Below, one piece after another: positions 1-52,178 of a stretch of DNA of 52,178 nucleotides. The notes beneath the pieces are model-generated. The model had not been told where the DNA came from, ran no database searches, and saw only the letters and a program-made list of their open reading frames with translations. This stretch comes from a virus. Its lineage: Duplodnaviria > Caudoviricetes. A program made the position numbers and the translations under genes. Within the stretch, counting starts at the first letter, position 1, and every line of letters starts with the position of its first letter. The stretch lies in IMG/VR virus record IMGVR_UViG_3300014168_000005, positions 1 to 52,178 of that record; one strand, written 5' to 3'.

Positions 1-423
1 CGCGTTGATAGCAGGCGTAAGGAGCGCCTTGTAAGCGTTTGCGCTGCCAATATCTTGCGCGTAGTTGAAAGTCTGCGATTGGGCATCGACAGCCTGCAGA
101 AGCTGATCCAGACCGAAGCCAGTCGGATACAGCGAGATCGAGTCGCCCGCGTTCCACGCAAGCGCTGTCGTCCCCTCCTGCCCGCGCAGCAGTCCAGTGA
201 AATTGTCGCTTCCACTGGCGTGTCCGTTGACCAGGATCGCTTCGCAGATGTTGGGCGAGCCATTCTTCTCTAGGGTGGCGATGAACGCCTGCCCAGGCCC
301 CAGTACCGGGAATAGTGCGCCGGCGCCAGCTAGCACCTGCGCACTGGGGCTGTTCGCGGACATTGGCGCCGCCAGTGTCGTGGTGGCGCGGTTCGAGAAG
401 AGAATTTTTGAGCTGAGTGCCAC
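1..423 (-). CDS. Tail fibre protein, N-terminal part (runs off the left end)
   Basis: Not in the ORF track. Hand translation from GTG at 423: MALSSKILFSNRATTTLAAP...RGQEGTTALAWNAGD...NYAQDIGSANAY, motifs typical of myophage fibre N-termini; follows the baseplate genes. Confidence 0.8.
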   Translation of the reverse strand, partial: MALSSKILFSNRATTTLAAPMSANSPSAQVLAGAGALFPVLGPGQAFIATLEKNGSPNICEAILVNGHASGSDNFTGLLRGQEGTTALAWNAGDSISLYPTGFGLDQLLQAVDAQSQTFNYAQDIGSANAYKALLTPAINA

Positions 424-426
424 TCT

Positions 427-1695
427 TTACGGCTCCACGACGAGAGACACGGGGGCGCCCTCGATGAAAATGGGAATGCCCGAACCCTCGGTCAGAAGTT
501 GATTCGGCATGCTGCAAGTGATGGTTACGAGCACCGTGGCTTGCGCGGTTTTACCGGAGACCAGGTCGGTGACCGTACAGACGGCGACTCCCGTAAGGGT
601 CTGTCCCCAGGACAGGTTGCGACCGGTGAAGGTCGTGTTCGGCGACAGCGGCGAATCGATCACCAGTTGGGAGCCACGATCAAACGTCGCCGTGGCGCCT
701 GTGATGACCGCCGCAGCACCTGCCAGTGCCGGGTGAGCTGGACCGGAGAGCGTCCCGCTTGCCGCCGAGTCGATGTGAGCCTTGCCACCGGGAGTTCCGG
801 CGAGCTCGCCAGTCGCGTTCGTCCCGACTTGTGCGGAGCCAGCCAGCCGCTCGGCGGTCGTCAACGCGCCGGCAGCGCTGCTCTGGATCGCAGCGGGCCC
901 GCCAAGACCGGCGGTCCGGAAGGCCCAGACATACGAGTAATTGCCAGTTCCACCCAGGACCGCCACCCCGGTCGCAGCAGTGGTCTGCGTGAACTGCGGC
1001 CCGTCACTCGTGAGGACATTCGGCCGCGCGATCGCAACGAAGCCGGTGATGATGCTGACGGCGATCGAATAGCCGAGCGGCATCTCGAGGTTGCCGCCTT
1101 CGAGAGCTGCCTTGAAGAGCTGCAGAACGCCAGGGGTGACGCCTGCTTGGAGCGACAACGCCGATTGGTCAATCGCGACCGCAATGTTGCCGCTCGATAT
1201 CACTACCCCGACGGCGCTGGTGGTTTCAGTGCCGATGGTGAAACCGGGATCGGCTGGATTCGGATCTACGCCGTCGGTTCCGACGAGGAAGCGGATGATG
1301 CGCCGCTTGAGCCAGCGGACTGAGAATTGGCGACCGTCGCCCTTATAAAGGTTCCAAGTCAGGATGCGCTTGAAAATGTCGTCCGTGAGGTCGTAGAAAG
1401 TTTGTGATGCCGGGATCGACCCGTTCAACACCATCGTGTTCAGAGCGACTGTGTTCAGCGCCCCTTTGGCAGACGAGAGCTGGCTTGCGAGTTGCGTACG
1501 CTGCAATCCGTAGAGGCCCTCGGCGACCCAGTTGAGAAGGCCGCCTGACAACCCGGGGTAGTAAGGGAGGTTGACGTTGTTGAACCAGTCTACAAAATAC
1601 TGAGTCCCCTGGTTATAAGCCTCAACTAACGCCTGCAGGTCATCATCGTCCGCGTACTGAGTGTACAGGTACGAGTTCAGCGTCTGCTGCCGCAC
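427..1695 (-). CDS. Baseplate wedge protein (DUF2612/gpI-like) with a C-terminal Ig/PKD-like extension
   Basis: Lies between the baseplate J-like gene and the fibre; N-terminal SYLYTQYADDDDL and FKRILTWNLYKGDG motifs; ~200 extra C-terminal residues. Confidence 0.7.
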   Translation of the reverse strand: MRQQTLNSYLYTQYADDDDLQALVEAYNQGTQYFVDWFNNVNLPYYPGLSGGLLNWVAEGLYGLQRTQLASQLSSAKGALNTVALNTMVLNGSIPASQTFYDLTDDIFKRILTWNLYKGDGRQFSVRWLKRRIIRFLVGTDGVDPNPADPGFTIGTETTSAVGVVISSGNIAVAIDQSALSLQAGVTPGVLQLFKAALEGGNLEMPLGYSIAVSIITGFVAIARPNVLTSDGPQFTQTTAATGVAVLGGTGNYSYVWAFRTAGLGGPAAIQSSAAGALTTAERLAGSAQVGTNATGELAGTPGGKAHIDSAASGTLSGPAHPALAGAAAVITGATATFDRGSQLVIDSPLSPNTTFTGRNLSWGQTLTGVAVCTVTDLVSGKTAQATVLVTITCSMPNQLLTEGSGIPIFIEGAPVSLVVEP

Positions 1696-1699
1696 GACG

Positions 1700-2914
1700 C
1701 TATCCCTGTGTTACCGTGATGCCGCTGCCATCGAGCGCCGTGAAAAAGTCGCTCTCCGCGTCTCCGGAAACGATGGAAGTGCCCGTACCCGGCGGAGTTA
1801 CGGTGCCATTGATGCTGACCGAGTACACCAGGCGCGTGAGCAAATCAGGCGCCAGAAGTCCGGACACTGCATTCTGGAACAGGCCATTGAGTTCGAGCTC
1901 ATTGATCGCCTGACCAATCGGCAGCGCGTTGATGTATGCGACGTGCGACGGTTGCACCAAACCCGCGAACGCGCCACCGCCCGTAAAGCTCGTCAGCGTC
2001 GTGTTCCAGGTCTCTGTGACAGCGACAGTCTGAGTGGCGGCGGCGACAAACTTGATGTTGTAGGTGTTCGGGGGATCTACCAGCGATACCGTGACGTCGG
2101 TCCCGCCCGCAGCATGCCCCAGTAAGCGACTGGGATCTCCCACGGCTTTGAAGATGGCATACGCAACTTCGTAGACATCTCCGCCCTTGACGATGACGCG
2201 AAGGCCGCCGGTGCCCACCTGAACAGAGACCTTCTGCACGCCCGCCACCGCGCCAACCAGCGTCGAAATGAGGCTCGGCCCGGAAGTCACCACCGCCCGC
2301 TGCGACCGCATCACCCGGGAACGATATGAGGACCAGGTCTCAGCAACCCCGCCAGGTATGCCGGCGCTGGGATTGGTCACCGACAACGTGATACTTGACG
2401 GGTAGGACGTCAATATCTCATTGATTGCGCCGGCCGCCGGTACTACGGTACCGGGCTGCACCGCGATCGCAGTCAACAGCGAGGTGGTGCCGCCACTGTT
2501 GATCACCCCGCCGGTCTGAACCTGATACACGTTACTGCCGTCACTGATGGTCATGCCGTCTGGCACGACATACCCCAGATTTGGCGAGTAAAATATGACC
2601 AAAACAGAGGTGTTGCTCTGCTGGTTATACGGTACGCCCGTAATTGCGCCAATCTTCAGCAACAGCGCCTCGTTGGCACCGTCCGCGGTCAGCGAATTGA
2701 CCAATTCCACGCGCGCCTGATCGCACAACGCTACGGCAGGTGTGTCCGTGCTCAGGATATCCTCGAGCAGCAATCCCGGGAGATTGTTGGTGAGACCCGG
2801 TGACAGTGCCACGGCCGCAGCATTTATCTGATCGCGAATGTCAGCCGGATCTTGGGGCTGCATCCCATTCGCGGCGACGACGACCGGGAAGTCGAAAGGG
2901 TTTGGAGTGCTCAC
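1700..2914 (-). CDS. Baseplate J-like (gp47-like) wedge protein
   Basis: 404 aa; SVTNPSAGIPGG..ETWSSYRSR motif; gene position. Confidence 0.8.
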   Translation of the reverse strand: MSTPNPFDFPVVVAANGMQPQDPADIRDQINAAAVALSPGLTNNLPGLLLEDILSTDTPAVALCDQARVELVNSLTADGANEALLLKIGAITGVPYNQQSNTSVLVIFYSPNLGYVVPDGMTISDGSNVYQVQTGGVINSGGTTSLLTAIAVQPGTVVPAAGAINEILTSYPSSITLSVTNPSAGIPGGVAETWSSYRSRVMRSQRAVVTSGPSLISTLVGAVAGVQKVSVQVGTGGLRVIVKGGDVYEVAYAIFKAVGDPSRLLGHAAGGTDVTVSLVDPPNTYNIKFVAAATQTVAVTETWNTTLTSFTGGGAFAGLVQPSHVAYINALPIGQAINELELNGLFQNAVSGLLAPDLLTRLVYSVSINGTVTPPGTGTSIVSGDAESDFFTALDGSGITVTQG

Positions 2915-3267
2915 TGCGGAATCTTGTTACTCGGGTTCAGGGCCACACCCTGATGGGTGATCACGCTGGCGTCATACACGGGGATGTCAGGACTATCAGC
3001 TCTGCGGTTGATCAGGAGAAACGCAAAGAACGCCGCGTATGCCTGTTGAATCAACGACACATAGTGATCGGGGAACACCTGCTGAGAGACCGACTCCGCG
3101 GCCGGTATTCCCGATTGCCCATAGAAAGGTGATTCGCCCAAGCCGAGGTTCAGAACCTGGCACAAAGCCGTCACGTAGACGATATCGTTGTTGCCATTCG
3201 CGTCGGTGGCCGACATCGCCCACACCCGCTGGTTCTGGCTGTTGGTGATTCTGCCCCAAGCCCTCAC
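2911..3267 (-). CDS. Baseplate wedge / sheath initiator (gp25/gp46-like)
   Basis: 118 aa; LNLGLGESPFYGQSGIP motif; between the spike and J-like genes. Confidence 0.6.
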   Translation of the reverse strand: MRAWGRITNSQNQRVWAMSATDANGNNDIVYVTALCQVLNLGLGESPFYGQSGIPAAESVSQQVFPDHYVSLIQQAYAAFFAFLLINRRADSPDIPVYDASVITHQGVALNPSNKIPQ

Positions 3268-3860
3268 ACGACACCGCCGGAGTTGCTGCCACCGGTCTGG
3301 ACATTGCTGTGCTCGTGGGCGAGGAAGACTCGGCCGTCGATGTAAACACCTGCGGAATCAATCACGATCGTATGTCCTCCGCAGGTAAGCGTGATCGCGC
3401 TCGAGGTGAGTTTGATGCTGGAATTGCCGGCTATCGAGTCGAGCAACAACACCGCCGTCTTGCCATAGACCACGCGCGTGTCGGCATCGGCCCCGGGCGG
3501 GACGTCCCAACCCTTGTTGCTGATCGGAAACCACACCAGGCTTGCAAGATTCCCTTGCAGGGGCGCCAGATTCGCGACTCCGCCCTGACCGGTAATCCCG
3601 CCGAGATAGGCGCCGATGGGGAATGCAAAGCCCTTATTGCCCGGTTGAATGGGCAATCGATCGTACTCAGGCCAGGCGAGCGGCAACGTCAACTGCGGTA
3701 GCGTCGCATCTTCCAAATCAAAGTTGACCGTCACGAAAGGGCCGTCGACCGAGAGGACATGACCGGGCAACGCCGTTCCGCGCTTCGTCACCTCATCGAG
3801 CGCCTTGCGATAGGCGAAAGCTGACAGCGATTTCGTCAGCGGTTGTTTCTGCGCGCTCAT
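3264..3860 (-). CDS. Baseplate central spike (Gp138/gpV-like)
   Basis: OB-fold-like N-terminus, beta-rich C-terminus ending in the HxH metal-binding tip motif (FLAHEHSNVQTGG). Confidence 0.8.
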   Translation of the reverse strand: MSAQKQPLTKSLSAFAYRKALDEVTKRGTALPGHVLSVDGPFVTVNFDLEDATLPQLTLPLAWPEYDRLPIQPGNKGFAFPIGAYLGGITGQGGVANLAPLQGNLASLVWFPISNKGWDVPPGADADTRVVYGKTAVLLLDSIAGNSSIKLTSSAITLTCGGHTIVIDSAGVYIDGRVFLAHEHSNVQTGGSNSGGVV

Positions 3861-4897
3861 GGACTCAACGCCGCCGCCTCAAAACTGGTGCACCAGGCAT
3901 CGGCATCGGGCTGTCGGAAGCTCGCAAAGTGCTGGACACGGGTCACCCAGAACTGGCCCTGAAACGCGGTCTTGCTTCGGGCCGGTGTATTCGGATACGC
4001 CGCCGCCTGCGAGGTCAGCACATACGGCGCCACGAGTCCCTTGGCGGGAAACTGGATGTAGTCACCGAGCGCGATATCACTGCGCAAGACCGTCTTGAAA
4101 CTGACGGTGCCTGGGGATATCCAAGTCGGTTGTCCGATCAGATCTGTGAACGCCAACTGCTTTGGCGATGCAGTCGCCTGGTTGTCGTAGGCGTAGATCG
4201 TGTTGCCGACGATCTTGATCTGCACTCCGGAGTACTCCTTGTCCGGAGTATCGTAACTCGGCTTACCAAGTTCCTGACTCTTCTGCTGGATATAGTCGGA
4301 AAGCTGCGAGAGAGTTGAATACTGGTGTGACCCGTCAACAGGTTGCGTGATATTGGCGATGTTGACATTAGCCTTCATTCCGAACTTAGCGAACGCCTGT
4401 TGCAACGTGCTGAACAGGGCTGTCGCTAGAGGCTGCTTTGCCGGCCACAATATCGATGGTATCGGCTTTAAATCCTGTTGGGATGCTGGTGGGCTCACGA
4501 CTAGTTCGAGCGTCTGCGTCGTGCCCTGCCAGTTGCCGAAGGCTTGGAATATCGTGCCCTGAAGTATGAGGCCGGACTGAGCGGCCGCCGCCGTTGCCAA
4601 CGGCAGGCCCGGCTTCATGCCAGCCGATAACGTCAGCGTCTGGCCATTGAGATCAGAAGCCTGCCCAATCATGCCGAGACCGACACCGTAAACAGCGATC
4701 TTCGCGGAGCCCTGAGCTTGATTCAACGGCGCGGCCGGCACATCGAAATCGATATGCAGCGCGCCCGGATTGTTCTTCCCGTTCACCCAACTCGTAAATG
4801 TCGAGCCACCGGCAGACTTTTTAAATCCGAGTCCGTCGTTCGTCGGCTTAAACACATTGCCTGCGCTATCCGCCAAAATGAGGTCGTAGAAGCGCAC
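3857..4897 (-). CDS. Baseplate hub protein
   Basis: 346 aa upstream of the spike; DLIGQPTWI motif. Confidence 0.7.
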   Translation of the reverse strand: MRFYDLILADSAGNVFKPTNDGLGFKKSAGGSTFTSWVNGKNNPGALHIDFDVPAAPLNQAQGSAKIAVYGVGLGMIGQASDLNGQTLTLSAGMKPGLPLATAAAAQSGLILQGTIFQAFGNWQGTTQTLELVVSPPASQQDLKPIPSILWPAKQPLATALFSTLQQAFAKFGMKANVNIANITQPVDGSHQYSTLSQLSDYIQQKSQELGKPSYDTPDKEYSGVQIKIVGNTIYAYDNQATASPKQLAFTDLIGQPTWISPGTVSFKTVLRSDIALGDYIQFPAKGLVAPYVLTSQAAAYPNTPARSKTAFQGQFWVTRVQHFASFRQPDADAWCTSFEAAALSP

Positions 4898-4900
4898 GCC

Positions 4901-5380
4901 TCAGTACTCGAACTGACCGAGATCAGCGTGGTAAAACAGAGACCCGATTCCATACGCTGCCAACAGATCCAACGGGAAATCGAGTTTCCCGGTGACTGCA
5001 ATTGGCTGCTGCGGATTGGCGGCGAGGCCAAATGTCAGCGTCTGCGCATCCACCGCGAGCATTTCATACTGACCATCGAATGGCGTGTCGGTCTCAGAGA
5101 CGCGCCCCTCGACGAGACCGCCCAATGGCACATTGTGTGGTCCGCTCAGCGAAGCTGTTGCCACGCCATCTGCCCAAGTCATCACCGCCTGGTACCGGGG
5201 CCCAGACTGCACGATCGGGCGATGCGCGAGCACGTTGCCCGACAGATCTTTCACTGTCACGTACCAGCGCTCGCCGAATGCGTTCCAAGGACAGGTCACG
5301 AGATATTGCACGCCGTTCAGCGTCGGCTGAAACTGAAACACGGTCGTCAGAGACGGCACGAAATCGACGAACGTGCTCAC
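4901..5380 (-). CDS. Baseplate plug-like protein with an inserted beta-domain
   Basis: FQPTLNG...WN...RWY motif; gene position; ~65-aa insertion resembling the one in the sheath. Confidence 0.55.
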   Translation of the reverse strand: MSTFVDFVPSLTTVFQFQPTLNGVQYLVTCPWNAFGERWYVTVKDLSGNVLAHRPIVQSGPRYQAVMTWADGVATASLSGPHNVPLGGLVEGRVSETDTPFDGQYEMLAVDAQTLTFGLAANPQQPIAVTGKLDFPLDLLAAYGIGSLFYHADLGQFEY

Positions 5381-6126
5381 GGCGGAACGAGCGTCGTGAA
5401 GCCTGTCTGCACCGATCCCGCGACGGCCGCGACGGTGCCGCCGAAGATGGAGGACACGGCGCTTCCCAGCGAGAGGCCTGACGCCGGTATCGCCGATGAG
5501 CCACCATCTAGCGGCAGGAACTTCTGCAGCTTCGACATCTGTGAGTTCACGGCGCTATCGATTGCCGAGATCGACACCAGGGGCTGCACAAAATCAAGCT
5601 GCCACATCTGTTGGCGCTGCCGACCTGCCTCGCCGCCGGTGACATCCCGCATCGACAACATCAAGCAGTCAGTGAAAATGTATGACGGAGTGACAACCGT
5701 GTACGTGCCACCGGCTCCGTTGTGCTGCGACAGCGTGCGCTGCAAAGCCGTCATGGTGGCGAATTTCGCCGCGTAGCCGCCGTCTTCGCGCGCCGGGCAG
5801 ATCATCATCATCGAGATCGGCAGGGGCTGCTGGATGGTAGCGTTCGCCGCCACGGCCTGGTTAGCCATCGGCACCATCGCCACCTGCTGACTCTGCAACT
5901 GAGTGCCCGGCAGCACGTAAAAGTGCGCGAAGAATTTATCTAAATCGACGGCTCCCGTGGGACTGCCCGACAGGATTAGGTTCTGCAGAAAGTTGACGCC
6001 CTCGGTGAGCGCCACGATCGGGAGCAGTTGCCCGAGTCCGAAGTTGGCGGCGATGCCGCGCGTCAGAATAATCGGCGAAATCTCAGTCGCGAGTTTGAAC
6101 GCGATGTAGCCGGGCGTAATCGACAT
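5377..6126 (-). CDS. Tail tube initiator / baseplate protein
   Basis: Directly after the tape measure; VAANATIQQPL, VVTPSYIF..C and WQLDFVQPL motifs. Confidence 0.55.
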   Translation of the reverse strand: MSITPGYIAFKLATEISPIILTRGIAANFGLGQLLPIVALTEGVNFLQNLILSGSPTGAVDLDKFFAHFYVLPGTQLQSQQVAMVPMANQAVAANATIQQPLPISMMMICPAREDGGYAAKFATMTALQRTLSQHNGAGGTYTVVTPSYIFTDCLMLSMRDVTGGEAGRQRQQMWQLDFVQPLVSISAIDSAVNSQMSKLQKFLPLDGGSSAIPASGLSLGSAVSSIFGGTVAAVAGSVQTGFTTLVPP

Positions 6127-6129
6127 CGC

Positions 6130-7839
6130 TCAGTTCGCCAACTGATTGGCGGCGACGTCGACTTTGTTTCCGGGAGGAGCGGAAACGTGCACGGTAATGT
6201 TGACGTTGGAGCCCCCGGCAATGCCAGAGATGTACTTCTGCTCACCGGGAGTCAGATAGGTCTGCCAGTCGCCGGGATGCAGCTTGATCGCGCGATCGAG
6301 GCTGCCGAATTTCCGGTAAATGGAGTCGTTACCTTCCTTACTCCCGACACCGTTGTAGGCCGCCAGCGCGGCCGACAGATCGCCGCCATAGCGCTTACGC
6401 AGCTCCGACAGGTAATAGCCGCCGCCGCTGGCGGACGAGGAAAAGCTCTTGGGATCGATTCCGAATGCGGCGGCGGTGCGCGGCATGAACTGGAATGGGC
6501 CGACGGCACCGGCAGCGGACGTCTTGCCGTCGTAGCTCGAGCTCGACTCCGCCTGCCACAGTCGCGCCATCGTGCCAGCCGGCAAGTTGTTCTGCTGGTC
6601 GATCCCGGCCAGGAAGCTCGCGGTCTCATCGGCACCGGCATACTTGTAATACTCGTCCGGCCGGAAGACCTTCATGAACTTGTTGCCGAGCCAGCTCGAC
6701 ATGTTGTCGCCAGCCTTAGCAGCAGCAGCGCCCGGATGCGACACCGCATACGTCACCGCGTGGACAGCGTCCGCCAGGTCACCCACATCAGAGGTGAACC
6801 GCTTCACATCGTCCAGGAACTTGGGCGCGGAAATGTGACCAGAGAACTTATTCAGCCAGTCTGCGAGTTCCTTGACCGCGTCTCTGACGAGGTCGCTCTT
6901 GAGTAGCACCTCTACGAAATGCTCTACGCCGCCCGACAGCCGCTTGAGCGGATCCGCCAATGGCGCGAGTCCTTTCACCAGCGTCGCGAAGATGCTCGAC
7001 TTCGCCTCATCGAGCGCGTCAGTCAGATCCTTCCATTTCTTGGCCGTCTGGTCCTGGATATCGAGCTTGCTGCTGCGTTGGGCGTAGGAGTCTAGCTGGC
7101 TGTTCCACTCCGCCGTCGACATCGTCCCGTACCGGCGAATATCCTCGCCGCTCACGCCCTCCATGCGGTACATCTGCGGCAGCAGCCCCCACATCTCTTT
7201 CGGGGTGGACTGCGCGAGCGATCGGATCCGCTTCATCATCGTCACGGCATCCGAGGCAGTGTTGCCGGTAAAGCCGCTCGTCAACGTGCTCCGCTTGGTC
7301 GGATCCATCTCAGCCGAGTTGATCCAACTCAGAAACGAGTCGGGGTCGCCGAGGCGCGAGAAACTGATCTGGAAGGCACGCTGCTGGCCGATGGAGACAC
7401 CGAGCCCCATGGCGCTCTTGCGCTCGTCACCAGCCGTGCGCGCCATGCGGTCGATGCCGAATAGGCTACCGGCCCCCAATAGGCCGCTGCCCAGGCCGAG
7501 CAGCCCAGACCAGCCCAGCAGGTGCCGCGTGGCGGTGAAGATGTTTTCGGCGACGGTTTTAGTCTTGCCTGCGATCGAGGCCCACGCCCGATCGGACTGC
7601 TGAAGCTGCCGGAGCTGCGTACGGGTCTCATCAGACGCTTGATGCAGGACACGCGGATACCCGAGCAGGGTGGTCTTCATGGCGTCGAACGCCTTCTGCG
7701 CGGCCGTGAATTCCTTCGTCGCCTGTTTGCCGAACGCGGGGAGCTTGCTCGCAGCCGTTTGGAATTTGTTGAACTCTTGCAGGAAGCGGGAGAATTTCGC
7801 CGCATCCAGCTCGAGGTCGATGATGCTCTTGACGGTCAC
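6130..7839 (-). CDS. Tape measure protein with a C-terminal lytic transglycosylase (SLT) domain
   Basis: Helical Ala/Gly-rich body; SLT motifs QAESS, AGAVGPFQFMPRTA and ALAAYNG. Confidence 0.9.
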   Translation of the reverse strand: MTVKSIIDLELDAAKFSRFLQEFNKFQTAASKLPAFGKQATKEFTAAQKAFDAMKTTLLGYPRVLHQASDETRTQLRQLQQSDRAWASIAGKTKTVAENIFTATRHLLGWSGLLGLGSGLLGAGSLFGIDRMARTAGDERKSAMGLGVSIGQQRAFQISFSRLGDPDSFLSWINSAEMDPTKRSTLTSGFTGNTASDAVTMMKRIRSLAQSTPKEMWGLLPQMYRMEGVSGEDIRRYGTMSTAEWNSQLDSYAQRSSKLDIQDQTAKKWKDLTDALDEAKSSIFATLVKGLAPLADPLKRLSGGVEHFVEVLLKSDLVRDAVKELADWLNKFSGHISAPKFLDDVKRFTSDVGDLADAVHAVTYAVSHPGAAAAKAGDNMSSWLGNKFMKVFRPDEYYKYAGADETASFLAGIDQQNNLPAGTMARLWQAESSSSYDGKTSAAGAVGPFQFMPRTAAAFGIDPKSFSSSASGGGYYLSELRKRYGGDLSAALAAYNGVGSKEGNDSIYRKFGSLDRAIKLHPGDWQTYLTPGEQKYISGIAGGSNVNITVHVSAPPGNKVDVAANQLAN

Positions 7840-7848
7840 GCTGTGCCC

Positions 7849-8161
7849 TCAACGGTATGGCGCCGAGCCCCGCGCAGCCCGGATCAGATCCCGTTGGCGG
7901 TATTCGTGGGCTGAATGAAAGGGAAAGTCGTCGTCGCGATTGAAGAACTCGTCAAATCCGGCACCGGCTATCCATTCGAGGGTGTCGGCGACGAGGTGGG
8001 TGGCCTCTCGCCAGTACTCGCGACCGCGGTCGAGGTCGACAAAAAATTCGCGAACTCCGTAGCATTCGAGGATTCGATCCGCGCGCTCCAGTGTTTCAAT
8101 GCGGACAACATCATTGATCGCTCCCGCTCCCGGAACATATGCGAGCCGGCCGTAAAAAAAA
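7849..8161 (-). CDS. -1 frameshift extension of the tail assembly chaperone (gpT-like)
   Basis: Open -1 frame from the T8 run (8154-8161) to TGA at 7849-7851, ending 10 nt before the tape measure start. Confidence 0.65.
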
Positions 8162-8558
8162 CGAGGGCGGACCCCACCTCCGCCACATCATCGGGCTCCA
8201 GGATCTGGCGCTGAACCGCTTCGTGATAGGGAATGGGCTCCCAACCCCGGTCGGATGGAGCCACCACGCTCGTGCGCCGCTGGATGTCAGCGATCAGTCC
8301 TTGTTTGACGCCCGCTGCGCCGCCCGGCTCGGTTTCCCACTGTCCCATTTCGGTAGCGACATCCTCAAGGACTTTATCCGCCACACGGGGTCCGGACATC
8401 GGACCCAACTCCCACATGACGACAGAGAACGCTTTCGCCAACACCCGGTAGTAGGTACGGAAGCAATTCGAATCAATAGGCGTCGAGTGGATGTAGATCT
8501 CGGTGCCGTCCACGCGCGTTACTGGCAACACAAAATTGAGGCGCTTATCGATTTTCAT
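7968..8558 (-). CDS. Tail assembly chaperone (gpG-like)
   Basis: Between tube and tape measure; contains slippery T-runs. Confidence 0.7.
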   Translation of the reverse strand: MKIDKRLNFVLPVTRVDGTEIYIHSTPIDSNCFRTYYRVLAKAFSVVMWELGPMSGPRVADKVLEDVATEMGQWETEPGGAAGVKQGLIADIQRRTSVVAPSDRGWEPIPYHEAVQRQILEPDDVAEVGSALVFFTAGSHMFRERERSMMLSALKHWSARIESSNATEFANFLSTSTAVASTGERPPTSSPTPSNG

Positions 8559-8561
8559 GCG

Positions 8562-9005
8562 CTACGGCCACAGTGAATTGTTGGCGAGCATGTATCCGCG
8601 CAACGTCAACGGATACACGGGACTGGAGCCGTCGAAGGTCATCTCGCCCGGTGTCTCAATGGCGGTGTTGTAGACATCGAACGGCGCCAGGCCAGTGCTC
8701 ACATCCGGGCGCACAGTGCACTTTCCCAGGACCGAGTTGTCCTGCAATTGCGACTCAAAGGCCGATGCCAGGGACTGCGTTTTGAGCAACTCCAGGCCAA
8801 TGGTGACCATGAGGAACGGTTCGCCGGACGTAACAGTGCCTGTCGCCGTGGGAATGAACGCGGTAGCCGCGCCTTCGCGTGCGAACCGAATCATGCCGCG
8901 GGCGAGAAACGGCGGCGTGACATTCAACTCCGAATGATCCTGGAAGGTGATGGAGGCGCGAAGGCGATTCAGGACGCCCTGAGAAACTTGTGGATTACCG
9001 GGCAC
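8562..9005 (-). CDS. Tail tube protein
   Basis: 147-aa beta-rich protein directly after the sheath gene. Confidence 0.7.
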   Translation of the reverse strand: MPGNPQVSQGVLNRLRASITFQDHSELNVTPPFLARGMIRFAREGAATAFIPTATGTVTSGEPFLMVTIGLELLKTQSLASAFESQLQDNSVLGKCTVRPDVSTGLAPFDVYNTAIETPGEMTFDGSSPVYPLTLRGYMLANNSLWP

Positions 9006-9018
9006 GTGTGCGCGCTCC

Positions 9019-10413
9019 TTACTGGGTGACCAGGTCGGTGACCGTGAGGTTGAAGAAGATCTGTTGGAATCCGCGCTTGACCAGTTGCACGACTGTCAAG
9101 CCGTTGTAGATGCCGGCCTTGTAGTGGCTCGGGTTCTCCTCCAGATAGGTGATCCACGGCACCGCATTCACGACGCACGAGTTTTCGTAGAGCCCGGCAT
9201 CGAGGTTCGCTTGGAACGTGGGCCCGTCGAGCGCGGTCCGGAGCACAGCGCCCTGGGCGAGGTTGAACGAAACCGCGGACTCCATGACACCGACCAGCCG
9301 GTCCTGTAATCGATCGATGCCGTTCTGGTCATACCAGAGTGGGTTGGGGCCGCCCTGTGCGCCGTTAATGACTTCGTTCGCCAAAGCTTGTGCGCCGTTC
9401 AACTGTGTCCAGTTGACAGAGTACCGGTACGTGAAGTCATTGCCGTCCAACATTTTGCCAGGCGTGATGAGGGCAGTGCTGATGCCGCCCTCCGCGCCAG
9501 TACCCACATAGTTGATGTTGGCGGTGCGCAGGGTCGTCAGAAGCGCGTTGTTATTGAGCTGCGGGTATGGTGTGGCTCCGAACAGAAACGCATTCGCAAA
9601 AGGCGACATCCGGTTTGACGAAGACGGGTTGTAGGCCAGCGAGCGCTGAAAATCGGCAGCCAGTGAAAACTCGGTCAACGGGATTCCGGGAGCCTCAACG
9701 GCCGCGAACACATCCGACATCTGCGCGGTATAGCCACTGCTGTATGTATTGATAGTTGTCGTGGTGAAGAAGCTAATCATCTTGGTGGGCGCTTCGTACT
9801 GCGCGACCAGCGCTAGATAGTTCGAAGCCCCATCCCAAGATCGCGGTACGAGGTAGCTGATAAAGGAGAACTGCCCGGGCCCAATCGGGTTGGCCACGAT
9901 CCAGTCGCCGAGCGCGGTCGGGCCGGTGCTGGCATCGCCAGCGCCCAACTCCAGCACGTAGACGGCTTGGTTAAAGCCTTCGGCGAAGTAACTGTCCACC
10001 ATCGATAGCAGTTCGCCCTGTCCAGGCGGCGTGTAGGTGCCGGGGACAGTCTCGGCGCCGGGGTTGGTCGCCAGCGGATACGTGAACGTGCTCGCGCCGG
10101 TCACGGTGGCGAGCACGAGACCATTGTAAGCGCTGGGGGTTGCGCCCCCGATCCTGGTCACGAACTTGTCGCCCGTGCTCAACCCCGGAATCGCAACTGA
10201 GGTTGTGGCAAGGACCGTGCCGCTGCTCCATGCCAGGGAAGCGATGGCTAGGGGCGCCGCCAGCAGTGGAGTGAGATCGCTCTCCTGAGTCAACAGAGAA
10301 TACGAATTTGCCGCTAGCGTTGTCGCGCCCTGACTCACCAATGCGCCTGTTTGCAGGAGCGTGATAGGCGCAGGAGCGACTGTCTCGAAGACATTGGTGA
10401 CCACGATCGTCAT
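9019..10413 (-). CDS. Tail sheath protein (DUF3383-like)
   Basis: 464 aa; NINYVGTGAEGG, GKMLDGNDF.Y.YSVNW and PLWYDQNGIDRL motifs. Confidence 0.8.
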   Translation of the reverse strand: MTIVVTNVFETVAPAPITLLQTGALVSQGATTLAANSYSLLTQESDLTPLLAAPLAIASLAWSSGTVLATTSVAIPGLSTGDKFVTRIGGATPSAYNGLVLATVTGASTFTYPLATNPGAETVPGTYTPPGQGELLSMVDSYFAEGFNQAVYVLELGAGDASTGPTALGDWIVANPIGPGQFSFISYLVPRSWDGASNYLALVAQYEAPTKMISFFTTTTINTYSSGYTAQMSDVFAAVEAPGIPLTEFSLAADFQRSLAYNPSSSNRMSPFANAFLFGATPYPQLNNNALLTTLRTANINYVGTGAEGGISTALITPGKMLDGNDFTYRYSVNWTQLNGAQALANEVINGAQGGPNPLWYDQNGIDRLQDRLVGVMESAVSFNLAQGAVLRTALDGPTFQANLDAGLYENSCVVNAVPWITYLEENPSHYKAGIYNGLTVVQLVKRGFQQIFFNLTVTDLVTQ

Positions 10414-10443
10414 AGATACGGAGCTCCTGGAGACAAAGGCGCG

Positions 10444-10767
10444 CTACGGCGCAAGCAGCAGTGTGAGATTGGTCAGATTAGCCACGGCGCCGGCAGAGTT
10501 AGCGACCTGAACCGTCACCGAACCACAGGGAATCCCATCGTTCCATGACACGGCATTGGGCGCATTGGCCACCAGCGCGACAGTGATAACAGCACCGATC
10601 GGGACCAGTCCCGCGGCATCGATGTACCGCTGCACATTGAGAGTGGCGGCGTGATCACTTTGAATGCCGACGGCGCCGCGCGTCAGGCCGCCGGTGACCA
10701 CCGGGTTAGACGTGAGTGTCTGACTCGCATTCAACTGCGCCGGCAAGCCGGTTACGGGGCGATACAT
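10444..10767 (-). CDS. Small beta-rich putative virion accessory protein
   Basis: 107-aa ORF in tight operon spacing. Confidence 0.55.
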   Translation of the reverse strand: MYRPVTGLPAQLNASQTLTSNPVVTGGLTRGAVGIQSDHAATLNVQRYIDAAGLVPIGAVITVALVANAPNAVSWNDGIPCGSVTVQVANSAGAVANLTNLTLLLAP

Positions 10768-10773
10768 GGGCGC

Positions 10774-11181
10774 TCAGTCGTACGAAGCTGACAGGACCAG
10801 TGCGGTCGGCCACGTGCCCGACACCGTGATACACGCTGCGAACGGCGCATCAATCGTAATCACTGCGCCGGCCGTGAGCGCCGTATTGGGGATCGCGGCC
10901 ACCTGGTTGCCGATGGCCGGCGTACCACCTGAGCAGACATCACTCAGAATCAATGTGCCGGCACTGGCCGCGGTCTGCACAAATAACCGCCGGAGCTTTC
11001 CCGGTGCCGCTTTGATCTGACCGATGGCCGTGATGTTGAACGCCATCCGACTTCCGCCCGGGTTCGACGTGAACGTCGCGATGGGATTCTGGCCAGCCTC
11101 GACTGCCGGGGCCGTGGCCAACGCCAGCGCCACAAGGGCCATCGCCGAAAAGCGAGAAAAATGACTGATCGTCAAGCGCAT
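10774..11181 (-). CDS. Small beta-rich protein with a predicted signal peptide
   Basis: AGGAG RBS before ATG at 11181; MRLTISHFSRFSAMALVALALATAPAVEA-G; two Cys. Confidence 0.6.
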   Translation of the reverse strand: MRLTISHFSRFSAMALVALALATAPAVEAGQNPIATFTSNPGGSRMAFNITAIGQIKAAPGKLRRLFVQTAASAGTLILSDVCSGGTPAIGNQVAAIPNTALTAGAVITIDAPFAACITVSGTWPTALVLSASYD

Positions 11182-11220
11182 GAAATTGCTCCTATTCAAA
11201 ATGTCGTTGGGCCACGCAGG

Positions 11221-13188
11221 TTACGCCCCTACAATCTGTCCTCTCGACAGCAGCACGTTGTAGTTAGGGGGTGTAGCTCCGGCGTTGGCGCCGTTGGCGT
11301 ATCCAACTACCTGTGTATCCGTGGGTCCGGTGGCGGAAACCACTCTCCCCGCTGTAACCGTGCTTCTCTTGACCCATTTTGTGCCGGTTGGAGTAGCTTC
11401 CTCGGCGTTGATGGTGACGCTGCCGGTATGGCAAACCAGTACAAAAGCCCCTGCCGTAACCAGACTCGAATGCATCGCTGCACCCAGTACCGGATTGGAA
11501 ATCGTCGTTGTCCCTTGGACGCAGCGGTTTCCGAGGAATTCCAATAGGTCCCACTGGTTGATCGTTGCGGTGTTGCTTCTCCATGCATTTCCTTTTCGAG
11601 CGGTGAGGCTATCCTCCCACTCAAAGGTGATCGCATTGTTCAGTGCAATCGTCGGGTCGCAGAAATATTTCCCACCTTGGAGCGCCGAGAACATCGCGGT
11701 CATGTCCGTATAGATCTGGAAGCCCTGCACCGCGTCGGTTTGGAACAAACCAATATCAGCCGGAATGAAGTTGGTAAACCCACGAACCGTAAAGGTCTTC
11801 AGAGACGCGGCGACGATCGCGTAGTTACCGTTGCGACTCTGCGTCGTGTCACGCTGGCCGCTATTAAATGACCAGTAGCAGGAGGACATATCCACCTGCT
11901 GCCATCGGAAATTGCGAGTTCCAGCGCCGCCGGTTGCCGCCTGTGCGTTGTCGTCACCGATGAACGAGTTGCCCAAGTTTTCGAACAAGCACTTCTCAAA
12001 CTGAGTGCTGGTGACATGAGTCGAGCTGTCAGCCGTCGTCCCCTGTGTAGCCGCCTCATTCAAGAAGGCGTAAGGAGACGTACCTAAGTAGCACCCCTCA
12101 AACTTGGCGCCCATATAACCGCGAGTGCCGATGCAGCAAGCCGCCCGGGCGGAGTTACCGAAGGAACACTTCGAAAAGAGCAGATCGCCGTAGAGCGAGG
12201 CGGACTTCCATGGGAAATACAAGTCGTAGAAGCAATTCTCGACCACCACGTCCTTGAATGAAGTCCAGTCTCCGACGATGTCCAGGCCCGCATAGAAGCC
12301 CATGATATGGACACGGTTCATGAACCGCCGCGCACCCCAGGCGAGTCCCGACAGGTTCGCGTTGACGGTGCCTTTGACGATGGTGAGGTTCGGACCCACC
12401 ATCCCGAAGTCTTCGAGGTAGCCGAAGTACTGGTTATTGCCGTAACGGCCGCCCGTGAGGGGCGTTGCAAAGGACGACGCTTGCGGCCCGCATGACATGG
12501 CGAACAGCGATCCATTCGCGCCGGAGTCCGACGGCCATTTCAGAATGGTGGCATTCGCGCCGTCACCCTTGATGTTGACCTGGCCGCCCGGGGTTCCGGT
12601 GGTCAGGAAATTTACGGGGAGCTGGATGTTTCCTTGGCTGCTCGCGTTGTTCATGATGTAGATCCCTTTCGGGATGTACACCGTGCCACCACCTGCGGCG
12701 GTGGCGACTTCAATCGCCCGTCGCACCGCGTTGTAGTCAATTTCTTCGGTCAGACTCAGGGCGCTCGGATACAGAAGCCCCTGAATCACGCCCAGTGTCA
12801 AACCCAATGTTGACAGCGGGCGCGCGGTTCCGTCGCCGACGGCTCCAAACGCCTGGACGTTGTAAGTCAGCCCCAGCGGCACCCACCCGATACCGGTGTT
12901 GACCGCGGCACCGAGGTCACTCGTGTAAGCCTGCAAACCTGCAGTGTTGGAGGCTGCTGGTTTTGCCGTACGAAGTGCAGCGATAGTATTGAAGCTGCCT
13001 GCGTTCGGAACGGAATTGGCCGCAGATGGAGACGTAACCCATTGCGTCCCATTGGCGTAGACGAGCCCTTGATCGGATGTCAGTGCAAACGCGATCTTGC
13101 CTACCAGCGCCGGCGGATGGGCGGCCGTGAGTGCCGCCAGTGATGAGAACTTTCCCAAAAACGGCACTGATGTGGGATTTTGACTCAT
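11221..13188 (-). CDS. Pectate-lyase-like beta-helix depolymerase/spike with a possible capsid-cement-like C-terminal domain
   Basis: YNVQAFGAVGDG, GGGTVYIPKGIY and IKGDGANATIL motifs; Asn/Cys ladder pattern. Confidence 0.75.
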   Translation of the reverse strand: MSQNPTSVPFLGKFSSLAALTAAHPPALVGKIAFALTSDQGLVYANGTQWVTSPSAANSVPNAGSFNTIAALRTAKPAASNTAGLQAYTSDLGAAVNTGIGWVPLGLTYNVQAFGAVGDGTARPLSTLGLTLGVIQGLLYPSALSLTEEIDYNAVRRAIEVATAAGGGTVYIPKGIYIMNNASSQGNIQLPVNFLTTGTPGGQVNIKGDGANATILKWPSDSGANGSLFAMSCGPQASSFATPLTGGRYGNNQYFGYLEDFGMVGPNLTIVKGTVNANLSGLAWGARRFMNRVHIMGFYAGLDIVGDWTSFKDVVVENCFYDLYFPWKSASLYGDLLFSKCSFGNSARAACCIGTRGYMGAKFEGCYLGTSPYAFLNEAATQGTTADSSTHVTSTQFEKCLFENLGNSFIGDDNAQAATGGAGTRNFRWQQVDMSSCYWSFNSGQRDTTQSRNGNYAIVAASLKTFTVRGFTNFIPADIGLFQTDAVQGFQIYTDMTAMFSALQGGKYFCDPTIALNNAITFEWEDSLTARKGNAWRSNTATINQWDLLEFLGNRCVQGTTTISNPVLGAAMHSSLVTAGAFVLVCHTGSVTINAEEATPTGTKWVKRSTVTAGRVVSATGPTDTQVVGYANGANAGATPPNYNVLLSRGQIVGA

Positions 13189-13197
13189 CTACTTTGC

Positions 13198-14172
13198 CTA
13201 GCCTTGGAAGATAAATGTTTGCATCGCGGAGGTGATCAGCTGACGCGCGATCTCATTCACGCGCGCCTGGTTGTAGGAGACATCGACTTCAATGACCTTT
13301 TTCATTGCCCGTGCCCGGAGTTCAGACTGTGTGCGGACGGCGTCCCGGGGCGGTGTCATGTTGACGATCCCGAAGTTACTCGACATCAGGCTGTACTGAT
13401 TGATCGTGTCCATGAAGTCGAGAGCGACATTGTTCTGCAGCCCGTAGAGCGTGATGCGCACGTGGTCCTGGCAGAGCTGCCAGTGACTGCGGTTGCGATC
13501 TAGGTATGGCGCCGCCTGCTGACTCGTGGTGTCGTTATCGCCGATGTGGACCGAGCCATACGGCGGGATTTCGTTCTCATCGACAATGAACGACGGGTAC
13601 AGCACCGGAGGCTTGACGCGAAACGGAACGCCGGTGTTGGAGAAGCCATCGTAAAACGGCGACTTGTAATCGTTGAGCGCCATCCACAGCGGAAGGCTGT
13701 TGCAAACGACTGCCTGATTGACGTCGATTTGATCTGCGCTGGAGATGAGCTGCGTGCTCAGCGCCGGTTGTACGGAATGACCGAAGTAGTGCCAGAGCCC
13801 TGCCTGGGTGTAGAAGCCCTGCTGCTGGGAGAACGCAAACTGGAACCCGTCGGCTTCCGCTACGAAAAGCGTGTTAATCGGAGCACTGACGAAATCCGGC
13901 ACCTGCTCTTCCGCCGTGAACTGCACGGTCGCGAGGCCCTGGGTCTCGTCTTCGTTCTGTTGAATGACCTGGCCGTAATGCAGCGATCCTTTTACATCGA
14001 TCGTATGCGCCTTGACCCAGTAGACCCACTTGTCGAGCGGCAGCACTGCGCGCGTGTACTGGGTGAACGTGACGACTTGTTTGAGGTCAACTTGCTCGAG
14101 GCCGTCCCGCAACGCGCTTTTGAGCATCGTCGGGTTACTGGTCTCGGAGATCTGCGCCACTAGTCCACCCAA
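13198..14172 (-). CDS. Head closure / tail terminator-type neck protein
   Basis: Position in the neck cluster; VLPLDKWVYWV...KGSLHY motif. Confidence 0.5.
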   Translation of the reverse strand: MGGLVAQISETSNPTMLKSALRDGLEQVDLKQVVTFTQYTRAVLPLDKWVYWVKAHTIDVKGSLHYGQVIQQNEDETQGLATVQFTAEEQVPDFVSAPINTLFVAEADGFQFAFSQQQGFYTQAGLWHYFGHSVQPALSTQLISSADQIDVNQAVVCNSLPLWMALNDYKSPFYDGFSNTGVPFRVKPPVLYPSFIVDENEIPPYGSVHIGDNDTTSQQAAPYLDRNRSHWQLCQDHVRITLYGLQNNVALDFMDTINQYSLMSSNFGIVNMTPPRDAVRTQSELRARAMKKVIEVDVSYNQARVNEIARQLITSAMQTFIFQG

Positions 14173-14654
14173 CCGCGGAAGCTGTTCATATAGAGCCCGG
14201 TGTCACGAAAGCTGGGCCGCCTCGGATTGCTCTTGCGATACGGATGTTTGAGCCGGTGATTGACGCCACGGAGAGCCGCCTGAGTCGGCGTGCCGGGGAT
14301 ACCGACTTGCTCCGCCTCCTTGGACGCGATGAAGTCCCGGAACTTCTCCTGAATGATCTGCATCCCGCGGCCCCACGGATCCACGGCGCGGCCCATCATC
14401 AGCGACTCCATGGCGCCGCCAAGGGAGACTTCGAGCGCGGCCGCGATATCGGACTCGTGGACGATGACGAAGGCGCCGATGACGCCGTACTTCGCTTCCA
14501 GGATCTCGGCGACATCGCCGGTGGTCATTGCACCCGCTTTTGCGCTGGCTGCTCGATACGGTTGAACCAGGACACCGAGGTGCAGCGTCAGCCGGCGAGT
14601 GACAATGACGTCGGCTCGGCCGCCCGCGTCATAGCCACTGTCGTCCGGTGACAC
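14160..14654 (-). CDS. Neck/tail completion protein (HK97 gp10-like)
   Basis: VAEILEAKY and RPSFRDTGLY motifs. Confidence 0.55.
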   Translation of the reverse strand: MSPDDSGYDAGGRADVIVTRRLTLHLGVLVQPYRAASAKAGAMTTGDVAEILEAKYGVIGAFVIVHESDIAAALEVSLGGAMESLMMGRAVDPWGRGMQIIQEKFRDFIASKEAEQVGIPGTPTQAALRGVNHRLKHPYRKSNPRRPSFRDTGLYMNSFRGWVD

Positions 14655-15314
14655 TCAGGAGATCCCCCAGATCGACAGCCCGTATTTCTGGGCAATGCCC
14701 ATATAGCGGCGACCCCATTCGGTCTTGAGCGTCTCCAGGTCCTGAAGCGTGAATAGCTTCATTTGCTCCGGATTCAGGTAGCTCATGGACGTCTCGCCAT
14801 TGCTGGCGGACGCGACCACACCGACCCGCGCATCCGCGAGTCGGAACTCCTTGCGCTTATCGATGAACCAGGTCTGACCGGGCTGGTCGACTGCGTAGTT
14901 GATGAGTCGATCAGTCGCTAAGTTGTAGACCGCCAGTCCGTACATCATTGCTGATGCACAGGCGAGAGCCGGATTCACGATCTCCAAAGCGATCGACAGG
15001 CTCATCGGAACGACTTGCGGGGTAATCAGATACTCATCACCGGCGATGACCGGCGCACTCAGGCTATCGACAAAACTCAGTGTGTCGGTCGAGCTGGTCG
15101 CAACATCGGTGCTGAGTCCCTGCGTGAGGTCAGTGACTGTGTACCCGTCCCATTGATCGGGGTTCCAGTTCTGGGTGGAGTCGACGAGATACGCAGTCGT
15201 ACCATCCGTGGCAGTACCGAGCAGCGTCGGCAGAAACTCAATCGGAATTCCGACAACGCCGGAGAGAAAGGACACATAGTCGGTCAGATTCGGCGTCGTC
15301 GGAGTCGCAGCCAC
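14655..15314 (-). CDS. Head-tail adaptor (DUF4054-like) with an inserted domain
   Basis: YGLAVYNLA, GVVASAS.GETS and KTEWGRRY motifs. Confidence 0.65.
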   Translation of the reverse strand: MAATPTTPNLTDYVSFLSGVVGIPIEFLPTLLGTATDGTTAYLVDSTQNWNPDQWDGYTVTDLTQGLSTDVATSSTDTLSFVDSLSAPVIAGDEYLITPQVVPMSLSIALEIVNPALACASAMMYGLAVYNLATDRLINYAVDQPGQTWFIDKRKEFRLADARVGVVASASNGETSMSYLNPEQMKLFTLQDLETLKTEWGRRYMGIAQKYGLSIWGIS

Positions 15315-15323
15315 GCTGGGTTA

Positions 15324-15839
15324 TCAGCGCGACCGCTTGCGCTGCTCAACGTTCAGTGGATCGGCCGGTACCTCAACGCCCGAAGCAACGCTTCGAGTGC
15401 CGTCAGTTTCCTCAGTTACTTCCAGCTGCAGGCTTTTTGGACGTACATTTTCCTTGTCCATCCCTGTCAGGTTGTGCAACTGAGTGGCGACATTGTCGCT
15501 GATGGCGGCCGCCTGAACCTCGCGACGCTGCTGCGCCTCTTTCGCCAGATCCTTGTCGTTGAGCTCGAACGAAGCCAGCATCTGATCAATGTCCACCGGC
15601 TTGTCGATGCTGTAAACCAGGCCGGCGAAGTCTCGTCGCCGAGACAGCTCTGCCGCATCCATGATCCCGTACTTTTCATGCTGTTTGACGATTGCCCGGG
15701 CCTCCTCAATCGTGATGTCTGAGATCGGGATCTGCTGACCGCGCTTGATCTCACGCATCGCCGGATTACTCATCTCGCGATGACGATAGACAAACACGTG
15801 ATTCTGCTTCGTCGTATTGGCTATGTAGAGAGTCGCCAT
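15324..15839 (-). CDS. Hypothetical protein downstream of the capsid gene
   Basis: GGAG RBS; LYIANTTKQNH.F.YR and GLVYSIDKP. Confidence 0.55.
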   Translation of the reverse strand: MATLYIANTTKQNHVFVYRHREMSNPAMREIKRGQQIPISDITIEEARAIVKQHEKYGIMDAAELSRRRDFAGLVYSIDKPVDIDQMLASFELNDKDLAKEAQQRREVQAAAISDNVATQLHNLTGMDKENVRPKSLQLEVTEETDGTRSVASGVEVPADPLNVEQRKRSR

Positions 15840-15856
15840 TTCTTCTCCGGCTTTTC

Positions 15857-16879
15857 TTAGTACGGGCCGCTGAGGACAGTTACGGTCTCAGGACGAGTCA
15901 CCCACCCCGAGGTCGCGCGGATCTCTGTGAGGATGTGCGTGGCGCCGTTCGGCATCGGAGCTGGAATCTCCAACGGTGCCATTCGGTCCGCATACTGCAC
16001 CGTGCAGTCCCGGAAGCCGGGATTGAGCTTGGCGAAGTTGTTGGTGTCCCAACCTTCCTGCGTGTCGGGCTTCGCAATCTCGGGCATGTTGAAGATGATC
16101 GCGTCCGTACCACCGGCCCCCTGGCCGATGAGCGTGTCGTCGTATCCAAACTCGACGAAGTCGCCCATGTCCGCGAGGATCTTCTTGACCAACTCGCCAA
16201 TCACGGCCGAACCGCCGCCTGGGCGCTGGTACGACGTGAGTTGAACGATGCCGATCATCTCCCACAGTCCAATCACCCGTTGCGGGCCCAGCACCTCAAA
16301 TCGGGTCGGTCGACCCAATTGATACGTGCGGGTCTTCAGCGCCAGGAAGATGCCGAGCAGGAACAGCGCCATCGAGCCGTTGTCGTACGAGGAAAAGTTC
16401 TGATTGCCGAACGAATCCGCCGGCAACGTGATCGTCGTGATGCCGGTAGCATTCAGGATGCCCTCGCCGTTCTGCGGCTGCTCGCCGTAGATCGCCTTGC
16501 TGCGCAAGCCCTGATAATGGCCCTGGCCCATGGCCAAACGCTGGGCGTCCGGTAATGACACACCCCACGCAGCCATTGCAGCGATCTGGTGGTGATCGTA
16601 CTCGGCCACGATCTGCTGAAGGTATGTTGGCGCACTGGCCAGTCCTGTCGTGACCGAGCACGACGGCAACTGATTCGCGCCATGCGCACCGCTCGACACC
16701 GCAGTCTTCACGCCGAGAGAGCGCAGGTACACGGCCTTATCCTCGGCCCCCAAACGTACCCGCGGCGCTCCGCCTGCGAGCAGGTTCATGAAGTCGGACC
16801 GTTGATTCTGCTGGAGGAGAATCTCGCTCTCCATGTACGAAGGGTGGGTCATTGCCCACTGCGTTGCATCGGAACCCAT
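15857..16879 (-). CDS. Major capsid protein (HK97 fold, DUF2184-like)
   Basis: 340 aa after scaffold and decoration genes; IYG...NGEGILNA and R.TSGW..RPE motifs. Confidence 0.8.
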   Translation of the reverse strand: MGSDATQWAMTHPSYMESEILLQQNQRSDFMNLLAGGAPRVRLGAEDKAVYLRSLGVKTAVSSGAHGANQLPSCSVTTGLASAPTYLQQIVAEYDHHQIAAMAAWGVSLPDAQRLAMGQGHYQGLRSKAIYGEQPQNGEGILNATGITTITLPADSFGNQNFSSYDNGSMALFLLGIFLALKTRTYQLGRPTRFEVLGPQRVIGLWEMIGIVQLTSYQRPGGGSAVIGELVKKILADMGDFVEFGYDDTLIGQGAGGTDAIIFNMPEIAKPDTQEGWDTNNFAKLNPGFRDCTVQYADRMAPLEIPAPMPNGATHILTEIRATSGWVTRPETVTVLSGPY

Positions 16880-16931
16880 GAATGAATACCTCTATGAAAA
16901 GACTGAAGTGTTGGGATGGAGCGAGTGGCGA

Positions 16932-17609
16932 TCAGATCTTGAGGACGACGGCGTAGCCGCCCTCTTTCCAATTGGCGAATCCGGAGGCCAGAAATGCGGT
17001 CATGTCGACGACACGCGAGTCAGGGACTACCGGCAGCGAGTCCAGGGTCACTCCGGGCAGCGGCCCAATGATGTTGGCGCCCGCGGCGTTGGTGACCTGG
17101 AGGTTGACGGTGTCCCAGTACACAGACTGGACCAACTGAGCCGAGGCGAGCCATGCCGCCACGGCCCCTTGGGCTGCCTGAACGGGGATGCGGGCACCGG
17201 ATCCCGAGCGGTAGAAATTGATCGCGCCACCAGCCAGCGCAACGGGGACCCGACCTTGCGCCGTCTGGATCATGGCGGTCGCCTGGTTCAGGACCGAGAA
17301 CCCGGTAAAGCTGCCGGCGGCGCCTGCGTTGATATTCGCAGCCGGTGTCAGAATTGAGCCGAGGCCGGCCGCGGGCGGGGGGTTGCTGCCGAGGGGGCCA
17401 CCGGTTCCGACCGCCTTCCGCTCGTTGATGGCCTGGCCGCCAAACATGACCTGGGTCGCGGTCGGGTCGAGAATTCCCTTGCGCAACAACGTGCGAATGG
17501 CCGAATCATCTAGCGCATCGCCCTGGACGTAGCCGCCAGATGAGACGGCAAAGGTGTTTGCGAAGTTCGTCTGTAGAGCGGGATTCAGCGTGACGGCTGC
17601 AGCAACCAT
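16932..17609 (-). CDS. Head decoration/cement protein
   Basis: GGAG RBS before ATG at 17609; GYVQGDALDD and NFYRSGSGARIPV motifs; directly before the capsid gene. Confidence 0.65.
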   Translation of the reverse strand: MVAAAVTLNPALQTNFANTFAVSSGGYVQGDALDDSAIRTLLRKGILDPTATQVMFGGQAINERKAVGTGGPLGSNPPPAAGLGSILTPAANINAGAAGSFTGFSVLNQATAMIQTAQGRVPVALAGGAINFYRSGSGARIPVQAAQGAVAAWLASAQLVQSVYWDTVNLQVTNAAGANIIGPLPGVTLDSLPVVPDSRVVDMTAFLASGFANWKEGGYAVVLKI

Positions 17610-17640
17610 TGAAGTGTTCTCCAAAAAAGAGGGGGCGAAT

Positions 17641-17665
17641 AAAAAGCCGCCTCAGTGGGCGGCTT
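17641..17665 (-). terminator. Intrinsic terminator-like hairpin
   Basis: AAGCCGCC-cactga-GGCGGCTT followed by TTT on the minus strand. Confidence 0.65.
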
Positions 17666-17689
17666 GCTCGAGGGGAATACCGGGTCGGA

Positions 17690-18556
17690 TCAGTGTGTCT
17701 GCGGTTTGGTGATAAACCGGCCAGCGCGAACATCGCTCGGGAAACACTTGAACTGATTCCAGAACGCATCGTCGGCACCCACGAAGCTGATCGTCTTGCG
17801 GTCCGTGTGAGGATCACGGCTCTCGACCCGACGCAGGGTGTTAGGCGGCAGGTCCGTGGGATGACGAGCCTCTTCCATTGCATCCGCGTAGATCCGAGTC
17901 TCTGCGATGCCGAGCACGCTCTCGTCCACCTTGGCTAGGTCCTTGTCCTTCCAGTCGGGGCTATAGCGCTGGAAGCGGCTCAGTAGGCGACGCTGATAGT
18001 CGGCGAAGACCTCACCGTTCATCCATCGCGGGGCGCCAGCAGAGTCGCCGAATGCCTGAAACAACTTATCGGCCTTGCTCTGGGCGGCGACGAACCGTGG
18101 GCGGTCCTCATCCTTCAAAATCGCAGGCATCTGTCGTTCAACGGCAGCCAGGCGGTCCCGCAGTTCCTTGTTTTCCTTCTCCGCGGCATCGGCGCGAGCG
18201 GTAGCGTCGGCGCGCTCCTTGGCCTCCTGCCCTTCCGCATCCTTCCGGGCTTTGTCCTGACGCTCCTTCTCTTCGGCGTCCTTCCTGGCCTTGGCTTCAT
18301 CGTCCTCGGCATCTTTACGGGCCTTGTCGGCGCGCTCCTTCTCCTCTGCGTCCTTGCGAGCGGAATCGGCGCGTTCCTTTTCAAACGAGTCCATTTTCGC
18401 GCAGACGCTGTCGAGACGCTTCTCGCCGTCGTCCTGGCGCTTCAGGACCGAATCGAGTTTGCTGAGGACCGCATCGAGCTTTGCGCCATCGCCATCCTTT
18501 TCAGCATCATTTCGGGCGAGAACGGCATGTACTGCCTGACTGACCACGGTCTTCAT
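17690..18556 (-). CDS. Capsid scaffolding protein
   Basis: Charged coiled-coil with four ARKDAE repeats; between protease and capsid genes. Confidence 0.75.
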   Translation of the reverse strand: MKTVVSQAVHAVLARNDAEKDGDGAKLDAVLSKLDSVLKRQDDGEKRLDSVCAKMDSFEKERADSARKDAEEKERADKARKDAEDDEAKARKDAEEKERQDKARKDAEGQEAKERADATARADAAEKENKELRDRLAAVERQMPAILKDEDRPRFVAAQSKADKLFQAFGDSAGAPRWMNGEVFADYQRRLLSRFQRYSPDWKDKDLAKVDESVLGIAETRIYADAMEEARHPTDLPPNTLRRVESRDPHTDRKTISFVGADDAFWNQFKCFPSDVRAGRFITKPQTH

Positions 18557-18594
18557 ACCAATGAGCTCCTGTGAGGAAATCGTGTGTTTAACAG

Positions 18595-19770
18595 CTAGAG
18601 TCGATCCGCGAGTCTCATCAACTCACGCATCTTCAGTTCGTGGAGTATCAAATCGAGGGCATCGTCTTCGCTGTCGGCACGGGCGTCGATCGAATCAACT
18701 CCCGATGCGTCGTTGCCTTTGTCCCATACACCGTACGGACAGACGGCAATGTGATCGAGCAGGACCGGCTTGTTTTCGATCAGCAGTTTCGAACCGTCCT
18801 CCATCTGGACTTGTTCGACATCCCTCATGCCTAAGAGGACGCCGGGCGATGTGGACATCGTCTCTTCCTCGAGCATGTCCGCGGCCAGCTCGTCATACAC
18901 CTTGGCGATACCCCAAACTTCATTGCCTTTGATGTAAGGCACGAAGTTGGTACCGATGATTCGGCGTCGAAACTCTTGCCCGTTGAGGATGGGCTTATCC
19001 TTCGGATGCTCCATGATCACTGGCAGCCCGTTGGTCCGCTCCAGAAACTCCGGTGTCAGGTACAGCGACGGATCGCGCCAGACGTACTCGTCGTGTCCCT
19101 TGCGATATGCGGCTCCGGTACCGGTTATGCGAAGCGCGATCAACAACAGGTTCTGATATCGCTGAGGGCTCGTCAGCTCCCCGTCTCGAATCGCCTTTGC
19201 GATCCCGAGTTCATCCAGTTCGAACTTCGCGAGTGCGATCGGAACTCCGGGATGCAGCGCCGACACAGCACCGAGCGCGAAACGACGGTCGACCCACTGG
19301 AAGCCATCATTCTCATCGCACAGGGTCGGGGTGAACTCTTCGTCGATCTTCGCTAGAAAAGTGGTGAAGTCGACGTTATCCGCAAGACGACGTGTCCACA
19401 ACACCAGTGGTCCCTGAACATCAACCCCAGTCTCCTCGAGGAACTCGCGCCGCGCGGCTTCTTCTGGAGTCTCGCCCTCCTCGATTCGCCCCCCGGGCGG
19501 AGCCCACCCCTGGCCGTCCGTGCGATGGGCGAGCAGAACGTGGCCAGTGGCGGCGAAGCAAAGGATGCCCGCAGCGCGAGTGACGGGTGGGGACTCGCCG
19601 AGCACGATCGCGAGCTGCTCGGGCGAGACCGAAATATCGTCGTCGTTGTAGGACTTGCCCGCCTTCTTCAAGGCGATCGCGACGGCCTGTTTCTGCTCGT
19701 GGCCGGACCGGACCAACTCGTCAATGTTGGCGGACACAACCGCGTTGGAATCTCCGAGCTTCAGTGGCAT
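18595..19770 (-). CDS. Nudix hydrolase fused to a DUF2213-type prohead protease
   Basis: Complete Nudix box GRIEEGETPEEAARREFLEETGV; protease-like LPVIMEHP, STSPG and HIAVC..GVWD; ATG at 19770 lies 4 nt after the muF stop. Confidence 0.85.
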   Translation of the reverse strand: MPLKLGDSNAVVSANIDELVRSGHEQKQAVAIALKKAGKSYNDDDISVSPEQLAIVLGESPPVTRAAGILCFAATGHVLLAHRTDGQGWAPPGGRIEEGETPEEAARREFLEETGVDVQGPLVLWTRRLADNVDFTTFLAKIDEEFTPTLCDENDGFQWVDRRFALGAVSALHPGVPIALAKFELDELGIAKAIRDGELTSPQRYQNLLLIALRITGTGAAYRKGHDEYVWRDPSLYLTPEFLERTNGLPVIMEHPKDKPILNGQEFRRRIIGTNFVPYIKGNEVWGIAKVYDELAADMLEEETMSTSPGVLLGMRDVEQVQMEDGSKLLIENKPVLLDHIAVCPYGVWDKGNDASGVDSIDARADSEDDALDLILHELKMRELMRLADRL

Positions 19771-19774
19771 AGCT

Positions 19775-20599
19775 TCATCCAGCGGCTCGTACACGCGCGA
19801 GCTCCGCGCGTCCTTTCTCGGTCAGCATCTCCGGGGGCAGGTCTCGGAGGTTGTAGAGGTACGAATAGGTGCATCGACAAAACACCAGTTGACCGGGCGC
19901 CTCGACCTCGTCCGTGTATTGCGCGCCTGCCAACTTCATGAGTCCGTCCGTCATCGCCCAGTTGCCACGGATCACAAACACCTCGCCGTTGCGAGCTTCG
20001 TGGTCTGGGCGCGCTTGGTAACCGCCGCCTTCCCTGACATGCCTCCAGATCGCCGCGATAGCGCCACCATCGCGCGCGACGATGTCGCTGAGAGTGGAGC
20101 TGAGCTTATGCCCTTGGTCGATGACGACTCGCCGCTCTTCGAAAGGCAGTCCAGCAATGGACTTTCGGACGGTTTCGTTGACCTCCCTACGCTCCACCAC
20201 ATCGCTGCCACCTGCCGGAATCGATGTGGCCCAGCCAGCAAAGCGCTGCAACGTGCGTTCAATCGAGGCTTGGCGATTGAGCTTGATCAGGTTAGCCGAC
20301 GCCAGGATTCGCCGGTCTAGTTCGGCTCGCAGGCTCGGCTTGATGTTGGCGATCGTGAACTGACCGACGCCTTTGTGGATCCGCGCGAGCTTCCCGCTCT
20401 CCACCAAACGCTCGTACACCCGGGTCAGGTTGGTCCGCAACTCTCTCTGCAGCACCTCTTCCGGGATCAGCGAGATCCGAGCCGCGGCTCTGAGTTCAAC
20501 CAACCAGCGGTCGAGGCGCTCCTGACTATCGAATCCATTCTCGGTGAGATCGGCGATGGCCGCGGTCAGCACCTGATAGAAGGACTTCGCGACAGGCAT
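19775..20599 (-). CDS. MuF-like minor head protein
   Basis: After the portal; WRH...RPDHEARNG...PGQLVFCRC motif. Confidence 0.85.
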   Translation of the reverse strand: MPVAKSFYQVLTAAIADLTENGFDSQERLDRWLVELRAAARISLIPEEVLQRELRTNLTRVYERLVESGKLARIHKGVGQFTIANIKPSLRAELDRRILASANLIKLNRQASIERTLQRFAGWATSIPAGGSDVVERREVNETVRKSIAGLPFEERRVVIDQGHKLSSTLSDIVARDGGAIAAIWRHVREGGGYQARPDHEARNGEVFVIRGNWAMTDGLMKLAGAQYTDEVEAPGQLVFCRCTYSYLYNLRDLPPEMLTEKGRAELARVRAAG

Positions 20600-22099
20600 C
20601 TACGCGGCCAGACGCGCCAGCTTCTTCGCTGCGGGCGGCTTGGGTTCCTTCTCACCACCCTCGGCACCAGCGCTGGAGTTTGCGAGGAGTCGCTGCTCTT
20701 CCTGCCGCTCCATTTCTTCCTCCAGAAAGCCCTTCAGCGTGTCGTCGTCGAGAATCAACTCACGCTTGAACAGATCCTTGTCCTCGTTCAGAGCGTCACA
20801 AGCCCACTGAACTAGGCGCACTTTGTTGGCGACGTCTACGATAGGCAGCAGCGTCTGCATGATCGAGACGATACTGCGCAGCCGAACTTCCGCGGCCTTG
20901 ACACGCTCGCTCTCAGGCTCCTCGAGCAGCGACGGCCATGTCGCCTTGAACGCCGCGCGCCATTCGCTGAAGACATCCTCGTAGTCGCGGTGGCCGTACT
21001 GGTCCGGATACTTCTTCTGAATTCTCAAGAAGAACACCGGGTTCCAGGCGCAATACATGATGATGTTGTCGAACCATCCGTACGTCGGGTCCATCTGAGT
21101 TCGGATCGTACCCAGGTAGCGGACGATGATCTTCGCATCCTCGGTACCCTCGCCGAATCCTTCCGTGAGAGTCTCGTTCTCCAACATCACGGCCGGCATG
21201 TCAGCCGCTGTCGAGATGTTCTTGAGAATGTTGCCACGACTGTACTCGCCGGCTTCCTTCACATTCTTCATGTCCAGGCACTCAATCGAGTCGTCGGGAC
21301 CGATGGAGAGCACCTGTCCGGCACGCGCCCACTTCAGGATCGAGCGCTTGATGCCCGCCATCTTGTCCATGATGTAATCGAGGACCGATCCGGGCTGCTT
21401 TTGCTTGGCCACCAATACCGAGTTCTTCGTCGCAATCACATCATCCGCGATCATCGTCAGGATGAAGGACTTCAACGGGTACAGTGCCCGCTGGTACACA
21501 CTGCGACCCACGAAACCGAACGCACTCGAGGTGTACTCGATGTACACCGGGTGCTCGTTCATCACGACTTGGCAGCGAGAGCTGTGAAACTTCTCACCGC
21601 TCACCGTGATCTGCGACGGCTTGTTGAAGTCTGCCGCCGTCGCCACCTGGTTCATCACCAGCGATCCGGCCGTGTTCAGCGGATCCAGCACGTTGAAGAA
21701 GATGGGCAGCTTGTACAGCTGTGTCATATCCAACGGTTCGTCGGTCGGCTTGTCCTTGCAGCCCATCGCAATGGAGGCGATACCGTAGACGCGCTTTAGG
21801 CTGTGAACATTGTGGATGAGGCTATCGCACTGGCGACGCTTCCACTCCGTCTCAAACTCCTCGACGAGTTCCTTCGGCGAATCCTCACCGACGGTAATCT
21901 GCCGCGGCATGCTCTGCGCCTGCGTGATCGGCGCCTCCGCCATCTTCTGCCCCAGCGGGTGCGAGACATAGATGGTTTTGCACAACTGATACGACGGGCG
22001 CGTCCCTGGCTCGATATCTTCCGCCAGCAACAGATCCGTCAGCGTCGACCCGAGATTCGAGCCTCCGGCCGTGATCAATGTCGCGGCATCGCCTGCCAT
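20600..22099 (-). CDS. Portal protein (DUF1073-like)
   Basis: 499 aa; RVYG, FHSSR, FGFVGRSV and AADMP..L motifs; upstream of muF. Confidence 0.85.
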   Translation of the reverse strand: MAGDAATLITAGGSNLGSTLTDLLLAEDIEPGTRPSYQLCKTIYVSHPLGQKMAEAPITQAQSMPRQITVGEDSPKELVEEFETEWKRRQCDSLIHNVHSLKRVYGIASIAMGCKDKPTDEPLDMTQLYKLPIFFNVLDPLNTAGSLVMNQVATAADFNKPSQITVSGEKFHSSRCQVVMNEHPVYIEYTSSAFGFVGRSVYQRALYPLKSFILTMIADDVIATKNSVLVAKQKQPGSVLDYIMDKMAGIKRSILKWARAGQVLSIGPDDSIECLDMKNVKEAGEYSRGNILKNISTAADMPAVMLENETLTEGFGEGTEDAKIIVRYLGTIRTQMDPTYGWFDNIIMYCAWNPVFFLRIQKKYPDQYGHRDYEDVFSEWRAAFKATWPSLLEEPESERVKAAEVRLRSIVSIMQTLLPIVDVANKVRLVQWACDALNEDKDLFKRELILDDDTLKGFLEEEMERQEEQRLLANSSAGAEGGEKEPKPPAAKKLARLAA

Positions 22100-22100
22100 G

Positions 22101-24191
22101 TCAGTTCACCGTCCCCGGGGTGCGCAGCAATTCAAAGTCCGCGCTCGCATAGCTGACCTGGCCCACACCATCGGTAATCTGAAACAGGACTTGGTGCAGC
22201 TCAAAATCACGCGACAAGTTGATCATCTTGTTTTGCTGACCCGTGATCGTGATGGCATTCGACAGTTCCGGAGTCGAAATGGGTGTGGCAGGCACCAACG
22301 TGAAGCCAGTGGACTCGTCCTGGACAGAATAGTTGACCGCCGTCGGCACAAACGGATCGCCGTTCGCATTGAAGTAGCCGATGGTCACGATGCATGCCGA
22401 GCCCGCGATGAACGTAGACCGCGCCACCGGAAGACCGGTCGGGCTCAGGATCAGGATGACGGCGCGCCCGAACTGCGCCTCCGCACCCGGCGGTTTGAAC
22501 GCAGCCGCCGAATCGACGATCGCACCACCTTCCAGGGTGATGCCGGTCGAGAGATCTCCAGTCGCCTCCACATCCACCAGCGCACTGCCGGCGAGCAACA
22601 GTCCCGTCAGCAACGAGCCCATGGCCGAAGACACGACATTGGCGGCTCCAGCAAATGCAGTCGTCAGCAACGCTGCACCCGCAGCCGAGCTCACCACATT
22701 GGCGTTTCCGGCCAAATTAATGGCGGTCTGAATCTGCGCGTTGGCCTGGGTCAGGGCGACCGCGGCGCCATCCAATACGATCTGAGCGCCCAGCGCACCC
22801 GCCACCGTGCTGTTGACGGCGACTTGAGCTGCGAGCGCAATGCGCGTCGTCAGCTGCGCGACTGCCTGCGAGAGCACTTGCGCATTGCCCTGGAGAGAGG
22901 CTTGGCCGCCGGTCAATGCACCGGTAGCCGCGATGTTAGCCATCGCCGATGCATTCAGCTGAATGCCGGTGACCATGGATGCAGCCGCGTTGGCGATCGC
23001 GAGCGCATTACCGGCCAGGTGAATGCCTGTCGTCAGGCTTCCAAGCGTCGATACCGATGCGAGCGCCGCCCCGGCCATCTGAATCGCCGTGCTCAGCGTT
23101 GCCGCGGCGGCTGCCACCACATTGGTGTACGACACCATCTGCGGCGTGATCACGACGATGCCCACATTCCATGCGGTGCCATCGAAGAACTGGACGACGA
23201 AAGAACAGTCGTTCGAGGTCGAACTGATCTCGCCGTTCGCGTAGACCGTCGCCTTCGACGCATCGTAGTAGAGCGTCGTCCCGACCGGCGGATCGACTCC
23301 GGTCCAGAAATTGGGATCGTGAATGCCGCCCGGGCCAGTGTACTGTGTGCCGGTCAGCGTAACCGTGGACCAATTCGTCAGTGCGCTGGAGGCGGCAACG
23401 CCTGCATTGGCGCTCCCGAGCATCCTGATCGCAGTGGCCAATGACGCCGCAGCATTGGCGGCGACCGCTCCCTGGCCCGCTAGAGCCGCACCCGACGCGG
23501 TCTTCAGCAGAATCGTGATGCTCTGCGAGTTGGCGCTGGTGTCGGTGTTGGTTAGCGCGGCCGAGTCGGCATCCGTTGCTGCCGCGGCCGACTGCTGGTC
23601 CCACCAGAATCCGGCAGCGATTGCATTGCCATTCGGAACGTAAGCCGGCGTGATCTGCGAATAGACCCCGTTGTCGACCAACCAGTCGTTGAACGACGAC
23701 CCGTTGTTGGTCGGGCTCTTGACGCAGTGGCCACAACGGATGGCCATGCAGTTGGGCACGCTGGGCGCCGATGTGGCATTGACCGAGATCCGGCCCGTCG
23801 AATTCGTGCCGCGGTCATTGAAGGCGGCCACGATCGTTGACAGATCAGTGTAGACGTTGCCGCCGAAGCCGAAGATTCGCGCGTACGCCTGGGTCGTACC
23901 GTCCCATTGGAAGGTGACCGACGCCGGATCGGTTCCATCCGCCTTCGTGACGTAGGCATACAAACACACGCACGGTGCGTTCGTGTTGACATTCAGCTTC
24001 GTAAAGCCAAGCGCAGCCAGCGCGGAATCCGGAGGCGACACCGAAATGCTGTTGCAACCGGTGTGCAGGAGCAGCAGCCGCTTGACACCATCGTTGAGGC
24101 CCGACGGCAGCGGTACCGTCATGTTGCCGCCGGCAAGCGCGGGCGTGTAACCGGAACCGCCCGCGGCGAAGAACGTGTACTGCGAGCTCAC
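22101..24191 (-). CDS. Large Ala/Gly-repeat fibre scaffold protein
   Basis: 696 aa: N-terminal beta-domain, ~13 copies of a 20-aa repeat, C-terminal Ig-like domain. Confidence 0.65.
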   Translation of the reverse strand: MSSQYTFFAAGGSGYTPALAGGNMTVPLPSGLNDGVKRLLLLHTGCNSISVSPPDSALAALGFTKLNVNTNAPCVCLYAYVTKADGTDPASVTFQWDGTTQAYARIFGFGGNVYTDLSTIVAAFNDRGTNSTGRISVNATSAPSVPNCMAIRCGHCVKSPTNNGSSFNDWLVDNGVYSQITPAYVPNGNAIAAGFWWDQQSAAAATDADSAALTNTDTSANSQSITILLKTASGAALAGQGAVAANAAASLATAIRMLGSANAGVAASSALTNWSTVTLTGTQYTGPGGIHDPNFWTGVDPPVGTTLYYDASKATVYANGEISSTSNDCSFVVQFFDGTAWNVGIVVITPQMVSYTNVVAAAAATLSTAIQMAGAALASVSTLGSLTTGIHLAGNALAIANAAASMVTGIQLNASAMANIAATGALTGGQASLQGNAQVLSQAVAQLTTRIALAAQVAVNSTVAGALGAQIVLDGAAVALTQANAQIQTAINLAGNANVVSSAAGAALLTTAFAGAANVVSSAMGSLLTGLLLAGSALVDVEATGDLSTGITLEGGAIVDSAAAFKPPGAEAQFGRAVILILSPTGLPVARSTFIAGSACIVTIGYFNANGDPFVPTAVNYSVQDESTGFTLVPATPISTPELSNAITITGQQNKMINLSRDFELHQVLFQITDGVGQVSYASADFELLRTPGTVN

Positions 24192-24400
24192 GCCGCGGAC
24201 TCAGCCATCGCGCGTAGGCGAGTCATCCGACGATGGTGGGCGCGACCAATGGCATGCGCGGTATCGCGATCGATACTGCACTTTTGGCACCGATCGCTGC
24301 AGCCGTCATCGCCAAAGTGATGGTCACACTCAATGGAGCGTTGGGTGATCGCCAGCCATTCCTCGTGATGGCACGGCGGCAGCGAGGCCTCGTCACTCAT
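24188..24400 (-). CDS. Small Cys/His-rich protein (70 aa)
   Basis: ATGA and GTGA overlaps with both neighbours; MSDEASLPPCHHEEW...CDHHFGDDGCSDRCQKC. Confidence 0.5.
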   Translation of the reverse strand: MSDEASLPPCHHEEWLAITQRSIECDHHFGDDGCSDRCQKCSIDRDTAHAIGRAHHRRMTRLRAMAESAA

Positions 24401-26187
24401 GAGTAGTTGGTCGGATACGCCCCATTGGGCGGATTGGCCTTGAGGACGGCAAACGCCTGAGTCCAGCGCCGATCTGCTGGCACATACGTCGCACTGTCTG
24501 GAATGAAGGTCAGCAACACGTGCGATGCCCCGTAGTCGAGGTTGTAGGAATCGGCTAGATCCTGTGGCGTAAACCCATTCGAGCCGCCCATCGAACACGT
24601 CGCCGTCACAGTCGCGGCTGAGCCGAGACCACCACTCCAGGTGAGCGTCTTTCCGTCAGTGACCGTGCAAGACCGAATCGTTCCGTTTGAGAATCGAATC
24701 GAGTAACCGACGCCGTTGGGCCACTTTCCGTTGTTGAACGAAGGCGAGATCTGAGCGCTCGTCGCGCCGGCGGCAGGAGCCGATGCGAGCGTGAACGTGA
24801 ACGATCCGCCCGCGATTCCACCGAAGGCGCCCAGATCCGGAGCTTGAATTTCGGTCAGAAACCGAACACCGGCGGCTTTCCAGTTGGTCAGTGTCGCTGT
24901 TGATCCCGTTGCTCGTTGTGCAACGTATGCCTGCTGCCCCCAACCGAACAACGTCCCGGAAGGCGAGTTCCGATACGTAATGTACATGTGCCCATACAGA
25001 TCCGTCTGGCCCGGAGTCGCCTGGCTCTGAACGATGGTCGTCTCGAGATCCTGGCAAGGCGTCGACGTCTGCATGAACGTGTTTTCGTAGAAACAGTTCG
25101 CCGTCGTCAACGCTGCCACGGTTGCCTGCATCAACGATGTCTGCGTGACCGTGGAGGCCGAATCCGTGTATCCCGAGCCGGTTGACCCGTTCGCAGAGTT
25201 CGCACCGATCCAGAAGGAGTTCTCGCCGTAAACGATGCCCTCAAACAGAGGCTTGCTATTCGCCCACGTCGCGACCTGCTGGACACATTTGATCAGGCGA
25301 GCCATCACGCTCGTACGATGCAGTTGGGCTGCGTACGTGTTGCCGTTGCCGTCCCCGCCTGACCAGCCTGAGACACCCGCGGGCTGCGTAATGACCGAGA
25401 ACGTGACGGTCGTCGAAGTCTGGGCAGCGGTTAGGCCGCCAGACCAGGAGATAGCCGTTGACCCCTTTGTGGCGGTGACCGTCTTCGTCTCACCATCACC
25501 AAACTTGAAGGTGTACGACCCGCTGTTGGCCTGCCACGAGCTCGACAACGTCGCGCTGGTCGCACCCGCTGCCGGAGCTGCGGTCATCGACGCACTCGTG
25601 ATCCGCCATCCCGCCTGTCCGTACGTTGAGACGCTCTGCTGGAGATACAGCGGAAGGATCGAGTCGTCGTTCGTGCCCGGATGCGTCGATGTAAAGGCGC
25701 CGACCTCGATGATGATCATCATCCGCTTGCCGCTGGGGCTCAGCGTGTTGTAGATCTCATCGAGAATCGCAGTGTTGTACGTATCCTGCGAGGGTTCTAG
25801 GCAACTCCACGTAATGAAAGCGCAGTGACCGACGCAGCCGTTCGTTGAAATCGCCGTCGACAGCTCGCTGGCGATTCGCGATGCCGCAGTCTGGCCTTTG
25901 AAGATGACCGTGTTCGAATCCATGTAGATACCTGGATTCCAAACGCGAGTGGCGCCGCCACCTCCGCCGGACAGAGTTGCTGCAACGGCGGAGGCCACCG
26001 AGCCGCCACCACTCAGCTTTACTTTCGTCGTGAGCGATGCCGAGGCATTGACGCCGACCGCCGCGGCTCCACCGTCTCCCGATGGCTTGTCGCCATTGGG
26101 ATACCGACCCCAGTAGAGGCCGTCAAAGCTGGTCTTGAATATCGAGATCTCGACCTGGGAAGCAACGGGCGGGCGACCGATCGTCAT
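24397..26187 (-). CDS. Glycoside-hydrolase-like TIM barrel (GH-A-like) with two inserted duplicated beta-domains
   Basis: WNPGIY and TWSCLEPSQDTYN; candidate catalytic Glu in GEN and TEIQ. Confidence 0.6.
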   Translation of the reverse strand: MTIGRPPVASQVEISIFKTSFDGLYWGRYPNGDKPSGDGGAAAVGVNASASLTTKVKLSGGGSVASAVAATLSGGGGGATRVWNPGIYMDSNTVIFKGQTAASRIASELSTAISTNGCVGHCAFITWSCLEPSQDTYNTAILDEIYNTLSPSGKRMMIIIEVGAFTSTHPGTNDDSILPLYLQQSVSTYGQAGWRITSASMTAAPAAGATSATLSSSWQANSGSYTFKFGDGETKTVTATKGSTAISWSGGLTAAQTSTTVTFSVITQPAGVSGWSGGDGNGNTYAAQLHRTSVMARLIKCVQQVATWANSKPLFEGIVYGENSFWIGANSANGSTGSGYTDSASTVTQTSLMQATVAALTTANCFYENTFMQTSTPCQDLETTIVQSQATPGQTDLYGHMYITYRNSPSGTLFGWGQQAYVAQRATGSTATLTNWKAAGVRFLTEIQAPDLGAFGGIAGGSFTFTLASAPAAGATSAQISPSFNNGKWPNGVGYSIRFSNGTIRSCTVTDGKTLTWSGGLGSAATVTATCSMGGSNGFTPQDLADSYNLDYGASHVLLTFIPDSATYVPADRRWTQAFAVLKANPPNGAYPTNYS

Positions 26188-26211
26188 GGCCGCCCCACTA
26201 GTCCGCGGCGC

Positions 26212-27402
26212 TCACTGTGTCGTCACACCGTAATTGCGGACGTAGATGGTCGTCGGATTCGCGGGATTGTGATCCCACTGGTGTCCGTCCTTGTACCAGT
26301 TGTAACGCTCAAAGAAGATCGTCTGGCTGGAGATGCTGGTCGAGGACGTGAGCCCCGAGCCGGCAATGGGCCAGGTTCCAATTCCCTTCGGCGGCGCCGC
26401 AGTACCGCTTCCCTGCGCGTTTCCGTTGTTGGTGTACCACCCGCCCGTGGGAATGTTCGCTCCGGTGATCCAACCCGCATTGTCGATGTAGTTCGAACCC
26501 GCGCAGGCGGTTACGGTCAGAGTGCCGGTACCGGTTCCGGTCCCCGCAATCGACCCGGTGCATGTTTTCTTTCCGCTGGAAGTGATGTGGAGATCCTCGA
26601 GCGGGATCTTGCACGACACCCATTGGCCGACGACCGGCGTGCAGTAGCTGAAGAGTTCCGGCTGATAAGAGTTCTGCAATAGCGAGAACGCATCACCCGG
26701 CGGAATGCGGGAAGTGACGCCAACGCCCAATCCATTGGTCGTGTACTCGGTGCTCGTAACATAGATATCGAGGACGAGATAGTTGAAAGCTCCGATCTCG
26801 CCATCATTCGGGAACCCGTTCTGGCCCGGCGCCAGGGGTGGCCCGACACCAGGCTGTACACCGCCGCCGCCCGGCCAGGTCCAGAGCATGACCGGCTGTC
26901 CACCGCCGGCGGGATCGGTGGCATTGAAATTGATCGTTGCGCCGCTGTACGAAAGATCGGATCCCGTGGTGTTGGACCCATTCTTGTACATCCACATCGA
27001 CGGTGTGGCCGCCGCGCTTTCGTTCGTCCCATCCGTCGCTTTGACGGTGTAGGCGTACACGGTCGCCACCTGGGTGACGCCTGAGGGATTCGAATTGGTG
27101 GCGGTGGAGTCGGTGTAACTGGTGGACGACGTGTTGGCGAGGAACGTCCCGTTCCGATAGACGTTGTAGCCACCGGTGGCGCCCGCGCTCGCCGTCCAGG
27201 TGAGCATCTGCGAATTGGTGATGGGCGCCGTCGAATTGCTGGTACCCGCCTGCTGTGCGATCTGCAGGTTGGTGACTGGCGCAAGCGATCCGCCTCCGCC
27301 ACTGGAAGCGGCGGCACCGCGAGCATGGCGAGCAAAGTCTGCCTGCGGAAACAGGCTGACGATCAGCAGCAGTACGAGCGCTTTGGAAAAGAATGACTTC
27401 AT
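26212..27402 (-). CDS. Secreted FN3 plus carbohydrate-binding-like protein
   Basis: Signal peptide MKSFFSKALVLLLIVSLFPQADFA; FN3 motifs LTWTAS, GYNVYRNG and YAYTVKATD; CBM-like WVSCKIPLEDL. Confidence 0.7.
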   Translation of the reverse strand: MKSFFSKALVLLLIVSLFPQADFARHARGAAASSGGGGSLAPVTNLQIAQQAGTSNSTAPITNSQMLTWTASAGATGGYNVYRNGTFLANTSSTSYTDSTATNSNPSGVTQVATVYAYTVKATDGTNESAAATPSMWMYKNGSNTTGSDLSYSGATINFNATDPAGGGQPVMLWTWPGGGGVQPGVGPPLAPGQNGFPNDGEIGAFNYLVLDIYVTSTEYTTNGLGVGVTSRIPPGDAFSLLQNSYQPELFSYCTPVVGQWVSCKIPLEDLHITSSGKKTCTGSIAGTGTGTGTLTVTACAGSNYIDNAGWITGANIPTGGWYTNNGNAQGSGTAAPPKGIGTWPIAGSGLTSSTSISSQTIFFERYNWYKDGHQWDHNPANPTTIYVRNYGVTTQ

Positions 27403-27408
27403 GGACGT

Positions 27409-28080
27409 TTACTGAAGCGCGGCTGCCTGAAGGGAGATGTTGCCGGTACCGGTCGTCAGCGTGAAAACGACGGTCAGTGTCTGGCTCGCTGATCCGGCCG
27501 CGTAGGTGATCGTGACTACGCCATCGGAAAAGCCACTGCCGTTCACCAGCCCGTTGTAATCGACCGCCGTTGCGGACCCATCACTCAAACTCGCATGCAC
27601 ATTGGTCGCGGAGCAGTTGAAGACCCCCAAATAGAGCTTCAGCGTGCGTGTCGTAGTGCCCGCGGGCGCGGTGATCGTGAATGTGCCGGAGGCGTTCGAC
27701 TGGTAGATGCCGTTCTGATTCGAGGCGCTCGCCGTCGGCGTTCCATCGCTCCAGGTGATCGTCCGGCTGTCGTTGGTGTAGTTACCGAGGTTGCCGGTAA
27801 AGGCACCGGTGATATTGCCACCCCCGGTTTTGTGATCGCCAGGCGAGGCACCGGTGGTCGCCGTGCCCCAAGCCGCCCAGTCGACCGAGCCGACCGAGGT
27901 GATGTTGACAGTCGTCCCATCAATTGCGCCCGCGATCGAGAGCGAGGCGCCCGCTGACGACGACGTCTTGAGCAGTCCTCCGCTACCCGCAACCGGACCA
28001 GCTGATCCGACAACGAGCTGAGCGTGCGCCGTTGCCGCGAGCACCAGCAGCAACAGACTCGCAAAGACCTTGCGCATCAT
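27409..28080 (-). CDS. Secreted beta-sandwich protein
   Basis: Signal peptide MMRKVFASLLLLVLAATAHA-Q; Thr/Ser/Gly-rich beta pattern. Confidence 0.7.
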   Translation of the reverse strand: MMRKVFASLLLLVLAATAHAQLVVGSAGPVAGSGGLLKTSSSAGASLSIAGAIDGTTVNITSVGSVDWAAWGTATTGASPGDHKTGGGNITGAFTGNLGNYTNDSRTITWSDGTPTASASNQNGIYQSNASGTFTITAPAGTTTRTLKLYLGVFNCSATNVHASLSDGSATAVDYNGLVNGSGFSDGVVTITYAAGSASQTLTVVFTLTTGTGNISLQAAALQ

Positions 28081-29939
28081 TTATAGCCAGTGCAATTGAA
28101 ACTGACCACATCGTTGGCATTGACGGTACCGGCCATGGTCGCGGTTGTCGTCGCGTGCCCACTCTGCCTCAGGGTATTGGCCGTGGTCTCGTCGCTGAAC
28201 GAGCACGACCAGCCGTGGCCCGCTGTCGGCAGATTGACAATCTGCGTCGAGGCGCCGGTGGTGCCGGTACAGGTAAACGCACCGGCAGCGGTGCCTCCTG
28301 TCAGCGTGCTCGTCGTGGCGCAGGCGCCAGTTCCCGTGCCGAGCGTGAACGTGGTGCCGGCATCGATCAGGTAGCTGACGGTCGTCGCGGCAATCAGCTG
28401 GTTTGAGCTGTTTGAGCCCAACACGGAGGCACTCGTAGGAACAGCAGCGCCGTTGACCTTTCCAACCGTGGTGGCGAGGCTGCCGGCAGTGTTGGTGACA
28501 TCGCCAGTGAGCGCCGGCATGGCTGCTGTCGGGAGGGTCGTGGCGCCTGAGACCGCCGTGCCGCTGCTCGAATAGACGGCGACCTGGTTGGTCGTGCCGG
28601 AGTTGACCGTACCGGATCCGCTGCCCGATACCAGCGCCGTACCGGTGGCCACATAGTTGCCGCTGGCGGCCGTAATATTGGCGCTTCGAGACCCAGCAAC
28701 CGACAACGTCGATCCACTGTTGATCGTGCTCGTCGTCGGCGTGACGGTGACAGTGCCGGTTCCGGCCGCGATCACATCCACATTGCAAGCAGCAAAACTG
28801 CTCGTCGCTTGCGGAAGGGTAACCGCCACGGCACTGGAGCTCGTGTACTGGACACCGTTCGCGCAGTCGCTCGACAGGATCGTGTCGGTCGTGCCCGAGA
28901 CAGTCCGTATGCTGTAGCTCGCACCCAGACCCGAACTCGTCAGCGAAAGACCGCCCAGGATCGGGATCGCAGCATTCCCGCTACCGCTGTTGCCGAGCAA
29001 GTCACCGCTGGTGATTGTCGAGAGACCGCTCAGCGGGAGGCCGGTGGCGTTGGTCAGCGTCAACGCGCTCGGTGTACCCAACGCCGGCGTAACCAGGGTC
29101 GGCGAGGTTGCCAGCACATTGCTACCGGAGCCCGTTGTCGTCGCGCTGATGAGCTGGCCCGACGAGTTCGAGCCGAGCACTGCAGCACTCACCGGTACCG
29201 AGCCACCGTTGACGCCGGTCGTATTGGTGGCCGCGATGGTGCCACTGCCGGTGACCGTCAGGCTGGCGCCGGTTCCAACGACCATGGCAGCCGCCGTGTT
29301 CGTGCCACCCGTGAGCGCACTGAAGGCAGAACTGCCGCCGCCGGCGCCGCAGTCTGAACCGGTCCCGGACAGAATGCCTGCGCTGTTCGCGTGGACGCAC
29401 TGTGTTGAGCCAGTGATGTTGCTGGTCAGCGCACCACTGAGCGACAGGGACGTGGCTGAAGCAGCTCCCAGAGTCGGCGCGACCAGCGTGGGCGCCGAGG
29501 CTAGCACGACACTACCGGTGCCGGTGGTGGTCGCACTGATGAGTTGATTCGAAGAGTTCGAACCGAGGACCGCAGCACTCGTCGGCACGGAGATGTTCGT
29601 GCAGGTGACGAGCGTTGCGGCGCCACTCAGGCAGTGGCTGGCGTCGGACGTACCCGAAAAAAGTCCAATGACATCAGCCGCGGCTGCCGTAGTCAGCGCG
29701 TTCGGAACACTTCCGGCGCCCTTGAGCAGGCCGGTGGCACCGAACATGCCGTAGAGCTGCGCCTCGTTGGCGTTGACCTTGCCATACGCCTTCCACAGTG
29801 GGTCGCCAGTCCCCGTGTTTGTGGGACCGGTCGTGGAATTACAGGCCGTGCTCGAAGAGCAGAGGATAGATTGCTGCTGGGCCCATGCGCCGATCGGCGC
29901 TGCGAGCAACACCGCGGCGAGGACGAGCTTTTTGATCAT
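28077..29939 (-). CDS. Fibre protein with a signal peptide and internal repeats
   Basis: MIKKLVLAAVLLAAPIGAWA-QQ; TGTGDPLWKAYGKVNANEAQLY; three VPxSAxVLGSNSSxQLI repeats; 12 Cys. Confidence 0.75.
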   Translation of the reverse strand: MIKKLVLAAVLLAAPIGAWAQQQSILCSSSTACNSTTGPTNTGTGDPLWKAYGKVNANEAQLYGMFGATGLLKGAGSVPNALTTAAAADVIGLFSGTSDASHCLSGAATLVTCTNISVPTSAAVLGSNSSNQLISATTTGTGSVVLASAPTLVAPTLGAASATSLSLSGALTSNITGSTQCVHANSAGILSGTGSDCGAGGGSSAFSALTGGTNTAAAMVVGTGASLTVTGSGTIAATNTTGVNGGSVPVSAAVLGSNSSGQLISATTTGSGSNVLATSPTLVTPALGTPSALTLTNATGLPLSGLSTITSGDLLGNSGSGNAAIPILGGLSLTSSGLGASYSIRTVSGTTDTILSSDCANGVQYTSSSAVAVTLPQATSSFAACNVDVIAAGTGTVTVTPTTSTINSGSTLSVAGSRSANITAASGNYVATGTALVSGSGSGTVNSGTTNQVAVYSSSGTAVSGATTLPTAAMPALTGDVTNTAGSLATTVGKVNGAAVPTSASVLGSNSSNQLIAATTVSYLIDAGTTFTLGTGTGACATTSTLTGGTAAGAFTCTGTTGASTQIVNLPTAGHGWSCSFSDETTANTLRQSGHATTTATMAGTVNANDVVSFNCTGYK

Positions 29940-29942
29940 GGC

Positions 29943-30317
29943 TTATGAGGGCCTGTTGCCTTGAGGATAGTTGGGCCAATACAGCCCGTCGGGACTCTTC
30001 TTCTGCACGGAAAAGAACACTTTGGAGGGGCGGTACGGTTTCGCCTGGCCTATCGAGCCCGTGGCCGAGCTGTCGATCTGACCGATACCGGCCAGGCCCG
30101 AAGGCGTTCCGCCATCCGCCGTGACGAGGCCGCTATCGGCGGTCAGAGATCCCGAGTCAGCGGTAAATGCATTGCCGGCATCGGCGGTGACCAATCCACT
30201 GTCGGCTGTAACCGTCCCGCTATCTGCGGTGACTGTCGCAATCGGGTTACCGGAGTCGGCAGTCTGGGGAGCACTGTCGGCAGTGATCGATCCGCTGTCA
30301 GCGCTGGTGCCGGCCAC
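29943..30317 (-). CDS. TADSG-repeat adaptor-like protein
   Basis: Nine (T/S)AD repeats in three triplets; C-terminal DGLYW motif. Confidence 0.65.
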   Translation of the reverse strand: MAGTSADSGSITADSAPQTADSGNPIATVTADSGTVTADSGLVTADAGNAFTADSGSLTADSGLVTADGGTPSGLAGIGQIDSSATGSIGQAKPYRPSKVFFSVQKKSPDGLYWPNYPQGNRPS

Positions 30318-30340
30318 GAAGCGTCATTGCCCGCCAGGGC

Positions 30341-30565
30341 TCACGTGCCCTGATTGGCCCGAGCCGCATCCACGGCTGCCTGTGCCTGCTCGATCGAGAC
30401 ATCCAGGTCAGACAGAGCCAACTGCGTGAGGTCGACGACGTCGCTGCCTGACTTGCCCGCATTCTTCGCTACGGCCGCGTAGTTGGTAAACGCAGCGCCG
30501 AGCGCTTCGAGCTGATCAACTGTCAGCGGCGCGGTGGGATCTTTGCTCACAGGTGATGGAGGCAC
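30341..30565 (-). CDS. Small Ala-rich helical protein
   Basis: 74-aa ORF overlapping the upstream gene end. Confidence 0.5.
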   Translation of the reverse strand: MPPSPVSKDPTAPLTVDQLEALGAAFTNYAAVAKNAGKSGSDVVDLTQLALSDLDVSIEQAQAAVDAARANQGT

Positions 30566-31152
30566 TTGAGGATCTCCTGGTCGTTGAGGTTGAGGCAGGC
30601 TTTGACGCTCTCGGCTTTCGCCTGATCGGCGGTTGCCTGTGCTGTGGCCGTGTCACCGGTGCATTTGCCGGTGTGGCCGTTCTGAGCGCATTCCGCGTTG
30701 GCCTCCTTGACGAGGTCTCGAACCTTCACGGCCCCGTTGATCATCGTCTGCGCCTCGTCCGGAGTGAGCGTCCCGTCGTGAAGCATCTGCGGGATGTGCT
30801 TCAGCGATGCCGCAGCGAGCGTCGCAAGCGGTGCTGTACCCCATTCGAACGAGCCGAACGTGGACAGGGTACCGATGGCGATGACCTCGGCTTTTGCGTT
30901 ACCGGCCAGGGTCACCGCGTCATACTCGCGCGAGATCGGCTGCACCTTGCGGGGAGGCGTCGGCTTCGAGCAGCCACTGCACAGCGCGACACCGACGAGA
31001 ATCGACAGACCCACGAGTACGAAGCCGAAGTTCAGCATCCTCGCTCTGAGGCCGGTGTACCGCTCCGCTGCCCAGATGCCGAACAACGCTGCCAGCATTA
31101 GCAAGACCAAAACCACCGGCACATACCATGGCTGTTGGATGAGTAGATTCAT
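30547..31152 (-). CDS. Membrane protein / putative lipoprotein
   Basis: Two hydrophobic segments then a lipobox-like VALCSGC; GGAG RBS. Confidence 0.6.
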   Translation of the reverse strand: MNLLIQQPWYVPVVLVLLMLAALFGIWAAERYTGLRARMLNFGFVLVGLSILVGVALCSGCSKPTPPRKVQPISREYDAVTLAGNAKAEVIAIGTLSTFGSFEWGTAPLATLAAASLKHIPQMLHDGTLTPDEAQTMINGAVKVRDLVKEANAECAQNGHTGKCTGDTATAQATADQAKAESVKACLNLNDQEILKCLHHL

Positions 31153-31173
31153 GGCGTGCTCCGTTGAGACGGG

Positions 31174-31872
31174 TTAGGCGGTGACGGCTTCAGTGGACTC
31201 GGTCTGTTCGCCGAGCTCGCGGACGTACCGGTTCCAGTCGGGCTGACCGTTGTCGCCGATTGTGATCGTCAGGGCACCGGCGGCAAAAGAAGGCGCGCTA
31301 TCTCCGGAATTTACGGTTTTCGGGGTTGTGAGGGGTGCGTAGATGAGCTCGTTGCCGCCCGAACTCGAATCGTACAAACAAAACCCGGTGATCGAGCCCC
31401 AAGTGGCAGTAGGTGCCGCGTAGGTGATCGCGTTGTTGTTGGAGGTGGTGCCCGATGAGCCGGTCGCGTTGCTCGATGCGGCTGTCGTGCCTGCACCCTG
31501 CGTGCCAGCCCAGTTAGCGAGGGAACTCGTAATACCTGGCCGCACATACGACCCACCAGACACCTCGCCACTACAACTCTGTGCGTTGATCGTGCCGGTA
31601 TAGAGGCCAACGTAGACCGTGCCTGGCGTCAGTGCGGTCTGAGCGCGAAACGTGGCGTCAATTACTTTGTTTTGGAAGTAATTGCTGGTCGCGGCGGCTT
31701 CAGCCTCAGGCGCGACTGCATTCAACAGATTGGTAGCGAGGTTGTGTTCGGCTGTCTGCGCAACCGTCAGGTGTTGCGTATGCACGCCGTGAAGATCCGA
31801 CTGCGGCGTAACGGATGCGAGCATCACCAAGGCGGCAAGCAATGCCAGCCCAAATCGCTTGAACGACTTCAT
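31174..31872 (-). CDS. Small phage fibre-coat-like beta protein with a signal peptide
   Basis: GAGGA RBS before ATG at 31872; MKSFKRFGLALLAALVMLA; mature part YVGLYT...EVSGGSYVR...WGSITGF.LYDSSSGGN.L...FAAGALTI, a pattern recalled from phage virion proteins. Confidence 0.65.
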   Translation of the reverse strand: MKSFKRFGLALLAALVMLASVTPQSDLHGVHTQHLTVAQTAEHNLATNLLNAVAPEAEAAATSNYFQNKVIDATFRAQTALTPGTVYVGLYTGTINAQSCSGEVSGGSYVRPGITSSLANWAGTQGAGTTAASSNATGSSGTTSNNNAITYAAPTATWGSITGFCLYDSSSGGNELIYAPLTTPKTVNSGDSAPSFAAGALTITIGDNGQPDWNRYVRELGEQTESTEAVTA

Positions 31873-31926
31873 GGAAAGTCCTCGGAGGGAGAGTTGGAAC
31901 GGAAACGGAACGCACAAACAGCTTCG

Positions 31927-31952
31927 CCCCTCCGGAATCTCTTCCGGAAGGG
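31927..31952 (-). other. 11-bp RNA hairpin with a GAGA tetraloop in the cassette leader
   Basis: CCCUUCCGGAA-GAGA-UUCCGGAGGGG with one G-U pair. Confidence 0.6.
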
Positions 31953-32087
31953 TGTCAGCCGTTCGTATCGCAGGGTTGTGAGGTAACTAAGCCAAGGTCC
32001 CCTGATCGGGGAAGATCTGATCTGTGTTACACGATGTCAGACTTTTGGCGTAGTGTTGAATTAATTTACGGAACCAACGTGAAGCGA

Positions 32088-32117
32088 AACCTACTCTCGC
32101 TCTCGCGGGTTTGTCAA
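32088..32117 (-). promoter_or_regulatory. Putative sigma70 promoter for the fibre cassette
   Basis: TTGACA-N18-TAGGTT directly after the terL stop. Confidence 0.5.
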
Positions 32118-32120
32118 CTG

Positions 32121-33710
32121 TCAGAAACCGTCGGAATTACCGAGGGCGAGCGCGGTGCCATAAGTGAAGGTGTCCAGAAGATCGTCTTTCTTCTGGTCCT
32201 TGATACCTGGCCGAAAACTCAGGATCTGCGAGAGCAGATGGTTTTTCGTCACGCTCTTGTAGTTGACGACGCGGCTGTGAGCACGCTCCGACATTTTGAC
32301 CTTGCCCTGGTGGACGTGGCCGCTGATGTTGAGAGCGCGCTCGACCTTTCCCATGGCCGTGAGCTTCGAATCAATCGCCGTCGCCACCCAGTTGGGATGG
32401 GCAGTCACCCAATCCTGGTGTTGCGTCTGCTGCAACAGAACGGTGCCAGAAACCTTGTCCTCGATGTGCGCGCCGGCGCTGCCCATGTAAGCACGACACT
32501 CGGCCGCCAGCGCTTCGAGGTATTGGTACACGTTCGGCAGCCAGGTCACCAGCATGCCACCCTCAATCTGGGTGTAATCCCAGTCGAGGATCGTCAACTC
32601 GGCCGCCGTGCCCATCTTGCAGATGGCGAAGTAAGTGACCGCGAGCCCGTCGTGCTCCTGGCCGGTCTTCAGTGCTGAGTCGATGACGGCAAACACCGCC
32701 TGAATGCCCATCGTCGGGAACTCTGCAGGCCTGCCTTCGACGAGCAGCGATTCCTCAGTGAAGAACGCGCCGCCCTTGCTGTAGTCAACATCGTACTCGC
32801 GGCGGAAGATCTCGGGCGCGACTTCTGCCCGCTTCTTCTTTTCCCACTCTGCATCACGCCGCGGATCATCGCGGAAGTGGAAGGTGAAGACCTGCCGCGG
32901 GTTCAACCGCTCGCGGTTGTTGACAAAAGTGTTGTCGTCGACCACCACGGGTGGCGTCGAGATGTCGATACGACAGTTAGTCGTGTCCGACAACGACGAT
33001 TCCGCTAGCTCGGGATGCTCGAGGAAAGCGGCCTCGTCAACGAAGTACAACGACGTCCTATCGCCGCGGCCGATGCCATCACCGGATTCGCCGGTCATGG
33101 CGGAGTCCTGAGGAAACAGCAGCCGCATCTCGCGGGAGTGCTTCTTCAGGTTCCAGCCGAATCGAAACTCCGGCGGCAGGTTCTCGAGGAACATGCGCGC
33201 CTTGAAGAACAACGCCTTCGGGTTGCCGAGTTCGTCGACGTACGGTGCCGTTCGCGAGCCGAAGCCCACCGTGAGCCCACGGTTGAACAAACACATCGTC
33301 GCTGACAGCGACACTGCCATCCAAGACGCGCCGGATCCGCGTGACTTGTCCGTCAGCCCGCGCTCACGCGCCCGCCAGCGCGCCAGCACCCACCGCATCC
33401 ACGCGATCTGCCGCGGAAACGGCACAAACGGAATCTTGGACGGTAGCCGGATCTCGACGTTGCGGGGGTCAAAGGTGACACCCCAATCGGCTACGAATTG
33501 GACTGGATTGTCCTGGTAGAACCGGCACAGATCATCCACGGCCCCCGGCTTCTTGCGGATGCGGAGCAGGAAGTCGACCCGCCACTTCGCAACAGCAACA
33601 TAGTCGGGCTGGCGATAGTTGAATTCGTACGGGATACGGACCGGGAGGTCCGCCTCATACGGAATCGCCGCCGCCAGCTCGTCACGGATTGTTTGCGGCT
33701 CTGCGGCCAC
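32121..33710 (-). CDS. terL: Terminase large subunit
   Basis: Q-motif PFPRQ, Walker A KSRGSGAS, Walker B YFVDEAA, coupling motif IST, nuclease motifs IDSA and DDLLD. Confidence 0.9.
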   Translation of the reverse strand: MAAEPQTIRDELAAAIPYEADLPVRIPYEFNYRQPDYVAVAKWRVDFLLRIRKKPGAVDDLCRFYQDNPVQFVADWGVTFDPRNVEIRLPSKIPFVPFPRQIAWMRWVLARWRARERGLTDKSRGSGASWMAVSLSATMCLFNRGLTVGFGSRTAPYVDELGNPKALFFKARMFLENLPPEFRFGWNLKKHSREMRLLFPQDSAMTGESGDGIGRGDRTSLYFVDEAAFLEHPELAESSLSDTTNCRIDISTPPVVVDDNTFVNNRERLNPRQVFTFHFRDDPRRDAEWEKKKRAEVAPEIFRREYDVDYSKGGAFFTEESLLVEGRPAEFPTMGIQAVFAVIDSALKTGQEHDGLAVTYFAICKMGTAAELTILDWDYTQIEGGMLVTWLPNVYQYLEALAAECRAYMGSAGAHIEDKVSGTVLLQQTQHQDWVTAHPNWVATAIDSKLTAMGKVERALNISGHVHQGKVKMSERAHSRVVNYKSVTKNHLLSQILSFRPGIKDQKKDDLLDTFTYGTALALGNSDGF

Positions 33711-33716
33711 AGCGCA

Positions 33717-34298
33717 TCAGCCCTTCTTCTCGGGCTCTCCGGCGACGAGCTCACTGTACGTCGCCATGGCATCGTTGGGATCGATCGTCTGAGCCAGCTT
33801 CTCGCTGGCCCGGTGCGCGTGCTCCACCGGCCCACCGCCAGGCGCCGACAGGGTATGCGCGTGCTGTTCGACGAACAGCTTATGATGCTTGCCGAGCAGC
33901 TCCGCCGCCTTCAGGGCATTTTTTGCATCGAAGGTGTACGCGGGGACGATCTTCGTTTTGCCGTCGGGGCCCTCGACTTCGATCTCCACCTGGCGACCGA
34001 ATCGGTCAATCACAGGCTCGGCCTGGCGGCACCGTCGGAGCGTGTCCCAGATCACGTCCAGCACCTCGGCTGCTGTGCCACCCGCGACCTTGATGGCCAG
34101 CCGCTCGCGCTCCGCAATCGCTTGTGCGACTTTGGGCTTACGTCGTAGCTTGCCGCCGGCGAGATCCGGGCGTTTGCCCGTATAGCCGGCCTTCTGGATG
34201 GCCTTTGTGGCGATGCCGGTTTCTATCCAAGCATCGACAAACATCTTGTGCCGCCAGTTGAGGCGGTCGTAAACGGGGGTTTCAGAGAACGACGGCAT
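33717..34298 (-). CDS. terS: Terminase small subunit
   Basis: ATKAIQKAGY HTH; ALKAAELLGKHHKLF; upstream of terL. Confidence 0.85.
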   Translation of the reverse strand: MPSFSETPVYDRLNWRHKMFVDAWIETGIATKAIQKAGYTGKRPDLAGGKLRRKPKVAQAIAERERLAIKVAGGTAAEVLDVIWDTLRRCRQAEPVIDRFGRQVEIEVEGPDGKTKIVPAYTFDAKNALKAAELLGKHHKLFVEQHAHTLSAPGGGPVEHAHRASEKLAQTIDPNDAMATYSELVAGEPEKKG

Positions 34299-34454
34299 AC
34301 CGTGCGTACAGGCACGGCGACGAGGCCGAGGTCTGTATCTCCTGATAGATCAACGAGTTGGATTGGGCTGCACTGACGCCAGAGACACTTGTGCCGCGGT
34401 GGGGAACAAGCGGCGTCTTCTGGATCGCGGCGTCAGATTGTGCGGACGGTGCGG

Positions 34455-34484
34455 AATGTAGGAGAAGTCCGACAGTACTGTCAA
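34455..34484 (-). promoter_or_regulatory. Putative late promoter
   Basis: TTGACA-N18-TACATT upstream of terS; 12-bp palindrome GACAGTACTGTC at 34471-34482. Confidence 0.55.
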
Positions 34485-34545
34485 GTCAGCCGCGACGATC
34501 GACCGCATTCGAGTCGCGCGACACGGGGCCCTTTCGGTTTCAAGT

Positions 34546-35280
34546 TCATCGACATAACCGATCCATCTCGTCGAGCATTTCTATGATTTCGGCGATCTTC
34601 GCCTTTACCAACTTGCGCTCATCTGGAGCTAACTGTCCAAAAGCCTCAAGCGGGATTCCGTGGAGTCGTGTATGCGCCTTTACAAGGCCAGAAGAGGGAG
34701 TCCCTTGCCCCATAATCGAATTGTATGCGGCGGATTTTTGACGCCAGCGAGTTTGAGGTCGATTGTCAACTGGAGGTAACTTTGCCGCCACCAAGTCGAT
34801 GGCTTTAGTCTTCTGTACCGCGTCGTACACCGCATCGCGCGGAGCAGATGCGATCCTCACCATGCAGCGTACTTTGCTTCGCGTAAGGCCAACTTCCTTG
34901 GCAACGAGAGTCCTTGGACTAGGAGTTGCGCCCCCAGCGCCTTGCTCCACTATGGATTTTCCCTTACTAAACGTCCGGAAATTCGCTGTGCCCTTGTAAC
35001 CGCGCAGTAGTTCACCGCCTTTCCTCCACGCGTCGGCCACCATCTCATTGGCGCTCCGAACCAATTCCGGCGCCACATGTTTGATGACTCGCACGGCGGC
35101 GGCCAATCCTTGCGCCTGATTTTCATACCGCAATAATTCCGGCAGACTCTCGCACTGCTCGATTGCGCGACGGGCTGCCTCGATTTTAACTGGCAGCGTG
35201 GCATCACGAACATCCGCTTCAGTGACGGTCGTGGGCAGCGCCGCAAATTTCGGAGCGGTGTAGCTAATCACCGCTTTCAT
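34546..35280 (-). CDS. Hypothetical protein
   Basis: GGAGGT RBS before ATG at 35280; helical N-terminus; visibly more AT-rich than its neighbours. Confidence 0.6.
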   Translation of the reverse strand: MKAVISYTAPKFAALPTTVTEADVRDATLPVKIEAARRAIEQCESLPELLRYENQAQGLAAAVRVIKHVAPELVRSANEMVADAWRKGGELLRGYKGTANFRTFSKGKSIVEQGAGGATPSPRTLVAKEVGLTRSKVRCMVRIASAPRDAVYDAVQKTKAIDLVAAKLPPVDNRPQTRWRQKSAAYNSIMGQGTPSSGLVKAHTRLHGIPLEAFGQLAPDERKLVKAKIAEIIEMLDEMDRLCR

Positions 35281-35629
35281 TGGACACCTCCAACTCATGT
35301 AACTCAACGCGCCGGATCTCGCGCCCATGGGCACCGTGCTCGGTGATCCCAACCACGGTATCCGGGTGCGCGGTCAGCATCTCGTGCTGCTTCGCGAGCG
35401 CCTCCTCCTGCGTCGCGAACGCGTGATACTTCAGGCCATCGCTGTGTCCGTGCGCTTTGATCCCGTGAATAACAAATCCCTCGGGATGGTTGTCCGGATC
35501 GTACCTCTCGCACGGTGGATGCGGATGGGGCGTCCGCGGGATGCACGGCCCCTCGTGACCCCGCGCCAGGATGCACCCGCCTTTGGTCGCCGCTAACCCC
35601 GATTCGCAACTCGACTCAGCGTTGCCCAT
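35264..35629 (-). CDS. Hypothetical protein with a CILARGHEGPC motif
   Basis: ATG 2 nt after the upstream stop; Cys/His motif. Confidence 0.5.
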   Translation of the reverse strand: MGNAESSCESGLAATKGGCILARGHEGPCIPRTPHPHPPCERYDPDNHPEGFVIHGIKAHGHSDGLKYHAFATQEEALAKQHEMLTAHPDTVVGITEHGAHGREIRRVELHELEVSNESGD

Positions 35630-35631
35630 CG

Positions 35632-36336
35632 CTAATCCTCCGAATCGCCGTTGATCCGCCGCTGAATCATCCGTAGCCCCGAGGCGTGCCAAACCGCGTA
35701 CTTGCCCTGGAGCGTCCGGAATCGCTCCTCAAGCTTCTGCTCCCACGTCACATCCTCAATTCCCAAGTAGATCGCGAAGAGCGCCGGCGCGGCGGTAAAT
35801 GCAGGCCGAAAACTAACCTCATCCAGAACCAACATGCACAGCGGTTCCAGGTACAACACCTCGGGCCGTGTTTCCGGGGCGATGCGCACGTTGCTTTTCG
35901 GATCACGCCGAACCGGTTCTCGCCGCGCCGGCACCGTCGCTTCCCAGTTGTGCTCGGTCGCTTCTTTGTTCGCGTGATAGCGCAGGCCACACAGCAGCGT
36001 GCGGATGGTCAGCGGCGTGCGATCGTTGGCGATGGTGTGTTGAGCGGCTGCCCAGTGCAGACCCTTCACGCCGACTGCGGCTATCCCCAGCTCCGCGTGC
36101 GAGTAAGCAGCAGGCTTTGCCACGCGCGAGCCGCGGCCCTTGGCAGTGTCGGGCGCTTCGACGAGCGCCTTCTTGCGGCTTTCCTCGGTGACGCCGGTGG
36201 CGATCTCCACCCACTGCTTTCGACGCTTGGCAGCCACACCCACGGCTTTGTTGGCGCTGCCGGCGACGTGGATGAAGTCGATTCCGTGGGCGCAAGCGAG
36301 TTGGATCAGATCAGATGCGTGCATGTTAATCCTCAA
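35632..36336 (-). CDS. Hypothetical protein, possibly a late regulator (Q-like position)
   Basis: 234 aa near the end of the early-right operon; function inferred from position only. Confidence 0.45.
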   Translation of the reverse strand: MRINMHASDLIQLACAHGIDFIHVAGSANKAVGVAAKRRKQWVEIATGVTEESRKKALVEAPDTAKGRGSRVAKPAAYSHAELGIAAVGVKGLHWAAAQHTIANDRTPLTIRTLLCGLRYHANKEATEHNWEATVPARREPVRRDPKSNVRIAPETRPEVLYLEPLCMLVLDEVSFRPAFTAAPALFAIYLGIEDVTWEQKLEERFRTLQGKYAVWHASGLRMIQRRINGDSED

Positions 36337-36800
36337 TCCCCCAAATTCTTCAACAGTTGTTTCAACTTGCGCACGTCCTCGCCCTCCTTCTCAAGTTTGT
36401 CGATCTCAATGACGGCTTCGGTGCAGAGGTCCGCTATCTGAAGAACTTTCCGTCGAAGCCGTTCAATCGTGGACACGTCGGGCTCGACCGTCACGGTCGC
36501 TTTGTTCGTGCTAACCGGGACGGCGGGTGCGGGACTCGAAGCCATGTTGTGTCTCTCCTCACGCGGCACGACCTCGTGCTCGACGATGCTGATCGGCAGC
36601 CCCGCGGACTTGAGTCGGCCCGCGAGGATCTTGCGCTCGTGATTATCTTTGGGCGCGAAAACGAAAATGGACTCGAAGCCTGGCCTGCGAATCTTACTCG
36701 GCGGCGATACCACAAACCCGTTGTCCTTCGGCCGCACGGACCAGCGTTGATCCTTACAGGCATCGACTAGGTCCATCATGAAGCGGCGCGGGTTGCTCAC
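36333..36800 (-). CDS. Hypothetical protein
   Basis: Overlapping start/stop with neighbours; C-terminal coiled coil. Confidence 0.55.
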   Translation of the reverse strand: MSNPRRFMMDLVDACKDQRWSVRPKDNGFVVSPPSKIRRPGFESIFVFAPKDNHERKILAGRLKSAGLPISIVEHEVVPREERHNMASSPAPAVPVSTNKATVTVEPDVSTIERLRRKVLQIADLCTEAVIEIDKLEKEGEDVRKLKQLLKNLGD

Positions 36801-37027
36801 GGCCGTTTCGACCCCGTGTGTAACCGGCGCGCTTCTTCGACAACGGCATCAGCGATCGCGCGGGCTTCTGCGACGGCACAGTTGGTCGGAACTGACGTAC
36901 CTGCGAAAGACAACTCCGGCGTGGGAGCCATGCATGCGAGGTTCGTGCGCTCCCGGTGCGCGATCACCAGCAGCGAGGCTGCAAACACACCGAGGCGGAG
37001 GGCATCTTCATCGTCAGGATTGATCAT
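36797..37027 (-). CDS. Hypothetical protein
   Basis: Overlapping start/stop coupling. Confidence 0.45.
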   Translation of the reverse strand: MINPDDEDALRLGVFAASLLVIAHRERTNLACMAPTPELSFAGTSVPTNCAVAEARAIADAVVEEARRLHTGSKRP

Positions 37028-37137
37028 GCGGCCTTGCTCCGAGGCTTTCCGACTCGAAGGTCTGGCGGATGCAGTCGCATCACGACCCCGTCGAATTCGA
37101 AGTGATCCCAGTAGGGGCGAATCTTCTTGCGACTCAC
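37024..37137 (-). CDS. Small hypothetical protein (37 aa)
   Basis: GGAGGT RBS, GTG start, MSRKKIRPYWDHFEF..., ATGA overlap with the next gene. Confidence 0.4.
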   Translation of the reverse strand: MSRKKIRPYWDHFEFDGVVMRLHPPDLRVGKPRSKAA

Positions 37138-37167
37138 GCTACCTCCGCCGGGTCGACCTCGCCCACC

Positions 37168-37650
37168 TCAAACCGTTGGCTGCTCATTCTTCGCCCATCC
37201 TCTTGATTCCAACATCCGCTGCGTCTGTGAGATAGCAGTTCCGTCTGAGAGCATCTCGGCGGTGAACTCTAACACCGTGATGCCTTGTTCTGCTGCCGCG
37301 TTTACTTTCTCACGGTCGTTCTGGAACCCAACTCCACGTGTATGGTAGCCACCCGCGTGGGTACCGCCGTGAATTTCGATGCCGACGCGATACTGCACGC
37401 AGTAGAAATCCAGACGCCATTTTCGCTTGGCGTGGAAGCGGTACTGCGTTTCGAACAACTCCCGCATTCCCGTCCAGGTGAGATGCTGCGCGAACAGCAT
37501 CTCGAGCTTCTGATGTAGAGCCCGGGTCGTCGCCTTGTGGATGGCGAGCGACTCCGGGCTCATCGGAGGTGGCGGCACACTCACGTGCCCGCGCTGCCGC
37601 TGGTCGAGCGATTCGAGGTCAGCTTGAGTCCAGCGGCGCGCAGAACGCAC
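37168..37650 (-). CDS. PD-(D/E)XK endonuclease (DUF559/Vsr-like)
   Basis: QYRFHAKRKWRLDF...GIEIHGG...DREKVN motifs. Confidence 0.75.
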   Translation of the reverse strand: MRSARRWTQADLESLDQRQRGHVSVPPPPMSPESLAIHKATTRALHQKLEMLFAQHLTWTGMRELFETQYRFHAKRKWRLDFYCVQYRVGIEIHGGTHAGGYHTRGVGFQNDREKVNAAAEQGITVLEFTAEMLSDGTAISQTQRMLESRGWAKNEQPTV

Positions 37651-37654
37651 GGTG

Positions 37655-38530
37655 TCAGCTCCGCTTGCCCGCGTAGAAGGCGACGCCTTCGAGTCCCTTG
37701 CGGATACTGTCGCTCACGCCCTTCACGGCGGCGCGGAACACATCGTTGGGCCGTTCGAGTTCGTACCACAGACTCAGCTTCGCCTCATCGAGACGGTACC
37801 GCAGTCGCGCCTTCAGCGGATACTTCGCGCCATCGACAAACACCGGGATCGCAAGCGTGAAGCTGTCCGGGATCTTCATCTCCCCACGCTTGGTGTCGCT
37901 GCTGTTGCGGATCTTCTCGAGGTAGGTCAGTTGCGTCTGGCCGTTGTCGAGGCGGATGTCGCTTTCGAACTCGGCGGACTTGATGATTTGCAGTTTCAGC
38001 ACGATCTGCAGGAGGTCGGCTGCTACGGGTTTGGTGATATCCGGTAGGTTGTCCTCGAGGAACCGGGCGAAGTCAACTTGCGTGAACCGCTTGCCGCTAG
38101 CTGCTGACCATATCTGCCATGGATCAGACTTCGGGCAGGTGTATTTGGCAATGTGCTCGCAGGTGCCGCGCATGCCCTCGGAGGCTAGGTGATAATCCAA
38201 CACAGCTTCGTACTGTGCGTTGGTTTCGTCGGCGAGGATAGCTGACTCGGAATCCTTAAACGCCGCGGCGTACGCGATGAACGATTCCAGCGTCAGCAAC
38301 TCCACGCGCTGGCGGATGCGCTCCGGTGGCGGCAGGAACTTCGAGAGGTCTTGGACCGCCCAGTCAGCCGGCATCAGCGCGAGGCGGTGCTCGGGCCCGA
38401 GATCGATCGTCTGCGGCCGCGCGACTGCGCGATCCAGGAGCGTGGCCGCATCGTCGAACGGTGACGACGCCAATGCCGTGCCTCGCACCAGGTCGGTGGC
38501 CGCGGCGGGAAAGCTGCTTTCGTTCTGCAT
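37655..38530 (-). CDS. DUF2303 (YfdQ-like) protein
   Basis: TLESFIAY, AVLDYH, QVDFARFLED and ARLRYR motifs; ATG at 38530. Confidence 0.8.
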   Translation of the reverse strand: MQNESSFPAAATDLVRGTALASSPFDDAATLLDRAVARPQTIDLGPEHRLALMPADWAVQDLSKFLPPPERIRQRVELLTLESFIAYAAAFKDSESAILADETNAQYEAVLDYHLASEGMRGTCEHIAKYTCPKSDPWQIWSAASGKRFTQVDFARFLEDNLPDITKPVAADLLQIVLKLQIIKSAEFESDIRLDNGQTQLTYLEKIRNSSDTKRGEMKIPDSFTLAIPVFVDGAKYPLKARLRYRLDEAKLSLWYELERPNDVFRAAVKGVSDSIRKGLEGVAFYAGKRS

Positions 38531-38531
38531 G

Positions 38532-38909
38532 TTAGTTTGCACCCTGCTGTTGAGTTGATTGTACCGACAGGACCTGGCCCTCGGCATCGTGCGTAACCGT
38601 CTCCACGGCCCTGAGCTCCAGGGAAATCTGCGTGGGGTCTTGGCGCGTGAGCGAGTTGTCGGCCGTGGGGAAGAACACGGTATCGCCGCGGTCCGACTTC
38701 GGAACCTTCGTGGCGACCTCGTCCTCCACCGTGAGGTAGCGGATATTGCCGGCCTTCTTCGGCGGACGGATGGTCAGCTTGAGCGTGATCGCGCCGGTCT
38801 TGCCGGTCGCCTTGACTGCGCTCACGACCTCGCCGACGGCGCTGTCCAGGTCATCGAGCGTGGCGCCGTTCCGCAGGTCGCGGAGGGTCGAGAAGAACTT
38901 ACCTGCCAT
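38532..38909 (-). CDS. Conserved partner of DUF2303 (YfdP-like)
   Basis: AGGAG RBS; TGKTGAITLKL and FFPTADNSLTRQDP.Q motifs. Confidence 0.7.
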   Translation of the reverse strand: MAGKFFSTLRDLRNGATLDDLDSAVGEVVSAVKATGKTGAITLKLTIRPPKKAGNIRYLTVEDEVATKVPKSDRGDTVFFPTADNSLTRQDPTQISLELRAVETVTHDAEGQVLSVQSTQQQGAN

Positions 38910-39384
38910 TGTTGGATTCTCCTGTGGAGTGGGTGTTGGGAGTTTCACGTGTAGCTAGGTCTTTTGACCTATGCGAAGTTGGGACCAACGGCTCCCCGTA
39001 GAGCCGCTCAAAACACTGGGCGTAGTTTTCGGGCTTCCCGTTGTGGCGGCCGACGATGACGCGTGCGAAGCCGTTGTTCACGATGGCCGTTCGCAGCCGG
39101 TCGCGCATACAGCCGAATACGGCGGCGTGAGCGTAGGGGTCCGCCCCTTGGTCCTTCAGCCGCTCCAAAAGCCAGTCCTCGGCCGTCAGGTTGACCGACA
39201 CGGGCATCGCGTCGCCCAAGACAGGCTCACCGCGGGGCGGCTGCGGACGCGCCGGTTCTGGTGTTGATTCGCGAGACCGCTCGAAGTCGCTCGAGTCCAG
39301 GATCGGGTCAGACCGGTCCTTGCGGCCCGAGGCCTTCGCGTGGCGATCGGCCTGGATGGCGCGGTTCATGTCTTGGTACTTCAC
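38899..39384 (-). CDS. Hypothetical protein
   Basis: Coupled to the replication gene. Confidence 0.5.
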   Translation of the reverse strand: MKYQDMNRAIQADRHAKASGRKDRSDPILDSSDFERSRESTPEPARPQPPRGEPVLGDAMPVSVNLTAEDWLLERLKDQGADPYAHAAVFGCMRDRLRTAIVNNGFARVIVGRHNGKPENYAQCFERLYGEPLVPTSHRSKDLATRETPNTHSTGESNNGR

Positions 39385-40310
39385 GCGCTACCCTCCGGTG
39401 TCGACGGCGGCGGACGATTGGAAATCCATTTCCGCACCTGCTCGGCGGTAACTCCGTGTTGGCGGAGCATCTTCGCGATGTCGTCGGACTGCTCCCCGGC
39501 ATCTGCGCAGCGCAGCGCGAACGCCTCAAGCTCTGCGAGCGTGTGCGTCGCGGTGCGGGAACCTGGCGAACCTCCCTTCCCCTCACCGGCATGGCCATTT
39601 GGCTTAGGCCCTTCTTCCCCCCTCTTGTTGGCGTCGGTTCGACGCGCGAGGTGCCCCTGGGCACTCGCGAGCGCGTCGTGCTGACGTGGAATCTCGGCAC
39701 TCTCGGTCCCTCGGTCCCGGTTACGGGTTAGAGGTAACGGGACCGGTACCGGTGTACGGGGGACAGGTGGGTGGACAGGTAGACATGTCCCTAGGGGTGT
39801 CCCCGAATCTGTCTCAGGGGGACTGTCCCCGCGCTTTTTAGCGCGCTGCCGACGCTTCTTCTCGCGCCATACAATACGCTGCAAGTTCTTGTCATCCTTG
39901 CGAATGTCGCGTGGGTTGATGTTGTTTTTGGCGATGAAACCGGGAAGGATGACGCGCCTGTTTTCCTCGTCGATGATCAACCAGTCCCTTGGAAACAGGT
40001 GGACTGTCCACTCTGGAAGGCGCATGACTGCGGCCAGAGCACCCACGGTCAGCGGAAGACTGTCCCCCGTTTGTATGTGTGTGTCCCCGTAGACCCACAG
40101 GTGGACAAGTCCCCCGAGCATCGCATTGCACAAAAGATTGCGAGCATCCGTATCCGAGAATGCGACCAGCGCGCCAGGAAACTCAGCGGTCAAACTTTTC
40201 TCAGCGGCTTCTCCCAGAGCAATGTCCAGATATGCGTTGAGGTCGTCAGCCAGGCCAAGGAGGCGCGGATCCTCGACAGTGTCCTTGTCGAAACGGATGT
40301 ATCCACTCAT
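39381..40310 (-). CDS. Putative replication initiator protein
   Basis: YIRFD...DP N-terminus, basic REKKRRQRAKK, PVPVP linker with internal DNA repeats. Confidence 0.65.
   Translation of the reverse strand: MSGYIRFDKDTVEDPRLLGLADDLNAYLDIALGEAAEKSLTAEFPGALVAFSDTDARNLLCNAMLGGLVHLWVYGDTHIQTGDSLPLTVGALAAVMRLPEWTVHLFPRDWLIIDEENRRVILPGFIAKNNINPRDIRKDDKNLQRIVWREKKRRQRAKKRGDSPPETDSGTPLGTCLPVHPPVPRTPVPVPLPLTRNRDRGTESAEIPRQHDALASAQGHLARRTDANKRGEEGPKPNGHAGEGKGGSPGSRTATHTLAELEAFALRCADAGEQSDDIAKMLRQHGVTAEQVRKWISNRPPPSTPEGSA
39758..39830. repeat. Iteron-like GGACA/TGTCC array (putative origin)
   Basis: Cores at 39761, 39773, 39786, 39798, 39810 and 39824, ~12-bp period, orientation flips mid-array. Confidence 0.5.
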
Positions 40311-40774
40311 CAGACGTCAATCCCTTCGCTGGATGTTCGCTCCCACATCAATTTGTTCTGCAATGGATGGGTGTCGACGCGAGGCCGGCTCGGGCAGTGC
40401 CAAGAACGCCCGCGGACTTCCCCGAAGAGCCGCCAGCCCGATGCTCTCAACGATGTACCGGGCTCACTGGCGAGGGTGTATGTGCCAATGCGCAGGTACC
40501 CCAGAGCGAAGGCCGCACGAGCTGCCGCGCCATACAGAAATGAACAAACGTTACGAGTACCGTCAGTGGCGAGGCGTGTGACTTCTAAGGTCCAACCGTC
40601 CTGGCGCATTCTGCTGACGGGTCGCCCAACGATTACGACGCCGCTGAGTTCGCTGTCGCGGCTGGCGCCTATCGCAAACTTTGCCCCCGCCACAGGTTTG
40701 TGATGCCGATGCCAACGCTCAACTAGAGTGTTCGCCTCTTTAAGGTTCAATGGAACGGACAGTAGTCGATTCAT
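40310..40774 (-). CDS. XF1762-like / Mom-related GNAT-fold protein
   Basis: EAN..V..WHRHHKP, VGRPVSR, LEVTRLATDG, CSFLYGA, TYTL..E.G.SLRASGW. Confidence 0.7.
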   Translation of the reverse strand: MNRLLSVPLNLKEANTLVERWHRHHKPVAGAKFAIGASRDSELSGVVIVGRPVSRMRQDGWTLEVTRLATDGTRNVCSFLYGAAARAAFALGYLRIGTYTLASEPGTSLRASGWRLFGEVRGRSWHCPSRPRVDTHPLQNKLMWERTSSEGIDV

Positions 40775-40920
40775 TCGAACACCCATCCGATGAGCCGGTG
40801 AAACAGATTCCACCAAAAGAAAAGCCAGGCGATAAATCCGATCGCGAGCAGACAGACGACGTACACCAGCGCCGTCCGCAATAGCGCTACCGGCTCACGC
40901 GGCAAGCGGGGCGCGCTCAT
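40771..40920 (-). CDS. Small membrane protein (49 aa)
   Basis: Hand translation MSAPRLPREPVALLRTALVYVVCLLAIGFIAWLFFWW...; ATGA overlaps on both sides. Confidence 0.55.
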   Translation of the reverse strand: MSAPRLPREPVALLRTALVYVVCLLAIGFIAWLFFWWNLFHRLIGWVFE

Positions 40921-41477
40921 AGCGGCTCCTCGCTGAGGCGCTTCATTTCCGCCAAGACGTGATCGATCGCATCAATACGGTCGATGAGCGCCTTCAGCTG
41001 GGATTCGTAGTCGGCCGTGAGTTGCTCGCGCTTGGCGGTCAGAGCCGCCCTCTTCTGCTCCAACAGCGAGTCCGTCGAAGGCGCGGTGACAACTGCAGCC
41101 GCGCCGGGGGCATCGCTCGGTTCCTTGCGACCTGCCCTCACGCACGGAATGCAAACGGAGAAGCGCGTGCCCAGCTTGGAATGTTGGAACTCGCTGTCGG
41201 GACGATCGTTGCCACAGCGCTTACACTCAAACAGCGGCAGCCCCGGTGGCGACAGACTCGCCTCAGCCTCCTCCATCGCGGTGGGCGCGCGTCCCGCTAC
41301 ATCGTAGTACCCACCCAGACGGGTGATTGTTTTGGACCGCAGGAGCGACGTGACCGCGCAATCCAGTGCGGTATCACTGACATCCGCGAGATAGAGGGTC
41401 AGTTCTCGCGCCGGTAGCGGCTGATGCGCTCGAATAGCCTCGATGACTCGCGTCCGCAGAGTTGGTTGCTCGCTCAC
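40917..41477 (-). CDS. Putative winged-helix plus Zn-finger protein
   Basis: wHTH-like N-terminus; CKRC...CIPC; coiled-coil C-terminus. Confidence 0.55.
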   Translation of the reverse strand: MSEQPTLRTRVIEAIRAHQPLPARELTLYLADVSDTALDCAVTSLLRSKTITRLGGYYDVAGRAPTAMEEAEASLSPPGLPLFECKRCGNDRPDSEFQHSKLGTRFSVCIPCVRAGRKEPSDAPGAAAVVTAPSTDSLLEQKRAALTAKREQLTADYESQLKALIDRIDAIDHVLAEMKRLSEEPL

Positions 41478-41659
41478 AACGGTGCCCGCCCGGTTTCGCT
41501 ATTCGAAACCGGAAAGCCTTCGGCCACGGGTTGGGACTCAGGATCCCACCCTGTCAGATGCAACATGTTTGTAGACCCCGACTCGGGCAGTAACGACCAC
41601 ACAGTGGTTACCGCCAAACCAATCGCTCTCGTTTTTACCCGCGCCCGTCGCGCTGACAT
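41474..41659 (-). CDS. Hypothetical protein (61 aa)
   Basis: AGGAGA RBS; GTGA overlap with the next gene. Confidence 0.45.
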   Translation of the reverse strand: MSARRARVKTRAIGLAVTTVWSLLPESGSTNMLHLTGWDPESQPVAEGFPVSNSETGRAPL

Positions 41660-41743
41660 CTCTCCTGTTGATGTTTGTCAACTTTCATGCCTACAAACTC
41701 AACCCTGACAAATCTTCACCCGCGTTATGTATAACCGTATGTC

Positions 41744-41768
41744 AAAAAACCGTCATCAAATGTAACGG
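41744..41768 (-). terminator. Weak intrinsic terminator after the cII-like gene
   Basis: CCGTTA-loop-TGACGG followed by T6. Confidence 0.4.
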
Positions 41769-41829
41769 GTTTAACCTAGACTAACGTCTGATATCGAAGG
41801 AACCGATAAAACCGAAGGCAGCGTTCATG

Positions 41830-42282
41830 TCAGGTCCCCCTCCCCGACCACATGTATTGACCAGTCACCCGCATGGCGCTCTTGAGTTCGGCGTTCTCTT
41901 TTCGCAGCTCATCGAGCTCGCGCTGCTCGGCCGTGCGATGCCGACGGATGCTGAGCCAGTCATATCCGCGCGATTCCGCCCACCAGATGAGCGGAAACTC
42001 GTTCTGCAACAGATTGAGATACGTGTTGAAGATTCGGCCGGGCGGAGACGCTCTCTCCGACTGGATCTTCGTCACGTGAGAAGGATCGACCCGAAGCGCG
42101 CCGTAAACCTGTTTGATGTCGAGTCCGCTGACTTCTCGAGCGAAGTTCCAGGCATCGACGAATCCGCTGCGACTGCGGATGATTTTGATGACCTCCGGGG
42201 TCAGCTCCATGACCCGCGGATTGGCCAGGGCAACATCTCGTTCCGGTAGGAGTTCAAGCTGCTGCCGATTTTTGGAAGTCAT
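41830..42282 (-). CDS. CII-like HTH regulator
   Basis: Downstream of cro; SGLDIKQVYGALRVDPSHVTKI HTH; C-terminal zipper. Confidence 0.6.
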   Translation of the reverse strand: MTSKNRQQLELLPERDVALANPRVMELTPEVIKIIRSRSGFVDAWNFAREVSGLDIKQVYGALRVDPSHVTKIQSERASPPGRIFNTYLNLLQNEFPLIWWAESRGYDWLSIRRHRTAEQRELDELRKENAELKSAMRVTGQYMWSGRGT

Positions 42283-42345
42283 TTGTATATGTAGTTTCTA
42301 GGCAAAAAAAGGAGCGACCGCCATCATGCGAAAGAAGAATCAGCC

Positions 42346-42630
42346 TCAACTCCGACTATTGGTGTTTGCCAACGATGCATCTGAGATCGCGGATCCGTCC
42401 GGTGCTGGATACAAGTCCGGTCGCAACTCGTGGCGTGACACACCCGTGAGCTCTTCAATCGCCAACACACGCTCGGCGGGAATCCGACCAGTGGCGATCC
42501 AACGCGATACCGAGCCCTGTGACTTCAAACCGAGCTTGCGGGCCAAGGCGCTCTGGCCTCCCGCGGCGTCGCAAGCTTTCTTAACTGGCGAGTCTTCTGT
42601 CGCCGGTACGGTCAGAGCGGATGTAGACAT
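42346..42630 (-). CDS. cro: Cro-like (YdaS family) regulator
   Basis: AGGQSALARKLGLKSQGSVSRW...LRPDLY; divergent from the repressor. Confidence 0.85.
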   Translation of the reverse strand: MSTSALTVPATEDSPVKKACDAAGGQSALARKLGLKSQGSVSRWIATGRIPAERVLAIEELTGVSRHELRPDLYPAPDGSAISDASLANTNSRS

Positions 42631-42638
42631 GCCCGCAA

Positions 42639-42704
42639 TTAACGCAGATTTCGTTAACTCGGTCAACGCCTGCCGCGCTAATGAGGTAACGCAAACTGCG
42701 GGGA
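42639..42704. promoter_or_regulatory. Three 19-bp operators (OR-like)
   Basis: TTAACG-N7-CGTTAA at 42639-42657; degenerate copies at 42663-42681 and 42686-42704. Confidence 0.75.
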
Positions 42705-43123
42705 TGCCAAAGGACGCTCAAATACCGGCCTGCGATTTCTGGGTACGCCTGACGGCGGCATGGGGGGCCAAAGGGTTGCCCACCACCCAGAATGGGATAG
42801 CCAAGGCGCTGGGGTGGACCGGAAACGGAACGACAGGCCGTTGGTATCGTGGGGAGACATTCCCTCAAGCAGATGAACTCATTACGCTCGCACGCCGAGG
42901 GGACGTCACGGTCGACTGGCTGTTGACGGGGCGTGAGCCGCGGACATCGGTCGCCGCCAATAGCGAGCTCGGTCAACTCCTGGCGATCTGGGACAAACTG
43001 AAGCCCGAGAACCGCCGCGATTTCCTCAAGGTGGGAGCGGGTCAACTGGCGCTGCAGCAGCAAGGGCAGGAGTCCGAGGTTGCCCCGAAAAAATCCTCCG
43101 GTCGCCGGAGCAGCGCGGCATAG
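42704..43123 (+). CDS. CI-like XRE repressor without a peptidase S24 domain
   Basis: TQNGIAKALG...TGRWYRGETFP...VTVDWLLTG; 139 aa; divergent from cro. Confidence 0.8.
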   Translation: MPKDAQIPACDFWVRLTAAWGAKGLPTTQNGIAKALGWTGNGTTGRWYRGETFPQADELITLARRGDVTVDWLLTGREPRTSVAANSELGQLLAIWDKLKPENRRDFLKVGAGQLALQQQGQESEVAPKKSSGRRSSAA

Positions 43124-43126
43124 CCG

Positions 43127-43786
43127 ATGGAAAAAGCCGCCATCCACCTGTCAGCGGTGTCAATGTTGATGGCGGCTTCTTTCGCGCATGCGGAAAAGTG
43201 TGATGCACCGCCCTACGGCGACACCATGGTCCGCTATGAGGCTATTGAAGCTGATTTCGCGCAAGCCGAGCGTGAGGCGACTGACCTACCGCCGGGAATG
43301 TTGATGAAGCAATTACGGGCCGCTCTGCGCGAAGCCTGCAGAGCCAAGTTCAATCACGGAAGCCGGGCATCCTATTACCGCAACGGGATCAACGACGGCG
43401 ATATCAACAGTTTCACCACAACCCAGCTCACGAACGCTTGGTTCGTTGCAAGAAACCGGGCCATGGCAAAGGAAATCGCGCCGACATCCGAACCACCTTC
43501 GGGTGCTCCGCCCCCTCCTGCGCCACAGATCGAAAACGGTTCACACATTTACGCGCTTGCGTACTGCCTCAAGAACGGCATGTGTCAGCTTCATGGGGAT
43601 TCGCACTTGGGCTATGGTGGCCAGCTCGAAGAAGTACCGTATCAAACGCTGGCGGATTGCCAGCGATATGCGTACATCAACAGCAGCGGAATCAAGCAGA
43701 GCCCTGATGGTCGGACGGTCCTTCCAGATGGCTCTTGGTGGGAATGCCGCAGCAAGCGCGTAGATACCTGGGAACCGGCCCAGTAG
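43127..43786 (+). CDS. Secreted Cys-rich protein co-transcribed with the repressor
   Basis: Signal peptide ending FAHA; six Cys; Pro-rich linker between two domains. Confidence 0.65.
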   Translation: MEKAAIHLSAVSMLMAASFAHAEKCDAPPYGDTMVRYEAIEADFAQAEREATDLPPGMLMKQLRAALREACRAKFNHGSRASYYRNGINDGDINSFTTTQLTNAWFVARNRAMAKEIAPTSEPPSGAPPPPAPQIENGSHIYALAYCLKNGMCQLHGDSHLGYGGQLEEVPYQTLADCQRYAYINSSGIKQSPDGRTVLPDGSWWECRSKRVDTWEPAQ

Positions 43787-43791
43787 AACAA

Positions 43792-43835
43792 TTAACGCAA
43801 TAAGCGTTGACAGTTAACGCAGAGTTCGTTAACGT
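43792..43835 (+). promoter_or_regulatory. PL-like promoter with two operators
   Basis: TTGACA(43807)-N17-TAACGT; operators at 43792-43810 and 43814-43832, the latter differing from 42639-42657 at one base. Confidence 0.8.
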
Positions 43836-43864
43836 GCCTTCCCATCGGAACGGGGAGGGCACAG

Positions 43865-44341
43865 ATGGACAATCACACTGCAGCGCAAGAGACGGCACCC
43901 GTCGCCGCCGTCCGCGATGAACCACTTCAGTTGGTACTGACGTACTCAGGACTCATCGAGATCCTGGCGGACGTCGAGGCGCGACCGCAAGCAGCCGCTG
44001 ACCTGCCCAGCCTTGAGCACGATCAGCTGGCAACCGTGCTCCACCATTTCCCGCAAGCATTCGTGGATGCTCTCGCCGAGTACGACACCACCCAGCCGGT
44101 GGTTCTGCACTTTCTCACAGACCGCACCGCATCCCGCCTTGAGCGCGGCCAGTTGGTTGGCTACGCCATCATCGGCGCCCTCTCCGACTTCGTACGACCC
44201 CTCCTGCTGAAAGATGTGCAGGAACGTTGGGATCGCAACCATCAGATCGACGCGATTGAGGCTCCGTTGAGTCACTACCCTGCGCTCACCGATGACCAGG
44301 TCGTTGCGCAGGAGTTGGGTTTGGGACGAAGCCTGTCATGA
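43865..44341 (+). CDS. Hypothetical early protein
   Basis: First ORF after PL; GGAGG RBS. Confidence 0.6.
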   Translation: MDNHTAAQETAPVAAVRDEPLQLVLTYSGLIEILADVEARPQAAADLPSLEHDQLATVLHHFPQAFVDALAEYDTTQPVVLHFLTDRTASRLERGQLVGYAIIGALSDFVRPLLLKDVQERWDRNHQIDAIEAPLSHYPALTDDQVVAQELGLGRSLS

Positions 44342-44745
44342 GTGCCGTCATGAACACCACCACGCCACGGCCTGATCGTCCTCCACAGCTCACTTTCAAG
44401 TGCAAACTGGCCGACTGCGACGTCAGTTTGGAGTTGAAAACTCACGGGGAGACGAAAGACGGCGTTCACCGTTGGACGTTTCTCTCCGCCGAAGCGCTGA
44501 TCTCGCCGCCGAAGCCGCGCAAGGTCCGGGGATTCATTCCAGCTTCGAAACCAGCCGTCAGCATCAGCTTCTCATTGTCGGACTTGTCTGATTGCCACCT
44601 GACACGATACTCCTGGCGTGACACCCTGTCTGTCGGTCGGACCTCGTTTGAAACCCGAAAGCAAGACTTCACGGCACTGGCCGGTTTCTTGTCCTCGCTC
44701 GGGATCGATGTTGAAGATGAAACGAAGAAGGGCGACAAGTCATGA
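44338..44745 (+). CDS. Hypothetical protein
   Basis: ATGA coupling. Confidence 0.55.
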   Translation: MSAVMNTTTPRPDRPPQLTFKCKLADCDVSLELKTHGETKDGVHRWTFLSAEALISPPKPRKVRGFIPASKPAVSISFSLSDLSDCHLTRYSWRDTLSVGRTSFETRKQDFTALAGFLSSLGIDVEDETKKGDKS

Positions 44746-44984
44746 ACCGCCCTCGCCTCAACTACACCAACATGGACCCGGCACTGCAGCTGTTCATCTT
44801 ACAGTTGTCCATCGACTGCCTGGTTGATCAGTGCGCATTCATCCGCTGGGCTGACGCCAACCGCGACGCCCTCACTGAAGGGATGCTGGAGTCCGGTGAG
44901 CCAATCGACACCGACCCTCGGGTCGAGAACTGCGTCGCCATCTACGTATTGCAACAGTTCAAAGCACAGCAGGTGCTGGCATGA
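44742..44984 (+). CDS. Hypothetical protein
   Basis: ATGA coupling. Confidence 0.5.
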   Translation: MNRPRLNYTNMDPALQLFILQLSIDCLVDQCAFIRWADANRDALTEGMLESGEPIDTDPRVENCVAIYVLQQFKAQQVLA

Positions 44985-45115
44985 ACACACCGCTCTTCCG
45001 CCCGACTCCCACACCCCCCTCCAATGCCGTTCCGAGACCTGACGGCACGTGGGGGTCGGGTGGGAGGCTGGTCGAGTACTTCTACGAACTGGCACGCCGG
45101 AGGCTCTTGTCATGA
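44981..45115 (+). CDS. Small hypothetical protein (44 aa)
   Basis: ATGA overlaps on both sides. Confidence 0.4.
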   Translation: MNTPLFRPTPTPPSNAVPRPDGTWGSGGRLVEYFYELARRRLLS

Positions 45116-45327
45116 TCGACCAGACCAACGCCGTCCGCCTGGCGTGGTGGACCGAATCGGGCTTCGTCACCAGCCCGTATGGCTACAGCGACCAGGAGGC
45201 TGCCACCCGCGCGGCTCCCGTGTTGAATCAAACCCGCGTAGCGCGTGGCAATCATCACTACACCCACATCGTGCAGATGCACGGCACGAAGCCGGTGGAT
45301 GTGAAACCCTTGGAGGCCGTGGCGTGA
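45112..45327 (+). CDS. Hypothetical protein (71 aa)
   Basis: GGAGG RBS; ATG at 45112. Confidence 0.5.
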   Translation: MIDQTNAVRLAWWTESGFVTSPYGYSDQEAATRAAPVLNQTRVARGNHHYTHIVQMHGTKPVDVKPLEAVA

Positions 45328-45590
45328 GTTCAGACGTGAATTACACGGCCGCTCAGATTGAGGCGATGGCGGACGAGATCCGACCGCCGGTCGTGGGGAC
45401 CGCCCTCACCGAGGCGCAGCGCAAGGTGCTCAAAGAGGTGTTGAAGGGCAGCAATACCCGGGAGATGGCTGCTGTTCTGGGCATCTCCGAGAAAACCGTC
45501 AAAGCACACGTCTCAGTCCTGCTCAGCAAATTCAAATGCGACAGCCGTGCGCGGCTGATCGCCAAACATTATCGGGGTGAACTGAAATGA
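45324..45590 (+). CDS. Stand-alone LuxR/GerE-type HTH protein
   Basis: LTEAQRKVL...G.NTREMAAVLGISEKTVKAHVSVLLSK; GTG at 45324. Confidence 0.8.
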   Translation: MSSDVNYTAAQIEAMADEIRPPVVGTALTEAQRKVLKEVLKGSNTREMAAVLGISEKTVKAHVSVLLSKFKCDSRARLIAKHYRGELK

Positions 45591-45880
45591 GATTGCTCAC
45601 CGCTCTCAAAGCATTTGAGCGCCCGGTTCAGGTGCGGATCATTCGGCACCTGACCACAGACCTCCGCGGCCCTACGCGCTCGACTGAGTTCCAGGCGGCC
45701 ATCGACGCCCACAAGCAGCGGCGGGCCCGGGAGTGTCGGAAGGTGAGACCGTTACGCCGTCAGCAGCCGGTGACATTGGCATCTGCTCCTCGCGCTTTCA
45801 GTGCGCGCTTGCCATCGGTGTCGACAGGGCTAGAGCGTCATTTGACGGCACCGGGAATCATGTTGCGGCAGGCGGACTGA
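45587..45880 (+). CDS. Hypothetical basic protein
   Basis: ATGA coupling. Confidence 0.5.
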   Translation: MRLLTALKAFERPVQVRIIRHLTTDLRGPTRSTEFQAAIDAHKQRRARECRKVRPLRRQQPVTLASAPRAFSARLPSVSTGLERHLTAPGIMLRQAD

Positions 45881-45881
45881 G

Positions 45882-46799
45882 ATGAACGCCAGTCACATAG
45901 AACTTCCGCCGGCGCGGATCCTTCACGTCACCGAAGAGGAGTATTTCGCCGATCCGTGCGAAACACCCTCTCTGACTCAGAGTATCGCCAAACTGCTGCT
46001 CGCGAACTCGCCACTGCATGCCTGGAGCGCGCATCCAAGGCTCGGCGGCGCACCGGTTGAAGATGAAGCGGAAAATGAGGACGACGAGGAAAGCGAATCG
46101 CCATCGGACGCCGTGAGCGACGGGAAGGTTTTGCACAGCCTCATGCTCGGCCAAGGCGTTGATGTCGTGGTTATCAACGAAGACAGTTTCCGCAAGAAGA
46201 CAGCCCGGGCTGCACGCGACGAGGCCAGAGCCGCCGGCAAGGTTCCGATGATCGCGGCCAAATACGATCTTCTGGTCAAAGCGGCAGGCCGTTTGCGCGA
46301 TCGGCTCGCTGCGGCCGGCTATCCGCTCAACGGTGAATCAGAAGTCGCGATCGAGTGGTATGAGCGTGGGGAGAACGGCCCCGTTGTCTGCCGCTGCCGC
46401 ATGGACCACGTCTTTATGACCGAGGGTCGCATCTACGACATTAAAAAGGTTCGTAGCGCGCATCCTGAGAAGATCGCGCGAAACTTCGTCGACTACGGGT
46501 ATGACATCCAACAGGCCGCCTATCCCCGCGCGCTGGCTGCTCTGAATCCGAAGTTGCAGGGTCGCGTCGACTTCACCTTCCTGTATATGGAGTCGGTCCC
46601 GCCCTACTCCATCGTGCCCGCCGGACCCGACGGCGCCTTTCGCGAGATCGGGCTCATGCGGTGGCTGCGTGCGGTCAAACTCTGGGAGCGCTGCCTGGCG
46701 ACGAACTACTGGCCCGGCTACACCGACACCAAGGTGACGCTGCAGGCGCCCCTCTACGTCGTCCAGCGCGAGATCGGAAACGCGCCGGACTCACTCTGA
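45882..46799 (+). CDS. RecE/exonuclease VIII-like PD-(D/E)XK nuclease (DUF3799-like)
   Basis: CRCRMD...YDIKK, YGYDIQQAAY and WPGY motifs. Confidence 0.85.
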   Translation: MNASHIELPPARILHVTEEEYFADPCETPSLTQSIAKLLLANSPLHAWSAHPRLGGAPVEDEAENEDDEESESPSDAVSDGKVLHSLMLGQGVDVVVINEDSFRKKTARAARDEARAAGKVPMIAAKYDLLVKAAGRLRDRLAAAGYPLNGESEVAIEWYERGENGPVVCRCRMDHVFMTEGRIYDIKKVRSAHPEKIARNFVDYGYDIQQAAYPRALAALNPKLQGRVDFTFLYMESVPPYSIVPAGPDGAFREIGLMRWLRAVKLWERCLATNYWPGYTDTKVTLQAPLYVVQREIGNAPDSL

Positions 46800-46825
46800 C
46801 ATCCACTCATTGAAGAGTACCTAAC

Positions 46826-48040
46826 ATGAATGCCGTTCGTGAACGCACATTTGAAGACTCCATAGCCGAGCGCGGCGTGACGCCGTTGCTGTTCGGAATC
46901 ATAGGTCCCTCCGGATCTGGCAAAACCTACTCGGCGCTGCGCCTGGCCACCGGAATGCAGCGGGTGATTGGCGGCGAGATCTTTGTCATCGACACCGAGG
47001 CCGATCGCGCCAAGCATTACGCGCGAATGTTCCGGTTCCGTCACGTGCCATTCGCAGCGCCGTTCGCTCCTGGTGACTATCTCGCGGCCATCAAACATTG
47101 CGTCAGCCGCGGTGCAAAGACCATTGTCATCGACAGCATGTCGCACGAGCACGAGGGTCCTGGGGGCGTTCTCGAGTGGCACCAACGCGAAGTCGAACGG
47201 ATCATGGCGGCTTGGCGCTGCACAGAAGAGAAAGCAAACGTTCCGGCGTGGGGAAAGCCCAAGGCCGCTCGGCGCGAGCTGATCAATTACTACATGCAGG
47301 TGAAATGTAACTTCATCTTCTGCTTCCGCGCCAAGGACAAAATCAAGATCGGTAGCGGAAAGGTGACGCAAATGGGCTTCATGCCGATCGCCGGCGAGGA
47401 GCACGTCTTCGAGCTGACTGCGAAGAGTCTGCTGCTGCCCGGTGCCAGCGGCGTCCCGACATGGTCCTCCGACCAGGTCGGCGAGAAGATGATGATCAAA
47501 CTGCCGGAACAGTTCCGCGGTCTGTTCAGTGGCGCCGCAGGCAAGCCTCTGGATGAGAGTATCGGGGAAACGCTGGCGCGTTGGGCTGTGGGCGAGGAAG
47601 TACTCTCGCCAGCCGAAAATCTCGCTGCCCAGTACGTCACTTGTGCGGACGATGCGGCATTCAAAGTGTTGGAGTCTAAACGTGCTGAGATGTGGAAGGC
47701 TGCCTCCGCGGCGGACAAGATCACGCTCAAAGGTGCCAGCGACAATGCGGCCAAGCGGATCGCAGCCCTGGCTGCTCATCCAAACCCCGATCCGACGCCG
47801 GCGACCACTGTAACACGGACCGAAAATCCAAGATCCGATGCGACGCCCGCCGATGGCCCAAACGACACACCCGGCTGGGTATCACTCCTGACCGCTCAAA
47901 CTGACCTGCTGGAGTTGGAGCGTGTCTGGAAGGAGTGCTTGTCCTTCTTCGAGGGCGAGGTCGCCAACGAATGCGATGCCGCGTATCAAACACGAAAGGA
48001 ATCCCTCTCCACCGCTACCGAAAAAGAATTGGAGTTCTAA
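46826..48040 (+). CDS. Sak4-like AAA ATPase / recombinase
   Basis: GPSGSGKTYSAL, IDTE and VIDSMSHE..G.GG motifs; next to the exonuclease. Confidence 0.8.
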   Translation: MNAVRERTFEDSIAERGVTPLLFGIIGPSGSGKTYSALRLATGMQRVIGGEIFVIDTEADRAKHYARMFRFRHVPFAAPFAPGDYLAAIKHCVSRGAKTIVIDSMSHEHEGPGGVLEWHQREVERIMAAWRCTEEKANVPAWGKPKAARRELINYYMQVKCNFIFCFRAKDKIKIGSGKVTQMGFMPIAGEEHVFELTAKSLLLPGASGVPTWSSDQVGEKMMIKLPEQFRGLFSGAAGKPLDESIGETLARWAVGEEVLSPAENLAAQYVTCADDAAFKVLESKRAEMWKAASAADKITLKGASDNAAKRIAALAAHPNPDPTPATTVTRTENPRSDATPADGPNDTPGWVSLLTAQTDLLELERVWKECLSFFEGEVANECDAAYQTRKESLSTATEKELEF

Positions 48041-48043
48041 GTC

Positions 48044-49597
48044 ATGGCGCCTAAACCCAAACTCCCGACCGCAACCGCTGAGCAGTTTGAAGGCCATACG
48101 TTGATGCGGATGGTTACGCGCAACGTGAAGCGCGTGAAATACGTCGACATCACACTCCAAGATGGGACGATGACCGTCATCGGCGGTGACAACGACCAAG
48201 GCAAATCGAGCTTCCTCGACAGCTACGGCTTCTGCATGGGCGGCAAGGCGGCCATCAACGGCGCCGGCGGCAAGCTGCCCATTACCATGGGCCCGATCCG
48301 TAATGGCCAGCAGGAAGGCAGCGTCCAGTGCGACTTTGGTGACGGCCAAAAGGTGACACTCAGCGTGATCCGCACGCTCAAGCGCCTGGGTGAGTCAGAA
48401 TTCACGGCCGATGTGGACGTTGAGATCCCCGGTCATGTCCCCCCAAAGAGCATCGAAACGTTCCTGCGGAATCTGACCAACGAGTATGCATTCGACCCGA
48501 TGGCGTTCGATGAGATGAACGCCGAGCAACAGTTCGAAGCGCTGCAGAAACTCGTCGGCAACTTCGACTTCAAAGCGCACGCGGCTAAGCACAAAACGGT
48601 GTACGACGAGCGCACGGTCGTTGGCCGCGACTACGAGCGTGAGAATAGCGCTGCCGAGGCCATGGTGGTCCCGACAGACCCGCCATGCGAGCTGATCGAT
48701 GAGGACGCGCTGACCAGGGAATTGCAGGAGGCCGGCCAAAAGAACACAGAGCGAGCGATTCGTGCGAGCAATCGTGAGAAGGCCGTCACAAAGATCGCGG
48801 GGCTGAGAGACGTCGCCGCCCAGGTCGATGAACGAATCGCGACCGCCCGGAACCAGGCGGAAGCGGCTCGAGACAAAGAAATCGCGCGGCTCCAGGAAGC
48901 GATAGAGCGCGCACGTCTGGATTGCGAGCAGGCCATCCAGACAGAATCCGAGTCTCATCGAGCCGAAGCCGCGGCTGCGATCGCCGAAGCCGACAGCCTT
49001 CAGAAGCGGCTCGACGAAGCTGGCCCGCTCCCCGAGGAGACCGACACCGACGCAATAACCGCGCGACTCCAAGCAGCGCGCCTCAACAATGCTCGGTATG
49101 TCACCTGGACGCAGCAGCGAGATCGAAGAAAGGAGCATGTCGACAAGGCTAACGGACACGCTCTCAACTACGACCAACTGACGAAACGTCTCGATGAGTT
49201 GGACGCTGAGCGACTGAAAGTCATCGAGGACGCAAAGCTTCCGGTCGAGGGTATCGGCTTCGGCGACGGCTATGTGACTCTAAAGGCAGAAGACGGTGCT
49301 GGCACAGTACCCTGGGCACAGGCCAGCGAGGCCATCCGTACCGATGCGTCGCTGTCGCTGGCGATGGCGATGCAGCCAAAGTTGAAAGTCATCTTGATCC
49401 GCAACGGATCCAACATCGGAAAGCGCATCCGCCAGCGGATTCAACAGCGCGCGGCCGAGCGGAAGTACAAAGTAGTACTCGAGGTCGTTGAGGAAGGGGA
49501 TGGAACGCACGTGGTCATTGAGGACGGCCAGGTCAAGGCGGCTCGCCAACCGGAAGGAGCCGGTCTGGCTACTCCACAGGGAGGCCAGCCGTCATGA
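48044..49597 (+). CDS. SMC/Rad50-like coiled-coil ATPase
   Basis: NVKRVK, Walker A GDNDQGKSS, long coiled coil, C-terminal ABC half. Confidence 0.8.
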   Translation: MAPKPKLPTATAEQFEGHTLMRMVTRNVKRVKYVDITLQDGTMTVIGGDNDQGKSSFLDSYGFCMGGKAAINGAGGKLPITMGPIRNGQQEGSVQCDFGDGQKVTLSVIRTLKRLGESEFTADVDVEIPGHVPPKSIETFLRNLTNEYAFDPMAFDEMNAEQQFEALQKLVGNFDFKAHAAKHKTVYDERTVVGRDYERENSAAEAMVVPTDPPCELIDEDALTRELQEAGQKNTERAIRASNREKAVTKIAGLRDVAAQVDERIATARNQAEAARDKEIARLQEAIERARLDCEQAIQTESESHRAEAAAAIAEADSLQKRLDEAGPLPEETDTDAITARLQAARLNNARYVTWTQQRDRRKEHVDKANGHALNYDQLTKRLDELDAERLKVIEDAKLPVEGIGFGDGYVTLKAEDGAGTVPWAQASEAIRTDASLSLAMAMQPKLKVILIRNGSNIGKRIRQRIQQRAAERKYKVVLEVVEEGDGTHVVIEDGQVKAARQPEGAGLATPQGGQPS

Positions 49598-49959
49598 GCG
49601 CAGCCATCGCAACCCTCGACCAGCTCCTGCGCGCCCGCGCCCGCAAGCAGATCGACAAGGACATCACGAAGGCGATTGAGCGAGGACTCGATTACAACAT
49701 GGCCAACGATGGGGTCTATCGTAAAATAGACATCAGTTCGGCCAACCTCAAAATCCAGGATCGCGGTGCTGAGCACGACGAGGACGAACGATATGTCGTC
49801 GTGATCTCACATAAGGATTTGCTCGACTTCCTGATCAAGGATGCACTGGCCTACCACGGTCCGATCGCCGAACAGCGAGAAATCCATGAGTTCCTCGATC
49901 GCGTTGACGGTGTCGCCCAGGACATCGAGGACCTCCGCAATGGAGTGGAGCAGGAATGA
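49594..49959 (+). CDS. Hypothetical protein
   Basis: ATGA coupling. Confidence 0.55.
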   Translation: MSAAIATLDQLLRARARKQIDKDITKAIERGLDYNMANDGVYRKIDISSANLKIQDRGAEHDEDERYVVVISHKDLLDFLIKDALAYHGPIAEQREIHEFLDRVDGVAQDIEDLRNGVEQE

Positions 49960-50546
49960 GCGCCGATCACCAAAAGATCCTCGACGCCATCGCGGCCGCG
50001 ATGCCAACGATCGAACCCACCGAGGCGCAGACTGCCGCCATGCAGGCGGCGGCGAACGGCACCAAGCGGGACGTGCAGGACTTCCGCTTCAAAACGCTGC
50101 TCCTGGCTGGTCTGCACATTGAAGATGCGCGCAGCCGCTATCCCAACTTGAGCGTCGACGCCCTAAAGCGCCTGGTCGCGAACGAGTACCTCTATCTATC
50201 AGCCTGGATGGTGAGGCAGTTAAAGCGCGCCGCGGGTGACGAGATTTCCCCGGCCCGGTTCGCATGGGTCGCCTACGCAATGGCCGAGCATGCATTGAGT
50301 TTGGACTGGAGCCAGCAGGACGAAACCGCGTTCAAAAGTGAGCCCGGTTCACTGCGAAAGGAGGTCGAGAGTTACAACCTGGAGCAGATTCGCGGTCCCT
50401 ATATCGACATCTTGTTTGACGGCGCCCCGCAGATAAGATCTGGGCGCTTCGTGGAGGTCGAGGATCATACAGGCGCTAGCATCTCAATTGGCGAGTGGTT
50501 CAAGCGCGATGATGGCCTCTGGGCACTGAGGATTCCGCGATCGTGA
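49956..50546 (+). CDS. Hypothetical protein
   Basis: ATGA coupling; C-terminal SGRFVEVED...GEW...G.WAL motif. Confidence 0.55.
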   Translation: MSADHQKILDAIAAAMPTIEPTEAQTAAMQAAANGTKRDVQDFRFKTLLLAGLHIEDARSRYPNLSVDALKRLVANEYLYLSAWMVRQLKRAAGDEISPARFAWVAYAMAEHALSLDWSQQDETAFKSEPGSLRKEVESYNLEQIRGPYIDILFDGAPQIRSGRFVEVEDHTGASISIGEWFKRDDGLWALRIPRS

Positions 50547-50740
50547 GCGAACCCATGTCTCAACACCAACACTTCAACGAGAGCAGTCGAGAAGGCTGGT
50601 TACCCACCGTCATTTTTTGGATAGCGCTGGCACTCGTCGTGGGCATCTGCGCGTCCTTAAATGGTCACTGGTGGCACTTCGTGATCGGCGTCCTGGCGGT
50701 GTTCCTGGTGCGCATCACGTCGCGGTTCGGCCATTTATGA
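50543..50740 (+). CDS. Small two-TM membrane protein
   Basis: Two hydrophobic segments. Confidence 0.5.
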   Translation: MSEPMSQHQHFNESSREGWLPTVIFWIALALVVGICASLNGHWWHFVIGVLAVFLVRITSRFGHL

Positions 50741-50792
50741 GAACGGCGGCGATCGTCGCTTTGTTAGGGGTACTGACGTGGGTGCTGTTCCA

Positions 50793-50909
50793 ATGAGTTC
50801 GGAACCGCTAAACCCGGCACTAAGGGAACTCATTCGCATCCTCGCAAAGGCAGCGATGCGACCAAAGTTGCCGCCGGCCCCGCCTCCGGCCGAGAATCCC
50901 CGCCCATGA
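50793..50909 (+). CDS. Small peptide coupled to the integrase (candidate directionality factor)
   Basis: MSSEPLNPALRELIRILAKAAMRPK...; ATGA overlap with the integrase start. Confidence 0.4.
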   Translation: MSSEPLNPALRELIRILAKAAMRPKLPPAPPPAENPRP

Positions 50910-52178
50910 GAGCACGAATCTACACCCGTTTTTCCACGGATATGCAGGATGAGAACTCCACCCGGGACCAGGAGCGCGTCGGTCGAGAGCGAGCGGCGCG
51001 AGAAGGATGGTCCGTCACCGGCGTCTACAAAGACGAAGGAATCTCCGGCACGGCTCTGGGCAATCGGCCTGGCGCGCTGCGAGCAATCCGCGATGCAGAA
51101 CTCGGAGAATTCGAAGTTCTCATAGTCATGGAGTTGACCAGGCTGGCGCGGAGCGAGGATCTGCCCAAGCTCATTCAGCGGCTGAAATTTAGGCGTGTGC
51201 GCGTCATTGGCGTGCAAGATGGGTTTGATTCGTCTTCACTCACCGCTCGTATGCAGGCAGGAATGGCCAGCATCATGGGAGCCGAGTATGTCGAGATGAT
51301 CAGCCGCCGTGTGCATTCAGCGCTCGAGATGCGCGCGAAGGACGGTCGAGCCACTGGTGGAAAAGCGTACGAAGACGGCGAAGTAGTGCGTGAGATCTTC
51401 GCCCGCTTCGCTGCCGGCGAGTCGATGAAGTCGATCGCCTCAGATCTGAATCGCCGCGACATTCCATCTCCGGGTGCGAGTTGGAAAGAGCGCTCCCGGC
51501 CGCGGGGTCGCTGGCAGGTTTCCACGCTGCACGCCCTGCTTCGCAATGAGCGATACATCGGGCGCCAGATCTGGAATAAATCGCAGTTCGTGAAAGATCC
51601 GGACTCCGGTATCCGCAAGCGACGAGAGCGGCCACAGAGTGAATGGATCGTTAGAGCGTGTGATCGCCTCATCGATGACGGCACATGGGCCCGAGTTCAA
51701 TCTCGCTTCACCGTGCGACCTGGCCGCGGCGGTGCTCTCAAGTATTTGTTGTCCGGCATTTTGGAGTGCTCTGTCTGCGGCGGAAAAATGATCGCCTTTG
51801 GCAGCGGCACGCGCAGATACATCTGTGGAACCTTCCATAACGCGGGCGAGCATGCCTGCTCGAACCGGTCCAGCTTCCCGAGGGTGATCGCGGAGAAGCT
51901 CATTCTGGAGCCGGTGATCGAAGATCTGCTGTCGCCGGCGGCGATCGCAGAGGGCATTCGGATGATGCGCAAAGAGCGGGCGACTCCGCAGCGCCGCCCC
52001 GCGCCGATTGACCGTGAGGTCCGTGAGCTCGAACGCCTGGTTCAGCAGGGCGTGCTGTCCGCTGAGACGGCAGCGCCGGCCCTGCATGCCGCTCGCAGGC
52101 GGTCGGAGGCTGCACAACTACTGGAGCCGGAGCCTGAGATGCCCTGGCCCACTGAGAAAGCATGGCGGGAGGCAGTGA
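50906..52178 (+). CDS. Large serine recombinase (integrase), runs off the right end
   Basis: Not in the ORF track. Hand translation MRARIYTRFSTDMQ (catalytic Ser), DEGISG...RPG, TRLAR; recombinase domain LRNERYIG; Zn ribbon LLSGILECSVCG...YIC...C. Confidence 0.92.
   Translation, partial: MRARIYTRFSTDMQDENSTRDQERVGRERAAREGWSVTGVYKDEGISGTALGNRPGALRAIRDAELGEFEVLIVMELTRLARSEDLPKLIQRLKFRRVRVIGVQDGFDSSSLTARMQAGMASIMGAEYVEMISRRVHSALEMRAKDGRATGGKAYEDGEVVREIFARFAAGESMKSIASDLNRRDIPSPGASWKERSRPRGRWQVSTLHALLRNERYIGRQIWNKSQFVKDPDSGIRKRRERPQSEWIVRACDRLIDDGTWARVQSRFTVRPGRGGALKYLLSGILECSVCGGKMIAFGSGTRRYICGTFHNAGEHACSNRSSFPRVIAEKLILEPVIEDLLSPAAIAEGIRMMRKERATPQRRPAPIDREVRELERLVQQGVLSAETAAPALHAARRRSEAAQLLEPEPEMPWPTEKAWREAV

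Follow-up and report, generated by a model that had tools for sequence, protein, structure and literature searches.

A signal-bearing Gp80-family bead and signal-less candidate ropes in a terL-portal cassette of a temperate soil myophage

The ten minus-strand ORFs that fill positions 22101-31872 of the soil phage genome analyzed here, with terL on one side and the portal gene on the other, are best explained as an accessory-fibre cassette, conserved within the lineage of a temperate myovirus and built on the rope-and-bead principle of GP4 fibre I, the Bas63 whiskers, and the A1002 chain fibres. The evidence consists of the Gp80 family membership of gene A; the co-variation of an export signal, a cysteine pair, and a lipoprotein gene among its homologues; the synteny of Gp80 genes with rope-repeat genes; and the lack of signals on the ropes. 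The rope-and-bead fibre itself is already known; what is new here is the export signal on Gp80 beads together with the Cys pair and the lipoprotein partner. We tentatively propose, rating it somewhat short of an even chance, a periplasmic maturation of the beads and glycan binders, which would attach to the ropes of the virion at lysis. The features of the window (the whole 52,178-nt stretch of viral DNA that was analyzed) on which the argument draws are as follows.

32121-33710: terL, bordering the cassette
31174-31872, minus strand: A, Gp80-family fibre/whisker subunit ("bead"), 232 aa (PF23140, PDB 8jou_a)
31807-31872, minus strand: predicted Sec-type signal of A, residues 1 to about 22 (heuristic)
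31261-31695, minus strand: Gp80 domain of A, residues 60-204 (PF23140), preceded by an N-terminal linker of about 35 aa
30547-31152, minus strand: B, lipoprotein-like protein of an uncharacterised family (homologue alignment, HMM)
30341-30565, minus strand: C, 74 aa, without signal, third of a conserved A-B-C trio (jackhmmer)
29943-30317, minus strand: D, 124 aa, without signal, ending 3 nt before E
about 30114-30296, minus strand: about nine TADSG heptads of D (period 7 by autocorrelation)
29949-30038, minus strand: C-terminal anchor motif of D; the same motif opens H
28077-29939, minus strand: E, 620-aa fibre-repeat protein with 12 Cys, a Cys-rich C-terminal tip domain, and a predicted Sec signal
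29880-29939, minus strand: predicted signal of E, residues 1-20, A-W-A before QQQ (heuristic)
27409-28080, minus strand: F, 223 aa, 1 Cys, predicted Sec signal at residues 1-20, A-H-A before Q (heuristic)
26212-27402, minus strand: G, 396 aa, 4 Cys, predicted Sec signal at residues 1 to about 24, then FN3 and a CBM-like beta-sandwich (AF2)
24397-26187, minus strand: H, 596 aa, without signal; anchor motif, about two rope-like repeats, putative GH42-like TIM-barrel domain
26080-26163, minus strand: N-terminal anchor motif of H, common to D and to proteins of loci L035 and L079
24188-24400, minus strand: J, 70 aa, Cys/His-rich, filling the H-I gap, with an ATGA overlap with the H stop and a GTGA overlap with the I start
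22101-24191, minus strand: I, 696 aa, without signal, candidate rope (repeats, synteny)
within 22101-24191, minus strand: domains of I, namely beta (residues 1-233), a repeat (244-267), conserved beta (273-350), and Ig-like (570-693) (AF2)
22494-23123, minus strand: ten 20-aa repeats of I, residues 357-566, eleven in total with 244-267
20600-22099: portal (phrog_146, E 1e-44)

In the two related cultured phages that we inspected, Shewanella QDWS and Yersinia vB_YenM_06.16-1, whose portal proteins are 44-47% identical to that of the window, terL directly adjoins the portal gene, and the terL-portal block is therefore a real insert. An earlier note on this DNA had described ten ORFs separating two genes that are normally neighbors; the ORF coordinates and these two relatives bear out both statements. 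The cassette sits within the late operon with GC and GC3 similar to its flanks, and its junctions are tight or overlapping: the D/E gap is 3 nt, E and F share an ATGA overlap, F and G are 6 nt apart, and the stop of I lies 1 nt from the portal start. Consensus scans, which may not fit the host, gave one sigma-70 promoter-like site against 3.5 expected, and that one outside the cassette, and 12 terminator-like sites against 11 expected. A moron with its own promoter and terminator and a deviant composition, like lambda lom or bor, was rejected on these chance-level counts and the flank-like GC and GC3. A search for sequencing runs matching 22101-31872 gave none. The phage is a myophage by its sheath match and temperate by a serine recombinase at 50906-52177, and its host is probably a member of the Acidobacteriota. 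An ordinary tail-fibre gene without a signal lies at the baseplate end (1-423). None of B, C, D, E, F, and J could be assigned to a family with Pfam, PHROGs, or PADLOC, and J has no relatives among the Gp80 loci compared.

By sequence comparison, gene A is clearly a member of the Gp80 family. It matches PF23140 over residues 62-204 with 118 bits (cut-off 27; E 4e-34; 117.6 bits in the genome profile search), is the sole PF23140 match in the whole record, and aligns with PDB 8jou_a over residues 60-202 at E 1.1e-11 alone and 2.8e-21 with the family profile. According to the available portions of PMC13730344 and PMC12609058, Gp80 proteins form chain-like fibres or whiskers on a "rope" in GP4, VP1, A1002, and Bas63, and the fold occurs as dimers strung on the virion rope in GP4, A1002, and Bas63, being virion-bound in every solved case. 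The earlier note had recognized no described system in the cassette. That judgment fails for Gp80 rope-and-bead fibres as such and stands for the exported version: our literature search found no account of Sec-signal-bearing, Cys-paired fibre subunits with a dedicated lipoprotein, nor of a tailed phage with virion parts known to mature in the periplasm.

A carries an N-terminal extension of about 59 aa with a signal-like segment, whereas the homologues from GP4 (gp80), ACP17, phiM5, and C72C1 begin at the domain; the annotation of the one from phiM5 records its detection among the proteins of the particle. Among the best 120 of 2492 homologues, 97 have a signal-like N terminus, and the signal usually ends at a small-residue site just before a conserved AA-S-Y-ENK start, which forms the first residues of 20 short homologues of about 146 aa and of GP4 gp80. 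In the same best 120 of 2492, both Cys columns (C100 and C165 in A) are filled in 91/97 signal-bearing and 0/23 signal-less homologues, and there are no one-Cys-only proteins. The signal-bearing proteins, which fall into a length class of 168-175 aa, may form one clade, in which case their correlations with the Cys pair and with the lipoprotein gene would not be independent events. It counts against our reading that, in all 70 INPHARED records matching a signal-bearing homologue, the alignment begins only at residue 20-30 of that homologue, and that a signal-like start is found in none of the five cultured or complete-phage homologue loci that we opened, the L032 ORF being read from an upstream ATG. 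PF23140 is single-copy in the window, as it is in each of five related records, of which three are rated 100% complete; the copy is signal-bearing in four of the five (two complete), the exception being that of L066, so the ropes there have no other bead.

Signals were called by a crude heuristic for n-, h-, and c-regions combined with homologue conservation and gene packing. Nine cassette ORFs were scanned, J being under the length cut-off. The heuristic flags E, F, and G, plus A when read from the ATG at 31872, which makes 4/9 in the cassette versus 0/54 elsewhere in the window (Fisher p=0.002, computed on the three auto-flagged ORFs E, F, and G). After inspection, L066 was classed as signal-less (a false positive of the heuristic) and L096 as signal-bearing (a miss). 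The Sec-type signals that the earlier note had read on A, E, F, and G are upheld, as are its Cys counts for A (2), E (12), and G (4), with a single Cys in F; its view that D, H, and I have no signal-like N terminus agrees with the scan. We infer from these sequence features that A, E, F, and G are exported.

It is very improbable that the hydrophobic N termini are instead mis-called starts, or uncleaved cytoplasmic assembly or membrane tethers. A does have an alternative upstream start, a TTG at 31917, with about 35 aa of linker separating the hydrophobic core from where the conserved domain begins, and the strongest -3/-1 site that it offers is weak; the predicted site of G has Asp at -3, so that A and G fit the n- and h-region criteria with sub-optimal cleavage sites, in contrast to the textbook sites of E (A-W-A) and F (A-H-A). 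However, the 3-nt, overlapping, and 6-nt junctions pin down where E, F, and G start, and the ATG of A is preceded at 7 nt by a GAGGA box. Nor do homologues generally lack signals, the outcome that the earlier note had named as counting against export: beside the 97 of 120 for A, with small residues at -3/-1, all five of the closest E N-terminal homologues carry a signal-like N terminus or a lipobox. The Cys pair and the lipoprotein also co-vary with the signal.

The ORF noticed earlier as lipoprotein-like, B, still reads as such when set beside its family. Its own box is non-canonical (L-C-S-G-C, against a criterion of L-[AS]-[GA]-C after the hydrophobic core), and a Cys-containing lipobox (LSSC, LSGC, LAGC, LASC, and similar) is present in 7/8 aligned homologues; the L036 and L085 homologues have a plain signal. 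An internal Met at 31038 gives a homologue-like signal and lipobox, the longer ORF adding an N-terminal hydrophobic segment. The family conserves an ATLA..GSFEW motif and, in 6/9 alignment rows, a C-terminal Cys pair. Its HMM matches at 11/14 signal-bearing Gp80 loci versus 0/66 signal-less loci, the gene following the Gp80 gene, and jackhmmer places relatives of C in seven signal-bearing loci, where they coincide with the B gene or come shortly after it. B and C were considered as a spanin pair and rejected: C has no hydrophobic segment, and B follows signal-bearing Gp80 genes, not lysis genes. A true spanin pair was seen, for contrast, at L066.

Under our reading B probably holds A in the periplasm. 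A dedicated lipoprotein partner suits an envelope-resident function at least as well, and the tie between the B family and signal-bearing Gp80 genes is the strong point of the main rival, a serious alternative that we rate a little below our own reading: exported A with B, and also E, F, and G, would never join the particle, acting in the envelope or as free glycan binders, while the ropes work beadless. By covering or binding the glycans that serve the phage itself as receptors, they might exclude superinfecting phages and stop progeny from adhering to debris; or they might serve as lysogen adhesins. The secreted surface fibre or adhesin offered as an option in the earlier note is retained within this rival as a possible form of it. 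The rival gains from the temperate lifestyle, from the ordinary signal-less tail-fibre gene already present, and from a known layout in which a gene for a lipoprotein or outer-membrane protein lies beside receptor-binding genes, as with lambda lom, which has a signal peptide and sits between tail genes in the accessible part of PMC12309495. It is harder to reconcile with genes packed into a late structural operon with chance-level promoter and terminator sites and no compositional break, and with a predicted mature N terminus of the exported class that is typically that of the virion class.

As to the other predicted exported proteins, E-like ORFs with signal-like starts occur in 11/14 viral loci examined. 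A tblastn search of INPHARED with E gave two short repeat matches only. The sole Pfam match of F is a sub-threshold one to Big_2 (E 0.024). The AF2 model of G (pLDDT 83, pTM 0.82) is matched by Foldseek to CBM11 1v0a and CBM8 7t7y at TMt 0.63 (E 8e-4 to 7e-3) and also to SGBP-B 7k44, so that G is, on its model, probably a glycan binder and a binding module rather than an enzyme. Such a module would serve an envelope factor well, and bacteria commonly have members of the G-domain family in secreted or lipoprotein form: 16/60 full-domain matches are flagged by the heuristic, and several more show LAACGG-type lipoboxes by eye. On the other side, the G domain swaps between rope-anchored and exported forms. 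In L035 and L079 it is signal-less and preceded by the anchor motif and rope repeats; its counterparts in L005 and the window are signal-bearing, and the same Gly-rich linker is the swap point. No docking site for E, F, or G on the particle was recognized.

Rope-repeat ORFs are present in 27/80 Gp80 loci versus 0/24 controls, 0.4-5 kb downstream on the same strand, and it is from this neighborhood that I, the "Ala-repeat scaffold" of the earlier note, is read as most probably the rope. Its BLOSUM autocorrelation reaches 0.83 at lag 20 and 0.95 at lag 40 (shuffle maximum 0.42), and its AF2 model is confident in the domains, with repeats at pLDDT below 50. Searched by tblastn, I has matches in 21/80 Gp80 loci. 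The repeats are conserved in 21 I homologues, and no I-like ORF carries a signal, including at six loci with signal-bearing Gp80; that rope repeats should be kept where the sole bead is an exported one argues against beadless ropes and a purely envelope-bound A.

Ropes and beads could also form a non-virion structure, I, H, and D combining after lysis with periplasmic A, E, F, and G into free fibres or a coat on neighboring cells. The tail-fibre-like PblA and PblB of phage SM1 end up on streptococcal surfaces, and the compartment logic would be the same as in our preferred reading. Neither whole I nor its repeat region matches any chain among PDB sequences, solved collar and adaptor proteins included, and Foldseek of the I model against PDB returned generic Ig-like folds only, with the Bas63 connector chain 9mt4_H at rank 36. 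We consider this reading improbable: the I gene ends next to the portal start, the N- and C-terminal domains of I resemble viral proteins, with mycobacteriophage minor tail proteins among the BFVD matches, and the solved Gp80 structures covered by the accessible sources are all virion-bound.

D was tried as the rope for A and set aside; its repeats were the sole support, and I-type repeats fit better. A structure prediction with two copies of A (57-232) and D scored 0.17 against a mark of 0.34, which speaks neither for nor against the pairing; I would be the more apt partner. Searches of D and of the H anchor motif against PDB sequences gave nothing meaningful. The Atlas model of H (pLDDT 0.58) aligns with clusters of the GH42 N-domain, with TM values of 0.70-0.80 normalised to the target and 0.41-0.52 to the query, and its match to Pfam GH42 PF02449 is below cut-off (E 0.067; 13 bits versus 21); the C-terminal part of H is accordingly described as a putative GH42-like (clan GH-A) glycosidase-like domain.

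In the mechanism that we propose, I, H, and D would be made in the cytoplasm without signals and become attached to the particle. The Sec preproteins A, E, F, and G would cross into the periplasm, lose their signals to signal peptidase, and acquire disulfide bonds there, with the putative lipoprotein B holding A. Once holin and endolysin had merged the compartments, strand augmentation would let A dock on the ropes. With signal-less ropes inside the cell and the beads and binders exported, it seems that only the bursting of the cell could bring the parts together, and it is from this that we infer docking at lysis. Periplasmic maturation followed by docking, one of two options in the earlier note, stays the leading reading on the Gp80, rope, and signal evidence, held at a little under evens, with docking itself a proposal. 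That this represents a widespread class of tailed-phage fibre subunits, Sec-exported, cut, disulfide-bonded, kept by a lipoprotein, and threaded onto ropes at lysis in a two-compartment assembly with strand exchange like that of chaperone-usher systems, is a bolder claim, which we hold possible and well short of even. To our knowledge, tailed virions are taken as built wholly in the cytoplasm. The cassette would represent either an undescribed periplasmic, post-lysis assembly step or a virion fibre repeatedly turned into an envelope or secreted factor, and either outcome touches the annotation of fibre and receptor-binding genes in metagenomes, the reading of the missing N terminus of A1002 gp41, and the making of disulfide-stabilised, glycan-binding appendages for soil life.

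Among known systems, the structure of GP4 fibre I was reportedly described by Zheng et al. in J Mol Biol in 2023. In that fibre (gp80, PDB 8JOU), as cited in the available text of PMC13730344 and PMC12609058, the rope is separately encoded and the collar is Ig-like. The window resembles GP4 in that A is homologous to gp80 and the gene of a distinct repeat protein, I, lies in the same neighborhood; the excess of lag 40 over lag 20 in I suggests about five double units, to be set against the five dimers of GP4. It differs in that gp80 has 140 aa, starts at the domain, and has no signal and no Cys at the paired columns, and in that GP4 is a podophage, for which we found no lipoprotein partner described in the portions available. 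In Bas63 (Felixounavirus), a myophage like the window, the available text places Gp80-fold whisker dimers at the neck, where an Ig-like collar extends into a rope-like stretch that carries them; the cassette, for its part, adjoins the portal gene, and the end domains of I are Ig-like. However, the Bas63 rope, as described there, belongs to the collar protein and takes up two dimers, whereas the window has eleven repeats and extra domains, several rope-bearing proteins (D, H, and I), and predicted exported subunits. In the podophage A1002, again from the accessible text, gp40 and gp41 are beads held by beta-sheet augmentation on the nozzle-rope gp39, the rope lying within the nozzle protein. 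The first 33 or so residues of gp41 (171 aa) are absent from the virion map; the authors suggest proteolysis, and the term "signal peptide" occurs nowhere in the part of the text available. By length alone, gp41 fits the 168-175-aa signal-bearing class.

The envelope systems offer a different comparison. T5 llp and lambdoid cor are envelope-targeted genes beside receptor-binding genes and, like lom, resemble the cassette in placing signal- or lipobox-bearing genes amid receptor-binding genes; their products act in the host envelope, not in the particle. These are single genes without a virion homologue, whereas the predicted exported protein of the window comes from a family of virion fibres and is associated with ropes. 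Chaperone-usher pili are built from periplasmic subunits that a partner maintains in an assembly-ready state and that join through beta-strand complementation, a mechanistic analogy to the proposed interplay of A, B, and the rope repeats. The window differs in having no usher, and the acceptor would be a virus particle built in the cytoplasm.

The 52,178-bp IMG/VR virus contig is rated 100% complete by CheckV, and all of its morphogenesis genes lie on the minus strand. The presence of sheath, hub and baseplate wedge genes indicates that the phage is a myovirus, and the serine recombinase at its right end that it is temperate. The genes that frame the analysis are as follows.

50906-52177, serine recombinase, cut by the right end of the window
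33717-34298 (-), terS, PHROG terminase match
32121-33710 (-), terL, PHROG terminase match
31174-31872 (-), A, Gp80-family candidate bead
30547-31152 (-), B, lipoprotein-like protein
30341-30565 (-), C, small protein
29943-30317 (-), D, TADSG heptads and anchor motif
28077-29939 (-), E, signal-bearing
27409-28080 (-), F, signal-bearing
26212-27402 (-), G, signal-bearing
24397-26187 (-), H, TIM-barrel-like protein
24188-24400 (-), J, short ORF between H and I
22101-24191 (-), I, candidate rope
20600-22099 (-), portal, then a MuF-like gene, a NUDIX-containing head-maturation gene, the scaffold and the major capsid protein
1-423, signal-less tail-fiber gene, cut by the left end of the window

Genes resembling E are present in metagenome-assembled genomes of Terriglobales, Bryobacterales and Terracidiphilus, among others, which makes a host from the Acidobacteriota probable, although we treat this as a lead only. 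Within the minus-strand late operon, a plus-strand tRNA-Leu gene (anticodon CAG; 17258-17349) separates the scaffold gene from the capsid gene. The NUDIX hydrolase domain (phrog_1198, E 1.6e-18) of the head-maturation gene (18595-19794, minus strand), beside the MuF-like gene, sits within a phrog_6216 protein that also covers the scaffold gene. In the early or lysogeny region, the N-terminus of a 219-aa ORF (43127-43786, plus strand) is hydrophobic and ends in A-H-A; this ORF contains several cysteines, is unflagged by the strict signal heuristic and has no Pfam family.

The earlier note had counted ten ORFs between terL and the portal, had taken these two genes to be normally adjacent, and had read Sec-type signals on four ORFs and cysteine counts of 2, 12 and 4 in A, E and G, all of which is borne out. 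Ten minus-strand ORFs fill 22101-31872, the tenth, J, fitting the H-I gap exactly through ATGA and GTGA overlaps; terL abuts the portal in related cultured phages, whose portal is 44-47% identical; and a simple n/h/c-region heuristic, a proxy for trained prediction, flags E, F, G and, from its ATG, A, with 0 of the 54 ORFs outside the cassette flagged. The starts of E, F and G are set by packing (D/E gap of 3 nt, ATGA shared by E and F, F/G gap of 6 nt), and a GAGGA box lies 7 nt before the ATG of A. F has one cysteine and B has six. Scans of GC, GC3, promoters and terminators gave no foreign-insert signature for the cassette. J is a Cys/His-rich protein of 70 aa whose stop and start codons overlap those of its neighbors, and it has no relatives among the related loci searched and no Pfam family.

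A scores 118 bits against PF23140 ("Podophage GP4 fiber I protein gp80") and is also similar to GP4 gp80 in PDB 8JOU; by homology it is a known kind of protein, a member of the Gp80 family. The earlier note had named a general absence of signal peptides from homologues as one finding that would tell against it; among the best 120 of 2492 homologues of A, 97 have a signal-like N-terminus, 20 are short and 3 have two domains. The predicted signal is shared by a large class of Gp80 homologues. The 20 short proteins (~146 aa) begin Met-Ala-Ala at the conserved domain, like GP4 gp80. Signal-bearing proteins typically have a small-residue site immediately ahead of the position at which these short ones start, so that cleavage would give the same mature N-terminus. 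That the signals are non-functional is very improbable. A itself is atypical in having ~35 residues between its hydrophobic core and the conserved start, as does the 75%-identical homologue P0007. We found no cultured signal-bearing Gp80 in INPHARED, where all 70 records that match a signal-bearing homologue align with it only from its residue 20-30 on. Within the same best 120 of 2492, both cysteine columns (C100 and C165 of A) are filled in 91 of the 97 signal-bearing proteins and empty in all 23 others, never one alone, a link to be read as co-variation and not as a count of independent events, since the signal-bearing proteins may be one clade. The six signal-bearing proteins that lack the pair have two or three cysteines elsewhere.

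The candidate rope, I (696 aa), contains one plus ten 20-residue repeats. At lags 20 and 40 its BLOSUM autocorrelation reaches 0.83 and 0.95, respectively, and none of 500 shuffles exceeded 0.42. An AlphaFold2 model from 21 homologues gives confident beta domains at residues 1-233, 273-350 and 570-693 and a pLDDT below 50 for the repeats, which might be the look of a segment ordered only on a partner. The end domains resemble viral proteins, mycobacteriophage minor tail proteins included, and the PDB matches of the model are generic Ig folds only, with the Bas63 connector chain 9mt4_H at rank 36. In a synteny set of 80 viral loci with a Gp80 homologue, tblastn with I found matches in 21. A motif scan, with a pattern so strict that the window's own I falls below its threshold, detected repeat ORFs in 27 of the 80, each of them 0.4-5 kb downstream of the Gp80 gene and on its strand, and in none of 24 control loci. 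No I-like ORF carries a signal, including those of six loci with a signal-bearing Gp80. The window and five related records, of which three are rated complete, each have a single copy of PF23140; among the five records, that copy is signal-bearing in four (two of them complete) and signal-less in the record of L066.

If ropes need beads and the sole bead is exported, a breach of the inner membrane would have to come before any contact between the two, which favors docking at lysis. We tentatively prefer this explanation, in which exported beads join virion ropes. Beads and ropes would come together at lysis, the likely gain of export would be disulfide formation in the periplasm, and B would act as a holder.

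By the signal heuristic, with two calls amended by inspection, 14 of the 80 Gp80 loci are signal-bearing. A profile built from B and eight homologues matches 11 of these 14 and none of the 66 signal-less loci, nor did it match in the other related loci searched. A cysteine-containing lipobox is present in seven of the eight homologues, and neither Pfam nor PADLOC gave a match for the family. In seven loci B is followed by a small C-like protein. The lineage of the window (L033, L035, L079) has the A-B-C trio behind terL, and in L036 and L064 the trio is found behind other head genes. The strict tie of the lipoprotein-like B to signal-bearing Gp80 also fits a different explanation, that the exported proteins have an envelope or secreted role and never reach the virion. 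G has secreted bacterial relatives, which fits this role as well, and lambda lom shows that envelope genes can lie amid tail genes; we regard this reading as possible, though somewhat less likely than docking at lysis. The B ORF of the window has an extra 38-residue N-terminal hydrophobic segment (31039-31152, minus strand), with its own GGAG box, before the predicted lipoprotein signal; its homologues lack this segment, and in L079 terL is followed by a hydrophobic ORF of its own, 65 aa long. Between its A-like and B-like genes, L079 also encodes a 205-aa Cys-rich ORF (11193-11810) with a weak Stc1-domain match (E 4.5e-4).

The records of L035 (65 kb) and L079 (72 kb) are complete and share the order terL, A, B, C, variable genes, H-like, I-like; the portal and MuF genes come next in L035, and the L079 locus sequence stops within I. 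A motif of ~30 residues, S-x-D-G-x-Y-W-x-x-Y-P-x-G, occurs at the end of D (29949-30038) and at the start of H (26080-26163) and is flanked by rope repeats. A loose search found it in the window, L035, L036, L037 and L079 only, all with a signal-bearing Gp80. It matches no known family and no similar PDB chain, and we suspect that it is an attachment point. G has a confidently predicted fold (pLDDT 83), an FN3 domain with a CBM-like sandwich. In L035 and L079 the G domain has no signal and is preceded by rope repeats and the anchor motif, whereas a signal precedes it in the window and L005; both forms are joined at the same Gly-rich linker, and D of the window ends right after the anchor motif. 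H resembles a GH42-type TIM barrel at fold level only.

A signal or lipobox is present on all five of the closest N-terminal homologues of E, and three of the five come from contigs that match in length contigs with homologues of A and I. Of 14 viral loci examined, 11 contain E-like ORFs with signal-like starts, those of L005 lying in other slots of the same structural module. That the cassette builds a free fiber, not part of the virion, is unlikely; this reading and that of non-functional signals are the less likely ones, and the remainder is kept for readings not yet conceived. Between a neck gene and the sheath, the window encodes a signal-less 655-aa protein (11221-13188, minus strand) with 11 cysteines and a weak pectate-lyase-like match. 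The same slot of L005 (9329-14749) holds an E-like protein of 1806 aa whose start is signal-like, and accessory fibers seem to have a second hot spot here. A protein of L007 (13501-15807) with a short (65-residue) H-like match has a twin-arginine-like N-terminus, R-R-K-F-L, that suggests Tat export, and adjoins a 1520-aa E-like protein with a Sec-like start.

No description of Sec-signal fiber subunits in tailed virions was found in the literature searched, which covered few subscription journals. According to two structural papers, dimers of the Gp80 fold are joined to a rope by beta-sheet augmentation (PMC13730344; PMC12609058). The rope of GP4 is a protein in its own right, that of A1002 belongs to the nozzle protein and bears 11 dimers of gp40 and gp41 (PMC13730344), and that of the myophage Bas63 extends from an Ig-like neck collar and bears whiskers (PMC12609058). 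The term "signal peptide" is not used in the A1002 paper (PMC13730344). The first ~33 residues of A1002 gp41 (171 aa) are missing in the virion map (PMC13730344), a stretch that fits the exported Gp80 class in length alone.
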